IMG/VR virus record: IMGVR_UViG_2061766007_002855
Location: 16,722-80,721 of that record
Origin: a virus
Taxonomy: Duplodnaviria > Caudoviricetes
Direction: 5' to 3' (one strand)
Length of the DNA: 64,000 nt
Shown: positions 1 to 64,000 of the stretch, in pieces
How positions within the stretch are numbered: position 1 is the stretch's first letter
How the letters are laid out: every line of letters starts with the position of its first letter
Position numbers and translations under genes: made by a program
Notes under the pieces: model-generated
What the model was told of the DNA's origin: nothing
What the model saw: the letters and a program-made list of their open reading frames with translations, nothing else
Databases searched by the model: none

Positions 1-109
1 AGTCTGTTTCTTTCACCGATTAAACTGATGATTGTTTCCATGAAGAGGATGTCTTCATTTTCAAATTCTAGGACAAACTGATTTTTATTTTTAACTCCGT
101 AGATTCCAA

Positions 110-688
110 TCATTTTTCCACTCCTTGTCTGAAATCTTTTTTGCTGAACCTGTAATGTGCATGTTGGAATGTTGATTTGCTTATCCAATCTGTTTTTAAT
201 GTTGGCATGTAATAGCCGAATTTATCGCAGAATTCCATTATCAGTTTTGGTGGGATTGGATGTTCGTATCTGCCTCTGACTTTCACAACATCTTGATCCA
301 CATCAAATTCTATCATGTCTGCATGGCCTTGGAAGAATTCACGTATTTTTTCCTCATATCTTTTGACATCATTTTCATATCTTTTTTTAGATTCATAGAT
401 TTGATAATGCCAGTTTTGATATTTGGTTGATTCTTCATTGGCTTCTAACACTCTAAATTCTTTTAATAGTGTTGCAATATCTTTACCGAACATTTCTGCC
501 ATGATTTCTTTGTCTATTGCATCAGGTATTTTCAAGATGGTTACTCTGACATAAGCATGCATTAATTGATTACTTATTTCAACTGAGTAATAGTCATCTG
601 GTTCACCATCATTTGCTAGTCTTCCGAGATACATGCTATATAGGAATGCTATGAATGATTTGTCATCTGTTACTTCACTTAATTTCAT
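110..688 (-). CDS. hypothetical protein
   Basis: 192-aa ORF in tightly packed co-oriented early operon. Confidence 0.75.
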   Translation of the reverse strand: MKLSEVTDDKSFIAFLYSMYLGRLANDGEPDDYYSVEISNQLMHAYVRVTILKIPDAIDKEIMAEMFGKDIATLLKEFRVLEANEESTKYQNWHYQIYESKKRYENDVKRYEEKIREFFQGHADMIEFDVDQDVVKVRGRYEHPIPPKLIMEFCDKFGYYMPTLKTDWISKSTFQHAHYRFSKKDFRQGVEK

Positions 689-867
689 TTAGATTCCTCC
701 AATGGAATTGCAATTAAGGTTTTTTTAAATCCATTTTCTTTTAAGTGTTTAAATGCTTCTGATGGTTCTTTTATGCTTTGAGCGAAATCATCGAACATTA
801 CTCTTGTAAGGTAGGAACAAACACGTCCCATTATTTCTTCCACTTCTTTATCATCTTCTTTAAACAT
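685..867 (-). CDS. hypothetical protein
   Basis: 60-aa ORF, 4-nt overlap with neighbour. Confidence 0.65.
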   Translation of the reverse strand: MFKEDDKEVEEIMGRVCSYLTRVMFDDFAQSIKEPSEAFKHLKENGFKKTLIAIPLEESK

Positions 868-870
868 ATG

Positions 871-1134
871 CTAATCTCCCCATTCTTGAAGTTCTTCTCC
901 TTTATAATGGATTTCAAGTTCCGGATAAGCTTTTTTCAACTCTCTTAAATGTATAAGAGCAAACATCTCAGATTGATACTTATAATACTCTTTTTTGTTA
1001 GTTAATTTCCAATCGTAATAATTCTCAATGATAAAATCACGAACAGTGATTAAACCTAAGAATATTACGGCACTTGCTCCGATTATGCAAACTAACGCAC
1101 CTATCCACATTAAAATCTCAGAGAGCATCTTCAA
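871..1134 (-). CDS. hypothetical protein with N-terminal TM helix
   Basis: Hydrophobic ILMWIGALVCIIGASAVIFLGLI segment. Confidence 0.7.
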   Translation of the reverse strand: MKMLSEILMWIGALVCIIGASAVIFLGLITVRDFIIENYYDWKLTNKKEYYKYQSEMFALIHLRELKKAYPELEIHYKGEELQEWGD

Positions 1135-1360
1135 TCTCCTCTTCTAATTCGATGGGATATTCAACTTTGTTTATGATTCTAACTTGACCGTCAGGTTCAA
1201 CTAATTCAAATCCAAATGGTATTGCATAACAATCTTTGAATTCTTTTTGGATTGCGTTGCCTAATCTTTGAGTTATTTCATCAATATTTTTTGAGAGGCC
1301 TATGCCGTCTTTGTCAGGAAGTCTTATTACTACCCCATATAGTACATCATAATTGTTCAT
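1118..1360 (-). CDS. hypothetical protein
   Basis: 80-aa ORF, operon packing. Confidence 0.7.
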   Translation of the reverse strand: MNNYDVLYGVVIRLPDKDGIGLSKNIDEITQRLGNAIQKEFKDCYAIPFGFELVEPDGQVRIINKVEYPIELEEEIEDAL

Positions 1361-1641
1361 TTTTCCAACACCCTAATTCTTTCTTTTAATCTACGTATTT
1401 TAGCTTCTAATATTCTTTGATATTCTTTCCTGTTTTCGTCATGTGCTTTAAGATTTTTAATCTTATTTTCTAATCTTAAATAATCCTGATACTCTTCATT
1501 ACCATGAATTGCAACATTAATAGCGTCCTGTTCATTTTTAAAATGAAGTAGTGGGACACCAAATTTAAACACATGATAATATTCATCATCTTTGAATTGG
1601 CCTACTGTATAAGGTTCATTCATAGTATAATGTTTTTTCAT
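1357..1641 (-). CDS. hypothetical protein, C-terminal coiled coil
   Basis: 94-aa ORF, GGAGG RBS upstream, 4-nt overlap. Confidence 0.7.
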   Translation of the reverse strand: MKKHYTMNEPYTVGQFKDDEYYHVFKFGVPLLHFKNEQDAINVAIHGNEEYQDYLRLENKIKNLKAHDENRKEYQRILEAKIRRLKERIRVLEK

Positions 1642-1817
1642 TTCTTTGCCTCCTTAAAAACACTTCCAATTGGAGCAAAACATTCTACATAAGCCGGTTG
1701 ACAATCCTCTTCGAATTCTCCCCAATTGGTGCATTCCATTTCCTTTTCATCATACCAGTCACAATCTTTATGTTGTTTATCTGGTAAGCAATGAAGATCA
1801 TCTGCATTTATCTTCAT
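1638..1817 (-). CDS. small acidic Cys-containing protein (59 aa, not in ORF track)
   Basis: Hand translation MKINADDLHCLPDKQHKDCDWY...EAKK*; fills the gap and overlaps both neighbours by 4 nt. Confidence 0.6.
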   Translation of the reverse strand: MKINADDLHCLPDKQHKDCDWYDEKEMECTNWGEFEEDCQPAYVECFAPIGSVFKEAKK

Positions 1818-2539
1818 AATCCCACAACTTTTTCCGCTGCAGGCATATCAGTTTCATAAATATGCAAACTGCTGCAATTGTAATAAATTCCCTTGAAGAT
1901 TAGTCCTGGATAAGTTTCCCTTAATTTATCCACTAAATATAATCCGATATGATTGATGAATAACATATTAGAGGGCCATGCTCCGTAACAATCATTTGAC
2001 CTGAAGATGATTGTTAATGTTAATTCATTGTTTCGGATTAATGCTTGAATCCAATTTAAGCAAGGGATGTGTTCTTCAATACAATCTAACCCCACATTAT
2101 ATAATGTTGCTACTGCCCTGTTACTTCCAGAGTTTTCTTCTAATCTTTCAATCATTGTTTGTAATTGATTGTATTCTCCAATTTCCCCAGTAACTTTATC
2201 AACAGTAACATAATCCATTAATCTTTGAGGATATGTGTAAATAAAGCTAGATTCATTTTCTACATCTATTCCAGTTATCATTGCTGGGTCATTAAGTGAT
2301 GCTACATAATCATGTAATGCTTCTCCACTCATGGGATAATCTTTAATGTTATATGCTCCTTTTTTAATTCCTTTCAGGAATTCATCAGGAGATATGTATA
2401 TTGGTATTTGCAGGAATTGGTTTGGTATGAATTCATGCACTCCAATTATCTCACGGATTGGACTATCATCTTTTGTGTGTTCATGGCCTTTTGTAATGAC
2501 CTCTTTCAATAATTTTTTCCAGATTGTTTCAAGACTCAT
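1814..2539 (-). CDS. thyA: thymidylate synthase (ThyA family)
   Basis: Catalytic PC (HIPCLNW), FRSND, WPSN (Asn, dUMP-type) and SSLHIYE motifs. Confidence 0.85.
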   Translation of the reverse strand: MSLETIWKKLLKEVITKGHEHTKDDSPIREIIGVHEFIPNQFLQIPIYISPDEFLKGIKKGAYNIKDYPMSGEALHDYVASLNDPAMITGIDVENESSFIYTYPQRLMDYVTVDKVTGEIGEYNQLQTMIERLEENSGSNRAVATLYNVGLDCIEEHIPCLNWIQALIRNNELTLTIIFRSNDCYGAWPSNMLFINHIGLYLVDKLRETYPGLIFKGIYYNCSSLHIYETDMPAAEKVVGL

Positions 2540-2721
2540 CTTCTAACCTCTTTTAATGTTAATGTTCGACCGCCGATTAAACCGAGAATTAAAAACATTA
2601 GCCACATGGCCATTGCTGTGAAACCATTATTTGTAATGGTCCAATCAATGGAATAGGATAATATTGTTGTAATTACCCAGAATATGAATATCCCAAGGTA
2701 TAGTTTGTCATAATCGTTCAT
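2536..2721 (-). CDS. small membrane protein
   Basis: Two hydrophobic segments in 61 aa. Confidence 0.65.
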   Translation of the reverse strand: MNDYDKLYLGIFIFWVITTILSYSIDWTITNNGFTAMAMWLMFLILGLIGGRTLTLKEVRR

Positions 2722-3077
2722 GATTTCACCTCATAGAATCGGTGTTCATTTTTACCTGGTATACGGTTAACACCTAATTTTTTACAGATACTGTCAACTT
2801 TCTTCTGTTTCCAACCCGTATTGATTAATTCATCACGGACTAATTGTGCGTCTTTTAATGTGGAGTAAATGCCATAATAGTAAGTTGACTTGAGTATTTT
2901 CTTTTTGATGTAATAGTTTGATCCTCTTTTTTCAATGTATTTCCATTTAGGGTCGCATCTTATTTCATCAGGGTATTCTTTAGAAAATAAGGTTTTGAGA
3001 TTGGTGTTGTGCTTGATTAGGCATTCTTCCAATCCCATTCCTGCTCGTAGGTCTTCTGTTATTTCAATGGGTATCAT
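2718..3077 (-). CDS. AP2-like DNA-binding domain protein
   Basis: KYIEKRGSNYYIKK...YYGIYSTLKDAQLVRD resembles the AP2/integrase-DBD three-strand-plus-helix pattern. Confidence 0.55.
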   Translation of the reverse strand: MIPIEITEDLRAGMGLEECLIKHNTNLKTLFSKEYPDEIRCDPKWKYIEKRGSNYYIKKKILKSTYYYGIYSTLKDAQLVRDELINTGWKQKKVDSICKKLGVNRIPGKNEHRFYEVKS

Positions 3078-3550
3078 TCATCATACTCCCAGTCACCGCA
3101 ATAATCATCAAGAGCAGTCATTTCTCCAGATACCATACATACTGAATCTTTCTGAAATTTGCAGTTGCTACATGTAGGAACATTTGCTCTTGCAAATTCC
3201 AATTCATTGCGGTACTTTGTGATATGCACTTGACCATATCCGCAGTCTTTATGTTTATCACAGAATTCATTTGCGAAGGATTCACTATCCACAAAAGCAA
3301 CATGATGACGGACATCCCCATCCTTAGAATATCTGAATATTTCATAGATTGGTTTTGATACCATGCCTCTTTTGAATGCAGTTAATTCTCCATGTAATCT
3401 GCGGATAGTCTTGTTCTTATCATTCAAGATATGAGACAAAGTATGTGATGCCTCTTCAGCAGGACAATAATATGTCCTGTCATGTTCTTCATCTACGATG
3501 ATGTAGTGGTGGTTGTTTTCCAGTTCTGCATAGTATTCTCTAGTACTCAT
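3074..3550 (-). CDS. hypothetical protein with C-terminal Cys cluster
   Basis: CSNCKFQKDSVC...YCGDW. Confidence 0.7.
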   Translation of the reverse strand: MSTREYYAELENNHHYIIVDEEHDRTYYCPAEEASHTLSHILNDKNKTIRRLHGELTAFKRGMVSKPIYEIFRYSKDGDVRHHVAFVDSESFANEFCDKHKDCGYGQVHITKYRNELEFARANVPTCSNCKFQKDSVCMVSGEMTALDDYCGDWEYDE

Positions 3551-3873
3551 TTCATTTCCCCCTCCCCGAGATCATTTAATTCTGTTCTGGTTTTTCCTTT
3601 AATTGTAGGAATTAAACTTATTATTTCACATCCTAAAGGAGTAATCTGATATACTCTGCCTTTGTGTGCTTCTTCATTAATACAAACGATTAGGTCATGA
3701 GTTTTTAATTCCTTTAAGGTTTTGCTAATATGATTGCTTCGAACATGGCATTTTTCAGCAATATATTTTGGAATCATAGTTCCATTCTCATTTAAAACTG
3801 TTAATGCTTTTTCACGATATGTTGATGTGATAACATATGCTGCTAAGCTTAATTTTTCTTCTTTACTTATCAT
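3547..3873 (-). CDS. winged-helix (MarR-like) transcriptional regulator
   Basis: PKYIAEKCHVRSNHISKTLKELKTHDLIVC...GRVYQITPLG wHTH pattern. Confidence 0.75.
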   Translation of the reverse strand: MISKEEKLSLAAYVITSTYREKALTVLNENGTMIPKYIAEKCHVRSNHISKTLKELKTHDLIVCINEEAHKGRVYQITPLGCEIISLIPTIKGKTRTELNDLGEGEMK

Positions 3874-3874
3874 T

Positions 3875-4225
3875 TTATACTCCGATTACGTCTCCAAATT
3901 CTACGATTTGTTCTAAATCCCAATTACATGCTATGCAGATGTCTCTTTCGTCTCTTGCTTTTTGTAAATCTTTGAAAGTTCCGAAATAATTTAATACTCC
4001 ACTTATTCTTTTGCGGACAATATAAGAGCCTTCTTGTTCACAGATATATCGATTGTCTCTGTTCCTGAAATGTGGATTTACCATCCACTTTTTACCCATA
4101 TAGTAGGCCCTGTATAGTTTGGCTTCTTCAAGTGTGTTGAAGCTTCCCCAGTATAATAGTACTCCTCCGATTCGTTTGCGGATTTCATATTTCCCATTTT
4201 TATTTTTGTAAATGTATCTCACCAT
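3875..4225 (-). CDS. tandem AP2-like domain protein
   Basis: Two repeats: YEIRKRIGG..YWGSFNTLEEAKLYR and YIVRKRISG..YFGTFKDLQKARDER. Confidence 0.6.
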   Translation of the reverse strand: MVRYIYKNKNGKYEIRKRIGGVLLYWGSFNTLEEAKLYRAYYMGKKWMVNPHFRNRDNRYICEQEGSYIVRKRISGVLNYFGTFKDLQKARDERDICIACNWDLEQIVEFGDVIGV

Positions 4226-4353
4226 TCAATCCCCTCACATGTTACTGTGATTATTGGTATTTCAACACCGTCTTCCATGAGCTTTTTACGTGTTGGCCGT
4301 GGTAGCTCTTCAGGCATTAAGTCTGCTACATTAACATAAAAATCTGGATTCAT
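4219..4353 (-). CDS. small hypothetical protein (44 aa, not in ORF track)
   Basis: Hand translation MNPDFYVNVADLMPEELPR...EW*; fills gap, GAGGT RBS. Confidence 0.45.
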   Translation of the reverse strand: MNPDFYVNVADLMPEELPRPTRKKLMEDGVEIPIITVTCEGIEW

Positions 4354-4361
4354 ATGCAACC

Positions 4362-4712
4362 TCACTTTTTTTCTCTGAAGTGGAATTTCCAAACATGTTT
4401 CACATTATATTCAATACGGGAGACTTCTTCTCCAGTTATTGGAGTTAATATTTCCTGATGGTGTATTCTGATACATTGGACTTGGAATGTTTCTTCGAAG
4501 TCACGTAAGTGTTTTTCAAATTCCATTGTGGTTGTGATTGTGAAGTGATCCATTGTTAATGTGTCGATTAAGTCAATTGGTTGCATTAACATTAATCCTT
4601 CATGTTCCCTGAAGTATTCTTCTACTGCTGTTTTAAATGCTAAGTCTTTGCTTAGCAAGTCACTTTTCGCTTCTAAATATTCACTATATAAACTCATAAT
4701 TTCACCTTTCAT
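4362..4712 (-). CDS. hypothetical protein
   Basis: 116-aa ORF; true start probably the internal Met after GGTGA. Confidence 0.7.
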   Translation of the reverse strand: MKGEIMSLYSEYLEAKSDLLSKDLAFKTAVEEYFREHEGLMLMQPIDLIDTLTMDHFTITTTMEFEKHLRDFEETFQVQCIRIHHQEILTPITGEEVSRIEYNVKHVWKFHFREKK

Positions 4713-4823
4713 TCCACATCCAACAACTACCTACTTTCTCTATTAAATCATCTCTTAGCACACATGTTCTTTTGTCAAAACAATGTTTGCAATTGAGACA
4801 TGATTTTGATTCATTATCTTTTT

Positions 4824-5165
4824 TCATTTCTGTTTCAACTCCAATTGTAAAACATATTTCTCAAAACTAATACGATTATCAATTAACTCCAAATCCTTAC
4901 GGATAAGCATAGTATTCTGTTTAGATAATTCATAATCATCAGTTAACTCAGGATACTTTTCATCAACATATGCTTGAATCTGTTTCTCAGTAGGAGCTTT
5001 AGATAACTCATATTCCTCTTTAACCTTGTCGGGATTTAATTTAACTTTATTACTTTTGTGAAGTAATTCTAATTTCAATGATGTTTCACTATTGATTGCA
5101 TCTTTTAATTCCTTGATTTTAGCTTCTTTTTCATCTAATAATTTATCAAAATTTGTTACAGGCAT
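4824..5165 (-). CDS. coiled-coil hypothetical protein
   Basis: ORF 4824-5231; start placed at MPVTNF (5165) after GGAGTGA RBS and abutting the upstream stop. Confidence 0.7.
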   Translation of the reverse strand: MPVTNFDKLLDEKEAKIKELKDAINSETSLKLELLHKSNKVKLNPDKVKEEYELSKAPTEKQIQAYVDEKYPELTDDYELSKQNTMLIRKDLELIDNRISFEKYVLQLELKQK

Positions 5166-5671
5166 TATATCACTCCATATAAGTGTAATGAATTCACGAT
5201 TGCAAATATGAATAATAATATAGTAACGCACATGAAGATGGTTAAAATAGTATCCCCATATCTGTAATGGAATGAATTTTCAATTTTCATCTGCATAATC
5301 TCATGACAAATTTCAACTTTTTCATGTAAGGTTTTCGCTTGATCCCTTGTGATGACTTCACGATACTCCTCTAGTGCATCATGGCCCAATTGGACAACTA
5401 GTTCAATCGGTGCATTTTCCATGTATTGTTTTGCATCATGAGCAAATACCATGAAACTTTTGCAGCCTAATCCTCCAAAGAGATATTCATGATTTTCATC
5501 AAGATTCTTTTCAGGGGATAATAAGATTACTGCTTCTTCATCTGTTGTTGGATTATAACTCATTACTCCATAGTATCCAGTATTGAATTTAACTAGTTTG
5601 AAGTGTAGTTCTTTGTCCATTTCTTCTGTTTTGATTACTTTGTAATCTTCTGGAGAATATTCGATTTCCAT
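5165..5671 (-). CDS. hypothetical protein with C-terminal TM helix
   Basis: 168 aa; TILTIFMCVTILLFIFAIV. Confidence 0.7.
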   Translation of the reverse strand: MEIEYSPEDYKVIKTEEMDKELHFKLVKFNTGYYGVMSYNPTTDEEAVILLSPEKNLDENHEYLFGGLGCKSFMVFAHDAKQYMENAPIELVVQLGHDALEEYREVITRDQAKTLHEKVEICHEIMQMKIENSFHYRYGDTILTIFMCVTILLFIFAIVNSLHLYGVI

Positions 5672-7524
5672 TATTTTGCCTCCACTCTTGGAACTCTACG
5701 TACACGCCTAACCCGTCTAACCTCTTGTTTTTTAGGAACATAACCTTCAACAGCTTCCAGGAAATATTCATTAAACAGGTATCCATAATCATTGAGTAAT
5801 CTATCAAAATCAGAATCTAATACATAAGTAGTGCAGTAATCATCTTTGTCACGTATGCCACGGCCGTAAGCTTGCATCAGAGGCATTACTGTCTGATAGA
5901 TATACCAGACATTATCGTATCGTTTACGGATATTGACTTGTGCCCCGCTTAAGTTTGGGAATGGCATTTTGAAGATTATTTGGAATCGGCATTTATCTCC
6001 TTTGAAATCTACACCATCTTTGATTCCTGCTCCAATTAGGACCATGTTGTTTTCATCATCTTCGAAGTCTTGGATTGCTTGTTCACGGCCTTTACCATAT
6101 GCAATCTTAAACCATCTGCGTGTGTAGTTGGCTAATTCGTTTCTAATGTACCATGCTTGTTCATTACTGGATACATGGATAACGCCTTTTTCATCTTTAT
6201 GGTCTTCGAGTATGTCATAGATTTTAATTAAAGCATCTTCGTTTTTCCAATTAGGAATATTCAATTTCCGATTGAATCCACTCATGCTTCCAGCATAGTC
6301 ACGGATGATTGGTCTGTTCTCTATTGAGAATGGTGATTTCTGGTAGATGTAATAGGTTTCTTTTGGATCAATACCTAACCAGTTACAGAACTTATCCTTG
6401 GACCCAAGAGTTCCGGTCATGAATAGTCTTGTTTCACCAAAATGGAATAATGATTCACCATAATCAGCTATTGTTAATGGTTTGAATTCAACAGTTAATC
6501 CTTTAACTTTCTGATTAGATACATATGAATGGTCTTCAAGGATAGCTTTCTTTGTTGGTAATTCTATAATCCATTTTTCTTCTTTAAGAGATTTGATGAG
6601 ATTATCATACTTTTCAATATCTTTAGTGTAGTTTTTTACTACATCATCATTTTCCAATAGTTGTTTTAAAACAAGGCTGTTGTCTATTTCACCATATTCG
6701 TTTTTGATATAATTGTTCCGTCTTACATTGATAGTTTCTATTAGTTTGTTACAAACTCCAATCCAGTATTTTGGTTCGCTTATATCTTTTAGTTTCAATC
6801 CGTGTTCGGTGATTCCATCGAAGATGTCTAATTCATAATCACGGTATATTGTTTTCCTGTTAAGGTTTACTGTGATTAATTGCATGATCTTCTTTTCAAG
6901 ATTATGTGCTTCATCAAGAATTAGCAAATCTCTTTCAGGTAATATTTGCGCATAGTTTCCTGCAATGTATAAGTAATCATAATTACTGATTACATTTTCT
7001 CCTTTCAATGCTTCCTTTAATGCTGCTATGTATGGACAGACTGAGTAAACTGCTGGGGCTTTACTTTCGTCTTTTTTACCGCATAGGTTGATGAGTGTTG
7101 GTTTTTGTGGTTTGGCGTATTGGTTTGGATTGTTATTGTAATCTTTTAGTGCTTGGTTGTAGTTTCTCATCATTGTATTGTTTTCTTCTTTGATGTGGCA
7201 ATTATCACAACAGCCTTTGAAATTACAATGGTAGTTTCCACGACCTTTAATTTCCTTGACCATATAATCAAAATCATGAATGTATTGGTGAAGTAACTGA
7301 TTGGTCATGGTGACAATATAACTGTTGTCTACAAAGTTTGCGATTGTTGTTGCAATAGCTGACTTGCCAGTGCCGGTTCCTGCTTCCAGGATAATGTTTT
7401 TGTAACCGTTTTCCATTGCAGTTAATATTTCAAGGATAATTTTTTCTTGTTCTGGTCTTGGATCATATCCGAGTAGGCTCCAGTTATCCCATAACTTTTT
7501 TGAGTAGTTCTTCAATTTCCTCAT
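5671..7524 (-). CDS. DinG/XPD-like SF2 DNA helicase
   Basis: Walker A EAGTGTGKS, ILDEAHN, Cys cluster (CNFKGCCDNC...CPY), motif VI QAYGRGIR. Confidence 0.9.
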   Translation of the reverse strand: MRKLKNYSKKLWDNWSLLGYDPRPEQEKIILEILTAMENGYKNIILEAGTGTGKSAIATTIANFVDNSYIVTMTNQLLHQYIHDFDYMVKEIKGRGNYHCNFKGCCDNCHIKEENNTMMRNYNQALKDYNNNPNQYAKPQKPTLINLCGKKDESKAPAVYSVCPYIAALKEALKGENVISNYDYLYIAGNYAQILPERDLLILDEAHNLEKKIMQLITVNLNRKTIYRDYELDIFDGITEHGLKLKDISEPKYWIGVCNKLIETINVRRNNYIKNEYGEIDNSLVLKQLLENDDVVKNYTKDIEKYDNLIKSLKEEKWIIELPTKKAILEDHSYVSNQKVKGLTVEFKPLTIADYGESLFHFGETRLFMTGTLGSKDKFCNWLGIDPKETYYIYQKSPFSIENRPIIRDYAGSMSGFNRKLNIPNWKNEDALIKIYDILEDHKDEKGVIHVSSNEQAWYIRNELANYTRRWFKIAYGKGREQAIQDFEDDENNMVLIGAGIKDGVDFKGDKCRFQIIFKMPFPNLSGAQVNIRKRYDNVWYIYQTVMPLMQAYGRGIRDKDDYCTTYVLDSDFDRLLNDYGYLFNEYFLEAVEGYVPKKQEVRRVRRVRRVPRVEAK

Positions 7525-8005
7525 CCTCTTCTGTGTCTATGTAAGGTAGGAAGTTTTCTTCTATGTATTTCCAGTTGTCGAAGATGTATGCTTTTGTTTT
7601 GTCTTTTGCATATTCGAACATGCAGTCTTCCATTACTAGTTCGAGTTCTTTTTGGGTTAGGTTTAGGACTTTGCATGCGTTTTCCATGTTGTGTGGTTGG
7701 TATCTTTGTGTGAATTTGTAGTCTTTCCAGATACTTAGCCATGCCATGGTTTTGTTTTCTTCGTGTACTTTTTCTATGTGTTTGTTTTCGTAGTCTACGT
7801 TCATTAGTAGGTGAATGTTGAGTTTTGCACGGTGGAAGTCTTCCCATGCTTTCCTTAATTCTTCACCTCTTTGTTCATCGTTTTCTGTTGTGAATTGGAA
7901 ATATGCGTTTAAACATTCTTCAACAAATTTACTTAGGTTTGGAATGTGTTCTTTTGCTAATTCCAGTAGCTCTTTGTCTATTGAGATGTTTGTTCTCTCT
8001 TTCAT
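7484..8005 (-). CDS. ribbon-helix-helix domain protein
   Basis: N-terminus MKERTNISIDKELLELAKEHIPNLSKFVEECL; GGTGGTGA RBS. Confidence 0.7.
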   Translation of the reverse strand: MKERTNISIDKELLELAKEHIPNLSKFVEECLNAYFQFTTENDEQRGEELRKAWEDFHRAKLNIHLLMNVDYENKHIEKVHEENKTMAWLSIWKDYKFTQRYQPHNMENACKVLNLTQKELELVMEDCMFEYAKDKTKAYIFDNWKYIEENFLPYIDTEEDEEIEELLKKVMG

Positions 8006-8029
8006 TGTTTTTTCACCACCTTTATAAGT

Positions 8030-8163
8030 TAATACTTTTTTTCTTATAGAGTAATACTTTTTTAGAGGTTAACCCTTAAAAAAAGTGTCACCCCCTAAAG
8101 CATATCATACACATTGTGTACCATACACACGATTTGTGTGTACTATACACAATACACACGATT
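8030..8163. repeat. cluster of direct and inverted repeats (candidate origin or RHH operator)
   Basis: TAATACTTTTTT at 8030 and 8052; ATACACACGATT at 8123 and 8152; palindromes TACACA-T-TGTGTA (8108-8120) and TACACAC-GATTT-GTGTGTA (8124-8142). Confidence 0.7.
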
Positions 8164-8190
8164 CTGAAAATTCTCCTTAGCAATAAATTT

Positions 8191-10173
8191 TCAGAACCCT
8201 TTTTCTACATTCTTCCTTGCTTCATTCATAATGTCATCCAAGTCACACTTCAATTCATGGCACCTCAAACCAATCTTATGCCTTACATCAACAAGAATAT
8301 CTTCATAAAACATTTCATCCCTATCAATCAATATCTTAATCATATCCTCTGCTTCTTTAACCAATTTGATTTCATTATTACTCCAAACATGCTCCAACTC
8401 ACCAGCAGTCTCAGGAGTCAAACCAATACTCTCAAGACTTGCACCATAAATACGAAGAGCATCCTTTGCATCATCAACAGTAGCCACCTCACGCAACTCT
8501 GTCTTAGCACGAGCAATAGTCAACCTTTCAATAGCTTTCAAGTCACGAGCAGTAATAGGTTTAGCACTATCATCTCTTGCTGCAGCACGTCTAGTATTAA
8601 CATAAAAATCAACAAGCAATTTTTGAGCAGATTGATCTAAAACTGGGAAACACTCCATCTTAGCATAAGTGATATACTTCTTGAATAACTCTTCATCAAG
8701 GACATCAACATCCTTCATGAAACTTTCCTTATTCAATAAACTTGTTGCTAACATACGGTCCTTTTCTTCATCAATAGTATCCTCTAATGCGAACACTAAA
8801 TCGAACCTAGACAAGTTACTTTCCGGAATGTCAATTTGTTCTTTGATGGTTTTGAACTTATTAAACCTTGAATATTTAGGATTTGCAACAGCCAATATGC
8901 TTGTACGTGCAGTCATTGTCTGAACAAGATTGGCCTTAGCAGAACTAACGCTTAACTGTTCCATTGGTTCATTCAATGACTTCTGAGTATGAGGACTCAA
9001 CTTATCGTACTCATCAACACATAACAAACCCGTATCGGCAAGTACAACAGCACCCGCCTCAAGTGTCCATGTACCTGTGAGCTCATCCTTCACAGCAGAC
9101 ACAGTAAGACCCGCTTGACTTGTGGATGTTCCACCAATACTCATGATTTTAGGAACACGTTTTTTCAATGCTGCAATAATTTGACTTTTACCAATACCTG
9201 GATCACCAATCAGGAGAACATGAATTGTCCACCTATCCATACTATCAGATTTAAAATTATCATCCAAAGGACGATTACCCTCAAACAACTGTAACAATAA
9301 CCCTTCTTTCACAGTTTTATATCCGTAAATTTCCGGTGCTAATGTATCAACAAGTTTCTGATAGATACCATTACTTTGAGATAATTCTCTGATTTTTTCT
9401 TTATCAGATTCAGTAATCCGATAGTCTTCGAAAGCATCATCAACAGGTGCGATATTATGCAAGTTAATAATGAATTCAAAATCATTCTTATTTGGACTTA
9501 CACGTTCGACACTAAAGACTCCAAGAATATCGCAGACATCACCAGCTTTAAGATTATGCTGTGGACTTGCAAGGTAATCCTGCATATACCCTTTGAACTC
9601 TCTACTGTTACCCCCTTGACGAAACTCCAAAGGTTCTTCTAATTTCACATATCGTATATTATGATATGTTGATGATTCAGGAACCATATCGAAATTTCTT
9701 CCACCACATGATGGGCATAAACTTGGCATTACCACTTGAGTAGAATCAGCAGTATCAATATAATGCATCATACCACAACCCCTGCAAATAAAAGCTGCCT
9801 GTTTAAGTGCAGGAATCGGATCAGTAATGGTTTTAATCATAGCTTTTGTAATGATTAATTCACCATTATATGTAGTGTCCAAGTCATGCAATAGGACATT
9901 TGGTGGTATTTCCACTAATTTCAAGGTAATGTAATTACGTTCTGTTCTTCCATTGTTGATACGATTTTCAACATATTTCATGAACATTTCATAATTATCT
10001 GTTAAGAATTCTTTCCCAGTTTCACGTTTGTAATATTCATTGAGTAAAGGATAATCTATGTTTATTCTTGTTGGCTTGTTCTCGGTTTTAGCCAATTGTA
10101 ATTGCTCATGATATTTACTGAGCACATATCTGAAGAATAATTTTTTTTCTTCAAGGTTATCGTCTTTACTCAA
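8191..10173 (-). CDS. mcm: MCM replicative helicase
   Basis: Zn finger CRGC...CPSCGG, Walker A GDPGIGKSQ, Walker B LCVDEYDK, Arg finger SRFD. Confidence 0.95.
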   Translation of the reverse strand: MSKDDNLEEKKLFFRYVLSKYHEQLQLAKTENKPTRINIDYPLLNEYYKRETGKEFLTDNYEMFMKYVENRINNGRTERNYITLKLVEIPPNVLLHDLDTTYNGELIITKAMIKTITDPIPALKQAAFICRGCGMMHYIDTADSTQVVMPSLCPSCGGRNFDMVPESSTYHNIRYVKLEEPLEFRQGGNSREFKGYMQDYLASPQHNLKAGDVCDILGVFSVERVSPNKNDFEFIINLHNIAPVDDAFEDYRITESDKEKIRELSQSNGIYQKLVDTLAPEIYGYKTVKEGLLLQLFEGNRPLDDNFKSDSMDRWTIHVLLIGDPGIGKSQIIAALKKRVPKIMSIGGTSTSQAGLTVSAVKDELTGTWTLEAGAVVLADTGLLCVDEYDKLSPHTQKSLNEPMEQLSVSSAKANLVQTMTARTSILAVANPKYSRFNKFKTIKEQIDIPESNLSRFDLVFALEDTIDEEKDRMLATSLLNKESFMKDVDVLDEELFKKYITYAKMECFPVLDQSAQKLLVDFYVNTRRAAARDDSAKPITARDLKAIERLTIARAKTELREVATVDDAKDALRIYGASLESIGLTPETAGELEHVWSNNEIKLVKEAEDMIKILIDRDEMFYEDILVDVRHKIGLRCHELKCDLDDIMNEARKNVEKGF

Positions 10174-10186
10174 CTTGTAACATCTC

Positions 10187-11116
10187 CTAATCTAATAATA
10201 GGGAATTTGCTTCATCATATTCTTCAAGAGTGATATTTCCTAAATCAAACATTTTAAATACTTCATCAACCACACCAGATTTAGTGACAGCTTCTTCTGT
10301 TTCACGTATTCTAGATACAGCCTTTTTGATTGTAGCATTTTTATCTGCTAATTCTTTAAGGGAAGATGGTGCTTTTGAAGATGAGTCAGTTGTTTTTTCA
10401 TCTTCATTTTGAACAACTTCTGCAACTTCTTCAATCACATTAGTTTCAATCACATCATCTTCTTCCACTTTCTTTGCCCGTCTTCTTCTACGAGTTTTAG
10501 TTTGTTTAACATCAGAAGAAGAATCAGAACTATTTTCAGAAACAACTTTATCTTCATCAGCATTTCTTGAAGTTCTTTGAACTCTTTTAGGAGTTTCCAA
10601 TTCTTCTGCGGATACTTCACCTGCACCAATAAGGTCCGCTATTGCACGTGATTTTGCACGAGTATGTGCTGTTGAAATCACATCATGTTCCGCATTAGTG
10701 AAACGTTTACGAAGTTCAAAGTTAGATGGCATTTCTTTATCGTCCTTATTGACTTTATCAAAGATACTGCAATCTCCAACTCCAATACCATACCTACCAT
10801 TAGGAAGGATAGCTTTCACTTCAAAGTAAGCAGAGATGATCTGAAAATTATCTTCTCTGATAATTCTATCACAAATTTTTTCATCACTAATATTGAATGC
10901 TCTTGCGAGTTTACGCCAAGCACTTTTTTTCTTTTTACCACTTTGATAATCGTTTTCCTTATCCAGTAATGCTTCAACAAGTCCTTCAAAGTTCTTTTGA
11001 GCTTCTACTGCATAATCAATATCAACTAAATCTAATTGGTTAATATGAGATACTGCAGTAGTATCTTCTACTACTGCAATTTCATTTTCAACTTCAGCAG
11101 GCATCTTAAACTCCAC
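10187..11116 (-). CDS. putative single-strand annealing/recombination protein
   Basis: KKSAWRKLARAFNIS...AHTRAKSRAIADLIG resembles Rad52/Sak-like annealases; disordered C-terminus; sits between SSB-like gene and MCM. Confidence 0.5.
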   Translation of the reverse strand: MEFKMPAEVENEIAVVEDTTAVSHINQLDLVDIDYAVEAQKNFEGLVEALLDKENDYQSGKKKKSAWRKLARAFNISDEKICDRIIREDNFQIISAYFEVKAILPNGRYGIGVGDCSIFDKVNKDDKEMPSNFELRKRFTNAEHDVISTAHTRAKSRAIADLIGAGEVSAEELETPKRVQRTSRNADEDKVVSENSSDSSSDVKQTKTRRRRRAKKVEEDDVIETNVIEEVAEVVQNEDEKTTDSSSKAPSSLKELADKNATIKKAVSRIRETEEAVTKSGVVDEVFKMFDLGNITLEEYDEANSLLLD

Positions 11117-11118
11117 CT

Positions 11119-11475
11119 TTATTCATCATAGTCTATGGCCCTACTTGGGTCTTTTTGCATTTTGTAAATGTTGGTTGGAGAGCGGTCAGGTTGTTGTTCT
11201 AATTGTTTTTCTGTTGGTGGAATTTGTTTGATGAGTTCCACTCTGATGTATTCTCCAATTTTGATTTTTGGAATAAAGCTTCTGAGTTGTGCATGTGCAG
11301 GTAATGTAGTTGTTAATAAGTTACCTTCTGCGTCATCTCCAAGGTCAAGAACAATACGTTCATTATTCCAATCATCTTTTACAATTTCCAAAACATTTCC
11401 TTCAATATCGTCTCCGATTTTTTCAGGTTTCCAATATCTGTCTGCTGCTACAGGTTCTACTTCTTCCCAAGCCAT
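11119..11475 (-). CDS. OB-fold ssDNA-binding protein (putative)
   Basis: YWKPEKIGDDIEGNVLEI...IGEYIRVELI pattern of viral OB-fold SSBs. Confidence 0.55.
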   Translation of the reverse strand: MAWEEVEPVAADRYWKPEKIGDDIEGNVLEIVKDDWNNERIVLDLGDDAEGNLLTTTLPAHAQLRSFIPKIKIGEYIRVELIKQIPPTEKQLEQQPDRSPTNIYKMQKDPSRAIDYDE

Positions 11476-11478
11476 AAT

Positions 11479-11826
11479 TTATTCCTCCATTAAAACTTTT
11501 TCTTTATTTGTGATTACATGAGTATTTGAATCAAATACTGTGTAACAATAAAATTCTAAAAATACATTTTCTGGTAACTCTTCATCATAAGGGGATAATT
11601 TACCACCTCTGATGAGTACTTTTAGCAATGAATCTCCAGGTCTTAACTGGACATGTTCAGGGTTAAATTCAACCCCTAAAATTTTTGCTAAATTTTTCTT
11701 ATCAATGCAGGAATGTGCATTGACAGCTAATTTTTTAAATAAGTCTTCATCGATTTTATGCAAGTCAGCAATTGTATGATTGCCGACTAACATTGTCTCT
11801 GACCATGAAGTTGCTATAAATATCAT
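11479..11826 (-). CDS. DUF1874/STIV B116-like (AcrIII-1 fold) protein, divergent
   Basis: FIATSWSETML...SCIDKKNLAKILGVEFNPEHVQLRPGDSLLKV...EELP follows the family layout but lacks the GH motif. Confidence 0.5.
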   Translation of the reverse strand: MIFIATSWSETMLVGNHTIADLHKIDEDLFKKLAVNAHSCIDKKNLAKILGVEFNPEHVQLRPGDSLLKVLIRGGKLSPYDEELPENVFLEFYCYTVFDSNTHVITNKEKVLMEE

Positions 11827-11833
11827 GTAATTT

Positions 11834-12004
11834 TCACCATCCGTTTACTTGATCCATTACAAGTTTATCAGTTCCTTCGAGATTAGCTGTCTTTTGAGCT
11901 AATCTTTCATCGAAGGTTAATCCGTCATCTGGGTTGTTTTCATCCCAGCAACTTATTATTAGTTCAGTCATATCTTCACATGATTGTTTAAAAGATTTTG
12001 CCAT
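11834..12004 (-). CDS. small hypothetical protein (56 aa, not in ORF track)
   Basis: Hand translation MAKSFKQSCEDMTELIISCWD...NGW*; GGAG RBS, fills gap. Confidence 0.55.
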   Translation of the reverse strand: MAKSFKQSCEDMTELIISCWDENNPDDGLTFDERLAQKTANLEGTDKLVMDQVNGW

Positions 12005-12008
12005 GTTA

Positions 12009-12260
12009 TTATGCTCCTATAATGTATCCTTCAATACTGGTCCATGAGTGGATTCCATTATTGGTTGGATATGATTGTTCATAGACCACTTGGGTAATTG
12101 GTAGATTATGGTTGTCTACTGCTTCTTCGATTTCATCATGCACGTTTCCAAGTGTGACTTCATCGATTTGGATTCCTTGTCTTTCAAGGAATTTGCAAGT
12201 GGAATATGCATCGAATACTGAATCATGAGTGTTAACGTCTTCAAGACAAATAGTTTTCAT
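12009..12260 (-). CDS. hypothetical protein
   Basis: 83-aa ORF with GGAGG RBS. Confidence 0.7.
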   Translation of the reverse strand: MKTICLEDVNTHDSVFDAYSTCKFLERQGIQIDEVTLGNVHDEIEEAVDNHNLPITQVVYEQSYPTNNGIHSWTSIEGYIIGA

Positions 12261-12266
12261 AAAGAA

Positions 12267-12734
12267 TCATTCCTCCCCGAATACTCTTATCAATCTTTTC
12301 CTGGAATCGATACAGTTATTGAAACCCATTATTTTGTGTTGGACAACGGGTTTAATGTGTCTGTTATAAGTGTAATCCTTGTTCTCGGCCATGTAATGAT
12401 ATCTTGAGTAGTTATCGTAGCATTCAAATTTTTTTATGCATAACTCATAGTATTCAACAGTTTCATAATCATCTGGATTGTCAATTTGCAATCTTTTGAT
12501 TTCAATGTTGATCTCTTCCTCTTTGATTTTCCAGAACATAGCTTTCATTTCACAGTAAGCTTTTCTTAATTCTCCAGCTACTTTTGCTATTGCTTCGTCA
12601 TCATTTGAGTCAGCAATGGAGAGTAGTGTTCTTTTTAAGTTGATGTACTGTTTAGTTAATTGGATATGTTCGTTACGGTATTCATCAATGTCAGAGATTA
12701 CAATTGTTTCGAAACTCATCTTCAAAGCCTCCAA
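12267..12734 (-). CDS. hypothetical helical protein
   Basis: 155-aa ORF in operon. Confidence 0.7.
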   Translation of the reverse strand: MEALKMSFETIVISDIDEYRNEHIQLTKQYINLKRTLLSIADSNDDEAIAKVAGELRKAYCEMKAMFWKIKEEEINIEIKRLQIDNPDDYETVEYYELCIKKFECYDNYSRYHYMAENKDYTYNRHIKPVVQHKIMGFNNCIDSRKRLIRVFGEE

Positions 12735-12741
12735 AATAGAA

Positions 12742-12951
12742 TTAACATCCGGTTGCTATGAAGTTCCTCATGCTTCCGCTTTCTACTGCGCTGTGGCCGG
12801 TGAATGCGAAGATTAATGCTCCACCTATTAAGATGCCGAATCCGATTGCAAGGAATATTGCAGCTGGGTGGAGTAACACCCAGCTTTCAAAATTCATTAA
12901 TGGAGAAACATTATCTTGAACTTTGTATAGTCTTGCAGGTTCTTTGTTCAT
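12742..12951 (-). CDS. small membrane protein
   Basis: Start placed at MNKEP (12951; GGTGA RBS, ATGA overlap with upstream stop); TM AAIFLAIGFGILIGGALIFAF. Confidence 0.65.
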   Translation of the reverse strand: MNKEPARLYKVQDNVSPLMNFESWVLLHPAAIFLAIGFGILIGGALIFAFTGHSAVESGSMRNFIATGC

Positions 12952-13313
12952 GCCATCACCTCTTCTTTGAAGTGGCTTATCATGAATAGGTTGTTTCTGA
13001 CAGATTTGCATAATGCTAAATCGCCAGTTTCAACATCTTCACAATTGAGGTTTGCTTTTCTGCATGGTTCGATACCACGAATTGTTTTGACAAAAATAGT
13101 GTTGTCTTCGACTTTGATGACTGGTAACCATGACATGTGTGCAGTTTCTTCTAGGTATTTTGGATTTTCTAGAAGATCATTAACCAATCCGTGGACGGTT
13201 TGATTATTTTTCCTAAGGAATTCTACACCATGGTCCGGTTGTGCATCAAGGAAATTGTATGCTTTATGGGTTGCATTTTCAATTTGAGAGTCTGTGTATA
13301 AAGGAGATTTCAT
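12948..13313 (-). CDS. hypothetical protein
   Basis: 121 aa, ATGA overlaps on both sides. Confidence 0.7.
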   Translation of the reverse strand: MKSPLYTDSQIENATHKAYNFLDAQPDHGVEFLRKNNQTVHGLVNDLLENPKYLEETAHMSWLPVIKVEDNTIFVKTIRGIEPCRKANLNCEDVETGDLALCKSVRNNLFMISHFKEEVMA

Positions 13314-13726
13314 TGAGATACCTCCTCTATGTCATCTCCTAAGTAACTACCCATTGCAGATACTATTTCTTTTTCGTGTTTTTCCGCAGCTATTTCGGCT
13401 TTTAAAAAGGCATCTTCCTTTATTTCATAACCTGCAAAATTGAAGTCATTATTAAAAATAGTAGTGACTTTAACTCCAGCAAGGCGGGCTAATTCTTTGA
13501 TTAGTACATCTTTGTCGTGGATTAAATTTTTTGGATCATCTCTGATAAGTCCAACTTCAGTTATGATGTCGTTTTTGGTTACTTTTCTTGCAGAAGTTAT
13601 GGCTTCTGGAATTTCGTAACCTTCACCAAAACAGTAGTTTTCATCGTCAAGAACAACAAATGTTGGTTTGATTCCATCATTTAATTCTAAAGATAGTTTT
13701 CCAACTGGTGCATTTTCAAAAGTCAT
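13310..13726 (-). CDS. hypothetical protein
   Basis: 138-aa ORF in operon. Confidence 0.7.
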   Translation of the reverse strand: MTFENAPVGKLSLELNDGIKPTFVVLDDENYCFGEGYEIPEAITSARKVTKNDIITEVGLIRDDPKNLIHDKDVLIKELARLAGVKVTTIFNNDFNFAGYEIKEDAFLKAEIAAEKHEKEIVSAMGSYLGDDIEEVSQ

Positions 13727-13728
13727 AG

Positions 13729-14055
13729 TTATGCACCGCCTAATAAAGATTTAGCTAACAAGTGGCCTGCTTCTTCTTGAGCTTCTGGGGATAAATCCCA
13801 AAGTGTCACATTCTGTAACCTTTTAGTTAAAGCAAGATTTTTAGCTTTGAACCTTGTGTTCTCTTCTTTTAGTTCTTCAAAAATAGGTCTACATTCATCG
13901 TATTTGAGTGCTTTATCAAATAGTTGAAGTAGTCTTTCTTCGTCTCCGATGGCTTTGCCATCGATGTATAATTTTTCATTTCTGATTTCTAATGTCACGC
14001 TTTCACGTCTCCATTTTGTTTTGGAAGAAACTGTTCTTGAAATATGTTGCAGCAT
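13729..14055 (-). CDS. first gene of leftward early operon, hypothetical
   Basis: 108 aa; directly downstream of a minus-strand TATA box at about 14101-14109. Confidence 0.7.
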   Translation of the reverse strand: MLQHISRTVSSKTKWRRESVTLEIRNEKLYIDGKAIGDEERLLQLFDKALKYDECRPIFEELKEENTRFKAKNLALTKRLQNVTLWDLSPEAQEEAGHLLAKSLLGGA

Positions 14056-14100
14056 ATTTCAGACGATTTTTTCTTCTCTGATTTAATATTAAACTTTGCT

Positions 14101-14181
14101 ATATATAAAGTTTACTATGATACTGTTTTAATAGTTTCATAGTTTAATGTAAATATAATTAACTTTAAATATGTTTATATA
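14101..14181. promoter_or_regulatory. divergent archaeal promoters with intervening inverted-repeat operator
   Basis: Minus-strand TTTATATA (about 14102-14109) with AGTAAA BRE-like element; plus-strand TTTATATA (14174-14181); between them ACTATGATAC-N10-GTTTCATAGT (14114-14143, 9/10 inverted match). Confidence 0.65.
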
Positions 14182-14230
14182 CAAATATAACATTAAGAAG
14201 TTACTAAAAAAAGAACGGAGGATTAATACT

Positions 14231-14371
14231 ATGGCAAGAGCTCAAATGACATTTGAAATTGATGAAGATTTACGAACCGAAATCAACATAATTGCAAAGA
14301 AACAGAAAACAACTGTTAAAGCCATTATGACAAAACTTGCTGAAGATTTTGTACGTGAAAATAAGGAGTAA
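14231..14371 (+). CDS. ribbon-helix-helix repressor candidate (46 aa)
   Basis: MARAQMTFEIDEDLRTEINIIAKKQKTTVKAIMTKLAEDFV; GGAGG RBS; only clear plus-strand start-bearing gene in the window. Confidence 0.75.
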   Translation: MARAQMTFEIDEDLRTEINIIAKKQKTTVKAIMTKLAEDFVRENKE

Positions 14372-14419
14372 AATTATTTATGATTTTTAATAATTTTTTA
14401 AAAAAATTATTCCATTTAA

Positions 14420-14660
14420 AACTGGCGATAGCATTCGCTAATGTTTTAAAACTTCGCATTCTGTCTGCGACTAATTTAAATTTTCCCATATTTGATTTAA
14501 CAAATAAACAAAAATTTAAATAGTATTTTAACCATAAATTAATATTGGTTACAAAGATACTTTCACGTCTCCAGTGGACTATTTTTAGTAACCGGCAGTA
14601 TAGAGCATGGGGTGTTGCAGCACCATTTCAACCATGCTTTTATATTGCAAATGTTACAAT
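14420..14660 (+). ncRNA. candidate structured small RNA / structured 3' UTR
   Basis: Hairpin 14595-14610/14632-14648 (16 bp, two G-U pairs and one bulge on + strand); GGTTAC/GTAACC (14547/14588); TCGCA/TGCGA stem; no ORF. Confidence 0.5.
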
Positions 14661-15004
14661 TATAATGTCTGTTTTTTCAATTATTTAATACTTGTTTTTA
14701 CAATATATTTTCTGAAATTATATTGTAGATTATTACTACATCATGAATGGTGATCTATTTTTAGTGAGATATGTTTCTTGATGGTTGATTATACTTTGGT
14801 GAAATGAATATATAAACTTTATTATTTAATTTAATTAAACAATGTTCAATAACATAATAATAAAAATAGTTAACTGTCTACTGAAAATTGCAAAAACACA
14901 TGGTGTAAAGATTTAAAAAATCATCAAAAAAATAGTGAAATGTACAAAAAAAATAACCCAAAAAATAGCTGAAAAAAAATAAAAAAATAAAAATATGGAA
15001 ACAC

Positions 15005-16099
15005 TTATTCCATATCCAAATACTGATTTAAAACATTAAGAACACGTTCCTTATGAGTATACAAGTCAGAAACATCTTCAATATCTACCTTCTTACCTTT
15101 CTTACCACCATTGCTTGTAAGAGTGATTTCATCATAGAATTCAACTCTGAGATGATCTGGATTATTGAAGTGTAAACGTACAATCGGGAATCTTTGATTG
15201 TCATCAAATAATATATTGCAGTAATGTTTTCTGTCTCTCATTGCAACACGATTAACATCTAAAATCTCTGAAGCAATAGAACGGATAATGAAATAAGCTT
15301 CTTTTTCTAAATCAGTAGTGATAACTCCTTCTTCATTAATTGATTCTTCAGCTTCAACCGCATTGTTGTCTTCTTGTTGTGTTTCATTGCTTGCAACTGC
15401 ATCAGATAATGTTTTGTTTACTTTTTCATTAATGATTTCATTAACGGCCACAGAAATGATTGTACCGAATTTTTCTTTAACATTTTGAGTTAATATGCCC
15501 TCGTATACTTGTTTTGCAACAGCTTTAATGAACTCATCAGATGGTGCTTCGAATTCAGAGAGTAATGTTTTCTTGATGAGGTTGCGGTATTTCAGATTAT
15601 CTGCACGTGAGACCACTTCATCCACATCAAAGTTCACTTTCTTGAATTTCTCCAATTCTTTAATATCTTTCTTATTCAAACTTAAGAGGTTTATGTCCAG
15701 GAATGGTTTTTCATCCATCCTGTTATTGTCATCTCCAGTTGTGAAGAATTTATATTCCACCCCATTTGTAAGGATTCCGATTTGAATATCTGTTATGCTG
15801 AAATAACGATATAGCTGTGAGATGTTGTCTGTGTTTAATTCATTTGCTGCGGATTTGCATTCAATGAAAACAATTGGTTCACCGTCTTCAAGTATTGCAA
15901 AGTCTACCTTTTCACCTTGTTTGGTCCCTACATCTGCAGTATATTCTGCTCTAACTTCCGCAGGATTTGTGGTATCATAACCCATTAAGCGTAGGAAAGG
16001 AGTTATGAGTGCTATTTTTGTTGTTTCTTCACTATCAATATGTTCGAGTTTTCCTGGAATTGTTTTTGCGAATTCCTTTAATTCATCTTCAAATGTCAT
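15005..16099 (-). CDS. HsdR N-terminal-like PD-(D/E)xK nuclease domain protein (stand-alone, prophage cargo type)
   Basis: EETTKIALITPFLRLMGYD...VRAEY...EKVDFAIL...IVFIECK...GILTNGVEYKFF; no helicase domain; TATA-like TTTATA at about 16151-16156 on - strand. Confidence 0.8.
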   Translation of the reverse strand: MTFEDELKEFAKTIPGKLEHIDSEETTKIALITPFLRLMGYDTTNPAEVRAEYTADVGTKQGEKVDFAILEDGEPIVFIECKSAANELNTDNISQLYRYFSITDIQIGILTNGVEYKFFTTGDDNNRMDEKPFLDINLLSLNKKDIKELEKFKKVNFDVDEVVSRADNLKYRNLIKKTLLSEFEAPSDEFIKAVAKQVYEGILTQNVKEKFGTIISVAVNEIINEKVNKTLSDAVASNETQQEDNNAVEAEESINEEGVITTDLEKEAYFIIRSIASEILDVNRVAMRDRKHYCNILFDDNQRFPIVRLHFNNPDHLRVEFYDEITLTSNGGKKGKKVDIEDVSDLYTHKERVLNVLNQYLDME

Positions 16100-16233
16100 G
16101 TGACTTCACTCCATATTTAGTAGTATGTTAATATGTATATTGTTTGTGGGTATAAATACTTAATAGAAAAATCTATCATCTGAAGATCAATAAAAAAATG
16201 GAATAGAAAAAAAGAGTAAATGAAAAAATGGTT

Positions 16234-16386
16234 TTATTTCAAAATGATTCTTTTTTCAGAAACATCAACTTCAAAACTTTTAGCACCATAAGGCACATTA
16301 TCCAAACTGAAACATAACATGTATTCGTCAGGAATATTTTTAGTTAATTCTCTGAATTCTTTAATGGAAACTTTACTTTCATTCAA
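16234..16386 (-). CDS. small hypothetical protein (50 aa, TTG start, not in ORF track)
   Basis: GGAGG RBS then MNESKVSIKEFRELTKNIPDEYMLCF...RIILK*. Confidence 0.6.
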   Translation of the reverse strand: MNESKVSIKEFRELTKNIPDEYMLCFSLDNVPYGAKSFEVDVSEKRIILK

Positions 16387-16400
16387 ATTAAATCCCCTCC

Positions 16401-16889
16401 TTAAACACTTTCAATAGCATTCACAATAGTAATAGTTCTGTTTAAATCCAAACTTGAAACATGGACATAACCACCATTCTTTAATGGTTTGAATGCACTA
16501 TAATAATTATGATAACTATCTCCTGACGCTATTTCATCATCAAAATGACTCTCATACAAATAAACCCCATCAGTTAAATTCTCATTATCGATTTGTTTCC
16601 AACCTACATAACTAATTTGACTGAATATATCATCAATAGGCCCTGTATAATATCTGATTTTTGATTGATTGATTTCATCATTCTTATATGAGTAACCATC
16701 GTCATGGTCTTTATAGAATGTCCAATTATCATCAATGGTTGTGTTGAATTTGAATGCTTTGGTTTCAACAGTTTTCATTTCAGGACCATTATCAGTAAAC
16801 ATACCTAAAAGGTAAACGTCTGCAACAATTACTCCTGCAATTACAATTATTGTTGCAATTAAAATTAATATTATATTTTTGGATTCCAT
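16401..16889 (-). CDS. membrane-anchored extracellular protein
   Basis: N-terminal TM/signal ILILIATIIVIAGVIVA followed by polar domain. Confidence 0.75.
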   Translation of the reverse strand: MESKNIILILIATIIVIAGVIVADVYLLGMFTDNGPEMKTVETKAFKFNTTIDDNWTFYKDHDDGYSYKNDEINQSKIRYYTGPIDDIFSQISYVGWKQIDNENLTDGVYLYESHFDDEIASGDSYHNYYSAFKPLKNGGYVHVSSLDLNRTITIVNAIESV

Positions 16890-16891
16890 AA

Positions 16892-17509
16892 TCAGTACTC
16901 TCCATAACTTAAATAATTATCACAATTAGGACATTTCGGCAATTGGCCAACGAAAGTATGATTACATTTTGGACAATAGTATTCTTTTACAAATGCTTTT
17001 TGCCAAGCTCCAGGTACAGTAAATAAATTATAAATTACATCTAATGGGAATTGTGGATTGAATCCTAATGCATTCCAAAAATCACTTCTTATGCTTCTGT
17101 TTGTTTCTAATTGGAATCTACGGCCGTCTTGTACTTCTAACCATAATCCATTTTTTATTTTACCTACTGTTGTTACTGCGGATGCATCTATGAAGAAATG
17201 CCTTCCGTCTGCTAGTGCATGTTGGATTATTACTTGTTGTGGAGTGAATTGGACAGTTGCTTTGACTTTTCTCATTTTTGTATTGTCTCCTAACCATGGA
17301 TTGTCAAATGTTCTTGCATGGCCATGTCCGTCGAAATACATCATGCTGTCATTTCTTCTTTTTTGTTCGACTATTGGTAATGTTACTACAAATGGAATAT
17401 TCCCTTTTCTTAAAAATAAGTATACTGTATATCTGTTTAGTAAAGATTTATCCAGTTTATAAGCGCCTGTTTTTGCTTTGAATATATTTCCCAAACCCAA
17501 TTTCAACAC
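16892..17509 (-). CDS. hypothetical protein with C-terminal zinc ribbon
   Basis: CPKCNHTFVGQLPKCPNC; TATA-like TTATAAATAC upstream on - strand. Confidence 0.7.
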   Translation of the reverse strand: MLKLGLGNIFKAKTGAYKLDKSLLNRYTVYLFLRKGNIPFVVTLPIVEQKRRNDSMMYFDGHGHARTFDNPWLGDNTKMRKVKATVQFTPQQVIIQHALADGRHFFIDASAVTTVGKIKNGLWLEVQDGRRFQLETNRSIRSDFWNALGFNPQFPLDVIYNLFTVPGAWQKAFVKEYYCPKCNHTFVGQLPKCPNCDNYLSYGEY

Positions 17510-17924
17510 CTACTTTTTTGGTTTTTATGTATTATAGTATAGTGTTGATAGTATTTATAACAACAAGGTATTCACAACCTTGAAAATGTTTTAAAAAAAT
17601 ATATGCTGCATAAAAAAATGGGGGAAAAGTGATTTGCAATATTTAGTTATAAGAGTGTATGGGAAATAATCATCCCATTCCCATTTATTGATGCAACATA
17701 TATTAGTTCTCTATAGCTCATTTAAAATGTTTAAACCAAAAGTTGGTATGTTCATAACCTATAATAAGAGGATGGAAAGTATTAATATTCTAAAACAAAT
17801 ATATGGAGTGATTTTAGATGAATAAAAAGATATTTTTATTTATGCAATTCCTCCAATCCTCTTTTATTTTAAGATAGGTTATGTTTAATAGTATTGTACT
17901 TTCATTGATACTTTTGTAACAATA

Positions 17925-19124
17925 CTATTCTTTTTCACTAATCTTTTCAAGAATACTTGTACGTGAAACTGGTCGACTATCTATATCTGATAATCTATCT
18001 TCAATGTTTGATATTCTATCATTCATTTTCTTGACTTCAGCTTCTTTCTGTTTATACTTGAACTCTAACTCTTGATATTCCGGACTCTTCAAATCAATAT
18101 TATTGACTTTTGCTTCTATAAGTAAACATTGGAAATGTTCAACATATTTCTTCAACAATATTGTTGGATCATCAAGGAAATATGCTGCACGAGTTGAAGA
18201 TTTGGTCCTGCCCTGGAGTGCATCAATATCTGATTCACTCATACCTGATTTCTTCAAATGATTTGAATGAAATTTCCTCATCATATGACTTCTGAACCTG
18301 TTGAATCCATCACTAGCTTGACCCATATCAAATTGGTCATTGTATCTGTAGAATGCAACTGGAAGATAGTTCTCTGCTTTGTTGAATAATTTATCCTCCT
18401 CAGATAAGTCAATTAACTTAACTTGGCCATCTTCTGTTGTTTGAATCCTATCAGTCAGCAAGTATTCAACAATCTTAGACACAGCTTCAGGGCTACAAAA
18501 TGTATAATAATACTTGTTTGTTTTTTCCCTTTTGAGTTTAAAAGTAGGAATAACATTCTCCATGTCTTTTAAAACATTTAATGCTTCAACAATATCATCT
18601 TTTTTATGGAAGGGATATGTTGCTTTTTTGAATTGGCCTATGGTCATTTCGATTGTTTCTTTTCTTGCACAACCTGAACTTGTCATGAAGACCAGGACTG
18701 CTTGAAACCATAATGGTGAAACATGCATGATTTTTGATATCTCTTCATGTGTTGGAAGTTCATCAAAAGTTGGATCACCTGGTTTGTTGAAGCTTCGGCT
18801 ATTTGGTTTGGCGAGGTCTCCGATTTCAATTTCATAATATTTGTATACAGATTTTACTTCAACGAAATATTGTTGTGCGGTGTTTTTCCGGTATTTCTGT
18901 ATTAGATGGGAACGGTAGTTTAATAGTCTTTTTTTGAGTTTTCTTCGTTTCCATATAATATTATTGTCTTCTTCTGTCTCTGCTTCTTCAATGAGTTCTT
19001 GCATTGTTTTTCCACAGAATTTAGAGTAATGGTTTATTGACCTGAGGTATGATTCTTGGGTTTTTGGACTGTGTCCTTTGACAATGAAGAAATCTTGAAG
19101 AAATTCTTTATTGTTCATGTTCAT
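17925..19124 (-). CDS. int: tyrosine recombinase/integrase
   Basis: N-terminal SAM-like region; catalytic pattern SGCAR, RSHMMRK (HxxR), LQGR and final Tyr (AAYF). Confidence 0.9.
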   Translation of the reverse strand: MNMNNKEFLQDFFIVKGHSPKTQESYLRSINHYSKFCGKTMQELIEEAETEEDNNIIWKRRKLKKRLLNYRSHLIQKYRKNTAQQYFVEVKSVYKYYEIEIGDLAKPNSRSFNKPGDPTFDELPTHEEISKIMHVSPLWFQAVLVFMTSSGCARKETIEMTIGQFKKATYPFHKKDDIVEALNVLKDMENVIPTFKLKREKTNKYYYTFCSPEAVSKIVEYLLTDRIQTTEDGQVKLIDLSEEDKLFNKAENYLPVAFYRYNDQFDMGQASDGFNRFRSHMMRKFHSNHLKKSGMSESDIDALQGRTKSSTRAAYFLDDPTILLKKYVEHFQCLLIEAKVNNIDLKSPEYQELEFKYKQKEAEVKKMNDRISNIEDRLSDIDSRPVSRTSILEKISEKE

Positions 19125-19164
19125 AATTTCTATCTCTCATTTCTATTTTAATGTTGAGAGAGAG

Positions 19165-19596
19165 CATTTGAAAAGTAATATTTTGTATTGCTCTTCAAAT
19201 GGGTTTATCATATTTCAGGTCATATGGTATATATAGTCTATGAAATATGATAACATTTTAATTGTTTATCATATTCATAGTAATATAGTATAAATATTCT
19301 CCTAAATATGATTAACAATTGTGCCCTCTCTGTTTGGTTATTTCTGTGTTTTGAGAGATAAATAACTAATTATACAATGATGTACTTTTTTGTACATCAA
19401 AGTTTTTAGTTCACAATTGTTATATAGCATTTTATAACACATAGTATAAAAACTTTTAGGACAACCCAAAAAAAATAAGGGGGCCAACCAACTACAAAAT
19501 GTAGTCAATTGACCCCCTAAAGTATAAAACAAAATCCCATCACAAAAAAATATCCAAACAATTGAAGCAAAATAGAATTCATGAGAGTGCTCTCAT
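19165..19596. repeat. palindrome-rich non-coding region upstream of the recombinase (candidate attP/operators)
   Basis: CATTTGAA/TTCAAATG (19165/19194); ATATGATAAC..GTTTATCATAT (19245-19274) plus third copy at 19203; TGATGTAC-T6-GTACATCA (19378-19399); TGTTATA/TATAACA (19418/19433); ACTACA-AAA-TGTAGT; ATGAGAG-TG-CTCTCAT (19581-19596). Confidence 0.55.
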
Positions 19597-19818
19597 AAAT
19601 AACAATTCTACATGTCTAAATAAAATTATTATCTTACCAATATCATTCTTTTATAAATTAATAAACATAGGAATATTTATTTTAAAATATTTAGTTTTAC
19701 ATCCAACAACATTTCACATTTTCTGCTACTACCGGCTAGATGATCCATTTAACTTCCAAGATATTTTCTTCCAGGAATAATGTTTTCTACAATAATATAA
19801 TATAATCTACCTTTGATA

Positions 19819-19980
19819 CTATTGTAACATTTTCAACTCCGCTTCACAAGCTTTAATTTCTCTACCAACTTCCAAAGCTTCATCCGTCAAATCCGCATGC
19901 TGCATAAACTTCGCATGCCTACGCTTAAGATTACGGATTTTAGTTTCAAGAAGCACTTTCCTCTCATTCTTATCTAACAT
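19819..19980 (-). CDS. small helical protein (53 aa, not in ORF track)
   Basis: GGTGG RBS then MLDKNERKVLLETKIRNLKRRHAKF...LKMLQ*. Confidence 0.6.
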   Translation of the reverse strand: MLDKNERKVLLETKIRNLKRRHAKFMQHADLTDEALEVGREIKACEAELKMLQ

Positions 19981-19994
19981 AAAAAACCACCATT

Positions 19995-20183
19995 TTATTG
20001 GACATATTTATCATAAACAAGTTTAGATTCATCAGTAATATCATGTTTATGTCTTGCCTCATTTATCGCAACTTGTTTTTCCAGAACTTCATCGGTAAAA
20101 CCAACTTCTTCCATTAACTTATTAACCTTTGCTTGTTTACGATTCAAATTCCATCCAATAACTTTCTTAATAGGATTAAACAT
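19995..20183 (-). CDS. hypothetical protein
   Basis: 62-aa ORF just downstream of endolysin. Confidence 0.65.
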   Translation of the reverse strand: MFNPIKKVIGWNLNRKQAKVNKLMEEVGFTDEVLEKQVAINEARHKHDITDESKLVYDKYVQ

Positions 20184-20189
20184 AAAGAT

Positions 20190-21956
20190 TTACCCCCTTG
20201 TAATTACCATAACACTTTTCTGTGAAATTCCATTAATATAACTCTGGAATTCAGATTTAGAACGATATTCAATATATCCACAATAACAATCATTACATGA
20301 CCTGTAACCTAAACTGTTCTGGACATTAATGTTACTGTCATTCACAGCATTAATAACTTCATAATGGCCGTCAGACAGACGATAGAGATTATGTATAATA
20401 CAATCTTGATTCTTGGACTCAATAATCTTTTTAACTCCACTCCAACCAAGTTCACTAAAACTATACCATTTGACAGATAATTTCACACCTAATTGTTTAG
20501 CTGCTTTTGCAATTGCAGTTTCCAAACCTTGATGATCTGTACCTCCACTACCAGTTCCAGCCCATCCTGCAAGTGTAGCTTGAGGAATCACTTTACCAGT
20601 TAAGTTTCGTATACATTCCTGCATACTGTGAGGACCACAATAAACTCCGTTATTCTGGCCCATATTGTTACAGCCGGATTTGGTTGCATGGCCGTATTTG
20701 GATTTAGTAGTTGAAGTATTAGTTTTTGAACTGGAAGAAGATGATGATGCTGTGAATCTACCGGAATTATAAGTACAATAATTAGGTAAAGTCTTATTAT
20801 GGCCGTAATACCAGACAATGATTCTTGCCAATGCATCAATACTTACACGTGGCCGGACTTTCTTCTTAGATTTCACGCTAGTCACATAATTAGGTGCTTG
20901 GCCATGTTCTTTAATATACTGCACAACCCTTTTGGATTGATTCTGGAAATCAGATGGATAAATATCTTCGTTAATGGTATCTCCGGTTGCTTTAACGCAA
21001 GTTTTAACACTTGGAACAGCAGATAAATTTTTTCCAAGATTATTAACATGCCATGATAAAATATACCATACTTGAGGCCAAGTATACTTCACATTAGCAA
21101 CAGTTACTGAGGAGGGTAACTTCTTATTAGCTTCAACATATTTCTTCACAGTAGTGGCCATAGCTTTAATATTAGCTGCGGAAATACCAGTAGATTTAGT
21201 TGTAGTTTTAGTTGTGGTTTTGTCTTGCAATGAAGTGAAATTAACATTTGGTGATAAACCATAACGGAACAATATTATTCCTTTTGCACCATTACTTATG
21301 CATGTTTTAGCATCAGTTAATATTTCATTGGCAGATAATGCGGTTGGATTATCATCAGATTTATATGATTGCAGACCACTCCAAATCTTTGCTTTAGCGC
21401 TGAAGAATTTTGTAGTAGATTTCAACCAATCAGTACCAGCTTTGTAGTTACCTTTGTACTGCATTGGAATGATTGCATCAACAGTTTTAGCTAATGCATC
21501 AATGTCTTGCCCATAATATTTCTTGCATTCTGTTTCAGGCATTACTGCACATGAAAGAAATGTTTTTGGATTTTGTTTGCGGACAGTTTTCACAAAATTA
21601 GTGATTGCATCTGCACCACCAGATGTTTTATATGCAGTTCCAGGATATCTTAAATAATCAAGATGAATCCCTTTAACATTAACTATAGCAGCATATTTCT
21701 TGATCTCTTTTAACTTCGCATTCAAGTTAGTTGTTTTAGGGTTATGCCAACTTCCATCATAGAAGCATTGCACCCAAATATGCACGTTAATATTATTATT
21801 TTTTGCTTTTTTAATCCAAGATGTGACCTTGGATTCTCCATGTGCTGTGAAAGCATAATAGTTTAAGAATATATCTGTAACTCCATTCTTATGTAGAGTT
21901 TCAAGGTTTACCTTATTCATATCTGCTCCAAACAGCCAATAACCAAAATTTTTCAT
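20190..21956 (-). CDS. endolysin: glycoside-hydrolase-like TIM barrel + pseudomurein-binding repeats + C39-like cysteine peptidase
   Basis: GIHLDYLRYPG barrel motif; PMBR-like AMATTVKKYVEANKKLPSSV and QSKRVVQYIKEHGQAPNYV; YCGPHS...GHYEVI. Confidence 0.8.
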   Translation of the reverse strand: MKNFGYWLFGADMNKVNLETLHKNGVTDIFLNYYAFTAHGESKVTSWIKKAKNNNINVHIWVQCFYDGSWHNPKTTNLNAKLKEIKKYAAIVNVKGIHLDYLRYPGTAYKTSGGADAITNFVKTVRKQNPKTFLSCAVMPETECKKYYGQDIDALAKTVDAIIPMQYKGNYKAGTDWLKSTTKFFSAKAKIWSGLQSYKSDDNPTALSANEILTDAKTCISNGAKGIILFRYGLSPNVNFTSLQDKTTTKTTTKSTGISAANIKAMATTVKKYVEANKKLPSSVTVANVKYTWPQVWYILSWHVNNLGKNLSAVPSVKTCVKATGDTINEDIYPSDFQNQSKRVVQYIKEHGQAPNYVTSVKSKKKVRPRVSIDALARIIVWYYGHNKTLPNYCTYNSGRFTASSSSSSSKTNTSTTKSKYGHATKSGCNNMGQNNGVYCGPHSMQECIRNLTGKVIPQATLAGWAGTGSGGTDHQGLETAIAKAAKQLGVKLSVKWYSFSELGWSGVKKIIESKNQDCIIHNLYRLSDGHYEVINAVNDSNINVQNSLGYRSCNDCYCGYIEYRSKSEFQSYINGISQKSVMVITRG

Positions 21957-22118
21957 AAATGTATTCTCCTTTTTATTATTTATTTTTATTTTACTGTGTT
22001 TGAATGCTTATTATCGATAATGCATTCTTTATTTACTAGATAACAACATTTTTCAAGGTTATGGTCGCATGTTCTACGATAACAGCAACCATCACAAAAA
22101 TCAGTATTTCGTTTCATT

Positions 22119-23114
22119 TTAACCAACAAAAAAAGTAAGTGACATTGGAACCCATAAATTTTTAGGGATAGTATATTCCCCCTTATTATTGGAATCAGTA
22201 AACCTACCTATTACTACTGCACCACTCTCCCAAATTTGAACATTTGCTCTTTGTTTTGAACTTGTTTGAATTACCCAATTTTCAGTTTTAGATGGATAAA
22301 ATCGAGAATCTGGCAACATAAACACGTTAATATAATCTGTATAGTTCAGTAATGGGTAAGTAGTAAGAGCTTTTGCAGTACCTCGAATATGAACTACATT
22401 TCCAATTCTGCGAGCAGACGGTTTATTGTTTGTATCATATACTCCAAAAATAGGATCCTCAAAATCAGTAATCTCTACCCATCCAGTATCATATTTTACA
22501 TTACATTGTACTTTCTGATTGTTCACTTGAAATGTTACAATCCCCTCAGTTTCAGCAGTATAAACTGAGGAAAAAATACCTTGATTATTAGTAGTTCCAG
22601 TTTTCCATAATGTCCCATTTTTATAGATAATTACTTGATGACCAGATACGGGAGTATTGTTCATATTAGTAACTTTAACAGAAATTGTAGATTGTTTATC
22701 TGGTAAAATATCACTTCCCCTATTCATATTATAATTTGAGGCAGTGATATCATAATTATACAAATCTGTGATTGATTTTTTTAAATGAGTGTGACTTGCT
22801 TTAGCAAAACCATCTGATTGAATACCTCCTAATGTTGTTGCGTTAATTGTTGCAACTTCATCAGTATTAGCTAATATTTCATCAATAGTTAAACCAGCAA
22901 GACTACTATTCTCATCAAATTGAGTATAATCCTCATTCAAGGTATCTAACTTTGCTTTTAATTCATCAAATTGAGTTTTATTAGTTACTTGGATGCTATC
23001 AATTGTTTGACCATTATCTGCAACTACAATTACACGAGCACCAATAACATTATCATCTTCACGATTATAAACTTCAGTTTCAAAACTAGTCATATTTACA
23101 TCCCTCCAAATCAT
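22119..23114 (-). CDS. tail fibre/receptor-binding-like protein with Ig-like domain
   Basis: ISVKVTNMNNTPVSGHQV Ig-like segment; DTGWVEI...RRIGNVVHIRG C-terminal pattern of minor tail proteins; start probably MTSFET. Confidence 0.6.
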   Translation of the reverse strand: MIWRDVNMTSFETEVYNREDDNVIGARVIVVADNGQTIDSIQVTNKTQFDELKAKLDTLNEDYTQFDENSSLAGLTIDEILANTDEVATINATTLGGIQSDGFAKASHTHLKKSITDLYNYDITASNYNMNRGSDILPDKQSTISVKVTNMNNTPVSGHQVIIYKNGTLWKTGTTNNQGIFSSVYTAETEGIVTFQVNNQKVQCNVKYDTGWVEITDFEDPIFGVYDTNNKPSARRIGNVVHIRGTAKALTTYPLLNYTDYINVFMLPDSRFYPSKTENWVIQTSSKQRANVQIWESGAVVIGRFTDSNNKGEYTIPKNLWVPMSLTFFVG

Positions 23115-25594
23115 GTTTTGTATTCAAAGTAATTTTGTCTGATTATCATTTGCTTATCTTTATTGGTTCTTTTAGCACGATAACCTAATGCAATACCAGT
23201 ATCTTCAAGGTTTGGAGTGTAAATGACAACTAATTTATCTCCAGCATTCAAGATGGTTTCTGAATTATTATTTAAGGTTGGGAAATTGATTGTATGATTA
23301 ATGTAATCTACTGTGAAGTCAATGTCTTCACGTTTTTCTTTACCATTCAATAATACTTGGCGAATTGGATCAACAGCAGAGACACGAAGAACAACATTAC
23401 GATTTTCCAATTCAGAATCAGATATGATGAAAGTTTCCTTGAAATAATCTAATATTAAACCTTCACCTTCTTCACGGAGACCAACTTCTTCATTTGTTAA
23501 ATCTTGAATGAATACTGGATTGTAACTTATACTCAGGTTTCCAACTGGGATATCGGTGATTACATCATTTGTAGAATCAGAATAAAACTTAAGAATATCA
23601 TTATCATAATCAAAAGTAAAATCTAACCATTCACCATATGATTGGACTTCAGTATCCCCATCAGGTTGGATTAAACATTGTTTAATTGGATAAGCCGGAC
23701 TATTAGTGAATTGTATACCCTCTTCAAAGCTTAATAAATCAGTAACAGTTTTATTATCCTTTGTATAAGTATAAGGTTTAACATAAATGTTTTCGGCTTT
23801 TAAAAGATTCAATGCAACTGGAGAATCAATTAAATATTGATATCTTACATCTAAGTCTTCATCAGTAATCTTTTCAACATCAAGTCCAGGGATTGTTGGT
23901 TGCAATACATTATCTTCATCAAGATAAGTGTAATCAGATAATTCTTCTGCAGTAATGATTGTGAAATGTTCTGTGAATAATCTTTCTTGGATCACTTCAA
24001 CACTACCAGTTACTCCAGGTTCTGCTGTGAATGGAGCGTAAATACGGCCCCAAACATTTGCACCAAGCATTGGTGAAAGTTTCGGATAATAGAATAAAGT
24101 TCTCGCATACATCTCTGATGGGGAATCAAGAGTAAGTGATACAATGAATTTTTCAATATATGGAGTGACTTCAGTAGTAGTGCTTCCTGATGGTAATGCT
24201 GCTTTCATACGGGCTCTTACAAATACCATATGAGGATATTCTCCAGTTTGACCATCAATTGAAAATCTAGCTTTATAATTTTCATCAAGAGTACGCCAAC
24301 TATTAGGTTTACCTGTAGAAGAAACTTCAAAAATCAATTCATTATTATTACTATTCTCATTTCCTCCAACACGGATTGGATTAATAGTAACTTCTTTAAC
24401 AGGATTGGTGATAATTGGATTTAAGTATAAGAAATATTCTTCAGTAGTATCACGGCCACTAGTATATTCACGGATGTGACATTGGAAAGCAAAATCCTGT
24501 GGAGTTAGTTGACCAAATTTATATTGTACTTTCAAATCATTACGGCCATAACGCATAAATCCTTTACCATTATTTTCAGATAAGAATGCATCTCCACCAG
24601 CATATTTCTGGTCTCTTGCACAATTACGGCCCCATCCCCCCCATCTTGGGCAATGGTCATAATGACTTAATGGACTGAATAATACAATAGCATATTTTTC
24701 ACCAGCATTAACAGTAATAGCTTTATCCAAAAGGAAATTTTGGAAGCTTGGACTTGTTTTAGTTGGATAATAAATACTTTGTGCTAATGGTTTTTTAGGA
24801 CTTCCACTTGGCCATGCAACATATTCATATTGTTTAGGATTATATGATACTGCTTTTTTCTTTGTTTTATTCCAGTAAGTTCTCTCAACTTTTTTCTGTT
24901 TTGTTTTCCAGATTTGAACAATTAATGGACTTCCCCAGTTACTGGAGGTAGTACCATTATTTTCAAGTTTTAAATCAACAGATTCAAGTTTACCATCTGT
25001 AATGCCATTTGGTATTGTGAAAGTTTGAGCTCTTACAACAGAAGGGATTTCCTCATCAAAACAATCAGCTAACCAATCAGGCCGTACTTGATATGATTTA
25101 CTTTTATCATAACCCACATACCATGCACTATTACAACCTTGATTTGCAGCAATAGTTCTGCAATCAAGATTAACTGTACTTTCCATAACCATTGGGACAC
25201 AGGCCCTCATTTGCTCTCCAGTAATAACGCCATTTGTTTTAACAGGAATAGTTTCAAAAGCACAATCACTATTGTTTTCATCAATGATTGTGAAATCTGT
25301 GAAATCAACAATTACTTCTTCAGCAAGATCATCATTAAAAGTAACAGTATTCTTCCTAGAATCCTCACCACTATTTAACTTACAACCCCAACTATTCAGG
25401 GAATCTAAGACAATTGGTGAAAACCTTTTCCTCACAGCAGGAGGAGTCAGATATTCTAATTCTTCAACTTTCTTTTTCAACCATTCATCATTCTTACAAT
25501 TCTGCTCAGCCCATTGAACAGTAGGATACATTTGTTCTGAGAATGATTTAATTTCACTTAACTTTTTATATTCAGCAGGACAATTATCAACCAT
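23111..25594 (-). CDS. large tail/baseplate-associated structural protein
   Basis: 827 aa, beta-rich, position in tail module. Confidence 0.65.
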   Translation of the reverse strand: MVDNCPAEYKKLSEIKSFSEQMYPTVQWAEQNCKNDEWLKKKVEELEYLTPPAVRKRFSPIVLDSLNSWGCKLNSGEDSRKNTVTFNDDLAEEVIVDFTDFTIIDENNSDCAFETIPVKTNGVITGEQMRACVPMVMESTVNLDCRTIAANQGCNSAWYVGYDKSKSYQVRPDWLADCFDEEIPSVVRAQTFTIPNGITDGKLESVDLKLENNGTTSSNWGSPLIVQIWKTKQKKVERTYWNKTKKKAVSYNPKQYEYVAWPSGSPKKPLAQSIYYPTKTSPSFQNFLLDKAITVNAGEKYAIVLFSPLSHYDHCPRWGGWGRNCARDQKYAGGDAFLSENNGKGFMRYGRNDLKVQYKFGQLTPQDFAFQCHIREYTSGRDTTEEYFLYLNPIITNPVKEVTINPIRVGGNENSNNNELIFEVSSTGKPNSWRTLDENYKARFSIDGQTGEYPHMVFVRARMKAALPSGSTTTEVTPYIEKFIVSLTLDSPSEMYARTLFYYPKLSPMLGANVWGRIYAPFTAEPGVTGSVEVIQERLFTEHFTIITAEELSDYTYLDEDNVLQPTIPGLDVEKITDEDLDVRYQYLIDSPVALNLLKAENIYVKPYTYTKDNKTVTDLLSFEEGIQFTNSPAYPIKQCLIQPDGDTEVQSYGEWLDFTFDYDNDILKFYSDSTNDVITDIPVGNLSISYNPVFIQDLTNEEVGLREEGEGLILDYFKETFIISDSELENRNVVLRVSAVDPIRQVLLNGKEKREDIDFTVDYINHTINFPTLNNNSETILNAGDKLVVIYTPNLEDTGIALGYRAKRTNKDKQMIIRQNYFEYKT

Positions 25595-25600
25595 ACATTA

Positions 25601-26233
25601 TCACCTTGTTGCAATTAAAATCTTCAAATCATTCGGATCACTATTATTAATCGTACGAATAAACAAAGTCTTCGTATTATCATCATAAAAATAAGCACCA
25701 GTAGCAGATTTCAAAGCATTTAAAGTTTTAACACCTTTATACCCATTAATTGATTTAGCAACACCGCTAACTTCTTCAGAAACACCAACAACAGGATTCT
25801 CTTCAACAGTAAAATAAATATTATACCTTGTATTACCAGTATCAGCACTTGAATAATGCTGCCAATTACTCCTTTGACTACTGGTTAACAAATCAATAGT
25901 ATAAGTGACTTCAACACTATCAATATCATTAGTTATGAAAGAATCATTGATAGCATCATAAACATCATGACTTATCAATACATCACCACTAACTGCACCA
26001 ATCTCAGTAGTGCCTAGAATCTCTTTTGCAGTGCAACTACAACTTAAATTAATCTGTTTAGTTTCAAGATTAACTTCACAAACACATTTTTTCCGGACAG
26101 TCTCATTTCCAAGACTAATATCCGATTTCATAGCAACAATACTACTATTACCAAAAACAAGATATTCTATAGGAGTAAATTCATTATTTATAATCCTGTT
26201 CAATAGAAATGATTCACCTAACAATGTAATCAT
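25601..26233 (-). CDS. tail fibre attachment/baseplate-associated protein (putative)
   Basis: IEYLVFGNS...DISLGNETVRK resembles N-termini of tail-collar/fibre proteins. Confidence 0.5.
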   Translation of the reverse strand: MITLLGESFLLNRIINNEFTPIEYLVFGNSSIVAMKSDISLGNETVRKKCVCEVNLETKQINLSCSCTAKEILGTTEIGAVSGDVLISHDVYDAINDSFITNDIDSVEVTYTIDLLTSSQRSNWQHYSSADTGNTRYNIYFTVEENPVVGVSEEVSGVAKSINGYKGVKTLNALKSATGAYFYDDNTKTLFIRTINNSDPNDLKILIATR

Positions 26234-26496
26234 ATGAATTTCACCTCAGAGTTATTAATTTTCAATTTTGTATTAACATTAACCTGATTAGATTCCCCTA
26301 CAGTTTCAGAAGATTGGATTAAGTTAATATGAATCTTTTTTGTTGGGGAAATCAGTTTTTGCAACCTAATTGTAAGGTTAGGTACATTTTCACGTGAAAT
26401 GTTCGCAGGTATTTTGTTCGGGTCGAAATATAGATCATAATTGTTTGGTGTCATATATGGCTCATGCCAGAAATGTTTGCAATGTTTATTTACCAT
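26230..26496 (-). CDS. hypothetical protein
   Basis: 88 aa, 4-nt overlap. Confidence 0.6.
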   Translation of the reverse strand: MVNKHCKHFWHEPYMTPNNYDLYFDPNKIPANISRENVPNLTIRLQKLISPTKKIHINLIQSSETVGESNQVNVNTKLKINNSEVKFI

Positions 26497-26535
26497 AATT
26501 ATGACTTCCCTTTTTTATTTTAAAAAAAGAAGATA

Positions 26536-26802
26536 TTATTCTTCAATAATAATATCTTCTTCATAAGTTTCATCATGAATTTCTACAATAACATGATAAT
26601 CTTTTATTGTTGAAGTACCACATCGACCAATACCGTTATTATCAGTTTGTGTTCCGAAAGCGCTTCCATCATCTAATTTGATTGTGATAGGAGTGTTCGG
26701 ATAGTCGGTATGTGCTTCAATTTGGAGCACTTCTATTTGTTGAGTTCTTTTGTCGTCAATTGGTATTTCTTCGGTTTCGATATTATATTCAAGTTTGAAC
26801 AT
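26536..26802 (-). CDS. hypothetical protein
   Basis: 88 aa, GAGGTGA RBS. Confidence 0.7.
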   Translation of the reverse strand: MFKLEYNIETEEIPIDDKRTQQIEVLQIEAHTDYPNTPITIKLDDGSAFGTQTDNNGIGRCGTSTIKDYHVIVEIHDETYEEDIIIEE

Positions 26803-26865
26803 GGTTTTTCACCTCGAGTTTTGATATAAAGTCAAAAGATTTGACTATAAAAATAAAGAAAATAT

Positions 26866-27324
26866 GTAAAAGATAAAGATAATATACTCACATTCAACCA
26901 ATGGAGTGGAACAGACTATGATAAAAATACTACTGGTTTTGCACATTCAACAGATGTTACAATCTATTCCTCATCTGAAAAATCAGTTACAGGGGATTAT
27001 AGTTTAAAAGCAAAAGTAACCGGAAGCGGAAATAGTAAATGGTTTAGAGTAGCCCCTACAATAAGCGATGATAGTTTAACTGACATTACTACTTCACTAA
27101 AAATATTAACCTATGCTAATGCCCAATTATTCATAACTCAATATTCAGGTAGTACTTCAGTTAAATCTAATAATATATCTATCAGCTCATCAGATGATTG
27201 GCAAACAATAACTCTTACAGACACTATAACATCCAGTATTGATAATATCCAGTTCCATATTAGTTTTTATGGAAATCAGGGAGAGGAATGTTATACTGAT
27301 GATTGGAAATTAATCATAACATAA
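26866..27324 (+). CDS. silent cassette 1, CBM/galactose-binding-like domain (no own start)
   Basis: VKDKDNILTFNQWSGTDY...CYTDDWKLIIT*; absent from ORF track. Confidence 0.8.
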   Translation, partial: VKDKDNILTFNQWSGTDYDKNTTGFAHSTDVTIYSSSEKSVTGDYSLKAKVTGSGNSKWFRVAPTISDDSLTDITTSLKILTYANAQLFITQYSGSTSVKSNNISISSSDDWQTITLTDTITSSIDNIQFHISFYGNQGEECYTDDWKLIIT

Positions 27325-27330
27325 TATTTT

Positions 27331-27768
27331 GTAAAAGATAAAAATAATTTGTATCCTTATCAAGTATGGTCTTGTGGGGATTATGATTCCAGTTTGCCTT
27401 TAACTAATTCGGATCATAATGTTTCTATGGAAATATCTGGTGAATATTCTGTGAATGGAAATAAAAGTTTCAAATTCGTGAAATCAAATGAAAATACTGC
27501 ATTTATTATGTATGATTGCCAATTTTCAGAACAAAAACCTTTAACCCTTACAGGGAATATCAACACAAATATTCGTTGTGTTATCGCATTAAGGTTAAGG
27601 AAGGATTCTGAAAATATAACTGTAAATTCTGTAGACATATCTTCTACAGGGAATTTTGAAGTATCTGTTACTCCAACAGAAGAATATGATTATACCCGAC
27701 TATTTATTACAGTATATGGAACTACTGGTAACATCATCTATTTAGATAATCTTAAATTGAGTACTTAG
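27331..27768 (+). CDS. silent cassette 2
   Basis: VKDKNNLYPYQVWSCGDY...IYLDNLKLST*. Confidence 0.8.
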   Translation, partial: VKDKNNLYPYQVWSCGDYDSSLPLTNSDHNVSMEISGEYSVNGNKSFKFVKSNENTAFIMYDCQFSEQKPLTLTGNINTNIRCVIALRLRKDSENITVNSVDISSTGNFEVSVTPTEEYDYTRLFITVYGTTGNIIYLDNLKLST

Positions 27769-28226
27769 TAAAAGATAAAACCAACATTTTATCTATAAAT
27801 TTATGGAGCGGAGGGGAATTAAATGATTCCGTTTCTTCCTCTGAAATTACATTAGTAGGATACTCCGCAACAGCATCTAATGAATTTGCAAGTAATGGAT
27901 ATAAAAGTTTAAATTTAACAAAAACAACTAATTCCTCAGATTACGTTAGAATACCATTTGATATATCTGAAACTTCCAGTTTAACATGTAAATTAGATAT
28001 ATTCACACCAAATTGTAGTTGTACTGTAATGTTATTGCAATACAATAGCAGCAATACTCTGGTTAATCAAACATCTGTTACTGTAAATCAAAGCAATGAA
28101 AAATCATCAGTCCTTATTGAACCTTCATTACAGGAAACATGTACTCATTGTAATATTCAAATTAGGGAAAATGATACTACTCAAGGAGTCTCCTTTTGGG
28201 TAGACAATATTCAATGTTATCAGTAA
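27768..28226 (+). CDS. silent cassette 3
   Basis: VKDKTNILSINLWSGGEL...FWVDNIQCYQ*. Confidence 0.8.
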   Translation, partial: VKDKTNILSINLWSGGELNDSVSSSEITLVGYSATASNEFASNGYKSLNLTKTTNSSDYVRIPFDISETSSLTCKLDIFTPNCSCTVMLLQYNSSNTLVNQTSVTVNQSNEKSSVLIEPSLQETCTHCNIQIRENDTTQGVSFWVDNIQCYQ

Positions 28227-28678
28227 AAGATAAAAACAATTTATTACCCTATAATAAATGGTCCTGTGGGGAATACCAAAATGCAGATAATTTTTATATA
28301 TTTAGTGGGAATAAAGAACTCACTTCAGACCATGTAAGTATTGGAAACAAAGCTATCCATTTTTATAATAACCCCCCTTCAAATATTAGTATAGGAGTTA
28401 CATACTTAGATGTTTCAGAAGATCAAATAGGTAAATCATTTGAATTCAAAGCAAAAGTATATAATCCTAATGAGAATGCTTTGGTTCAAATGATTATTGG
28501 AACTCCAACTGAAAATATCAGAAATATTGTGATTCCTCAAAATACTGATTTTGTTGAAGTTAGTTCTACATCCATAACTGTTCCTGAAACAAGTGACTTA
28601 AGATGTATTTTTAATGTTCGTGAAACTGACAAGGTATACAATTTATTTGTGGATGATATCTCATTAACCATTCAGTAA
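28223..28678 (+). CDS. silent cassette 4
   Basis: VKDKNNLLPYNKWSCGEY...FVDDISLTIQ*. Confidence 0.8.
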   Translation, partial: VKDKNNLLPYNKWSCGEYQNADNFYIFSGNKELTSDHVSIGNKAIHFYNNPPSNISIGVTYLDVSEDQIGKSFEFKAKVYNPNENALVQMIIGTPTENIRNIVIPQNTDFVEVSSTSITVPETSDLRCIFNVRETDKVYNLFVDDISLTIQ

Positions 28679-29127
28679 AAGATAACGATAACCTCCTCAC
28701 ATTTAACCAATGGGTTTGTGGAGAATACTCAAATAACTTTACAGATTTCAATGTTCCAAATCCAACATATACTTCATTAACTGAAGAATATGCTTTCAAT
28801 GGAAACAAATCTATTAAACTAATTCAATCAAATGGATCAATAAATATAGCTTTGCAATTGAATTTAGATTTGGGTTCTGATTACATTGGTAAAACTTTAA
28901 AGTTTTCTAGTAAAATATTTAATAAAGATGTGTCTACATCTGCATTGAAAGCATATATTAGTAATTCTCAAGTAGCTAGTGTGGATATTCCAGTTAATTC
29001 TAGTTTTAATTCTTATAATTTGCAATTTGAGTATACTGGAACTGCAGTAATTAGTTTTATTAATTATGGTTCAACTTCTGGTCAAGAAATGTTTATTGAT
29101 GATTTGAAATTAGAAGTCATTTCATAA
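28675..29127 (+). CDS. silent cassette 5
   Basis: VKDNDNLLTFNQWVCGEY...FIDDLKLEVIS*. Confidence 0.8.
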   Translation, partial: VKDNDNLLTFNQWVCGEYSNNFTDFNVPNPTYTSLTEEYAFNGNKSIKLIQSNGSINIALQLNLDLGSDYIGKTLKFSSKIFNKDVSTSALKAYISNSQVASVDIPVNSSFNSYNLQFEYTGTAVISFINYGSTSGQEMFIDDLKLEVIS

Positions 29128-29131
29128 TTTT

Positions 29132-29590
29132 GTAAAAGATAATGCGAACTTATGTACTTATAATGTATGGGCATGTGGAGAATATCTAAATTCCACCAAC
29201 GTGTTTGTTGTTATTCCTCCAAATGTAATACTTTCAACTGATTATTCTACAATAGGAAACTCTTGTTTTAAAATAACAAAAACAACAAACAACAATGAAT
29301 ATCTGGGAATAGATGTGATATCTCTAAGTGAAATTGATACAACTAAATCTGCAAAAATATCAGGAGATATTTATTTACTTAATGGGTCTTGTACCATACA
29401 GCAACGTTTTTATGATGAAAATAACACCCAACTCAATGCAGACTCTATTCAAATTACTCCTTCAAAACAACATTTTGAAATAACTTCCCAATTAGTAAGT
29501 GATTTAAGTAGGATTCGTTTTTTTATCACATTTTCAGGAATGGCTGGAGATGTTTATTATCTAGATAATCTATCTTTATCCATTCAGTAA
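29132..29590 (+). CDS. silent cassette 6
   Basis: VKDNANLCTYNVWACGEY...YLDNLSLSIQ*. Confidence 0.8.
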   Translation, partial: VKDNANLCTYNVWACGEYLNSTNVFVVIPPNVILSTDYSTIGNSCFKITKTTNNNEYLGIDVISLSEIDTTKSAKISGDIYLLNGSCTIQQRFYDENNTQLNADSIQITPSKQHFEITSQLVSDLSRIRFFITFSGMAGDVYYLDNLSLSIQ

Positions 29591-30054
29591 AAGAGAAACG
29601 AAATTTACTCTCACACAGTTTATGGTCCTGTGGGGATTTCAATGAAGAGGTCATCACTATTATGCATTCATGGAATACTAATACACTTGAAATAACCTCC
29701 GACTATGTAACCATTGGAAACAAAGGATTAAAAGCAACACAATCCGGAAATGGAAAATTTATAGGCCCACAATTAACTGATGTAAGTGATTGTATTGGAA
29801 AAACATTAAAATTTTCTGTAGATATTTTAACTCTCCACGTTGATTTGAAAATTACATTAATGCAAAACAATGGTACAACTTATACTTCAACTCAATCTAC
29901 AAGCATTTCAAGTGGGTCATCTACTCATGCTGAAGTAAGCTCAACAATTGAAAGTGATACTACAATGATCTGGATAAGAATTGAACAATCAGGTACCTCT
30001 TGGGGAACTGGAGAAATATTTTATACTGATAATTGGTGTCTAGAAGAAGTTTAA
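29587..30054 (+). CDS. silent cassette 7
   Basis: VKEKRNLLSHSLWSCGDF...YTDNWCLEEV*. Confidence 0.8.
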   Translation, partial: VKEKRNLLSHSLWSCGDFNEEVITIMHSWNTNTLEITSDYVTIGNKGLKATQSGNGKFIGPQLTDVSDCIGKTLKFSVDILTLHVDLKITLMQNNGTTYTSTQSTSISSGSSTHAEVSSTIESDTTMIWIRIEQSGTSWGTGEIFYTDNWCLEEV

Positions 30055-30500
30055 ACTTTCTCTAAAATTATCTCATCAACATAAACAATACCCACATGAT
30101 TATTATTGTTCACTTGTACTTTTAATTTCCCAGTAGCTTGAGTAACAAAATTAGTTATACTCATTGTTTGAACAGAATCAGAAGAATCAATAGTTACAGA
30201 TTGAACATGCCCATTAGCTACTTCAATAAATTGGAATTTTACAGATACTCCACTATTATTATAAACTTTTATTGAAGAGGAATATGTTTCATCAGGAACA
30301 ACATCTATTCCAATAAAATTTATAAATAAAAATGTTTCAGTTTCATCGAAGTTTATTTTAAATGATTTGTTTCCTTTAGTTGAAAAATCTGATGAGGAAG
30401 ACACTTTATGGATATGCCCATCAAGTATTCCTGTAGTGTTGTTGAGGTAATCTGATCCACTCCAAATATTATATTCTGCAATATTTGTGTTATCTTTTAC
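30051..30500 (-). CDS. silent cassette 8
   Basis: VKDNTNIAEYNIWSGSDY...YVDEIILEKV*. Confidence 0.8.
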   Translation of the reverse strand, partial: VKDNTNIAEYNIWSGSDYLNNTTGILDGHIHKVSSSSDFSTKGNKSFKINFDETETFLFINFIGIDVVPDETYSSSIKVYNNSGVSVKFQFIEVANGHVQSVTIDSSDSVQTMSITNFVTQATGKLKVQVNNNNHVGIVYVDEIILEKV

Positions 30501-30952
30501 TGAGCAATCAATTTTAAATTATCTACGAATATTTCAGTTCCAACAGCATCATAACTAGCAATCTGAATTACAAATGTATCATTAGTATCAGAACTGTTTA
30601 ATGATATTGAAAATTCTTGTGTACTATTTTTAGGAATATTAATAGATTGCTGTGTAACAGTTGAGGAATCGGATTGTTCAATTAAATAGATAACTGTAGG
30701 TTCATCTTTTGATGTTTTTATATTTCCAGTTAATACCACAGTTTTTGATGGAATGCTTTCATTATATTTAGTGTTGCTGCTGAAACTACTAGTTTGGATT
30801 TTTAAGATTTTTAAACTTCTAAAACCATTAACACAATAATCTGTACTGGATGATAATGTAATTCCACCATTCCCATTGAATGTATTTGTGTTTTCTAGGT
30901 AATCTGTGCAGGACCATTGTTGATGGGATAATAAATTCTCTTTATCTTTTAC
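30497..30952 (-). CDS. silent cassette 9
   Basis: VKDKENLLSHQQWSCTDY...FVDNLKLIAQ*. Confidence 0.8.
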   Translation of the reverse strand, partial: VKDKENLLSHQQWSCTDYLENTNTFNGNGGITLSSSTDYCVNGFRSLKILKIQTSSFSSNTKYNESIPSKTVVLTGNIKTSKDEPTVIYLIEQSDSSTVTQQSINIPKNSTQEFSISLNSSDTNDTFVIQIASYDAVGTEIFVDNLKLIAQ

Positions 30953-31392
30953 TGAACAATTATTAATGAAACATCATCAATATATAGAATTAATGGATTA
31001 CGTGCAATATATTGTAATATTAAATTAGATGATTCTTCAGATTTTGTTCTTGATATAGTAATTTCTTGAGGGGCTGCATTACTTGGGATATCTACAGAAT
31101 TATATGAGTCAGTTTCTGCTAGTCTCAATTGTACTGTATAACCAGTATTATTTAGAATGGTTATTTTTGCAGATATTTGAGAGCCCACAGCTAATTCGGT
31201 GAATCTGTCAAGACTTACTACTGCATACCCTTCAATTGTACTTGTTACTTTTAAACTTCGCTCACAATTTGAAGCCCAATCAGTAGATGATAATAGTTCG
31301 ATAGATGGGGAATGTTCAAATCCTGAAGTGCTTTTTAAATAGTCTGTTCCAGACCATGCATTATGATTTACTAAATTGTCTTTATCTTTTAC
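30949..31392 (-). CDS. silent cassette 10
   Basis: VKDKDNLVNHNAWSGTDY...YIDDVSLIIVQ*. Confidence 0.8.
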   Translation of the reverse strand, partial: VKDKDNLVNHNAWSGTDYLKSTSGFEHSPSIELLSSTDWASNCERSLKVTSTIEGYAVVSLDRFTELAVGSQISAKITILNNTGYTVQLRLAETDSYNSVDIPSNAAPQEITISRTKSEESSNLILQYIARNPLILYIDDVSLIIVQ

Positions 31393-31395
31393 AGA

Positions 31396-31851
31396 TTATT
31401 CTTTCATGCAAAATAGATCATCAATATATAGTTCTCCATTTGATTGATTAATAGCAAAAACTAATGATGAAATCTCTTGACTAATTGTTCCAGAGATAGT
31501 TATTTCTTGCATATTATCTGATGTAGGTACTGTAACAGTTTGCAGATTACTATATGCTCCATTAACATTTTCAGATAATCCCATAGTCAAAGTACTTATA
31601 GATTTATTTAAAATTTTACATTTAAAAGTAACAGTATCTCCTTCATTCAATCCAAGTATATGGGTTTTGATAGTTTGATAAACAATACTTTCTGTTTCAT
31701 TAAGTATTTTTAGACTATGCAATCCATTAACAACCCAATCACTACTTGGGTTTGCAGATATTGTGCTTTTCACAGTAAAATCAGTTAAATCGTTGGAATA
31801 ATCTGTTGCTGACCATACATTATATCCGAGTATGTTAGTTTTATCTTTTAC
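31396..31851 (-). CDS. silent cassette 11
   Basis: VKDKTNILGYNVWSATDY...YIDDLFCMKE*. Confidence 0.8.
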   Translation of the reverse strand, partial: VKDKTNILGYNVWSATDYSNDLTDFTVKSTISANPSSDWVVNGLHSLKILNETESIVYQTIKTHILGLNEGDTVTFKCKILNKSISTLTMGLSENVNGAYSNLQTVTVPTSDNMQEITISGTISQEISSLVFAINQSNGELYIDDLFCMKE

Positions 31852-32276
31852 TGAGCAACAATAACAAAATCATCAAAATAAGATGATTGTAAACTTGTAG
31901 TAACACTCAATCTAATACCTCTGATATTATTATCAGAAAGTGTAAATGAGATAGTTTGAACAGTATCTGATGCAGTATAAAATATTGCCATATTCTCTGA
32001 TTCTCCAATTAAAAGTCTAATTGCACCATTAGCATTAGGAGAATACACTTTTACAGTAAATTGATAATCTCCTGTAGGTAATTCAAAACCATATTCTGAA
32101 GTATACCCAGTATAATCCTCATTAACCCTAGTTAACTTAAAGCTACGTTCCCCAATACTAGACCAATCTGTTGATGAACTGATAATATTTGGTCTATTAA
32201 ATCCTGAAACAGATTTGAGAACATCGGTACCAGACCATACATTATTATCAGGGATAATGTTATTTTTATCTTTTAC
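31848..32276 (-). CDS. silent cassette 12
   Basis: VKDKNNIIPDNNVWSGTDV...YFDDFVIVAQ*. Confidence 0.8.
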   Translation of the reverse strand, partial: VKDKNNIIPDNNVWSGTDVLKSVSGFNRPNIISSSTDWSSIGERSFKLTRVNEDYTGYTSEYGFELPTGDYQFTVKVYSPNANGAIRLLIGESENMAIFYTASDTVQTISFTLSDNNIRGIRLSVTTSLQSSYFDDFVIVAQ

Positions 32277-32731
32277 GGATTTGTTTCGGTTATAATAATA
32301 TTATCTAAGAATAAGATAGTGTCATTTCCATACCTTACAATTCTAATGCTAATATACTTAACCCCTTCAACTGTCACATCAGTTAAAGTTATTGGATTTT
32401 GTGAAGCACTACTTGCCCCCACTTGCACAGTCTTCAAGGATTGGTGGTTGGAATCATATTGTATTATTTGTAAATGAAATGATGAAGTAGTTATATTTTG
32501 GTCAATAGATACTTGTAAACTTTTATTTTCTAAAGAATATTCCATAGAATTCCATAAAGTAATATAAGATGTATCTGAGGTATTAGTTATTTTAAAACTA
32601 GCATTATGATTTGTTGCCCATTCATTACTTACTATTCCTTGTGCTGCACTCAATGTTAAACCAGAAGTAGTATTAGTATATTCTCCACCTGACCATAAGT
32701 TATGAGATGCAAGGTTATTTTTATCTTTTAC
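32273..32731 (-). CDS. silent cassette 13
   Basis: VKDKNNLASHNLWSGGEY...FLDNIIITETNP*. Confidence 0.8.
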   Translation of the reverse strand, partial: VKDKNNLASHNLWSGGEYTNTTSGLTLSAAQGIVSNEWATNHNASFKITNTSDTSYITLWNSMEYSLENKSLQVSIDQNITTSSFHLQIIQYDSNHQSLKTVQVGASSASQNPITLTDVTVEGVKYISIRIVRYGNDTILFLDNIIITETNP

Positions 32732-33192
32732 ATATAACATTCTAATGAATCAATATAAAAATTAACTGGAGTACTCGCATCAATAGCACCTATATTTAAT
32801 TTAACACTATCAGTACCCTCAGTAATAGTTGTTGTTAATTCAATATTTGTTCCTTGAGCATTATCACTAACTGGAACGGTAACAGAAGTATTAACAGTAT
32901 CATTTAATAATAAATGTGATTTACATTGTGAAAAAGAATATATTTTTGCTTTAAAAGTAATTGATTTGCCAATATCATCTTCAGATATACTTACAGGGAA
33001 TCTAATCCAAGAAGAAGGAATATATTCTCCTGAAGTAATGCATTTTATTGATTTATTCCCATTGGTAGACCAGAATGAGGATATTTCAAATACTATTCCA
33101 TTTCCTTTTGAATATTCTGAGGAATTTAAATCATTAGATACTTCTCCACCACTCCATACATTTGCAGAATATAAGTTTCTGGTATCTTTTAC
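32728..33192 (-). CDS. silent cassette 14
   Basis: VKDTRNLYSANVWSGGEV...YIDSLECYM*. Confidence 0.8.
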   Translation of the reverse strand, partial: VKDTRNLYSANVWSGGEVSNDLNSSEYSKGNGIVFEISSFWSTNGNKSIKCITSGEYIPSSWIRFPVSISEDDIGKSITFKAKIYSFSQCKSHLLLNDTVNTSVTVPVSDNAQGTNIELTTTITEGTDSVKLNIGAIDASTPVNFYIDSLECYM

Positions 33193-33641
33193 TGAGCAAT
33201 TAATTCCCAATTATCCATATACAATATTGTTCCCAAAGAAACTGTATCAATACGACATAATACATAATCGGTATTTTCTAAAATACTAGTTGATACACTA
33301 AACTGATTATTTAAGTTATCTGAAGTTACACTTACTCTATCGCTAGTATAATCTCCATTAACAGAATTATGTTGATATATCGCTAAATTTACTTGGGAAT
33401 TTGTTAATATATTAGCTGAAAAAGTTAATACGTGGCCAATTAAAGTATCAACATTTACTTTATAACCACAATATACATTTGAAGTAGTTTCCTTTATTTT
33501 AACTGAATAATCTCCTTTAATAGATAATTCATTTGAAATTTGATAGAAATCAACTCCATTAGTTACATTAAATATTCCTGTTGTACTATAATCTCCCATA
33601 CTCCAAGTGTTATATCCCAATAAATTATCTTTATCTTTTAC
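33189..33641 (-). CDS. silent cassette 15
   Basis: VKDKDNLLGYNTWSMGDY...YMDNWELIAQ*. Confidence 0.8.
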   Translation of the reverse strand, partial: VKDKDNLLGYNTWSMGDYSTTGIFNVTNGVDFYQISNELSIKGDYSVKIKETTSNVYCGYKVNVDTLIGHVLTFSANILTNSQVNLAIYQHNSVNGDYTSDRVSVTSDNLNNQFSVSTSILENTDYVLCRIDTVSLGTILYMDNWELIAQ

Positions 33642-33646
33642 AGATT

Positions 33647-34489
33647 TTAAGATTCTAATAATTCCCACTTATCAGTATAAAAAGTAACATCCCCTGATGA
33701 AGATACCACTCGCATTTTTAACTCTGTTAAATTGGATGGAAATTGACTTGAAGAAATACTAACAGATAATGTGCATGGTTCTCCAGTTGTTGATTCACTA
33801 CTGTATAATACTACATTAGTATCCCCCACAGCGATTAATAATAATCGTACTGTGGAATCAGTTAAAATATCTAGTTTAGCAGTGTAATTTTTAGTTGAAT
33901 CTACAGAAATGTAGTGATATTCTGTGTAATTAGTAGTGTTGACAATTGTATGGTTTATACATTGATTACCATTACTGGACCAGTCAGAAGATGGGGTTAC
34001 ATTGGAATTTCCTTCAGTTGATGCAAGATATCCTTGAGTAGTATGTTCAAATGAAATACTATTATTATAATCACTTCCAGTTGCTAAATCAAAAGGTAAA
34101 ATATTAGTTTTATCTTTTACAAACATGCGGATATCATCTCCTGCATGTGTGCCTCTCACAACTGCATGAACATCATAAATATCCGCTTCAGTAACACGAT
34201 GACTGAAAGTGGAAATACCATTACTATCAGTAGCATCCATACCCAAGAGTGTGGTGCCTTTATACCATTCAACTACTTTGTTCGCTAATGCAGTATTGTT
34301 TTTATCTTTCACAGTACAAGTGTAAGTTACAAGACCAGTTACTACAGCATTTTCATTTGTTATATTTACTTTTAAATCATTTTGGTTCATAAAATCATCC
34401 ATTTCAGATAGTTTTTCATTCACTCCTAAATCGGAGAGTACTTGAGTTACTTCGTCTTCAATATTAAGCAAGTTTTCTATATCCGGCAA
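33647..34489 (-). CDS. adhesin/receptor-binding protein: constant 123-aa Ig-like N-terminus + currently fused cassette 16 (33647-34120)
   Basis: GGTGA RBS, TTG start; YTCTVKDKNNTALANKVV Ig-like segment; in-frame junction ...DIRMF|VKDKTNIL at 34120. Confidence 0.85.
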   Translation of the reverse strand: MPDIENLLNIEDEVTQVLSDLGVNEKLSEMDDFMNQNDLKVNITNENAVVTGLVTYTCTVKDKNNTALANKVVEWYKGTTLLGMDATDSNGISTFSHRVTEADIYDVHAVVRGTHAGDDIRMFVKDKTNILPFDLATGSDYNNSISFEHTTQGYLASTEGNSNVTPSSDWSSNGNQCINHTIVNTTNYTEYHYISVDSTKNYTAKLDILTDSTVRLLLIAVGDTNVVLYSSESTTGEPCTLSVSISSSQFPSNLTELKMRVVSSSGDVTFYTDKWELLES

Positions 34490-34501
34490 TATGATTCACC
34501 T

Positions 34502-37246
34502 CTATTTGAATTTTGTATATTTGATTGTATAATCATCGTAAACAATAGCCATTAACAAACCAGTTAAGGATTCTAATTCAGCACGGGTAATGTTTTCTGA
34601 TGTGCTTGTTGAATGATATCTTTCAAATTGCACATTGTCGCCTACTTTGTTTAGATTCATAATACAGTTATCTAAGTCACCAAGAGTAGTGATTTCAGAT
34701 ATTGGTTTAGTTAGATAATTCCAATCACGTGTACTCTCGTCATATTGTAAATCTGTTACAACATGAGTATAATCTGATAAAACACTAGCTAAACTAATGA
34801 GTATGGTTAATGTTTTACTTGCATGTGAATCATCATAATCCAAGTCTCCAGGATAATTTGCATTTAATATTAATTCTCCAGGATTATTTGGTGTTAAACT
34901 TCCAGAATATTCTCCATTAGAATTGGTGGTGTAATTCTGGTTGTTTACATTTATGATTTTATTAGCGATTGGATCATCATATTTATCAATTAATGTTCCG
35001 CTGAAACTAATTGTTTCACCAATGACATATGTTGTCTTTGAAGTGTTTAATGTGAGATATGATTCACCAAAGACATGTGCAGTTGTATATTGAACATCAT
35101 ATGGATCATATTGTATTCCAACAAGTAATCCTCGTAGATTCATCATATCTGTTTTTGAGAGATAATTCTTTGTTGAATATGAATGGAATCTTCCAAATTG
35201 GACATCATAATTTTTATATTTGAGATTTAATATTGCACCGTTTAAATCAGCGAGAGTGTTTATTTCATTCACTGGTTTAGTAGTGTAATCCCAATCTTTG
35301 GTGGTTTCGTTGAATGTTAAATCCATTACGACAAAATCATATTCAGATAGGAATTCTCTTAATCTTAGGTTTATATTTGTGGTTGCAGTTGCTGTTGATG
35401 ATTTGTATTCTTCGTCTCCAACAAATGTTGCATTTAATGTGAATTCTCCTATTTTTCCTGCAGTTATGTTACCAGTATAAATTCCGTTTTCATTGGTTGT
35501 GCATGATACGGTGTTTTGGTTGTTATCAGAAACAAGGATTGTTTCATTTGCTACAACATTTCCGTATTTGTCGATTAATGTTCCTCGGAATTGTACTGGT
35601 GAACCAACTACGTAATTTCCTGTTATGAATTGTAAATCCAATCTTGTGATTATAAGTATTGGAGCGTTTGTGAATAGGATTAATATTTTTGCGAGTTCAC
35701 CGTTACCATTATTGTTTGTGAATTGGGTGTCTGTTACATTACAGATGTCTCCATGGTATTGTAATGTGAGGTCTTGTAATAGTACGGTTGTGTTTGCTGT
35801 TAATGTGAAGAATAGGTCTTCTTGCAAGTTTTCTATTAGTACGCTTCCACATCCCATTATTGTGCAGTTTTTGGTTATGTTGATTGGAGTGTTTATTTCA
35901 TATATTCCGCTTAATAATATGATTAGGTTTTTATCTCCATTAACTGAGTCAACTGCTTTTTGGATTGTTTTGAATGCGGAGGCACGTGTTTTACCATCAT
36001 TATTATCATTACCTGTTGAAGGGTTTACATAGAAATTTCCATTGTTACATCCTCTGACTGATATGATGATTTCTTGTGTTCCGATAATTTCCCCTTTACT
36101 GTCTTTGCCGACAATGCGGAATGTATTGTCTTTATCTCTTGGAATGTCTTTACTAGGGATTGTTTTTTGTGATTCTTTAATGTCGCCGTATAGTAGTTTG
36201 TTATCGAGATAGACATCTACAGTATGTTCGTCTGTTAATTCATGTGCAAGACTATCTAAAAATTTGAAGTATAGGATTACGTCTTGATTTTTTACTGGGA
36301 TTTTTGTTGATGCTTTAACGAAGAAGTATCTTCCAAGGTCAGTTGATCCATCACAGAATGTGTCTAAATGTTCCCATGGTTCTGGTGTCCATGGGGTTAT
36401 TTCTCCGGTTTCTTCGTTTAATGTTCCGCTGAACCATCTGTCACCATCACTAAGGTAGTTTCCTTGTGCATCTTTTCTGTTATCTATGAAGTTGGGATGT
36501 TTTTCTAAGTCGAAAACTTTGAGCAATAGTTTTTCTCTGTTTTCAATTGTTGCATCGATACCGTATAATTTCCAGATTTCAAGTACTGGTGCGGGGGTGT
36601 CGTGTAATCTTAGATTGTATTCCAGTTGTCGTTTCATGTAGTGATAATCATCTTCGGTTGCACGGTCATTGTATGGTGGTTCTGTTGCAGGGTAAAGTTC
36701 AGGGTCAACGATTAAATATTTTTTACGTGGAATGTTTGGTTCGCCTAGTTTGTCCAGGCTTATGTCATGGTCGAATTCATTTCCTTGTATTTCATCGTTT
36801 TCTGGCCATCCTTTCACTAAGGTGTATTCTTCATATGTTTCTACTTCGATTTTAAATTTATGTTGAGGTATGATATCTGCAAGACTTTTATCTTCAACAT
36901 CATTTAATGTACTGTCTTCATATGAATACTTAAAGTTATCAATAAAATCAGTATACTCAAATGATTCACTATATATGACATCATCATTTTTGTATAAAGT
37001 TACTGTTTTAAGATTTTTGAAATTAGCAACAAAATTAATCACATACTCATAAGGTTCAACCTGATCCTTCCAAATCAACAAATTTTTATTCAATTTGAAA
37101 TTCTGATAAATCTTAAACAGATCATTATCCAATCTTTGAAACCTACGATTAGTAACCCATTGAGATTTACTGAAATTTGATGAATCACTTTTATCTAAAA
37201 ACCAAGGAAACATCTCTTTCAATTGTCTTAAACTATCTTTCATCAA
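34502..37246 (-). CDS. baseplate-associated adhesin-like protein (beta-helix-type region + duplicated Ig-like modules)
   Basis: Follows baseplate J; FYVNPSTGNDNNDG...FKTIQKAVD motif; duplicated GTLIDKY and DWxYxTKPxxEIxTLxDL segments. Confidence 0.7.
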   Translation of the reverse strand: MMKDSLRQLKEMFPWFLDKSDSSNFSKSQWVTNRRFQRLDNDLFKIYQNFKLNKNLLIWKDQVEPYEYVINFVANFKNLKTVTLYKNDDVIYSESFEYTDFIDNFKYSYEDSTLNDVEDKSLADIIPQHKFKIEVETYEEYTLVKGWPENDEIQGNEFDHDISLDKLGEPNIPRKKYLIVDPELYPATEPPYNDRATEDDYHYMKRQLEYNLRLHDTPAPVLEIWKLYGIDATIENREKLLLKVFDLEKHPNFIDNRKDAQGNYLSDGDRWFSGTLNEETGEITPWTPEPWEHLDTFCDGSTDLGRYFFVKASTKIPVKNQDVILYFKFLDSLAHELTDEHTVDVYLDNKLLYGDIKESQKTIPSKDIPRDKDNTFRIVGKDSKGEIIGTQEIIISVRGCNNGNFYVNPSTGNDNNDGKTRASAFKTIQKAVDSVNGDKNLIILLSGIYEINTPINITKNCTIMGCGSVLIENLQEDLFFTLTANTTVLLQDLTLQYHGDICNVTDTQFTNNNGNGELAKILILFTNAPILIITRLDLQFITGNYVVGSPVQFRGTLIDKYGNVVANETILVSDNNQNTVSCTTNENGIYTGNITAGKIGEFTLNATFVGDEEYKSSTATATTNINLRLREFLSEYDFVVMDLTFNETTKDWDYTTKPVNEINTLADLNGAILNLKYKNYDVQFGRFHSYSTKNYLSKTDMMNLRGLLVGIQYDPYDVQYTTAHVFGESYLTLNTSKTTYVIGETISFSGTLIDKYDDPIANKIINVNNQNYTTNSNGEYSGSLTPNNPGELILNANYPGDLDYDDSHASKTLTILISLASVLSDYTHVVTDLQYDESTRDWNYLTKPISEITTLGDLDNCIMNLNKVGDNVQFERYHSTSTSENITRAELESLTGLLMAIVYDDYTIKYTKFK

Positions 37247-38391
37247 ACCATCTCAATTGTAATAGTATTGGTTTTCCCAATCTCTTCATCACGGATAGCT
37301 ATATAATCTTCAGGATATTTGAATTGAATACTTTTTAATTCAGGTATTTCCGCATCCAAGAATACTGCAAGTTTATGCGGTATGAAATCTTCACCAATAT
37401 TCAACCCATTTGTCCAGGTCTCATCATTTCTGTACCCTCCATCAATGAAAACTTTGATTGCAGATTCGATTTTTGATTTAATATCTTCTTTCTCCAATTC
37501 ACTATACGGGTTGATTTGGTCAATATCAATATTAACTACTGCATAAATATCAATATATTTCTCTGATGGAGCGAACATTGTAATATCTTCATTAGCTTGT
37601 GAAACAACATTCTGCAAGTCATCATAAGCAGCATTTAAAATATATGGTGTTCCAGGGTCAAGGATAACTTTCATCGTACCTGTACCATTCCAATTAGGTA
37701 TTAATTTATACCCTTCAATCCCATCGAAATTAGCGAAGTATTCTTCATATGCAGCATTGGAACCTTTAATTAGAATTTCACGCCATTTATATAATAATTC
37801 ACGATATTCATCATCTGAATATTCATCAGTTCCACCAGTACTTGCCTTTGCATTGGTAACTAAAAAACGATACGGAAGATTGGAAACTACATTTGTTATT
37901 GCATTTTCAATAATTCTAACATGACTTCCAGATTCAACACTTAAACATTGTACTGTAGCGGAAGCACTATCAACAGGAATGTATAATGGTTCAACTGTTT
38001 CATATTGAATACCGTTTTCTGTTGAAACAATTATTCCTTCTTCTAATGAAATATCACTGGTTAATTCTCCTTCATTATATGTGAATGTTACTTCAACACT
38101 TGCTGCGGTTGCACTTGGACGGGGTATTCCTTTTTCATCTCCGAAATTATCAAGGTCAACGCCTGTTGCTAATGCAAGATTATTACTGTTATAGATTAGT
38201 GTAGCACGTTCGTAGAACATTTCAAACATTTTACTGATGGCTGATTTATCCATAACATAATAGTTACTGATATCCTGCCGGTTTGCTATTACTGATGAGA
38301 AATCATCTGCTTTACTGATTAATCCCATTTCTACACTATCATCCAATACGGCTTTAAAAATTTCATCATAATCTTGTTCTTCATAATTCAT
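37243..38391 (-). CDS. baseplate J-like wedge protein
   Basis: LALATGVDLDNFG...RPSATAASVEVTF...GGTDEYSDDEYRE. Confidence 0.85.
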   Translation of the reverse strand: MNYEEQDYDEIFKAVLDDSVEMGLISKADDFSSVIANRQDISNYYVMDKSAISKMFEMFYERATLIYNSNNLALATGVDLDNFGDEKGIPRPSATAASVEVTFTYNEGELTSDISLEEGIIVSTENGIQYETVEPLYIPVDSASATVQCLSVESGSHVRIIENAITNVVSNLPYRFLVTNAKASTGGTDEYSDDEYRELLYKWREILIKGSNAAYEEYFANFDGIEGYKLIPNWNGTGTMKVILDPGTPYILNAAYDDLQNVVSQANEDITMFAPSEKYIDIYAVVNIDIDQINPYSELEKEDIKSKIESAIKVFIDGGYRNDETWTNGLNIGEDFIPHKLAVFLDAEIPELKSIQFKYPEDYIAIRDEEIGKTNTITIEMV

Positions 38392-38828
38392 ATAGTTACG
38401 CTCCCCGTTATCTTTTCATCATTAATACTTGTTACATTAAATTCAACAAAATATGAATGTGTATCAGATTCGGATACTTTTAAATTATTTACTTCTTGTA
38501 TTCTCCGCATTTTTTCAAGGACTTCGGAAATAAATAATTCGATTTCATATCTGACCATTTCCGATTTATTTGCTTTGATTAATTCATGAGCTCTACATCC
38601 AAATTCTTCATATAATGGAATAAAATCAAGTTCATTGAATCTTGTCATAATTGCAATACATATAGCATTATGAAGAGACTCTTTTCCAGTAACGTTTACA
38701 TAATCCCCATTTTCCATTTGAATATCCCAATGCTCCGAAGTAGGACTTATAGGCCGTACTTGAACGTCTTCATTCAAAGTCTTAAAATGCTGATAATCCT
38801 CACTTTCATAATTAATGGGTAGCGTCAT
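38388..38828 (-). CDS. baseplate wedge protein (gp25/Mu gp46-like)
   Basis: LHNAICIAIMTRFNEL...FGCRAHELI; position before baseplate J. Confidence 0.65.
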   Translation of the reverse strand: MTLPINYESEDYQHFKTLNEDVQVRPISPTSEHWDIQMENGDYVNVTGKESLHNAICIAIMTRFNELDFIPLYEEFGCRAHELIKANKSEMVRYEIELFISEVLEKMRRIQEVNNLKVSESDTHSYFVEFNVTSINDEKITGSVTI

Positions 38829-39522
38829 TATTATCCTCTCCTTGTTCAGCTAATGCTTCAGCTACTTTCTGTGCAATCAATTCATCAACTTCCTCTTTGG
38901 TATACACTTCTTCTTTATTATACACTTCATTTTTAGTGTAAACATTAGTTGAATCAGCGTAATCAAATTTCTCCATGTTTTCATCTAAATTCCCAACAGT
39001 CATTGTTGGAGTAGATGGCAAACGATATTCAAAACCATCTTTACCGAATTTAATCCAATACAAATTAGTTTCGGTCATTGACATTAACTTAACATTACCT
39101 GGAGCAGCAGGATTAAATCCAACCATATCATTTTCATCTTGAAAATAACCAAGAATCAAACTGAAATCTTTATCAGGAACATCAATTAAAAAAACATGTT
39201 GGCGAGACTTTGGTATTATCGCGGGTTCTTTAAGATCATCACAAAAAATTTGCTCATATGCTAAAGGAGTGTAAAAATCAATAAGGTCTCCACCATAACG
39301 GTGCAATATTTTACAGAGTACTTTTTTATTGGAATTATCCAACTTCACTTCAGCTTTATCCAAGTAGGGATAAAATTTAGTGATAACTCCTGTTTTTGTT
39401 TTAAGAGTCTCTGAAACTTTTTCTATTTTTTGAGGAACAGTGTTATTAATGATATGAGTAACTGGTTGGCTTATGGCCTGCATTAATCTATCATCTGTAA
39501 CTGTAATTTCTTTAGAATCCAT
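38812..39522 (-). CDS. baseplate spike/assembly protein (putative)
   Basis: OB-fold-like N-terminal region; position between hub and wedge. Confidence 0.5.
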   Translation of the reverse strand: MDSKEITVTDDRLMQAISQPVTHIINNTVPQKIEKVSETLKTKTGVITKFYPYLDKAEVKLDNSNKKVLCKILHRYGGDLIDFYTPLAYEQIFCDDLKEPAIIPKSRQHVFLIDVPDKDFSLILGYFQDENDMVGFNPAAPGNVKLMSMTETNLYWIKFGKDGFEYRLPSTPTMTVGNLDENMEKFDYADSTNVYTKNEVYNKEEVYTKEEVDELIAQKVAEALAEQGEDNNDATH

Positions 39523-39526
39523 TTAA

Positions 39527-40642
39527 TCAACTCTCATTAGAATCATCTGAACTAGTTGAATCATTATTATCATTTGTAGTTTTACTTGGTTTAGTTCCTA
39601 AATCCGGAGGATAATCAGTTAAGGTTACATTAGTCTTCCAGTTCGTATCATCATCATGGGAAACTTTTGTTAAGTACATATACCCATTCAAATTAAAAGT
39701 AGGGATATAAACACGAACCCATTTTCCAATTCTCCATTCTGGGCCTCCATCAATTTTACATTCCAATTGCCTACCTGAATCTTTTAACAGTTTATTCCAT
39801 TCATGATAAGCAAAAGCAATAGCATCTTTCTCTGATTTATTAGAAGAAGTAATAGTTTTGGTAACTTCACCAAATCTTTTAATCCGTTCATCATCTTTAA
39901 TGATATACTGATTATTACTCCATTTCACAATCAATTTATTAGGAGTATTTGGATCAATATCTTTTATAGAAACTCCTTCCAAGAAAACATTAACATCTTC
40001 AATTAATTGTAATTTAGCCGATGTAGGGTCCCGTATTTTATTAATGTAAATCGTATCGTCACGCAGATAACATTCAACATCACCATTCCATCCGTATAAT
40101 ACTTCTTTTATAGCATTCTTTATAGATGAACCGGAACTGCTTTTAGATGATGATGTGCCTCCACCCATTGCCTTTAATAGCTCATCAGCCATTTCTTCTT
40201 TGGTGGTTCCGAAGACTATTTGACATTTGGATTTACATATCTCATTCATTTGAGCATATGATTTCCCTGCAATCTTATCACAGATACTGGTACAATCTGG
40301 GTCACGGCCTATAGGATTGTTTTCAAAATCACTTCGGGATTTCATTCTTGGCCGGCCTAGGTCTCCACGGATAATGAAATATCCATATTTAAATGAGGTA
40401 TTCCCAAATGTTAAATCTGCAATACTGAATATACCGTCTGCAATAATATATACTCCGATTTTCCCTTTGGCTTTACTGCTGTAACTATAACTTGCAAAAG
40501 GGTTCGGAGCGATTTCTAATTTTTCCACAGAATGTCCAGCACTTTCTAATTTTTTAGCTACATAGTTCTGGACTTCTGCATCGTTACTTGCATTAATATC
40601 ACAACCAAGAACAACACTAGACATGATTAAAACCTCATCCAA
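39527..40642 (-). CDS. baseplate hub-like protein
   Basis: C-terminal half with ECYLRDDTIYI...WRIGKWVRV...YLTKVSH hub pattern. Confidence 0.55.
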   Translation of the reverse strand: MDEVLIMSSVVLGCDINASNDAEVQNYVAKKLESAGHSVEKLEIAPNPFASYSYSSKAKGKIGVYIIADGIFSIADLTFGNTSFKYGYFIIRGDLGRPRMKSRSDFENNPIGRDPDCTSICDKIAGKSYAQMNEICKSKCQIVFGTTKEEMADELLKAMGGGTSSSKSSSGSSIKNAIKEVLYGWNGDVECYLRDDTIYINKIRDPTSAKLQLIEDVNVFLEGVSIKDIDPNTPNKLIVKWSNNQYIIKDDERIKRFGEVTKTITSSNKSEKDAIAFAYHEWNKLLKDSGRQLECKIDGGPEWRIGKWVRVYIPTFNLNGYMYLTKVSHDDDTNWKTNVTLTDYPPDLGTKPSKTTNDNNDSTSSDDSNES

Positions 40643-40648
40643 TTTTTT

Positions 40649-41674
40649 TTATGATAAATTATGTTTGCTACCGCAGGTGTTATTTTGCCATGTTTCATTC
40701 CAAGGCCTTTGGCTTCTTTGGCCTTCAGACCATACAAGGTCGGAATAATATTTAGTGCCTCCTATTTCTATGACTGTGAAGTAATGGGCACTATCACATC
40801 GAAGTACAGTATAAGCATTTAATCCTGCACTTTTCATACAGGCCACAGTAAGGATAGAGGTATCTCCACAATTCAAACCATCTTTATGATGTTTTAGACA
40901 ATTTGAAGGAGTGTGATATCTGGAATCATTGTAATGAGCATACCATATTCCAACTTCATCACGTAATCCTGCGTGAACTGCTTTAGCTTTCTCTAAATCT
41001 GATGTTTTACCTTCACACCATTTTGCAACTAATTCATCGATTTCAGCATCACCAATACCTGTGGTTCCACTACTTCCAGATGATGAAACATTAGTATAAT
41101 CTATAACATCATCCTTTAAACCGGTGACATCTATTTTTGCTTTTAATCCGGCAGCTTCAATCATTTCTTTTAGGATTGCTGACCTTTTTGTCTTGGTGAA
41201 TGTGAACTGTTTTTCTTGATCTAATAATTTGCTCATTCCAACAAGTTTCAAATCAACTTGGTCTCTTGAAAAAGTTTGCTCACTAATGAATCCTAAAAGA
41301 CAAGTTACTAAATCATCCCAAACTAATGGTGTGCCGGTTTCGTTTGCTTTTTTCAAACAAACCTTTTTGCCTTTGAAAAATCTTGATGTATCCACTTGAG
41401 AAAAAGAAACGGAACCATTGTTACTCATTCCTTCGTAATCTTCATCAAAACCATTCTTATACATATTGTCAAAATATGCGATTTCTTTGATTTCCCCATT
41501 CATTGCAATGAATTTTTGTAATTCTTTTTCAGAATCAGAAACATCATCAGAAGATGAGGAACTGGAATTGGAAGTAGTTGTTTTCTTTGAATCCTTTTCT
41601 TTTTTCTTTGCAGATTCAGTTTCATAAACTTCAAAACCAGAATAACCTAAAGGAGGTAAAATTGTAGTAGCCAT
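40649..41674 (-). CDS. tail protein with C-terminal transglutaminase-like (Cys-His-Asp) peptidase
   Basis: GLNCGDTS, SAHYF, YYSD; same catalytic class as PeiW/PeiP pseudomurein endoisopeptidases. Confidence 0.7.
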   Translation of the reverse strand: MATTILPPLGYSGFEVYETESAKKKEKDSKKTTTSNSSSSSSDDVSDSEKELQKFIAMNGEIKEIAYFDNMYKNGFDEDYEGMSNNGSVSFSQVDTSRFFKGKKVCLKKANETGTPLVWDDLVTCLLGFISEQTFSRDQVDLKLVGMSKLLDQEKQFTFTKTKRSAILKEMIEAAGLKAKIDVTGLKDDVIDYTNVSSSGSSGTTGIGDAEIDELVAKWCEGKTSDLEKAKAVHAGLRDEVGIWYAHYNDSRYHTPSNCLKHHKDGLNCGDTSILTVACMKSAGLNAYTVLRCDSAHYFTVIEIGGTKYYSDLVWSEGQRSQRPWNETWQNNTCGSKHNLS

Positions 41675-41695
41675 AAACTCTTAACCCTCCCATAT

Positions 41696-42427
41696 TTATT
41701 TTTTAAGTAAGTATTGTCTAGTGTATTTACCAAACACACCATCAACTAACAGTTTACCATTTGTAGACCTTTGGAATGCTTTAACAGCAGCAATAGTTCT
41801 ATTATCATAAACTCCAGTTTTAAACTTCTTATTCAAGTATCCTAAATTAATAAGTTTTTGTTGCAATAGTTTTACACAATTATTCTTTTGACCTTTACGG
41901 AATGGAACACTACATTTGAGTAAAGATTTATTCAGTTTAGTTTCTTCTTTATTTGCAGTTTTAGTAGTTGTCTTTTTAGTAGGTGTGATTTTCTTAATAT
42001 CCGGAACAATTAATGGTGTTTCTCCAGGAATGTTAGAAGTTTTTCCTGGAACTTCAGTAACATCCACATCATATTCAGTATGATATCTTGAACCTTCCTG
42101 AATGCTTTTACTGAAAGTCACAATAGCCTTGAATTTACCACCCATTGCTTGAGAAATTATTTCAACAGGTTTGCTCTGTAATTCACGGAGTATTTTATCA
42201 TGAGCATCCGGACGGCCGTTTTTTGAATAAAGAGTTGTGGTGAAACTGAATTTTCTTTGGATGTATTTTCCTCTTCGAGCTTTCAAAGTACCATTCAATA
42301 AAGGCGTGAAATCATATTCACGACGGTTAAATGGTTCATCTCCATCAATATGTTCAGCATAAAAAGGGTATCCTCCAATTTTAATGTTTTCAGAAACTCC
42401 AGTAACAATGTCATCGTACATTCCCAT
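41696..42427 (-). CDS. tail tube initiator-like protein with C-terminal PG_binding_1-like domain
   Basis: KGQKNNCVKLLQQKLINLGY...AAVKAFQR...VDGVFGKYT. Confidence 0.7.
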   Translation of the reverse strand: MGMYDDIVTGVSENIKIGGYPFYAEHIDGDEPFNRREYDFTPLLNGTLKARRGKYIQRKFSFTTTLYSKNGRPDAHDKILRELQSKPVEIISQAMGGKFKAIVTFSKSIQEGSRYHTEYDVDVTEVPGKTSNIPGETPLIVPDIKKITPTKKTTTKTANKEETKLNKSLLKCSVPFRKGQKNNCVKLLQQKLINLGYLNKKFKTGVYDNRTIAAVKAFQRSTNGKLLVDGVFGKYTRQYLLKK

Positions 42428-42437
42428 ATTATATCAC

Positions 42438-45400
42438 CTATATATCAACATCAATGTTTGTAATATGATTCATTCCTTCGAATGCTGTAATCATTAATCT
42501 TTGAGCATCTTTAACTGTGTGGTTACGTGCATCAATTCCAACTGCTCCTTCTTGGACAATGATAGTTACAGGACGATTATCTGCTTTTTCTGGTGCATTA
42601 CTTATTGTTGTTTTTAATGCAGCTATATGTTCAGCAGTTAATGATCCCCCATTGGTGAACATGTCCATGTCTAAGCTTGGGTCTCCGAAACCTTGATAGA
42701 TTGAATGTCCTAATCCTGCAGCCATGTTATAAGCTGTACTGTATTTGCTTTTCATAGCTTCGAGGATGTAGCCTACTTCGTCCATCATTACATGAGCAAG
42801 GTTACCTGGTGAACCTGGGTTAATCGCTCCGACAGATTCGAAACCTTCTTTTGCAGACCTACCTAATGCTGCACCTGCATTATAGAATTCTTGTTCTTTA
42901 CTTGTTATTGCAGTTAAAGCATATTGGACTTCAGTTGCCATTGTGGATTGTAATTGTAGAGTTGATTTCATACCTGATGTTGTTGCTCTACCTAACATTG
43001 CTCCACCAGCTAATGCTTGACTTCCAGCACTATTAATGGCAGATGAAACAGAACCTTGAACAGTAGAAGCTAAAGGTGCTAAACCAGATTGAACACCACT
43101 AACAATTTGAGTACCAATACCCATTGCAGGTTCAGTAAAACCAGATGCTGCTGCTAATGTAGTTTTCAAATTCTCTAATGTTGTTTGAATAGCACCAAGC
43201 ATTGTGTCTGCAGTAGCACCATCAAAAGTAACACTATTGAGTTTAGCTAATTCTGTAGCAGCAGTTTGAACATTAGTCACCGCAGTAGTGATTATACTTG
43301 AATCGAATTCTCCAATACCACTACTTCCAATTGTCATTAATGTAGTTGAAACTTCACTAACTTTTTGTAAAGCAGTTCCTATTTGTGTTATTTTTTCTGT
43401 GATGCCTTCATCGATTTCAGATAAAGCAGATAATTCTGCGAGCTTTTGAGATGCAGTGATTAAATCGTTTTTGATTTGTTCTAATCCACCGGCAACATCA
43501 TAACCCCCGAATAATCCTTCTACCCAACTATCAAAGCCTGAACCAACCATTTCTTTAATAGTTGTGACAGTATCATTGACTGTGGTTAATGTGCTTCCAA
43601 CTTTTTGGATTTTTGTAGAAACATCGTCAGGGATTTCACTTATTCCTGTAAAACCGGCTAATGCTACACTTGCATCTATAATGTCCTGTTTCACATTTTC
43701 CAATGCAGTTTGAATGTCCACACCTTCACCGAAGATTCCACTAATGAAACCTCCAATCATATCATCCCAGTTTTGACCGTCACGAATACTGCGTAATGCG
43801 GACATAGCATCTCCAACACTTGCGAGACTGTTACATACATTTTGAATATTCTGTGCAACACCACTATCTAATGGGGTGATACCTGAGAATTCATTTAGTT
43901 TTTCAGAAGCACTAATAATATCATTTTTAGCTTGTTCTAATCCCGCAGTAACACTATCAAAACCTAAAAGGTTAGCAACAAAATTACTGAAACCTGTTAC
44001 AATATTATTCCATGTTAAAGAACCCATTGCTTCAGCAACACTACCTAATGTTTCACTAATAGTTTTGATTTTTGTACCAACACTTGGATCAATAGCCACA
44101 CTATTGAATTGTGCTAATTTTTGACCGGCTTGTTTCAATGCATTTACAGCAACATCTAATGGTCCGAGGATACCGGTGAATCCACCAGTTATTATGGCCA
44201 ATCCGGTCATTATTGATGCGAATGACATTGCAGCCATAGCAACACCAACCCATGCAAGAGCAGTAGCAACTTGACTTATACCTTTAACAGCACCATCTAA
44301 ATCGATACTGTCAAAGTTTAATGATTGCATGAAGTCTGCTAATAATTTCAGGAATACCATTGCTTCAGCAGCAATTACTGCAACAATAGGAATCATGATA
44401 ATGATTACTGCGGATAATGCGAGTAATGGTACAATCATACTTGTGAATGCTGCACTTAAACCAGTTGCCCCTGCAGCTGCGGCTTCAGCACCTACTGCAC
44501 CAGCTTCCATTGCAGGACCAGCTGCTGCGGCAGTTTCACCTGCTGCTGCGGCTGCACCCATACCTTCAGCAAGACCACTTGCACCTTTTAATGCATCACC
44601 AATATCATCTGCTTCTTCTATTACTTCGGCAGTTCCACGAAGACCAGAGATAGAATCTTTTAATCCTCCAAGAGTGTCTTTAAAACTGAATCCTTTGATG
44701 TTTTGATATATGCTAGTGTCTAGGCTTTTGAGTTTACTTCCAATATCAATATCCTTAATTCCTGCTAATGATGAACCGAAACTTGTGAATTTTCCTTTGA
44801 TAGTGGAGGCAATATTACCTAATCCACCCATACTTTTTTCTAAACCAGATTGTAAAGCTCCACCAAAGCTAAAACCTTGAATACTACTGATTATACTTTT
44901 AAATGGACTGGTTATTGTTCCTTTCAAATCAAAATTACGGATAGATGAAAATGCTCCAGTAAGTCGGGTTTTGAATCCAGTTACTTTTCCTTTGATTGCA
45001 CCGGTGAAAGTTTGACCGGATTCTTCCCATTCTCTGAGAAGATCATCATCATACATGAATTCGGATGATTTTGATAATGCATCTGATAATCCTTTGGTAT
45101 CTCTTTTAACATTTGCAAGGACTTTTTCTGGTGAAACTCCACTCATCATTGAAGCTCTTTTAGCATTTGCTTTTAAGTTAAACTCTCGGATTTCATCATA
45201 GAGTTTCTCTGACCGGCTAACTTCTTTTACAACTTTTTCCGCTTCTTTGTTGGCAGTTTTATTTCCTTTTAACATGTCGGCCATGAGCAATGCATCCATT
45301 CCACCTTCAACTGCTTTTTCACCTTTGCTTGCAGTTTTAGTTGCTTCGGCTCCGGCACCTACTGCACTACCAACTCCGGCCGCACCGGCACCCATATCCG

Positions 45401-46379
45401 AAACATTACTAATGGTGTTGATTGCATCTCCAGTAGCTTCAGCTGCTTCACCAGCTCCTTTAATAGCATCTTTTAATGTTCCGAAAACACTGGTTAAATC
45501 TTTTACACCTTGAACTGTTGTGGATATATTCCAGAAGCCTCGATTCATTACATCAATACCTCCACTAACGACGAGCATTGATGCTGCAAGACTTCCTCCT
45601 AATTCATTATCCAAGTCAATGAATCCACGTTTAATATCCTTGATGAATGGGAGGAATTCGTTACCGATTTTTTTACCTGCACGACTGAAACTTTTACCGA
45701 TTAATGCATCTAAACCAGTATTGGTTTGCATTAATTCTTCTGTTGAACCAGTTACTTTATCAACGGCTTTCATGAATCCTTCAACATCTTTTTCATCACC
45801 ATTCCAGTAACCTGTTCTTTTCAATGCATCTTCAGTAATACCGTATTGGTCCAAGGATGCGAATGCTCCTTTAATACCTTTACTTAAATCCATCATGGAT
45901 TGTTGAGCAAGGTCTGTTGAACCTGTTTGTGCTAATACTGCTGCACCGAAGTTAGCTATTTCATCTGTGACATTAGTCATTTCTTTATCAGTAGCACCAG
46001 TAGCGGATTTGAATGCTTTCAAAGCAGGAATCAATTCTTGCATTGAAGTTAAACTTGCATCAGTAGTTTTATCTACTTTTTCATAGAATGCATCGTAATT
46101 TTTACCAGCATCGTCAAGCATGTTTTTGAGGAGAACGGCATTGGTTTCGGCTTTACTGGTGGTTCCGAGAATATTGTCTAATGCAGATTTACCAGTCAAT
46201 GATTGCATTACATTATCAGTTACTTGGCCTAGATTCATCATTCCCATGTTGATACTAGATAAAGCAGAACTGATACTGCTTGCCATGCTTTTAGCATTAC
46301 TATCTACTTGACTGAAAACATTAGAAGCATTATCTCGGCCTCCAATAGTTAACATTATTTCTTCTGTAGTATTGGCCAT
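42438..46379 (-). CDS. tape measure protein
   Basis: 1313 aa, Ala/Gly-rich helical, central hydrophobic stretch, follows tube and chaperone genes. Confidence 0.9.
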   Translation of the reverse strand: MANTTEEIMLTIGGRDNASNVFSQVDSNAKSMASSISSALSSINMGMMNLGQVTDNVMQSLTGKSALDNILGTTSKAETNAVLLKNMLDDAGKNYDAFYEKVDKTTDASLTSMQELIPALKAFKSATGATDKEMTNVTDEIANFGAAVLAQTGSTDLAQQSMMDLSKGIKGAFASLDQYGITEDALKRTGYWNGDEKDVEGFMKAVDKVTGSTEELMQTNTGLDALIGKSFSRAGKKIGNEFLPFIKDIKRGFIDLDNELGGSLAASMLVVSGGIDVMNRGFWNISTTVQGVKDLTSVFGTLKDAIKGAGEAAEATGDAINTISNVSDMGAGAAGVGSAVGAGAEATKTASKGEKAVEGGMDALLMADMLKGNKTANKEAEKVVKEVSRSEKLYDEIREFNLKANAKRASMMSGVSPEKVLANVKRDTKGLSDALSKSSEFMYDDDLLREWEESGQTFTGAIKGKVTGFKTRLTGAFSSIRNFDLKGTITSPFKSIISSIQGFSFGGALQSGLEKSMGGLGNIASTIKGKFTSFGSSLAGIKDIDIGSKLKSLDTSIYQNIKGFSFKDTLGGLKDSISGLRGTAEVIEEADDIGDALKGASGLAEGMGAAAAAGETAAAAGPAMEAGAVGAEAAAAGATGLSAAFTSMIVPLLALSAVIIIMIPIVAVIAAEAMVFLKLLADFMQSLNFDSIDLDGAVKGISQVATALAWVGVAMAAMSFASIMTGLAIITGGFTGILGPLDVAVNALKQAGQKLAQFNSVAIDPSVGTKIKTISETLGSVAEAMGSLTWNNIVTGFSNFVANLLGFDSVTAGLEQAKNDIISASEKLNEFSGITPLDSGVAQNIQNVCNSLASVGDAMSALRSIRDGQNWDDMIGGFISGIFGEGVDIQTALENVKQDIIDASVALAGFTGISEIPDDVSTKIQKVGSTLTTVNDTVTTIKEMVGSGFDSWVEGLFGGYDVAGGLEQIKNDLITASQKLAELSALSEIDEGITEKITQIGTALQKVSEVSTTLMTIGSSGIGEFDSSIITTAVTNVQTAATELAKLNSVTFDGATADTMLGAIQTTLENLKTTLAAASGFTEPAMGIGTQIVSGVQSGLAPLASTVQGSVSSAINSAGSQALAGGAMLGRATTSGMKSTLQLQSTMATEVQYALTAITSKEQEFYNAGAALGRSAKEGFESVGAINPGSPGNLAHVMMDEVGYILEAMKSKYSTAYNMAAGLGHSIYQGFGDPSLDMDMFTNGGSLTAEHIAALKTTISNAPEKADNRPVTIIVQEGAVGIDARNHTVKDAQRLMITAFEGMNHITNIDVDI

Positions 46380-46381
46380 TA

Positions 46382-46633
46382 TTACCTTCTCCTCATACGA
46401 TTTTTCTGTTTAGCTTTACGAGCCTCTTTCTCCATTTGGCGGATTCTTTTCTGCTCCGCTTTGATTTCTTCACCATATTTCCGCATTAACATTATAATAT
46501 CCCAATCACGGTCATAGAAGCCACGAATGACTTCAGATATTGGGATGGATAAATGTTTGCTGACTCTGAAGTATACTTCCCCAACGAAACTATCTAACAT
46601 CTGGAAATAAGTCAGCTTCAAAACCTTCATCAA
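46382..46633 (-). CDS. tail assembly chaperone, second part (T-like)
   Basis: Overlaps the 3' end of the upstream chaperone ORF in the +1 frame; immediately before tape measure. Confidence 0.55.
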   Translation of the reverse strand: MMKVLKLTYFQMLDSFVGEVYFRVSKHLSIPISEVIRGFYDRDWDIIMLMRKYGEEIKAEQKRIRQMEKEARKAKQKNRMRRR

Positions 46634-47321
46634 TGCGGACTATTTCTTTACATTTGTTGTAGATTAAAACACGTGCTCCAATGTCCATTTTATGCCAGAA
46701 CTTTTTGCGTTGTGTTTTAGTTAAGTCCATATCATCAACCAGTTCAACATGGTCGATTAAAAAATTAGTAATTACATCATTGTTTTTGTCAACGTCTCCA
46801 AGTTTCTCGACAATTTTGTCTTGAATGGATTGTTGCATTTTTTCTTCTTCTGGGGATAATGGCACGCCGTTAGTTGCTTTACTGAAAACCATTTTCTCTG
46901 ATTTGTTTAAATCACGGAACACTCTTGTTTGAGCATCTAATAAATCCATATATTCATTATCTGATAATGGGTTTAAGCGGAATTCTAAACGGTAGATTTG
47001 GCCTTGTATCCTGCAATGCATGTCAAACCTGTAACGGTTTGGATCATCTAAAATGTTTAACAATTCACTTGAAGATTTAATAATTTTAATATTAGCGTCA
47101 AGATTCTCTTCTAATTCCACACTATCATATTTGGAGAAATATTCACGATATTTGTCTAATAATATTTGTAAATTGTCTAATTCTTCTTGTGTGAATTCTT
47201 CTCCATTTATACATTTTTCTGCTAGTCTTTTTTCATCGTCTTCAAGGTATCCTAAAGGTAATCTTTTACATTCTTCAGGGAATACGTTTTGAAGAGCATA
47301 CAAATCTTTTGCATCTATCAT
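46590..47321 (-). CDS. tail assembly chaperone (G-like)
   Basis: Position between tube and tape measure. Confidence 0.55.
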   Translation of the reverse strand: MIDAKDLYALQNVFPEECKRLPLGYLEDDEKRLAEKCINGEEFTQEELDNLQILLDKYREYFSKYDSVELEENLDANIKIIKSSSELLNILDDPNRYRFDMHCRIQGQIYRLEFRLNPLSDNEYMDLLDAQTRVFRDLNKSEKMVFSKATNGVPLSPEEEKMQQSIQDKIVEKLGDVDKNNDVITNFLIDHVELVDDMDLTKTQRKKFWHKMDIGARVLIYNKCKEIVRIDEGFEADLFPDVR

Positions 47322-47440
47322 TTATACGGCCTCCTGTGAAAAAAATAATTAGTTTTATTATCATGAAAAAAATAATGTGAATTAAATTAAAATAAAAAAA
47401 AAGATAAAAGAAGAACAAAAGTTTTTTATTGTCTTCTTCT

Positions 47441-47851
47441 TTATGTTCTAGGTCTTTCAACGCCTAAAGCGTTTCCTGAACAATCGATGGATGCACCATC
47501 ATCACCATGACTCATTGTTAACTCAGTGATTTTACAATAAGTCAAAGTTAATCTATGATTGTATTTTCCGCCTTTACCGAAGTTGTAATATTGGATAGGG
47601 AATAATTTACCGGATAATTTGTATTCTAAAAGTAAATCATAATATTCTGGTTCTACTCCAGATAAACCCCATTCAACAGTATCTTTTTTACTGGACCTAC
47701 GAGTACCTTGTTCAGAATTGGTTACATATTTAATGTCTCCTCCTTCTTCACCAAGGTCAACATTATTTTCATTAGATAAAATGGTAGTTCCATCTAATCT
47801 CATTTCAGCAAGGTCATAAGTATTATTGGTTGGATCAACAGTTATTGCCAT
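47441..47851 (-). CDS. tail tube protein
   Basis: 136 aa beta-rich, directly after sheath-like gene. Confidence 0.65.
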   Translation of the reverse strand: MAITVDPTNNTYDLAEMRLDGTTILSNENNVDLGEEGGDIKYVTNSEQGTRRSSKKDTVEWGLSGVEPEYYDLLLEYKLSGKLFPIQYYNFGKGGKYNHRLTLTYCKITELTMSHGDDGASIDCSGNALGVERPRT

Positions 47852-47856
47852 GTTAT

Positions 47857-55490: not shown

Positions 55491-58304
55491 TTAGATATAT
55501 GTGAAATCAGTTGGCTTAAGACTTCTCCATTTCTTAACGGCCCAGTCATAAGTAATCTTATGAAGTTTAATCCATTCATCCCAAGGGACAAATTCATAAC
55601 TCCAACCTTTTGACCTTTGCATGGTAGCTTGAGACTTATCAGATAAATCATCCATTGCAGCCATCGAACCAGTTTCAGCCCAATTCTCAGAGATATCTAT
55701 ATTACGCCAACCATCACCATACCAGGAACAATGCTCAACAGGATAACCATTATCACGTAACCATTTTTCTTCTTTCTTAACAATCTCTTTCCACTCCTTA
55801 GTGGAACAGATTCCATATTCACGGCGGTTTAATCTCTCACGAGCATCCCACCATTCACTACGAGAATAGTTATTAGGATTCTTGATAACATCAATTATTT
55901 CCTTTTTAATTAAACTGAAATCAAGACAATGAGTCATTTCATGATACATGGTCTGTCTAACATTACCCCTTTCAGTTTGGATTCTGTTAAATGAATTAGG
56001 CAATACCCTAACTCTTTTATCACCCCATGTAGTATAACCTAAGGTACGTCTTTTATTCTCATTAACAAAGTCAATTCCCCTTGTTGCGAATTTAAAAATC
56101 TCTGGGGCTTCTTTATACATCTTAATGATTTCTTTCAAATCATAAGTACATTTACCGGAGTTGGTATTATCAATATATTTTTTAGCTCCAGTATTCTTTG
56201 TGAAATAAACATCAAAAGTAATTTCAACATCATGATTAATTATCTTACCAGTCTTGGTATCAGTATAAGTTAAGTGATCTGTAAACTTCTGAGTTGGCCT
56301 ACCTTTACCATCAACACCACGCTCATAATCCAATCCATAATATGCTGCAACATCTTCAGGAGTTTTCAAGTTATCATAATTCAATTCAGATGTTGGTTTG
56401 GATTGTTTAGTCTTAGGTTGACTATTAGTTTTTCTTTTACGAGGTTCTTTATAATCTTCACGATATCCTCTGCGGATACTGAATCCACGGTCAACCCATT
56501 CACGAGTATTGAATTCTTTAAGTAATGTATCTCCATAAGTTTTATTATACAAATCTTTTAACTGTTTATCATCAGTGATATTTTGTGATTTAGCTTCAAT
56601 AACTTTCTTGGTAGCAGCTAATTCAGCTTTTTTAAATACCACATCAACTTCATATTGACCATGATTAACAGTATGTAAATCTAATTTTTCTGGAGTTCGA
56701 ATATACCATAATTCCTTATCAGAAACAATTATATGATCTCCACCAGATAATGCTCTTGAATATTTTATATCAGTTGCACTAGGGAATGTTTGACCTTCAC
56801 TATTGGATATGGTTCGGATGCTGTTGAAAGGTTTATCAACATAATAATCTCGGAATTGGATGACTCCTTGTTTTCCTCTGATTTCTTTACCGATTAATTC
56901 ACCGGTTGTTGGATTGAATTCATATCCGTATCGGTTTTTGTTTTTGACTTTTTTACTGGACCATTTCAGGACTTCATCTAAAGCTTCATCTGTTAATGGT
57001 AAGTCTTTTTTCAAGTCAGAAACTTTTTCATCATATTTGACTTCAGGTAAAGGTTCCGGTTCTGGTTTAGGAGGTTCCGGTTTAGGTTCTTCTGGTTTCG
57101 GTTTCCCCATTGGCTTTTCCTTTTTAGGTTTATTTGGTTTAGGTTTTGGATGTGCATCATTGCCTAAAGCTTTCTTTTTCAACTCTAAAAATTTCTTTTC
57201 AAAAAAAGCCAATCTTTTCTGATGCCTTGTAATATCATCGATAGGTGCATCAGGATGTTCATCTAACCATTTTTTAAACCTTGGAATATTCCTTTTATAA
57301 TGGTCATATTTTTCACGTTCACCTGGTCTGAGATTTTTCATTAATTGTTCCTTTGTAGGTTCTGGTAATTCTTCTCCAGTTTTTCTTATATTAACAGATA
57401 AAGGAGTTAAATTGATTATTGGAGGATTCTCCGGAGGAGTAGTTTTTGTTTCCCATACAATCAAGTAAGTACATCTGCATAAAGGATGGAATGGAGGGAA
57501 TTTTCCTCCTTTGATTAATTTAACAATATCATGAACCTTTTCTCTTTCAAGCAATTCTGGTGAATAAACACGTGGTTCATCTTTATTGAATTTATAAGCA
57601 TATTCAAGACAAGTAGTGCAAACATTACTGTCTTCAGCTGTTAATAATTTGACTTGAGTGAATCCTTCATTCAAGTATGATTGCACCATTCCAGTATTCT
57701 GCATACGACTGGTTTCAGTTTTAGCTATCATTGTAGCTCTTTGACGTGCAGTGAATGGTGAACCATCCAATCTTGTAACTCCAGCTTTAGTTAATGTTCT
57801 GGATAAGTTATATGGATTTTCACCAGTGATGATTCCTTGCAGAATCTTATTTTTAACAGTTCTTTGCAAGTCACCAGTTAAATTACGGATTAACTCATAA
57901 TTATAATCTTTAGCAATTCTTATTGCTTGGATGTCCGCATCAGTATAACGGACAGATTCTTTCATATTAGAGTAGCCTTGTTTTTTACCCTCATCATATA
58001 TGGCATCAAGCAGATCATCTACTTTCTCATAATGGCCATCGAATATATCATCCCATGAATCTTCTAATGCATCGAATATTTCTTTCTCTAATTCTGCTTG
58101 TTGGAAGAAGTATTCTTTCGCAGCATCTGATTGTAACCATGCGATTGATTCGCCGATTTGGGTGTCCAGTAAGTCATCGATTAATTGATAGTATCTTTTG
58201 GTTTTATCATCATTGATGCTTTTACTATCAAATAATTCCCATAAGTCTAACTCATCAATTAGTAATTGATTGGTTAAGGTATGACTTGGTGCAAGTATAC
58301 TCAT
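55491..58304 (-). CDS. MuF/SPP1 gp7-like head morphogenesis protein with long C-terminal extension ending in an HExxH metallopeptidase-like domain
   Basis: RATMIAKTETSR, CTTC, PPFHPLCRC; Pro-rich linker; MYHEMTHCLD. Confidence 0.85.
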   Translation of the reverse strand: MSILAPSHTLTNQLLIDELDLWELFDSKSINDDKTKRYYQLIDDLLDTQIGESIAWLQSDAAKEYFFQQAELEKEIFDALEDSWDDIFDGHYEKVDDLLDAIYDEGKKQGYSNMKESVRYTDADIQAIRIAKDYNYELIRNLTGDLQRTVKNKILQGIITGENPYNLSRTLTKAGVTRLDGSPFTARQRATMIAKTETSRMQNTGMVQSYLNEGFTQVKLLTAEDSNVCTTCLEYAYKFNKDEPRVYSPELLEREKVHDIVKLIKGGKFPPFHPLCRCTYLIVWETKTTPPENPPIINLTPLSVNIRKTGEELPEPTKEQLMKNLRPGEREKYDHYKRNIPRFKKWLDEHPDAPIDDITRHQKRLAFFEKKFLELKKKALGNDAHPKPKPNKPKKEKPMGKPKPEEPKPEPPKPEPEPLPEVKYDEKVSDLKKDLPLTDEALDEVLKWSSKKVKNKNRYGYEFNPTTGELIGKEIRGKQGVIQFRDYYVDKPFNSIRTISNSEGQTFPSATDIKYSRALSGGDHIIVSDKELWYIRTPEKLDLHTVNHGQYEVDVVFKKAELAATKKVIEAKSQNITDDKQLKDLYNKTYGDTLLKEFNTREWVDRGFSIRRGYREDYKEPRKRKTNSQPKTKQSKPTSELNYDNLKTPEDVAAYYGLDYERGVDGKGRPTQKFTDHLTYTDTKTGKIINHDVEITFDVYFTKNTGAKKYIDNTNSGKCTYDLKEIIKMYKEAPEIFKFATRGIDFVNENKRRTLGYTTWGDKRVRVLPNSFNRIQTERGNVRQTMYHEMTHCLDFSLIKKEIIDVIKNPNNYSRSEWWDARERLNRREYGICSTKEWKEIVKKEEKWLRDNGYPVEHCSWYGDGWRNIDISENWAETGSMAAMDDLSDKSQATMQRSKGWSYEFVPWDEWIKLHKITYDWAVKKWRSLKPTDFTYI

Positions 58305-59635
58305 CTATATTCCTTTCCTAATCTTTCCATTAGTAATGCTTTTTGCAAGTTTTTATTTTCTAATTTTAAGCTTTTTTGCTCTGTATTGAATAGTTGGTTG
58401 ACACCGGCTTGGCCGTATCCTAATGGTTCGTTACCCCAATCAACTGGGTCCCATCCATAAGTCTTACGGATTTCATTAACAGTTCGTATACCGTCACGTA
58501 TCTGGGTTGATTCGATGTTAGCTCTTTTTAGTTCATCTTCAATGTCCATTTCATTGAATTGGAATACTTCGTCAAATCCATTACTGCCTAATGCTTTGTT
58601 AAATGCAGATTCATAGAATTTGGCTTTTGCATTCATGACATTTTTGAATTGTTCTTTTTGAGCTTCACCATTACCGCTTCCGAGGTTGGCGGTTTCGATT
58701 ACTCCAATCATTGCAGGGGGAACACGGAATAAACTGATTATCATGTCACGACACATGTTCATCATATTAACATAATCCATGTCCTTGTTATTCATATTTG
58801 CAGATTGATAGCTAGCTCCTTTTACGGCCAACATTCCACCATGCTTATTGACTTGTGATTGGATCATTGCTTGTAAACGTAATAGTTCTGCATTGAAATC
58901 TTCAGGGTCAATATCCTTATCAAATGATAATATTGCGGTTGGATCAATACCTTCATTCTCCATGAGTTTTTGGTTATAATCCAATCCGAGCCACATCATA
59001 AGTAATGGTTTTTGGATTTTCTCTAATTTGGATTCACCGAATTTAGATTCACGGAAATCAATGCTTGGCTCATAGATATGAATTAATTCTTCAGGTTCAT
59101 ATCTGATATTAGGTTTGTTCCTGAAACCGTATTGGTCAGTATCATCAAACCATCTAAGCAGGCTTGCAGGAACATACTGCAAACCATTAATGATATGGTA
59201 ATTGTTATGGTCGTAATCGAATTCTTCATAGTTGACTTCAATGAAAGTATCTCCAACTAATTCGAATGAGTTTACGATTTGTTTAATGAATACTGGGAAT
59301 GTTAAACTTGATTGATTTGCTTCAGGACTATTGAATAAATTTGTAAGGTATCTTACATTATTTACATTAACATGAAATTCATCAGGGTTATTTATCTTAA
59401 ATCCATTAATCAAGAATGTATCTGATATTGCGTTTACACAACTGTAGACATATGGATTGTCTTGAGCTTGTTTGAAGAAACCATAATGTCCAGCTGTTTT
59501 ATTTACTGTATTAAATAAGAAATGATAATCACGGACATATTGTTGGAATAAACTATCCGTGTATGGTTTTCGGAGTACTGGCATTACAGCATTCCTGAAT
59601 TTGGATTTTATATTCATGCGAAAATTATCTAACAT
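58301..59635 (-). CDS. portal protein (HK97 family)
   Basis: NPYVYSCVNAISD, GDTFIEV, IISLFRVPPAMIG, RTVNEIRKTYG. Confidence 0.9.
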   Translation of the reverse strand: MLDNFRMNIKSKFRNAVMPVLRKPYTDSLFQQYVRDYHFLFNTVNKTAGHYGFFKQAQDNPYVYSCVNAISDTFLINGFKINNPDEFHVNVNNVRYLTNLFNSPEANQSSLTFPVFIKQIVNSFELVGDTFIEVNYEEFDYDHNNYHIINGLQYVPASLLRWFDDTDQYGFRNKPNIRYEPEELIHIYEPSIDFRESKFGESKLEKIQKPLLMMWLGLDYNQKLMENEGIDPTAILSFDKDIDPEDFNAELLRLQAMIQSQVNKHGGMLAVKGASYQSANMNNKDMDYVNMMNMCRDMIISLFRVPPAMIGVIETANLGSGNGEAQKEQFKNVMNAKAKFYESAFNKALGSNGFDEVFQFNEMDIEDELKRANIESTQIRDGIRTVNEIRKTYGWDPVDWGNEPLGYGQAGVNQLFNTEQKSLKLENKNLQKALLMERLGKEYR

Positions 59636-59650
59636 AAAAATGATTCTCCT

Positions 59651-61009
59651 TTAAAAGTAGATTACACCTAATGGTGTTGCAGGGGTTGTTATATTAGCTG
59701 GACCATATAGTCCGCCTCTCCACATGTCGGGGCAGTGGTCGTTTATTTTTAATGGTTTGTCTTCACCACGTTGTTGGGCTCTTTTATCCCAACTGTAAGT
59801 CTGTGCTTGGCTTATGCTATTGACACAGTCTTGATGTATTAAGAATTTATTGTTAGCTATTAAGTCTTGGGTTTTCTTAATATCCTCATATGTATCTGGT
59901 ACATAGGTTTTGATTTTGATTTTAACTCGACTGTCTTTTTGACAAGCCGTTTTTAATGATGCTGCGTCGTGTGGTAGGTAGATGCTATTGTTTTCATTTA
60001 ATTGGTATTTGTCTTGTAATCTGACAATATCATCAACCCTTTCAGAGTCTGATTGTGCTACTCCAATATCTTCTTTATCGTAGTAGGTTTCCTCGAGTAA
60101 GTAATAGGTGTTGCCTTGATTGAGGTCTCTGTGTATGCCCATTACTCCGAAGGTTGTGACTGTACTGACTCCGTAGTCGCAACATAAGTTAATCTCATGA
60201 ATTTTTTGAGTTTCTGGGAATTCATCTTTCAAGTAATTCCATGTGAAAACATTTGCTTTGGTGTCGAACATGTCATAGATTGCTCCTTCGGCAATAACCC
60301 ATTCACCGAGAATGTTTCTTTTGTAGAAGACTTCACTTTTCTGATTAACACGTTTCAATTCTTCCACATATTCCGGTGGCAAGTTTGGATTATCATCCAA
60401 GAGGAACTTCCATGTCTTGACAGTTCCGGCTTTTAATAATTCATGGTCGTTAATGTAATTAGTGAAAATGTAATGATAAGGACTGTCTGGGTTGGTATTC
60501 CAGAACATTTTTGCACCGGTATCACTGCAACGTGATACGGCCATCTCTACTGCGGATTGTGGACATCTTGCTATCTCATCAGCATACCATCCACCAACAC
60601 TCATTCCTGCGATGACGTCTACGGCTTTCTCATCATTGAATCCCATGCAATAGCATATTTTATCTTCAATGTATAATTCACCGTCATATTCTTTATATTC
60701 ATGTGGAATATCTTCGGTGTTCATCATTGCAAGTAATGGATTGATAACATTCCTTTTCAATGATTTTGAAGTTTTTCCACTTATCAAAAATTCATGGGAT
60801 TTTGATTCAGCTAAGAATGTTAACCATCTTGCATTGCAGGTGATTGTTTTTCCGGACCTTACTGATCCATGAGCAATGTTAATCCAAGCATCTGAGTTTT
60901 CAAGAAAATTTATGGCTGTTCTTCCGAATTCACCATATTCGAAATAATTCTTAGTTGGTCTCATCTTCTCGCCTATGCTTCTCTTTACTTGCAGATATGG
61001 CATCAGCAA
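59651..61009 (-). CDS. terL: terminase large subunit
   Basis: Walker A HGSVRSGKT, YADE, TNPDSP, nuclease DYG...NDHCPD; start probably MRPTKN (60964). Confidence 0.92.
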   Translation of the reverse strand: MLMPYLQVKRSIGEKMRPTKNYFEYGEFGRTAINFLENSDAWINIAHGSVRSGKTITCNARWLTFLAESKSHEFLISGKTSKSLKRNVINPLLAMMNTEDIPHEYKEYDGELYIEDKICYCMGFNDEKAVDVIAGMSVGGWYADEIARCPQSAVEMAVSRCSDTGAKMFWNTNPDSPYHYIFTNYINDHELLKAGTVKTWKFLLDDNPNLPPEYVEELKRVNQKSEVFYKRNILGEWVIAEGAIYDMFDTKANVFTWNYLKDEFPETQKIHEINLCCDYGVSTVTTFGVMGIHRDLNQGNTYYLLEETYYDKEDIGVAQSDSERVDDIVRLQDKYQLNENNSIYLPHDAASLKTACQKDSRVKIKIKTYVPDTYEDIKKTQDLIANNKFLIHQDCVNSISQAQTYSWDKRAQQRGEDKPLKINDHCPDMWRGGLYGPANITTPATPLGVIYF

Positions 61010-61358
61010 GACCAGTTAAACCTTTGTGAGTAACATCGGCTTCGATTTTATCTCGTTTTCCATACAAGTTTGGATGTCTTCTTTCAAGCATCCATGCTGC
61101 AGCTTGCCAATGTTCCATACTGGCGCTTGTTATTACTTGCTCAAAATTATGCAATGCTTTTGCTTTTGCTTTATCAACACATTCTTTGAACTTAACAAAC
61201 TTGGTTCGACCTTTAGCATTCTCTGCTCTGTCAATCCAATTGTAATAAGTTTTTTCAGATATACCTACGTATCCACATGCACCAAGAATACTATCCCCAT
61301 TCTCAATTGCCTCACAAAACTTCTCTTGCAATTCTGGAGTTAATTTAGTCTTAGCCAT
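60951..61358 (-). CDS. terS: terminase small subunit (putative)
   Basis: HTH MAKTKLTPELQEKFCEAI...SEKTYYNW; WQAAAWMLERR; directly upstream of terL. Confidence 0.7.
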   Translation of the reverse strand: MAKTKLTPELQEKFCEAIENGDSILGACGYVGISEKTYYNWIDRAENAKGRTKFVKFKECVDKAKAKALHNFEQVITSASMEHWQAAAWMLERRHPNLYGKRDKIEADVTHKGLTGLADAISASKEKHRREDETN

Positions 61359-61419
61359 AAGGATTACCCTCCTCTTTTTTTTAATACTGTAATAACTGAA
61401 AATAATAAAAAAAATAAAG

Positions 61420-62397
61420 TTAAATTTTCTCCAAGACATTCACTCGGATATGCTCTGCAATGGCCCTCATCAAGTTAGGCGGTACACTATTACCAATCCT
61501 TTCTTTGACTTGATTATCCGAACCAATCCAATTGAATTCATTATCCTCATATGTGAAAGATTGCAATATGCTTAACTCTTTAACATCTAATTCACGATTC
61601 TCTTTATAGTGAACTAATTGAGGTTTACGGGTTATGGTTGGACATGGCCTATTCGGTAATAGTCTGTAAATATCCCTGGTCTTAGTTGGGAAGTTAGGAA
61701 CATCACCACTCTTTTGACCTGGACGTAAATATCTTGCATATCTTGTGATGCTTGAATTATTAGGTTTAATCTTACCCTCCAAATGTCCAATACTCTGTTT
61801 ACAGGTTATTGGTTTATTTTGAGGTTTCGGATGTGACGCCGGTATGCCCAAATCTTTACGAACACCAATGAATATCATCCTCTGCCGACTAGTTGGACAA
61901 TTATAATATTGGGCATTCATCAGTTTGGCTCTGACATCATAACCTGAGTTTTTCAATTCATGTAGGATGTCTTTGAAGATGATCTTCATATTACCTTTCA
62001 CCATACCAGAAACATTTTCCATCACGAATGTCTTTGGATACAATCCACGTAATAATCGGACGTATTCATGGTATAGTTGATTTTTGGTATCGCAGAAGTC
62101 ACGGGCTCCAGCAGTACTGAATCCTTGACATGGCGGTGACCCATCAAATAAATCTAATTCACCAGGTATCAATCCGGTTATGTCAAGGACTTTTTCAACA
62201 CTTAACTTATGGATGTCACCATAATAGATTGGGGTATCTGGGAAGTTTCTTTGATATGTTGCTACGGCATGTGTATCCATTTCAACTGCTAGCAGGACTT
62301 CATATCCTGCTAACTTATATCCATAACTGGAACCTCCGCATCCACTAAATGTTGATATAACCTTAGGTTTCTGAGTAGTCTGATTTTGGGATTTCAT
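61420..62397 (-). CDS. C5 cytosine DNA methyltransferase
   Basis: FSGCGG (I), GSPPCQGFS (IV), ENV (VI), RQRMIFIG (VIII), GNSVPP (X); start placed at MKSQ. Confidence 0.92.
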   Translation of the reverse strand: MKSQNQTTQKPKVISTFSGCGGSSYGYKLAGYEVLLAVEMDTHAVATYQRNFPDTPIYYGDIHKLSVEKVLDITGLIPGELDLFDGSPPCQGFSTAGARDFCDTKNQLYHEYVRLLRGLYPKTFVMENVSGMVKGNMKIIFKDILHELKNSGYDVRAKLMNAQYYNCPTSRQRMIFIGVRKDLGIPASHPKPQNKPITCKQSIGHLEGKIKPNNSSITRYARYLRPGQKSGDVPNFPTKTRDIYRLLPNRPCPTITRKPQLVHYKENRELDVKELSILQSFTYEDNEFNWIGSDNQVKERIGNSVPPNLMRAIAEHIRVNVLEKI

Positions 62398-63004
62398 ACC
62401 CACACCTTGGACAAGTGACTGTTTCAATACCGTCAGCTATGGATTCATCATATTCCGGTTCATCTTCAGGGATTATCATATTAGTATCTAGGTTGATGTC
62501 CTCTTCTTTTACTGTTGAGGTTTCTTCAACTGTAGCCTTATCATTGTTTAATCCTTGGAAGCCTAATATGTCATCATTGTTGAATCCAGTTAAACTTGTG
62601 TTGAATCCTGATTCTTTGAATTCATGGAATATATTAACGAGTTTATTTTCATCGAATGTTCCCATGACCTTGGTATTATTCAATACTAAGTTCAGGGCCT
62701 TCTCCATATCTTCTGAATCAAGGTTTTTATCATTGTCTGGGAATACCCATCCGTATGAATCATTCAACTTTAACAGGTTTAGTTCTGCATATAAATCATT
62801 GTCGAGGATGTATTGGTCTAATAAGACATCGAATCTTTGATGTCCTCCAATTATCCTGTGATTTTGCAGGTTGATTAGTATTGGTTCTACTATTCCAAAG
62901 TTATCAATACTATTTTTAAGTTTTGTTTTTTGATCTTCAGTTATGGTTCTTGGGTTATAATCTGCTGGGTATATGTCAGTTATTTTTATTTTTTCAAGTT
63001 CCAT
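62363..63004 (-). CDS. ParB/Srx N-terminal-like domain protein
   Basis: YNPRTIT...SIDNFGIVEPILIN...IIGGHQR. Confidence 0.8.
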   Translation of the reverse strand: MELEKIKITDIYPADYNPRTITEDQKTKLKNSIDNFGIVEPILINLQNHRIIGGHQRFDVLLDQYILDNDLYAELNLLKLNDSYGWVFPDNDKNLDSEDMEKALNLVLNNTKVMGTFDENKLVNIFHEFKESGFNTSLTGFNNDDILGFQGLNNDKATVEETSTVKEEDINLDTNMIIPEDEPEYDESIADGIETVTCPRCGYEIPKSDYSET

Positions 63005-63096
63005 CTTTGATGTCCTCCGATTAAAATATATCGATATATACCAAACCCTTATTCATTAAATCATGATTTAATGAGCATAAAAAAAATAATATAAAT

Positions 63097-63531
63097 TTAT
63101 AAGTGGACGAATTTGAATAAAACTCCAACAACAATACTGATGATGATTGGTGCTCCTATAGCTACCGTATTTCTGAAACTTCTCTGTGATGCTACAAAAT
63201 CAGTTAATTGTTCTTTTGTTTCTGCTAATTCATCAGATACTTTGTCGAATTTATCTTCTAAGTCTTTGAATCTTTTTTCAATATCTTTGTTGTTTTCATC
63301 TCTTGATTTTTGACTTGCTTTTAATAATACTGTCACTTCAGTAACCTTCTCAATGAGTTCAATCTGTTGTTGTCTGTCTGTAGCAAGTTCTTTGTTGATG
63401 TCATGAATGTCTTCTTTTTTATTATCCATTCGTGCTTTTAGTTCTGCATTTTCTTTTTCGAGGTTTGCGAATCTTTCTTCGTATAAGCATCCTGGATGGT
63501 CTTGACTAACTGGTGGTGTCATTGTTATCAC
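63097..63531 (-). CDS. coiled-coil protein with C-terminal TM anchor (lysis-associated, putative)
   Basis: Heptad-rich body; VAIGAPIIISIVVGVLF. Confidence 0.65.
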   Translation of the reverse strand: MITMTPPVSQDHPGCLYEERFANLEKENAELKARMDNKKEDIHDINKELATDRQQQIELIEKVTEVTVLLKASQKSRDENNKDIEKRFKDLEDKFDKVSDELAETKEQLTDFVASQRSFRNTVAIGAPIIISIVVGVLFKFVHL

Positions 63532-63590
63532 CTGTTAGTTCTTCGTATTCTCCGGCTGGGTCAATGTCTTCGATGATGTTTTCATCAGGT

Positions 63591-63908
63591 TTAGCAGCCT
63601 TCATTTTCATCACCAACTACCATATCCGCATCATCATATGTTAATATTTCATCTTCGTTGATAGTTGGATCATCATCAGAATATTGTTCATGCACCATTT
63701 CTTCAGCTACTTCAACACGTTTATTTTCTGTGGTTTGTGTTACGATATATGCTGCAACCCCTACGATTGGTGGGATTAACCATGCATATTCTACTGGTAT
63801 TATCTGTGCTAATCCATCTTTACCAAGATATGCTATAAACATTGCAATGAATGATATAGCTGTTGCGAATTTTGATTTATATTTGTAAGTTTCAACCATG
63901 GTTATCAC
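63591..63908 (-). CDS. holin-like protein
   Basis: Two TM helices and acidic tail in 105 aa. Confidence 0.55.
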   Translation of the reverse strand: MITMVETYKYKSKFATAISFIAMFIAYLGKDGLAQIIPVEYAWLIPPIVGVAAYIVTQTTENKRVEVAEEMVHEQYSDDDPTINEDEILTYDDADMVVGDENEGC

Positions 63909-64000
63909 TTTAGTTTAGTTTTTTTTTCATGAAAAAAAATGAGTTTGAATTTTAAGAGTGGGAGAGTAAATAGCTGATTTAAATGTGGCAGTAAAAAAAT

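Follow-up and report, generated by a model that had tools for sequence, protein, structure and literature searches.

The tyrosine recombinase Rci of R64 acts on many short asymmetric sfx sites and produces inversions without deletions between same-strand sites; it adjoins its shufflon, and its catalytic arginine is canonical. In phiCh1, a virus of Natrialba magadii, the recombinase Int1 is said to invert the ends of the tail-fibre genes, in work attributed to Klein and colleagues in 2012, which PMC8371274 cites. The Rin shufflon of Bifidobacterium prophages integrated at dnaJ2 pairs an integrase with a predicted tyrosine invertase, and an 11-bp asymmetric site precedes each of its variable receptor-binding tips (Mavrich et al. 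2018, PMC6109161). As of that study, an invertase supplied in trans had gone unreported in phage genomes (PMC6109161). A review of archaeal recombinases found no link to Rci (PMC8371274). Closer to the present virus, the integrase of MSTV1 lies at the provirus end and excision has been reported, with no mention of inversion in the paper concerned (PMC11375127), and our search of the literature on shufflons or invertases of Methanobrevibacter viruses found nothing specific.

The locus described here comes from an IMG/VR virus record of 80,721 bp, of which the window, that is the whole stretch of 64,000 nucleotides analysed, covers bases 16722-80721. The ends of the record share a 29-bp overlap, which makes it a circular assembly of about 80.7 kb, and CheckV puts its completeness at 100%. 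A lysin with a pseudomurein-binding repeat is encoded at 20190-21956, and this, together with the genes for an MCM helicase and PCNA and a G+C content near 33%, indicates a tailed virus of Methanobacteriales. The host group is Methanobrevibacter and the virus is one of rumen methanogens: its relatives are found in Methanobrevibacter metagenome-assembled genomes (MAGs) of rumen and gut, and the sequencing runs containing the sequence are bovine or other gut metagenomes. The initial annotation had seen no host DNA in the window; this observation holds, and the absence is explained by the record being a circular 80.7-kb Methanobrevibacter virus.

The array of inverted cassettes has the following layout in window coordinates:

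26866..30051, plus strand: seven silent cassettes, each starting with GTAAAAGATAA, one with GTAAAAGAGAA
30054..34120, minus strand: nine cassettes on the expressed strand, of which the cassette at 33650-34120 is joined to the constant part
33647..34489, minus strand: expressed adhesin gene of 280 aa, with an Ig-like N-terminal part of 123 aa followed by the site and then the current cassette

The GTAAAAGATAA sites thus number seven on the plus strand and nine on the minus strand and recur with a period of about 455 bp; across the window, the pattern with at most one mismatch is matched 22 times against 4.8 matches expected by chance. All 16 tail-tip cassettes are intact and encode 142-157 aa, with an identity to the first cassette of only 17-29%. 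The valine codon that opens the cassette is GTA at 16 of the 16 sites here and at all sites in the related genomes G001, G007 and G006, while it is GTG in G005 (11/11 sites) and G008 (4/4), the genomic usage of these codons being 0.29 for GTA and 0.12 for GTG. Judging from these patterns, the array sites are under constraint at the DNA level and behave as a recombination target. A loose scan of IMG/VR with a two-site DNA pattern returned chance matches only. Inversion of the array cassettes happens, and its outcome is seen between near-identical assemblies: in an independent 81-kb assembly from another study the flanks are about 99% identical, and the cassette at 28220-28685 is inverted with zero mismatches.

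These properties of the sites bear on whether a site-specific enzyme is involved at all. Homologous or microhomology recombination at the 11-bp repeat, for example through a viral annealase, would dispense with one, and the shortness of the repeat and the ERCC4 nuclease, PCNA and helicase encoded by the genome could be cited in its favour. However, a single synonymous valine codon is fixed within each genome and differs between genomes, the cassettes are otherwise just 17-29% identical, and the junctions are precise and in frame, all of which fits a defined crossover site; further, no annealase was found among the ORFs scanned. We consider recombination of this kind exceedingly improbable.

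As a separate observation, the module comprising the adhesin and the array (window 22119-34489) directly follows a 914-aa fibre gene in the present genome, and in G001, G005 and G008 it follows a block of genes for proteins of 88 aa, 210 aa, 827 aa and 331 aa. It seems that adhesin and array move together.

No recombinase domain was detected in the four ORFs flanking the array (25601-26233, 26230-26496, 26536-26802 and 34502-37246), in agreement with the initial annotation, which had denied them a recombinase identity. It had also counted a single tyrosine recombinase in the window, and this too stands: a family-specific profile found no second member of the family within the window, and no serine recombinase of the resolvase type (PF00239) was found anywhere in the record. 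The single gene and its associated sites are as follows:

17925..19124, minus strand: P0001, a predicted tyrosine integrase of 399 aa, in which the core-binding domain is of the SAM-like type and the catalytic domain is accompanied by a coiled-coil extension at the C-terminus
19283..19296, no strand assigned: putative attP core ATATAGTATAAATA, 14 bp, 159 bp upstream of the P0001 start codon
19205..19314, at 19205 (plus), 19244 (minus), 19266 (plus) and 19305 (minus): four TTATCATATT boxes around the attP core, presumed integrase-binding sites

The P0001 ORF is real and intact, and its start (19124) lies 7.7 kb from the first array site (26866). The SAM-like N-terminal domain is recovered above the Pfam cut-off (26.1 bits), while the catalytic domain (Phage_integrase, PF00589) reaches 20.6 bits, below the Pfam cut-off of 27.1. 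A direct sequence search of the PDB with P0001 as sole query gave no match. The AlphaFold (AF2) model, with an alignment of 46 homologues behind it, has a pLDDT of 88.8, and a Foldseek comparison of this model with the PDB retrieved tyrosine recombinases only, namely XerA, IntI4, Cre, XerH, the Tn1549 Int and lambda Int, with a probability of 1.00. The predicted structure is that of a two-domain tyrosine recombinase with a helical core-binding and a catalytic domain. In a profile alignment H280-x-x-R283, G305-R306 and Y315 fall on box II of XerA, with an arginine (R306) at the position where His or Trp is expected, and R154 is one residue off the canonical arginine in an alignment with IntI4 that operates at the sequence level only. 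The putative catalytic set is composed of R154, H280-x-x-R283, R306 and Y315. The protein is not XerA: its score against the NCBIfam XerA equivalog model is 26.3 bits, with a cut-off of 220.

The genomic setting of P0001 is that of an integrase. Exact copies of the TTATCATATT box number four in the 64-kb window and three of these four are at attP, where the box at 19305 on the minus strand carries one mismatch. In a Methanobrevibacter MAG from goat omasum (G007), a contig of 121 kb (G007:C23) is colinear with the present genome over the tail-fibre region, the terminase and the replication genes, up to an orthologue of P0001 with 78% identity. This orthologue is the final viral gene on the contig, and within 150 bp of it begin the host genes, which include those for a PLP-dependent enzyme (PALP), endonuclease III, EPSP synthase and other housekeeping functions. 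The opposite end of the provirus, with the lysin, lies on a second contig (G007:C31), and the 14-bp ATATAGTATAAATA is common to attP, to attR on the former contig and to attL on the latter. The host flanks are contiguous in all 11 of the provirus-free Methanobrevibacter genomes compared; six of them carry the exact 14-mer, as an attB located about 10 nt beyond the stop of the host PALP gene. The layout of attP is also kept beside the P0001 orthologues of G001 and G003, in which the core is a 13-bp version. The integrases nearest to P0001 are those of MSTV1 (ORF1) and vir080.

Taken together, these observations make it very probable that P0001 is the integrase of this virus, which together with attP would insert the circular 80.7-kb genome at an intergenic attB, some 10 nt downstream of the host PALP stop codon. 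One option of the initial annotation, an excised genome whose enzyme is its integrase, is thereby borne out by the mapped attP, attL, attR and attB. With attP and attB defined, this offers an integration system for rumen Methanobrevibacter.

A search of the whole record for another recombinase, as the initial annotation had recommended, did find one. P0002, a protein of 345 aa encoded at genome positions 7394-8431 on the plus strand, in the 16.7 kb that the window leaves out, is the lone large plus-strand gene of its region, shares the SAM-like domain of P0001 and is a paralogue of it (38% identity over the full length, E = 3e-64). A six-frame search of the whole record with PF00589 recovered P0001 only and missed P0002, which surfaced solely via the SAM-like N-terminal domain. 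The earlier statement that P0001 was the only candidate is hence right for the window and wrong for the genome. Like P0001, P0002 is not XerA (42.7 bits against the NCBIfam equivalog cut-off of 220).

We also observed that the 18-mer TTGATACTTTTGTAACAA has exactly three copies, one just 3' of the integrase stop (window 17905-17922), one just upstream of the P0002 start (genome 7365-7382) and a third in the early region (genome 10478-10495). It may be a shared regulatory element joining both recombinase genes.

In a phylogeny of 92 homologues drawn from IMG/VR and from genomes of Methanobacteriales (87 once identical sequences were removed), P0002 belongs to a monophyletic group of 54 proteins with a modest support of 0.59, which we term clade B. 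Its members are about 345 aa long and are without the C-terminal coiled coil of the integrases. The nearest neighbours of the MSTV1 and vir080 integrases in the tree are members of another group, clade A; the integrases of MSTV1, vir080, psiM100 and psiM2 match P0001 with higher scores than they do P0002, and the reference integrases of the named viruses MSTV1, vir080, vir075 and vir249 are outside clade B in four of four cases. In the column of the first catalytic arginine, which rests on a sequence alignment offset by one residue relative to the canonical arginine, clade B has lysine in 52 of 54 members and methionine in the other two, as against arginine in 31 of the 34 remaining proteins; in P0002 the lysine is K150, and Y295 is the presumed catalytic tyrosine. 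Replacement of the first catalytic arginine usually cripples tyrosine recombinases. Hence, clade B enzymes may work differently or need a partner, and the lysine could reflect reduced or altered chemistry.

Directly 3' of P0002 are two tRNA-like genes (L002:8435-8524 and L002:8535-8636, genome coordinates). Both are G+C-rich with long insertions, possibly introns, and ARAGORN assigns them as Arg(CCT) and Ile(AAT); one scores 35.6 bits against the Rfam tRNA model and the second has a tRNA-like fold. Such an arrangement looks like an integration module, and tRNA genes also follow the closest P0002 orthologues in G001 and G007, raising the alternative that P0002 is a second integrase targeting a tRNA gene while some other factor flips the array. 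However, no equivalent of the tRNA-like sequences was found in four host genomes free of the provirus, and in G007 their only match is to the provirus interior; they therefore look virus-borne. Moreover, the clade B gene is itself internal in that provirus, with viral genes on either side, the tRNA identities vary among the relatives, and most clade B genes are without a nearby tRNA. We regard a tRNA-directed role of P0002 as quite unlikely, and the tRNA-like genes were dropped as a candidate attP module given the missing host counterpart and the internal position of the clade B gene in the provirus.

The phyletic distribution of the two recombinases relative to the array separates them. Arrays of the same cassette family are present in G001, G005, G007 (on a separate small contig), G008 and G009, and G006 has one cassette and a second site. 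A clade B gene is present in every one of these array-bearing relatives (G001, G005, G006, G007, G008 and G009), whereas orthologues of P0001 occur only in G000, G001, G003 and G007. The circular G005 genome (126-bp overlap) carries an array of 11 cassettes, the core of which is almost the same, and has no P0001-like protein; its two recombinases are a clade B member and a canonical enzyme of 453 aa that is not related to P0001. Conversely, G003 answers an earlier question as to whether relatives without the array keep P0001: it retains an orthologue with 74% identity, the 16-cassette type of array is absent, and the C-terminus of a fibre gene has an inverted switch of two cassettes instead, with an exact 26-bp inverted repeat.

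These patterns weigh on the alternative that P0001 is bifunctional, integrating the genome and flipping the array as well. It is the recombinase closest to the array in this genome, at 7.7 kb, has the canonical type of arginine, and could draw on the precedent of archaeal integrases that catalyse inversion too (PMC8371274). Nevertheless, an array without a P0001-like gene in G005 and an orthologue without the array in G003 speak against it, as does the sequence of the sites: no TTATCATATT box is found at the array sites, and the attP core and boxes share nothing with them. A dual function is thus highly unlikely in our estimation. Since the occurrence of the orthologues does not follow that of the array and the boxes are absent from the array sites, P0001 is disfavoured as the invertase in general; the initial annotation's suggestions that it might also act as an invertase, or be a dedicated distant one, both lose ground on this account, and P0001 is probably not the enzyme that inverts the array.

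As for clade B, its genes lie close to inverted cassettes, at 0.3-3 kb, in five viral lineages (G005, G006, G008, G009 and L264). The separation from the array is 2-3 kb in G005, G008 and G009, and in G006 the gene is about 300 bp from the last site. L264 has a mini-array with the core TTCAGCGAATAAT, the first site of which starts 6 bp after the stop codon of the clade B gene. Here and in G001, on the other hand, P0002 and its counterpart are non-adjacent to the array, at a distance of about 35 kb. Inverted coding duplicates are present in eight of nine viruses with clade B as opposed to none of the four reference viruses with a non-clade-B integrase only, although these counts are not independent as the viral genomes are interrelated. 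Clade B enzymes with 68-70% identity to P0002 adjoin other cores, namely TTCAGCGAATAAT in L264 and the 26-bp repeat in G003, which makes the argument from a conserved site to a conserved enzyme a weak one; a comparison of GTAAAAGATAA with the inverted repeats of the other loci of clade B gave no common motif. The initial annotation had envisaged a second recombinase in strict co-occurrence with the array: P0002 does exist and its clade co-occurs with the array, though not strictly.

In relatives without the array we observed minimal inverted switches, which comprise one to three silent cassettes with other cores at the C-termini of fibre genes:

G003, 56183-57311 (L019:16183-17311): minimal switch
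G004, 29675-30752 and 24080-26137: minimal switches
G002, 9706-10895: minimal switch
L264:11020-12987: minimal switch

It may also be mentioned that a MAG contig of 130.6 kb in G008 (G008:C273, L122-L126) is internally repetitive at a period of 77.1 kb. It looks like a virus genome of 77 kb, concatemeric or circular, that was binned with a roe-deer Methanobrevibacter.

Clade B is also encoded by the hosts, with several genes in each of the Methanobrevibacter genomes. At least seven loci in Methanobrevibacter or Methanobacterium have a clade B gene beside hsdS, and in five of them hsdM adjoins:

L082:8800-12400: hsdS-linked clade B locus (type I restriction-modification)
L075, L081, L089, L091, L099 and L109: further hsdS-linked clade B loci of the same kind

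At L075, L082 and L109 the clade B gene is flanked by hsdS genes that are inverted relative to each other. The L082 locus is from a complete chromosome, that of Methanobrevibacter sp. DSM 116169 (NZ_CP166990.1, within about 1,579,600-1,600,500), in which two hsdS genes of opposite orientation enclose the clade B gene beside hsdM, and the exact inverted repeats measure 65 bp and 37 bp. By their arrangement, these loci look like invertible specificity genes in archaea. A crude screen of host MAG loci for an inverted coding pair within 6 kb scored 5 of 33 clade B loci and 2 of 19 others, that is without clear enrichment, in a procedure so insensitive that it missed the hsdS pair of L082; a clade B made up of invertases throughout is therefore a candidate reading. 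We treat with some reserve, as a possibility just short of an even chance, the broader proposal that the Methanobacteriales clade with lysine in lieu of the first catalytic arginine comprises dedicated DNA invertases, which would act on hsdS in hosts and on receptor-binding tips in viruses, and, in the present virus, in trans on an array of 16 sites some 35 kb distant.

The abundance of these enzymes in the hosts brings up the alternative that the array is flipped by a host enzyme, either a chromosomal clade B member that normally serves hsdS or XerA, with P0002 doing something else. The several clade B genes per Methanobrevibacter genome would provide for this, and globally trans-acting invertases are known in Bacteroides from work cited in PMC6109161. 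Yet each array-bearing virus has its own clade B gene, often adjoining the array, and neither viral protein qualifies as XerA (26 and 43 bits against the cut-off of 220). A host enzyme as the agent is, in our assessment, unlikely.

We thus return to P0002, which is the best invertase candidate because clade B genes are found in all array-bearing relatives, near inverted cassettes in five lineages and beside hsdS. On balance the genomic context slightly favours P0002 as the invertase of the array. The reading given in the initial annotation is supported in part. Of the options that it listed, an enzyme outside the window is the best supported owing to the paralogous recombinase at genome 7394-8431, which stands as a candidate only. 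In the mechanism we propose, a site-specific enzyme other than P0001 would flip the array at the GTAAAAGATAA sites, and P0002 would be this enzyme, acting in trans from about 35 kb. The complete two-part reading, with P0001 as the integrase and the array flipped in trans by P0002, is one we hold to be a little better than evenly balanced. The question of which enzyme flips the array is now narrowed to two genes, P0001 and P0002. If P0002 is the invertase, an archaeal clade with a non-canonical residue at the arginine position would link the switching of restriction specificity in hosts with the switching of host range in viruses, with a bearing on virus-host dynamics in gut and rumen methanogens.

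When set beside known systems, the host loci recall invertible hsdS loci such as the pneumococcal SpnD39III, in that clade B lies beside hsdS, usually next to hsdM, and in L075, L082 and L109 the genes are inverted. The SpnD39III-type loci are bacterial, whereas the archaeal clade B loci are candidate invertible loci known from sequence, and we know of no relationship between the recombinases of SpnD39III-type loci and clade B. With Rci and sfx of R64 the present array shares, going by their description, the many short asymmetric sites; it differs in the adjacency of Rci to its shufflon and in the canonical arginine of that enzyme. phiCh1, likewise compared by description, is also a tailed virus of an archaeon and carries two genes for tyrosine recombinases; there, however, int1 reportedly sits between two inverted genes in a two-gene switch rather than a multi-cassette array.

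P0001 itself finds a close parallel in the ORF1 integrase of MSTV1 from Methanobrevibacter smithii (PMC11375127), with 40% identity over residues 5-384 (260 bits); both have a C-terminal extension, the provirus-end position and a lysis module next to them, and MSTV1 differs in having a single recombinase and no inverted cassettes. P0001 is an ordinary integrase in all probability, and what sets the system apart is the unlinked candidate invertase, an array of this size, an archaeon as host and the lysine-bearing clade. The closest precedent is the Rin shufflon, which likewise belongs to a temperate tailed virus with two different tyrosine recombinases and 11-bp sites. In that system rin abuts the array; here the candidate is about 35 kb off, though adjacent in relatives. 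If P0002 is the invertase, a virus can encode its invertase away from the DNA on which it acts, an arrangement unreported in phage genomes according to Mavrich et al. 2018. The present system further departs from Rin in its 16 cassettes, its archaeal host and a candidate invertase with lysine at the position of the first catalytic arginine.

Follow-up and report, generated by a model that had tools for sequence, protein, structure and literature searches.

A probable multiple-inversion switch for the adhesin tip of a rumen Methanobrevibacter virus

INTRODUCTION

One of the closest described systems is the Rin shufflon of dnaJ2-integrated Bifidobacterium prophages (Mavrich et al. 2018, PMC6109161). 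Rin shares several traits with the locus that we describe: it is borne by a virus; its receptor-binding-protein gene supplies a constant N-terminus and has several variable C-terminal segments after it, none with a start of its own; each segment comes after a short, asymmetric site of 11 bp; and inversions are seen between related prophages, a tyrosine-type recombinase having been proposed (PMC6109161). The Rin array is flanked by its own armless tyrosine invertase, apart from the phage integrase, whereas the genome described here has an integrase only; the host here is an archaeon, 16-17 cassettes stand against the 'several' of Rin, and the site sequences and cassette fold of the two systems are unrelated.

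The shufflon of R64 (IncI1), driven by Rci, likewise relies on multiple inversions at asymmetric sites, which give a single adhesin, PilV, different C-termini. Only one arm of the R64 sfx site is conserved, and its asymmetry restricts recombination to inverted copies; this one-arm conservation resembles the unconserved left arm of the site reported below. R64 differs in that PilV is a plasmid pilus adhesin and not a virion protein, and in having four segments, seven sites and an adjacent rci. The vsa locus of Mycoplasma pulmonis has one expression site with the 5′ end and many silent 5′-truncated genes, which are activated by site-specific inversion inside the coding region; there are about a dozen alternatives, and HvsR is encoded in the locus. 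The single expression site and the comparable number of alternatives recall our locus, but vsa is non-viral and encodes a bacterial surface lipoprotein for immune and phage evasion.

Min of the phage-plasmid p15B, like Gin of Mu and Cin of P1, acts on dyad-symmetric sites with a host-factor enhancer. As here, inversion varies the C-terminus of a tail fibre; Min, with several crossover sites, forms many isomers (PMC6109161). These enzymes differ in being serine invertases and offer far fewer alternatives than the present array. In phiCh1, int1 lies between two convergent fibre genes with clusters of 30-bp repeats, and inversion produces variants of two genes. An archaeal tailed virus whose fibres are altered by tyrosine-recombinase (Int1) inversion is a near parallel, but here we find 15 silent stand-alone domains, another site and no adjacent recombinase. 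The fibre variants of phiCh1, a haloarchaeal myovirus, differ in adhesion specificity, according to the passages of PMC8371274 that cite Roessler 2004 and Klein 2012. Archaeal tyrosine recombinases had no direct relationship to Rci in a network analysis (PMC8371274).

An earlier note on the present DNA had regarded sixteen alternatives as far beyond the two-state viral invertons known to its author. The contrast is sound as to number; as to principle the precedent was incomplete, since the multi-state Min (p15B) and Rin were already known (PMC6109161). We found no paper describing such a switch in the methanogen-virus literature that we searched, and the locus is the largest virus-borne switch of its kind that we could find there. 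We present evidence that it is very probably a shufflon, that is, a multiple-inversion switch, for the tip of an adhesin.

RESULTS

Virus, host and gene neighbourhood

The window, the whole stretch of DNA that was analysed, comprises 64,000 nt (positions 16,722-80,721) of the Caudoviricetes record IMGVR_UViG_2061766007_002855, a complete viral genome of 80,721 bp (80.7 kb). The virus is temperate, has a contractile tail and infects Methanobrevibacter of the rumen: it encodes a pseudomurein-binding lysin, homologs of its proteins carry Methanobrevibacter names, a related provirus sits integrated in a Methanobrevibacter MAG, and the virus or its relatives occur in runs from bovine gut in 11 studies. 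The variable adhesin gene has an Ig-domain tail fibre gene (914 aa, 34502..37246, − strand) immediately upstream of it; baseplate J is encoded at 37243-38391.

Sixteen cassettes and one expression site

The array consists of 16 open cassettes of 142-157 aa, each opening at GTAAAAGA and running to a stop codon, seven on the + strand and nine on the − strand. The window contains 25 copies of GTAAAAGA where 4.1 ± 2.2 would be expected, a count reached in none of 100 shuffles, and 16 of the 25 fall within 26866-34120 at a spacing of 425-479 nt. Seven silent cassettes occupy 26866..30054 on the + strand (starts at 26866, 27331, 27768, 28223, 28675, 29132 and 29587). Eight more, on the − strand and thus in expression orientation, occupy 30051..33641 (starts at 33641, 33192, 32731, 32276, 31851, 31392, 30952 and 30500). 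The two blocks meet tail to tail at TTAA (30051..30054), which provides the stop codons of both central cassettes; as there is no site between these two, inversion can never separate the central pair. The count, strands and meeting point given in the earlier note were reproduced exactly by coordinates and frames.

Only the cassette at 34120 (33647..34120, − strand, 157 aa plus stop) is fused to a start-bearing constant region, so that the 123-aa Ig-like N-terminus with its ribosome-binding site had been correctly read as unique. This constant region (34121..34489, − strand) begins with a TTG start at 34489 preceded by an AGGTGA Shine-Dalgarno (SD) sequence, comprises two N-terminal helices and an Ig-like domain (Big_1, E 1.7e-6, below the Pfam cutoff) and ends in ...IRMF, abutting the site. 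On inversion, the alternative C-termini would join this one N-terminus in frame; the silent segments lack translation signals of their own. The cassettes are mutually 18-29% identical in amino acids; VKDxxN, W and Y/F-x-D are common to all. Each of the 15 silent frames is intact over ~150 codons in DNA of 30% G+C, which requires recurrent selection on expression.

The crossover site

The full site is T(-3)nnGTAAAAGATAA. The expression-site copy lies at 34107..34123 (− strand), with the 11-mer at 34110-34120, and the other 15 copies are the starts of the silent cassettes. Within GTAAAAGATAA every position is invariant or conserved in 15/16 copies, and T at -3 is present in 16/16. The 11-mer is confined to the 16 cassette starts when the whole 80,721-bp genome is searched; where a shufflon calls for three or more copies, sixteen are found here, in both orientations and at a single compact locus. 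The 8-mer GTAAAAGA, previously taken as the site, does stand at every cassette start but is too short, the true site being T(-3) plus the 11-mer.

The site encodes Val-Lys-Asp at the domain boundary. Its Val codon is GTA in 16/16 copies as compared with 28% genome-wide (P about 1e-9), indicating that constraint acts on the DNA. T at -3 is invariant even though it falls outside the frame of the cassette, and in many copies the stop codon of the preceding cassette is a TAA inside the site. The first base of the site is uniform within a genome: all copies read GTAAAAGA in the window and in the related genomes L007 and G001, and all read ATAAAAGA in L003 and L005. The site is asymmetric. On the left only T(-3) and C(-2) mirror the right-hand GA, and individual copies match at 1-5 of 6 left-arm positions. 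G001 has two cassette families, between which hhalign detects no homology (probability 4%), and both have this site.

Predicted fold of the tip

The expressed cassette was modelled by AF2 as a beta-sandwich with pLDDT of about 90. Foldseek matched it to single CBM22, CBM61 and CBM16 domains with target TM-scores of 0.6-0.67, and also to CenC-type phage tail proteins; the cassettes thus fit a beta jelly roll of ~150 aa in AF2 and Foldseek. None of the 16 cassettes passes a Pfam gathering threshold for a CBM family, and sub-threshold matches occur in 1-2 of 16 (Agarase_CBM 0.0027, CBM_6 0.014, CBM_4_9 0.025). The CBM4/9-type jelly roll suggested earlier therefore holds at the level of predicted fold but not of Pfam sequence membership. 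From the modelled fold we infer that the tips may recognise the host by binding its surface glycans.

Alternative arrangements in related assemblies

All rearrangements that we observed are between strains or assemblies. In the short fusion contig L009, nt 1-1408 correspond to window 35519-34110 (− strand) and nt 1398-1528 to window 28675-28805 (+ strand, 100%). Their overlap is precisely the 11-mer, so that the constant region is joined to the silent cassette +28675; L009 departs from the window over its last 33 nt. The sister genome L007, whose array flanks are 98.1% and 99.2% identical to those of the window, holds window 28220-28685 inverted, with no mismatches and with block edges at sites. 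Cassette +28223 is thus flipped in L007 at 100% aa identity, and both borders of the flipped cassette are present in this 81-kb contig. Further, 38 database proteins share a constant N-terminus (75-100% identical) and carry different cassettes after the ...MF/VKD junction; in one of them (P0126, from L010) window cassette 32276 is fused to the constant region at 95% identity. Across six arrays and the 38 fusion proteins, nine cassette types were found in at least two states, the states being expressed, silent in the same orientation and silent in the opposite orientation. Isomers with junctions exactly at the sites thus exist between strains and assemblies.

The two-block layout is kept in 6/6 full arrays (9+/7-, 11+/6-, 6+/3-, 5+/7-, 5+/4- and 3+/1-). 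In a simulation, this layout and an inseparable central pair are invariants of inversion-only recombination; all tips are reachable, each + silent cassette in one inversion and each − silent cassette in two, and there are 2(n-1)! isomers. Inversion between the expression site and other sites, as proposed in the earlier note, is supported by the exact junction of L009, the flipped cassette of L007 and the nine types in varied states, and the claims that every cassette is reachable and the layout preserved were borne out by simulation. The comparison of relatives that the note had recommended as a check showed cassette orders that differ and alternative junctions in other assemblies.

Cassette-end strings like those of the window's central pair (30500/29587) flank the centre of both L007 and L011. 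The central counterparts of L007 are 50% and 38% identical in amino acids to those of the window, and the VKEKRN partner shared by L007 and L011 (type J) is the sole central-pair cluster match at ≥85% aa.

Array size among relatives ranges from 1 to 17 cassettes, so gains and losses occur by some route; altogether, 95 cassette copies make up 74 types. Of the 17 cassettes in L007, 13 have no counterpart in the window. As most cassettes differ between near-identical genomes, inversion alone is insufficient, and exchange or replacement must also occur.

DISCUSSION

Proposed mechanism

We propose an adhesin in which two docking helices and an Ig-like domain are followed by a CBM-like beta-sandwich at the C-terminus. 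A site-specific recombinase would pair the expression-site copy with any inverted copy; the intervening DNA would flip, bringing a new tip into frame behind the constant region. Any of the seven opposite-strand tips would be a single flip away, and any of the other eight two flips. If recombination is productive between inverted copies only, the convergent two-block layout would be kept and the array would not delete itself. Virions from different isomers would carry different glycan-binding tips, and a single provirus lineage could thereby try many host cell-surface variants.

That the locus is a 16-17-way tip shufflon without a dedicated invertase, and that co-resident viral genomes also exchange cassettes through its sites, is a more demanding claim, to which we give slightly less than an even chance. 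If it is true, either the integrase has an unrelated second site of action or a host recombinase is borrowed, and a population-wide pool of tips of at least two unrelated folds is shared on 98-99%-identical genomes.

Which enzyme flips the array

The genome contains a single recombinase, a tyrosine recombinase of 399 aa (17925..19124, − strand), 7.7 kb from the array. This protein is a genuine integrase and, although unproven as an invertase, a candidate for that role: its 78% homolog lies at a provirus edge, adjoining host genes, in a relative. The approximate attP boundary (19296..19315, − strand) is marked by the end of homology to the integrated relative (...TATTTATACTATATT...), and this att region (TATTTATACTATATT) is unlike the cassette site. 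A profile search of the ORFs flanking the array revealed no recombinase domain, and a dedicated tyrosine invertase of the Rci/Rin type was not found beside it. The complete genome yielded no match to PF00239 or PF07508 (serine invertases), for which positive controls did match, and no match to PF01548 (Piv/IS110-type DEDD recombinases). The chemistry of inversion is, we infer, of the tyrosine-recombinase type. Action of the virus's own integrase at a second site is a tentative assignment, somewhat short of even odds; a viral protein that escaped recognition is rather unlikely.

The same shufflon may instead be flipped in trans by host XerA or another host tyrosine recombinase, an alternative that we consider a real possibility while doubting it. 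It would accord with the absence of a dedicated invertase from the viral genome and with the dissimilarity between att region and cassette site, and for another Bifidobacterium phage locus an invertase acting in trans has been suggested (PMC6109161). Homologous integrases are present in array-less relatives too. L012 has the same GTAAAAGATAA site with an integrase just 42% identical, and the 83%-complete record of G001, which shares the site, yielded no integrase homolog; a conserved host factor fits this pattern better. Against a host enzyme of the Xer type stands the asymmetry of the cassette site, as compared with the described dif layout, in which a 6-bp spacer separates inverted arms of 11 bp each (PMC2958812).

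Other explanations

The sites could be hot spots of rare evolutionary exchange between co-infecting viruses, each lineage being effectively fixed. Main contigs from the probable source sample show the window's arrangement only, every difference lies between assemblies, and repertoires mostly differ between 98-99%-identical genomes, for which inter-genome exchange is needed. However, Logan contigs drop minority variants, so that the single arrangement in the source sample is uninformative; the 15 intact silent frames, with the recurrent selection that they imply, and the nine types caught in different states both speak against fixed lineages. We therefore regard rare exchange as improbable. Under the shufflon reading, switching would be frequent within one lineage.

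It is very improbable that the cassettes are tandem adhesin paralogs expressed as separate small genes, with no switch. Their frames are intact and gene callers list some internal ORFs, but an SD motif precedes 0/15 silent cassettes and GTA does not serve as a start codon. In 12 of them an in-frame start first appears at aa 24-154, mostly deep inside the domain; in two it comes at aa 7-8 without an SD, and in one it is absent. Judged by these signals, no silent cassette can be translated by itself. In database proteins, cassettes occur as fusions to the constant region, and separate genes would account neither for the 11-mer common to all cassettes nor for the two convergent blocks.

Finally, assembly chimerism at a repeated site, which can mislead assemblers and might be suspected from the divergent last 33 nt of L009, deserves almost no credence, given that just 11 nt are shared at the junction (far below assembler k-mer sizes) between cassettes otherwise 18-29% identical in protein, that like junctions come from ENA, Logan and NCBI assemblies made by different pipelines, and that L007 contains both flipped-cassette borders.

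Implications

In the rumen and the human gut, methane comes mainly from Methanobrevibacter, whose viruses are barely characterised and almost never culturable. A library of at least 16 interchangeable tips would make host recognition highly dynamic and host-range predictions from a single assembly unreliable for such viruses; methanogen surfaces must then be diverse enough to reward it. The shufflon reading would extend these switches to archaeal viruses, on a scale unreported for any virus in the literature searched, and raises the question of what enzyme inverts DNA at a site with no invertase next to it. The tips themselves may offer a ready panel of binders for methanogen surfaces.

Such arrays would further account for the breaks and differences seen here among assemblies of these viruses. 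Several contigs of relatives, L003 and L005 and short fusion contigs such as L009, stop inside or just past the array, ends that could reflect heterogeneous arrangements.

As a separate observation on the flanks, two conserved 88-aa ORFs (26230..26802, − strand) lie just outside the array, and this pair is kept in all relatives, array-less ones included.

The cassette array and its crossover site

The window contains 25 copies of the motif GTAAAAGA, where 4.1 would be expected, and 16 of these copies lie within 26866–34120 at a spacing of 425–479 nt, seven on the + strand and nine on the − strand. An open frame of 142–157 codons runs from each of the 16 copies, and the + and − blocks converge at the TTAA at 30051–30054, which holds both stop codons. 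The cassettes are only 18–29% identical but can be aligned end to end, with VKDxxN, W and Y/F-x-D in common; an HMM built from the 16 cassettes matches exactly those 16 in the genome. The sole cassette that continues upstream into a 123-aa constant region is the one opening at 34120, with a TTG start and the ribosome-binding site AGGTGA. This recount confirmed the anatomy described in the earlier note: 16 in-frame cassettes, meeting tail-to-tail, with a single one joined to the constant region.

At the 16 cassette starts each position of GTAAAAGATAA is either invariant or kept in 15 of 16 copies. The T at −3 is present in all 16, though its position falls within the preceding cassette, spacer DNA or the constant region, whose end before the 11-mer is ...GATATCCGCATGTTT (34121 upward, − strand). 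The full cassette site is TnnGTAAAAGATAA, and the 11-mer is absent from the rest of the 80.7-kb genome. The Val codon of the site is GTA in 16 of 16 cases, against a share of 28% among the Val codons of the other viral genes (P about 1e-9). Judged by these patterns of conservation, the site is a DNA signal, not merely a protein motif. Since the left flank does not mirror the right arm, apart from T(−3) and C(−2), which have their counterparts in G(+6) and A(+7), the site is asymmetric, as is sfx of R64. The first base of the site changes in concert: all copies read ATAAAAGATAA in L003 and L005, two contigs of related viruses, and GTAAAAGATAA in provirus G001 and in related contigs L007, L011, L012, L141 and L142. 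Such a concerted change is expected if copies of the site need to match in order to recombine.

A second site-like sequence, TVKDKNNTALAN, is present in the constant Ig domain (window 34290–34310, − strand), 192 nt upstream of the expression site and oriented the same way. The window version, GTGAAAGATAAAAAC, differs from the core by one base; the sequence is a perfect GTAAAAGATAAAAAC in three relatives (L010 561, L011 10178 and L015 10172), but with A, not T, at −3. It could be a relic or a decoy site.

Silent cassettes lack translation signals of their own

No Shine-Dalgarno motif was found upstream of any of the 15 silent cassettes. The first in-frame ATG, GTG or TTG comes at residue 24–154 in 12 of them and at residue 7–8, without a Shine-Dalgarno motif, in two; one has no in-frame start at all. 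Judged by their start signals, the silent cassettes cannot be stand-alone genes; expression of each cassette from its own start, which would have spoken against switching, is not what the array offers. Every cassette frame is nevertheless open despite the 30% G+C of the DNA, implying that the encoded protein is recurrently under selection.

Layout of the array under inversion

We simulated the array with recombination allowed solely between inverted copies of the site. The expression-oriented block was always followed by the opposite block, and the central pair of cassettes, with no site in between, was never parted. Every cassette was able to reach the expression site, in the window seven by one flip and eight by two. 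The number of isomers is 2(n−1)!, about 2.6e12 at n = 16, encoding 16 proteins. The block rule is obeyed in six out of six arrays (9+/7−, 11+/6−, 6+/3−, 5+/7−, 5+/4− and 3+/1−). The layout of the arrays fits an inversion-only process as modelled, and the proposal that successive inversions reach every cassette while preserving the two blocks was borne out in the simulation.

The opposite-strand cassette flanking the centre, ‘VKEKRN...’, is of the same type (type J, ≥85% aa identity) in L011 and in L007, the sister genome. Window cassette 29587, at the same position, begins with the same VKEKRN and ends with the same NWCLEEV, but over its whole length the identity is only 38%. Across the centre, the L011 cassette is closely similar to window cassette 30500 by its first 20 and last 8 residues, and the L007 cassette is 50% identical to that of the window. 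This VKEKRN/IKENRN type (window 29587, + strand; L007 14881; L011 13498; L006 5766; L005 20001) has the right arm GAGAA in place of GATAA; it flanks the tail-to-tail centre in every array examined, and in G001 the expressed cassette is of this type.

Evidence of tip swapping

The constant region alone was used as a query against 5.8 billion proteins. This search yielded 38 proteins of 265–285 aa in total with the constant N-terminus at 75–100% identity and with different cassettes following ...MF|VKD. One of them, P0121 (contig L009), has an N-terminus identical to that of the window. Nucleotides 1–1408 of L009 correspond to window 35519–34110 (− strand, 94.4%), and nucleotides 1398–1528 to window 28675–28805 (+ strand, 100%); the overlap of the two alignments is exactly the 11-mer. 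By its sequence, the junction is what a flip between the expression site and + site 28675 would produce. Another protein, P0126 (contig L010), carries window cassette 32276 (95% at the amino acid level; 95.7% over 464 nt, into the start of cassette 31851), an arrangement that the model reaches in two inversions.

The sister genome L007, an 81-kb contig from an independent study, has 17 cassettes and matches the window at 98.1% and 99.2% identity in its two flanks. Window cassettes 26866, 27331 and 27768 are in the same place in L007. Cassette 28223 (100% aa identity, no mismatches over 466 nt) is found inverted in L007, as part of the other block and bounded by sites. Cassette order, which the earlier note had suggested comparing across relatives, does differ between the two genomes, and the borders between shared and unshared DNA fall at sites.

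The full arrays of L141 and L142 were added for cassette typing at a threshold of ≥85% aa identity. The 95 cassette copies made 74 types, nine of which were found in at least two states. Type A is expressed in L141 and in database proteins P0129 and P0130 and is silent in the opposite orientation in L142; type H has the same orientation in L007 and the opposite one in L141; types M and O, expressed in P0133 and P0135, are silent in the opposite orientation in L141. The exact L009 junction, the flipped 28223 and the nine multi-state types uphold the claim that inversion installs a new tip, and we consider the inversion-switch mechanism highly probable.

The contigs assembled from the probable source sample, X1 and X2, show the window arrangement only, with no strand-changing joints; as Logan contigs drop minority variants, this result does not bear on switching within the sample. 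Loose ends at sites in X6, X1 and X2 had no match among the sequences compared. A joint 28232<->30477 in X3/X6 was not counted: the match of 42 nt at about 86% identity lies inside the conserved cassette start, so the joint may be another cassette. Exact-peptide and exact-DNA searches of viral and metagenome contigs found no near relatives, and a profile scan of genome contigs with the variable-protein alignment found nothing. A pattern scan of genome contigs for two sites at cassette spacing gave, among the matches listed, only single chance matches in AT-rich bacterial genomes.

Variation of the cassette repertoire

The total number of cassettes per array is four in L012, nine in L011 and L142, 12 in L141, 16 in the window and 17 in L007; L013–L017 have the constant domain but no silent cassettes. 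In the more distant viruses L002 and L005 the module comes after three further tail genes. Genomes 98–99% identical in flanking genes have only four of 16–17 cassettes in common (L007 versus the window; also L011, L141 and L142). With so few common cassettes in near-identical genomes, inversion alone is insufficient to explain the repertoire, and we infer cassette exchange or replacement, possibly at the same sites, besides inversion. The comparison suggests cassette traffic between viral genomes.

Fold of the tip and a second cassette family

AlphaFold2, given an alignment of 32 sequences, modelled the 280-aa protein as two helices followed by an Ig-like sandwich (residues 40–125) and a beta-sandwich (126–280, pLDDT about 90); the VKD encoded by the site is the end of the last strand of the Ig domain. 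Foldseek matched the tip to the beta-jelly-roll modules CBM22, CBM61 and CBM16 (target TM-score 0.6–0.67) and, in a viral structure library, to CenC-type modules of phage tail fibres and minor tail proteins. Pfam matches of the cassettes were sub-threshold. The modelled tip is CBM-like, yet outside every CBM family by sequence; the likeness to a CBM-type jelly roll noted earlier thus holds at the level of fold.

In provirus G001, whose array is carried by the isolate from which IMG genome 2799112916 derives, a single expressed cassette is accompanied by at least 12 silent ones. Nine of its cassettes (10 with one in L005) make a second family, VKDKDINYxxYDIG...KNFxIY, of about 137–168 aa (L006 216–4854; L005 20456–20905), whose homology to the first is undetectable (hhalign probability 4%). 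AlphaFold2 and Foldseek gave a lectin/ConA-like sandwich, with matches that include CBM66, GH16 and clostridial neurotoxin binding domains, a resemblance at the level of fold. Both families open with the same 11-mer, so that one array mixes two folds.

Recombinase content

The complete genome encodes one tyrosine recombinase (17925–19124, − strand), called an integrase by PHROGs; no resolvase-type, large-serine or IS110/Piv-type recombinases were found in it, and positive controls matched. An integrated provirus has a homolog of 78% identity at its extreme edge, adjoining host PALP, HhH-GPD and EPSP-synthase genes. Homology between this provirus and the window stops about 172 nt upstream of the recombinase gene, near ...TATTTATACTATATT..., which is unlike the cassette site. 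Homologs of 42–45% identity are present in L012, which has the same site, and in the array-less L013. Given the homolog at the provirus edge and the homologs in viruses with and without the array, the enzyme is certainly an integrase; for the inversion it is only an unproven candidate. A search against solved structures gave no sequence match. IntSNJ2, an integrase of an archaeal virus, catalyses inversion as well as integration (PMC8371274), and for a Bifidobacterium phage locus an invertase acting in trans has been proposed (PMC6109161).

Upstream of the integrase, the motif ATATGATAAAC recurs in window 19125–19320, with two copies forming an inverted pair. These motifs are kept in an integrated relative, L018, beside the provirus/host junction, and may be integrase arm sites or sites bound by a regulator.

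Relation to known systems

The design of the array is that of a shufflon. The closest published systems include the R64 shufflon, the Int1 switch of haloarchaeal virus phiCh1, Min of p15B, which uses a serine invertase, and Rin of Bifidobacterium prophages, which is virus-borne and combines a tyrosine recombinase with a constant N-terminus and variable C-termini; the asymmetric site described here is like the 11-bp rix of Rin (PMC6109161). In contrast to these four, the present system has a methanogen host, 16–17 tips in one genome and no invertase next to the array; the residues at the domain boundary are encoded by its site, which in many copies also supplies the stop codon of the previous cassette; and unrelated folds use one site. 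Full-text literature searches found no report of shufflons, inversions or invertible tail fibres in viruses of methanogens or Methanobrevibacter, and a systematic survey of programmed inversions left out viruses and archaea (PMC9881135). It is well supported that the system is real and is a variant of the shufflon kind. MSTV1 was rejected as a described invertible adhesin: PMC11375127 does not contain ‘inversion’, ‘shufflon’ or ‘adhesin’, and the ‘hypervariable region’ of MSTV1 is a block of small accessory genes (PMC11375127).

The virus, its gene neighborhood and host

The viral genome is complete (80,721 bp, with terminal repeats, in IMG/VR), the window being bases 16722–80721. All genes around the array are on the − strand. 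In that order, a sheath initiator is followed by baseplate J (37243–38391), a 914-aa fibre with Ig-like domains (34502–37246), the 280-aa gene made of the constant region and the expressed cassette (33647–34489) and the cassette field; beyond it come the two 88-aa ORFs, three proteins (210, 827 and 331 aa), the lysin and the tyrosine recombinase. The pseudomurein-binding lysin, NCBI homologs named Methanobrevibacter and a related provirus in a Methanobrevibacter MAG point to a contractile-tailed, temperate virus of Methanobrevibacter. The public runs that contain the array come from 11 studies and sample the bovine gut or rumen.

In the lysin (20190–21956, − strand), a DUF4015 glycosyl-hydrolase-like barrel is joined to a pseudomurein-binding repeat; the L015 homolog has in addition a weak match to Peptidase_C71 (pseudomurein endoisopeptidase). 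The two adjoining 88-aa ORFs (26230–26802, − strand) have no family match. The pair is kept just past the variable gene or array in all relatives, array-bearing or array-less, and could encode adhesin assembly chaperones or accessory factors. Past its integrase, the array-less L013 carries a gene with a SNIPE/T5orf172/MUG113 nuclease domain (19653–20840), a cargo that differs from the HSDR_N-like gene of the window virus at 15005–16099.
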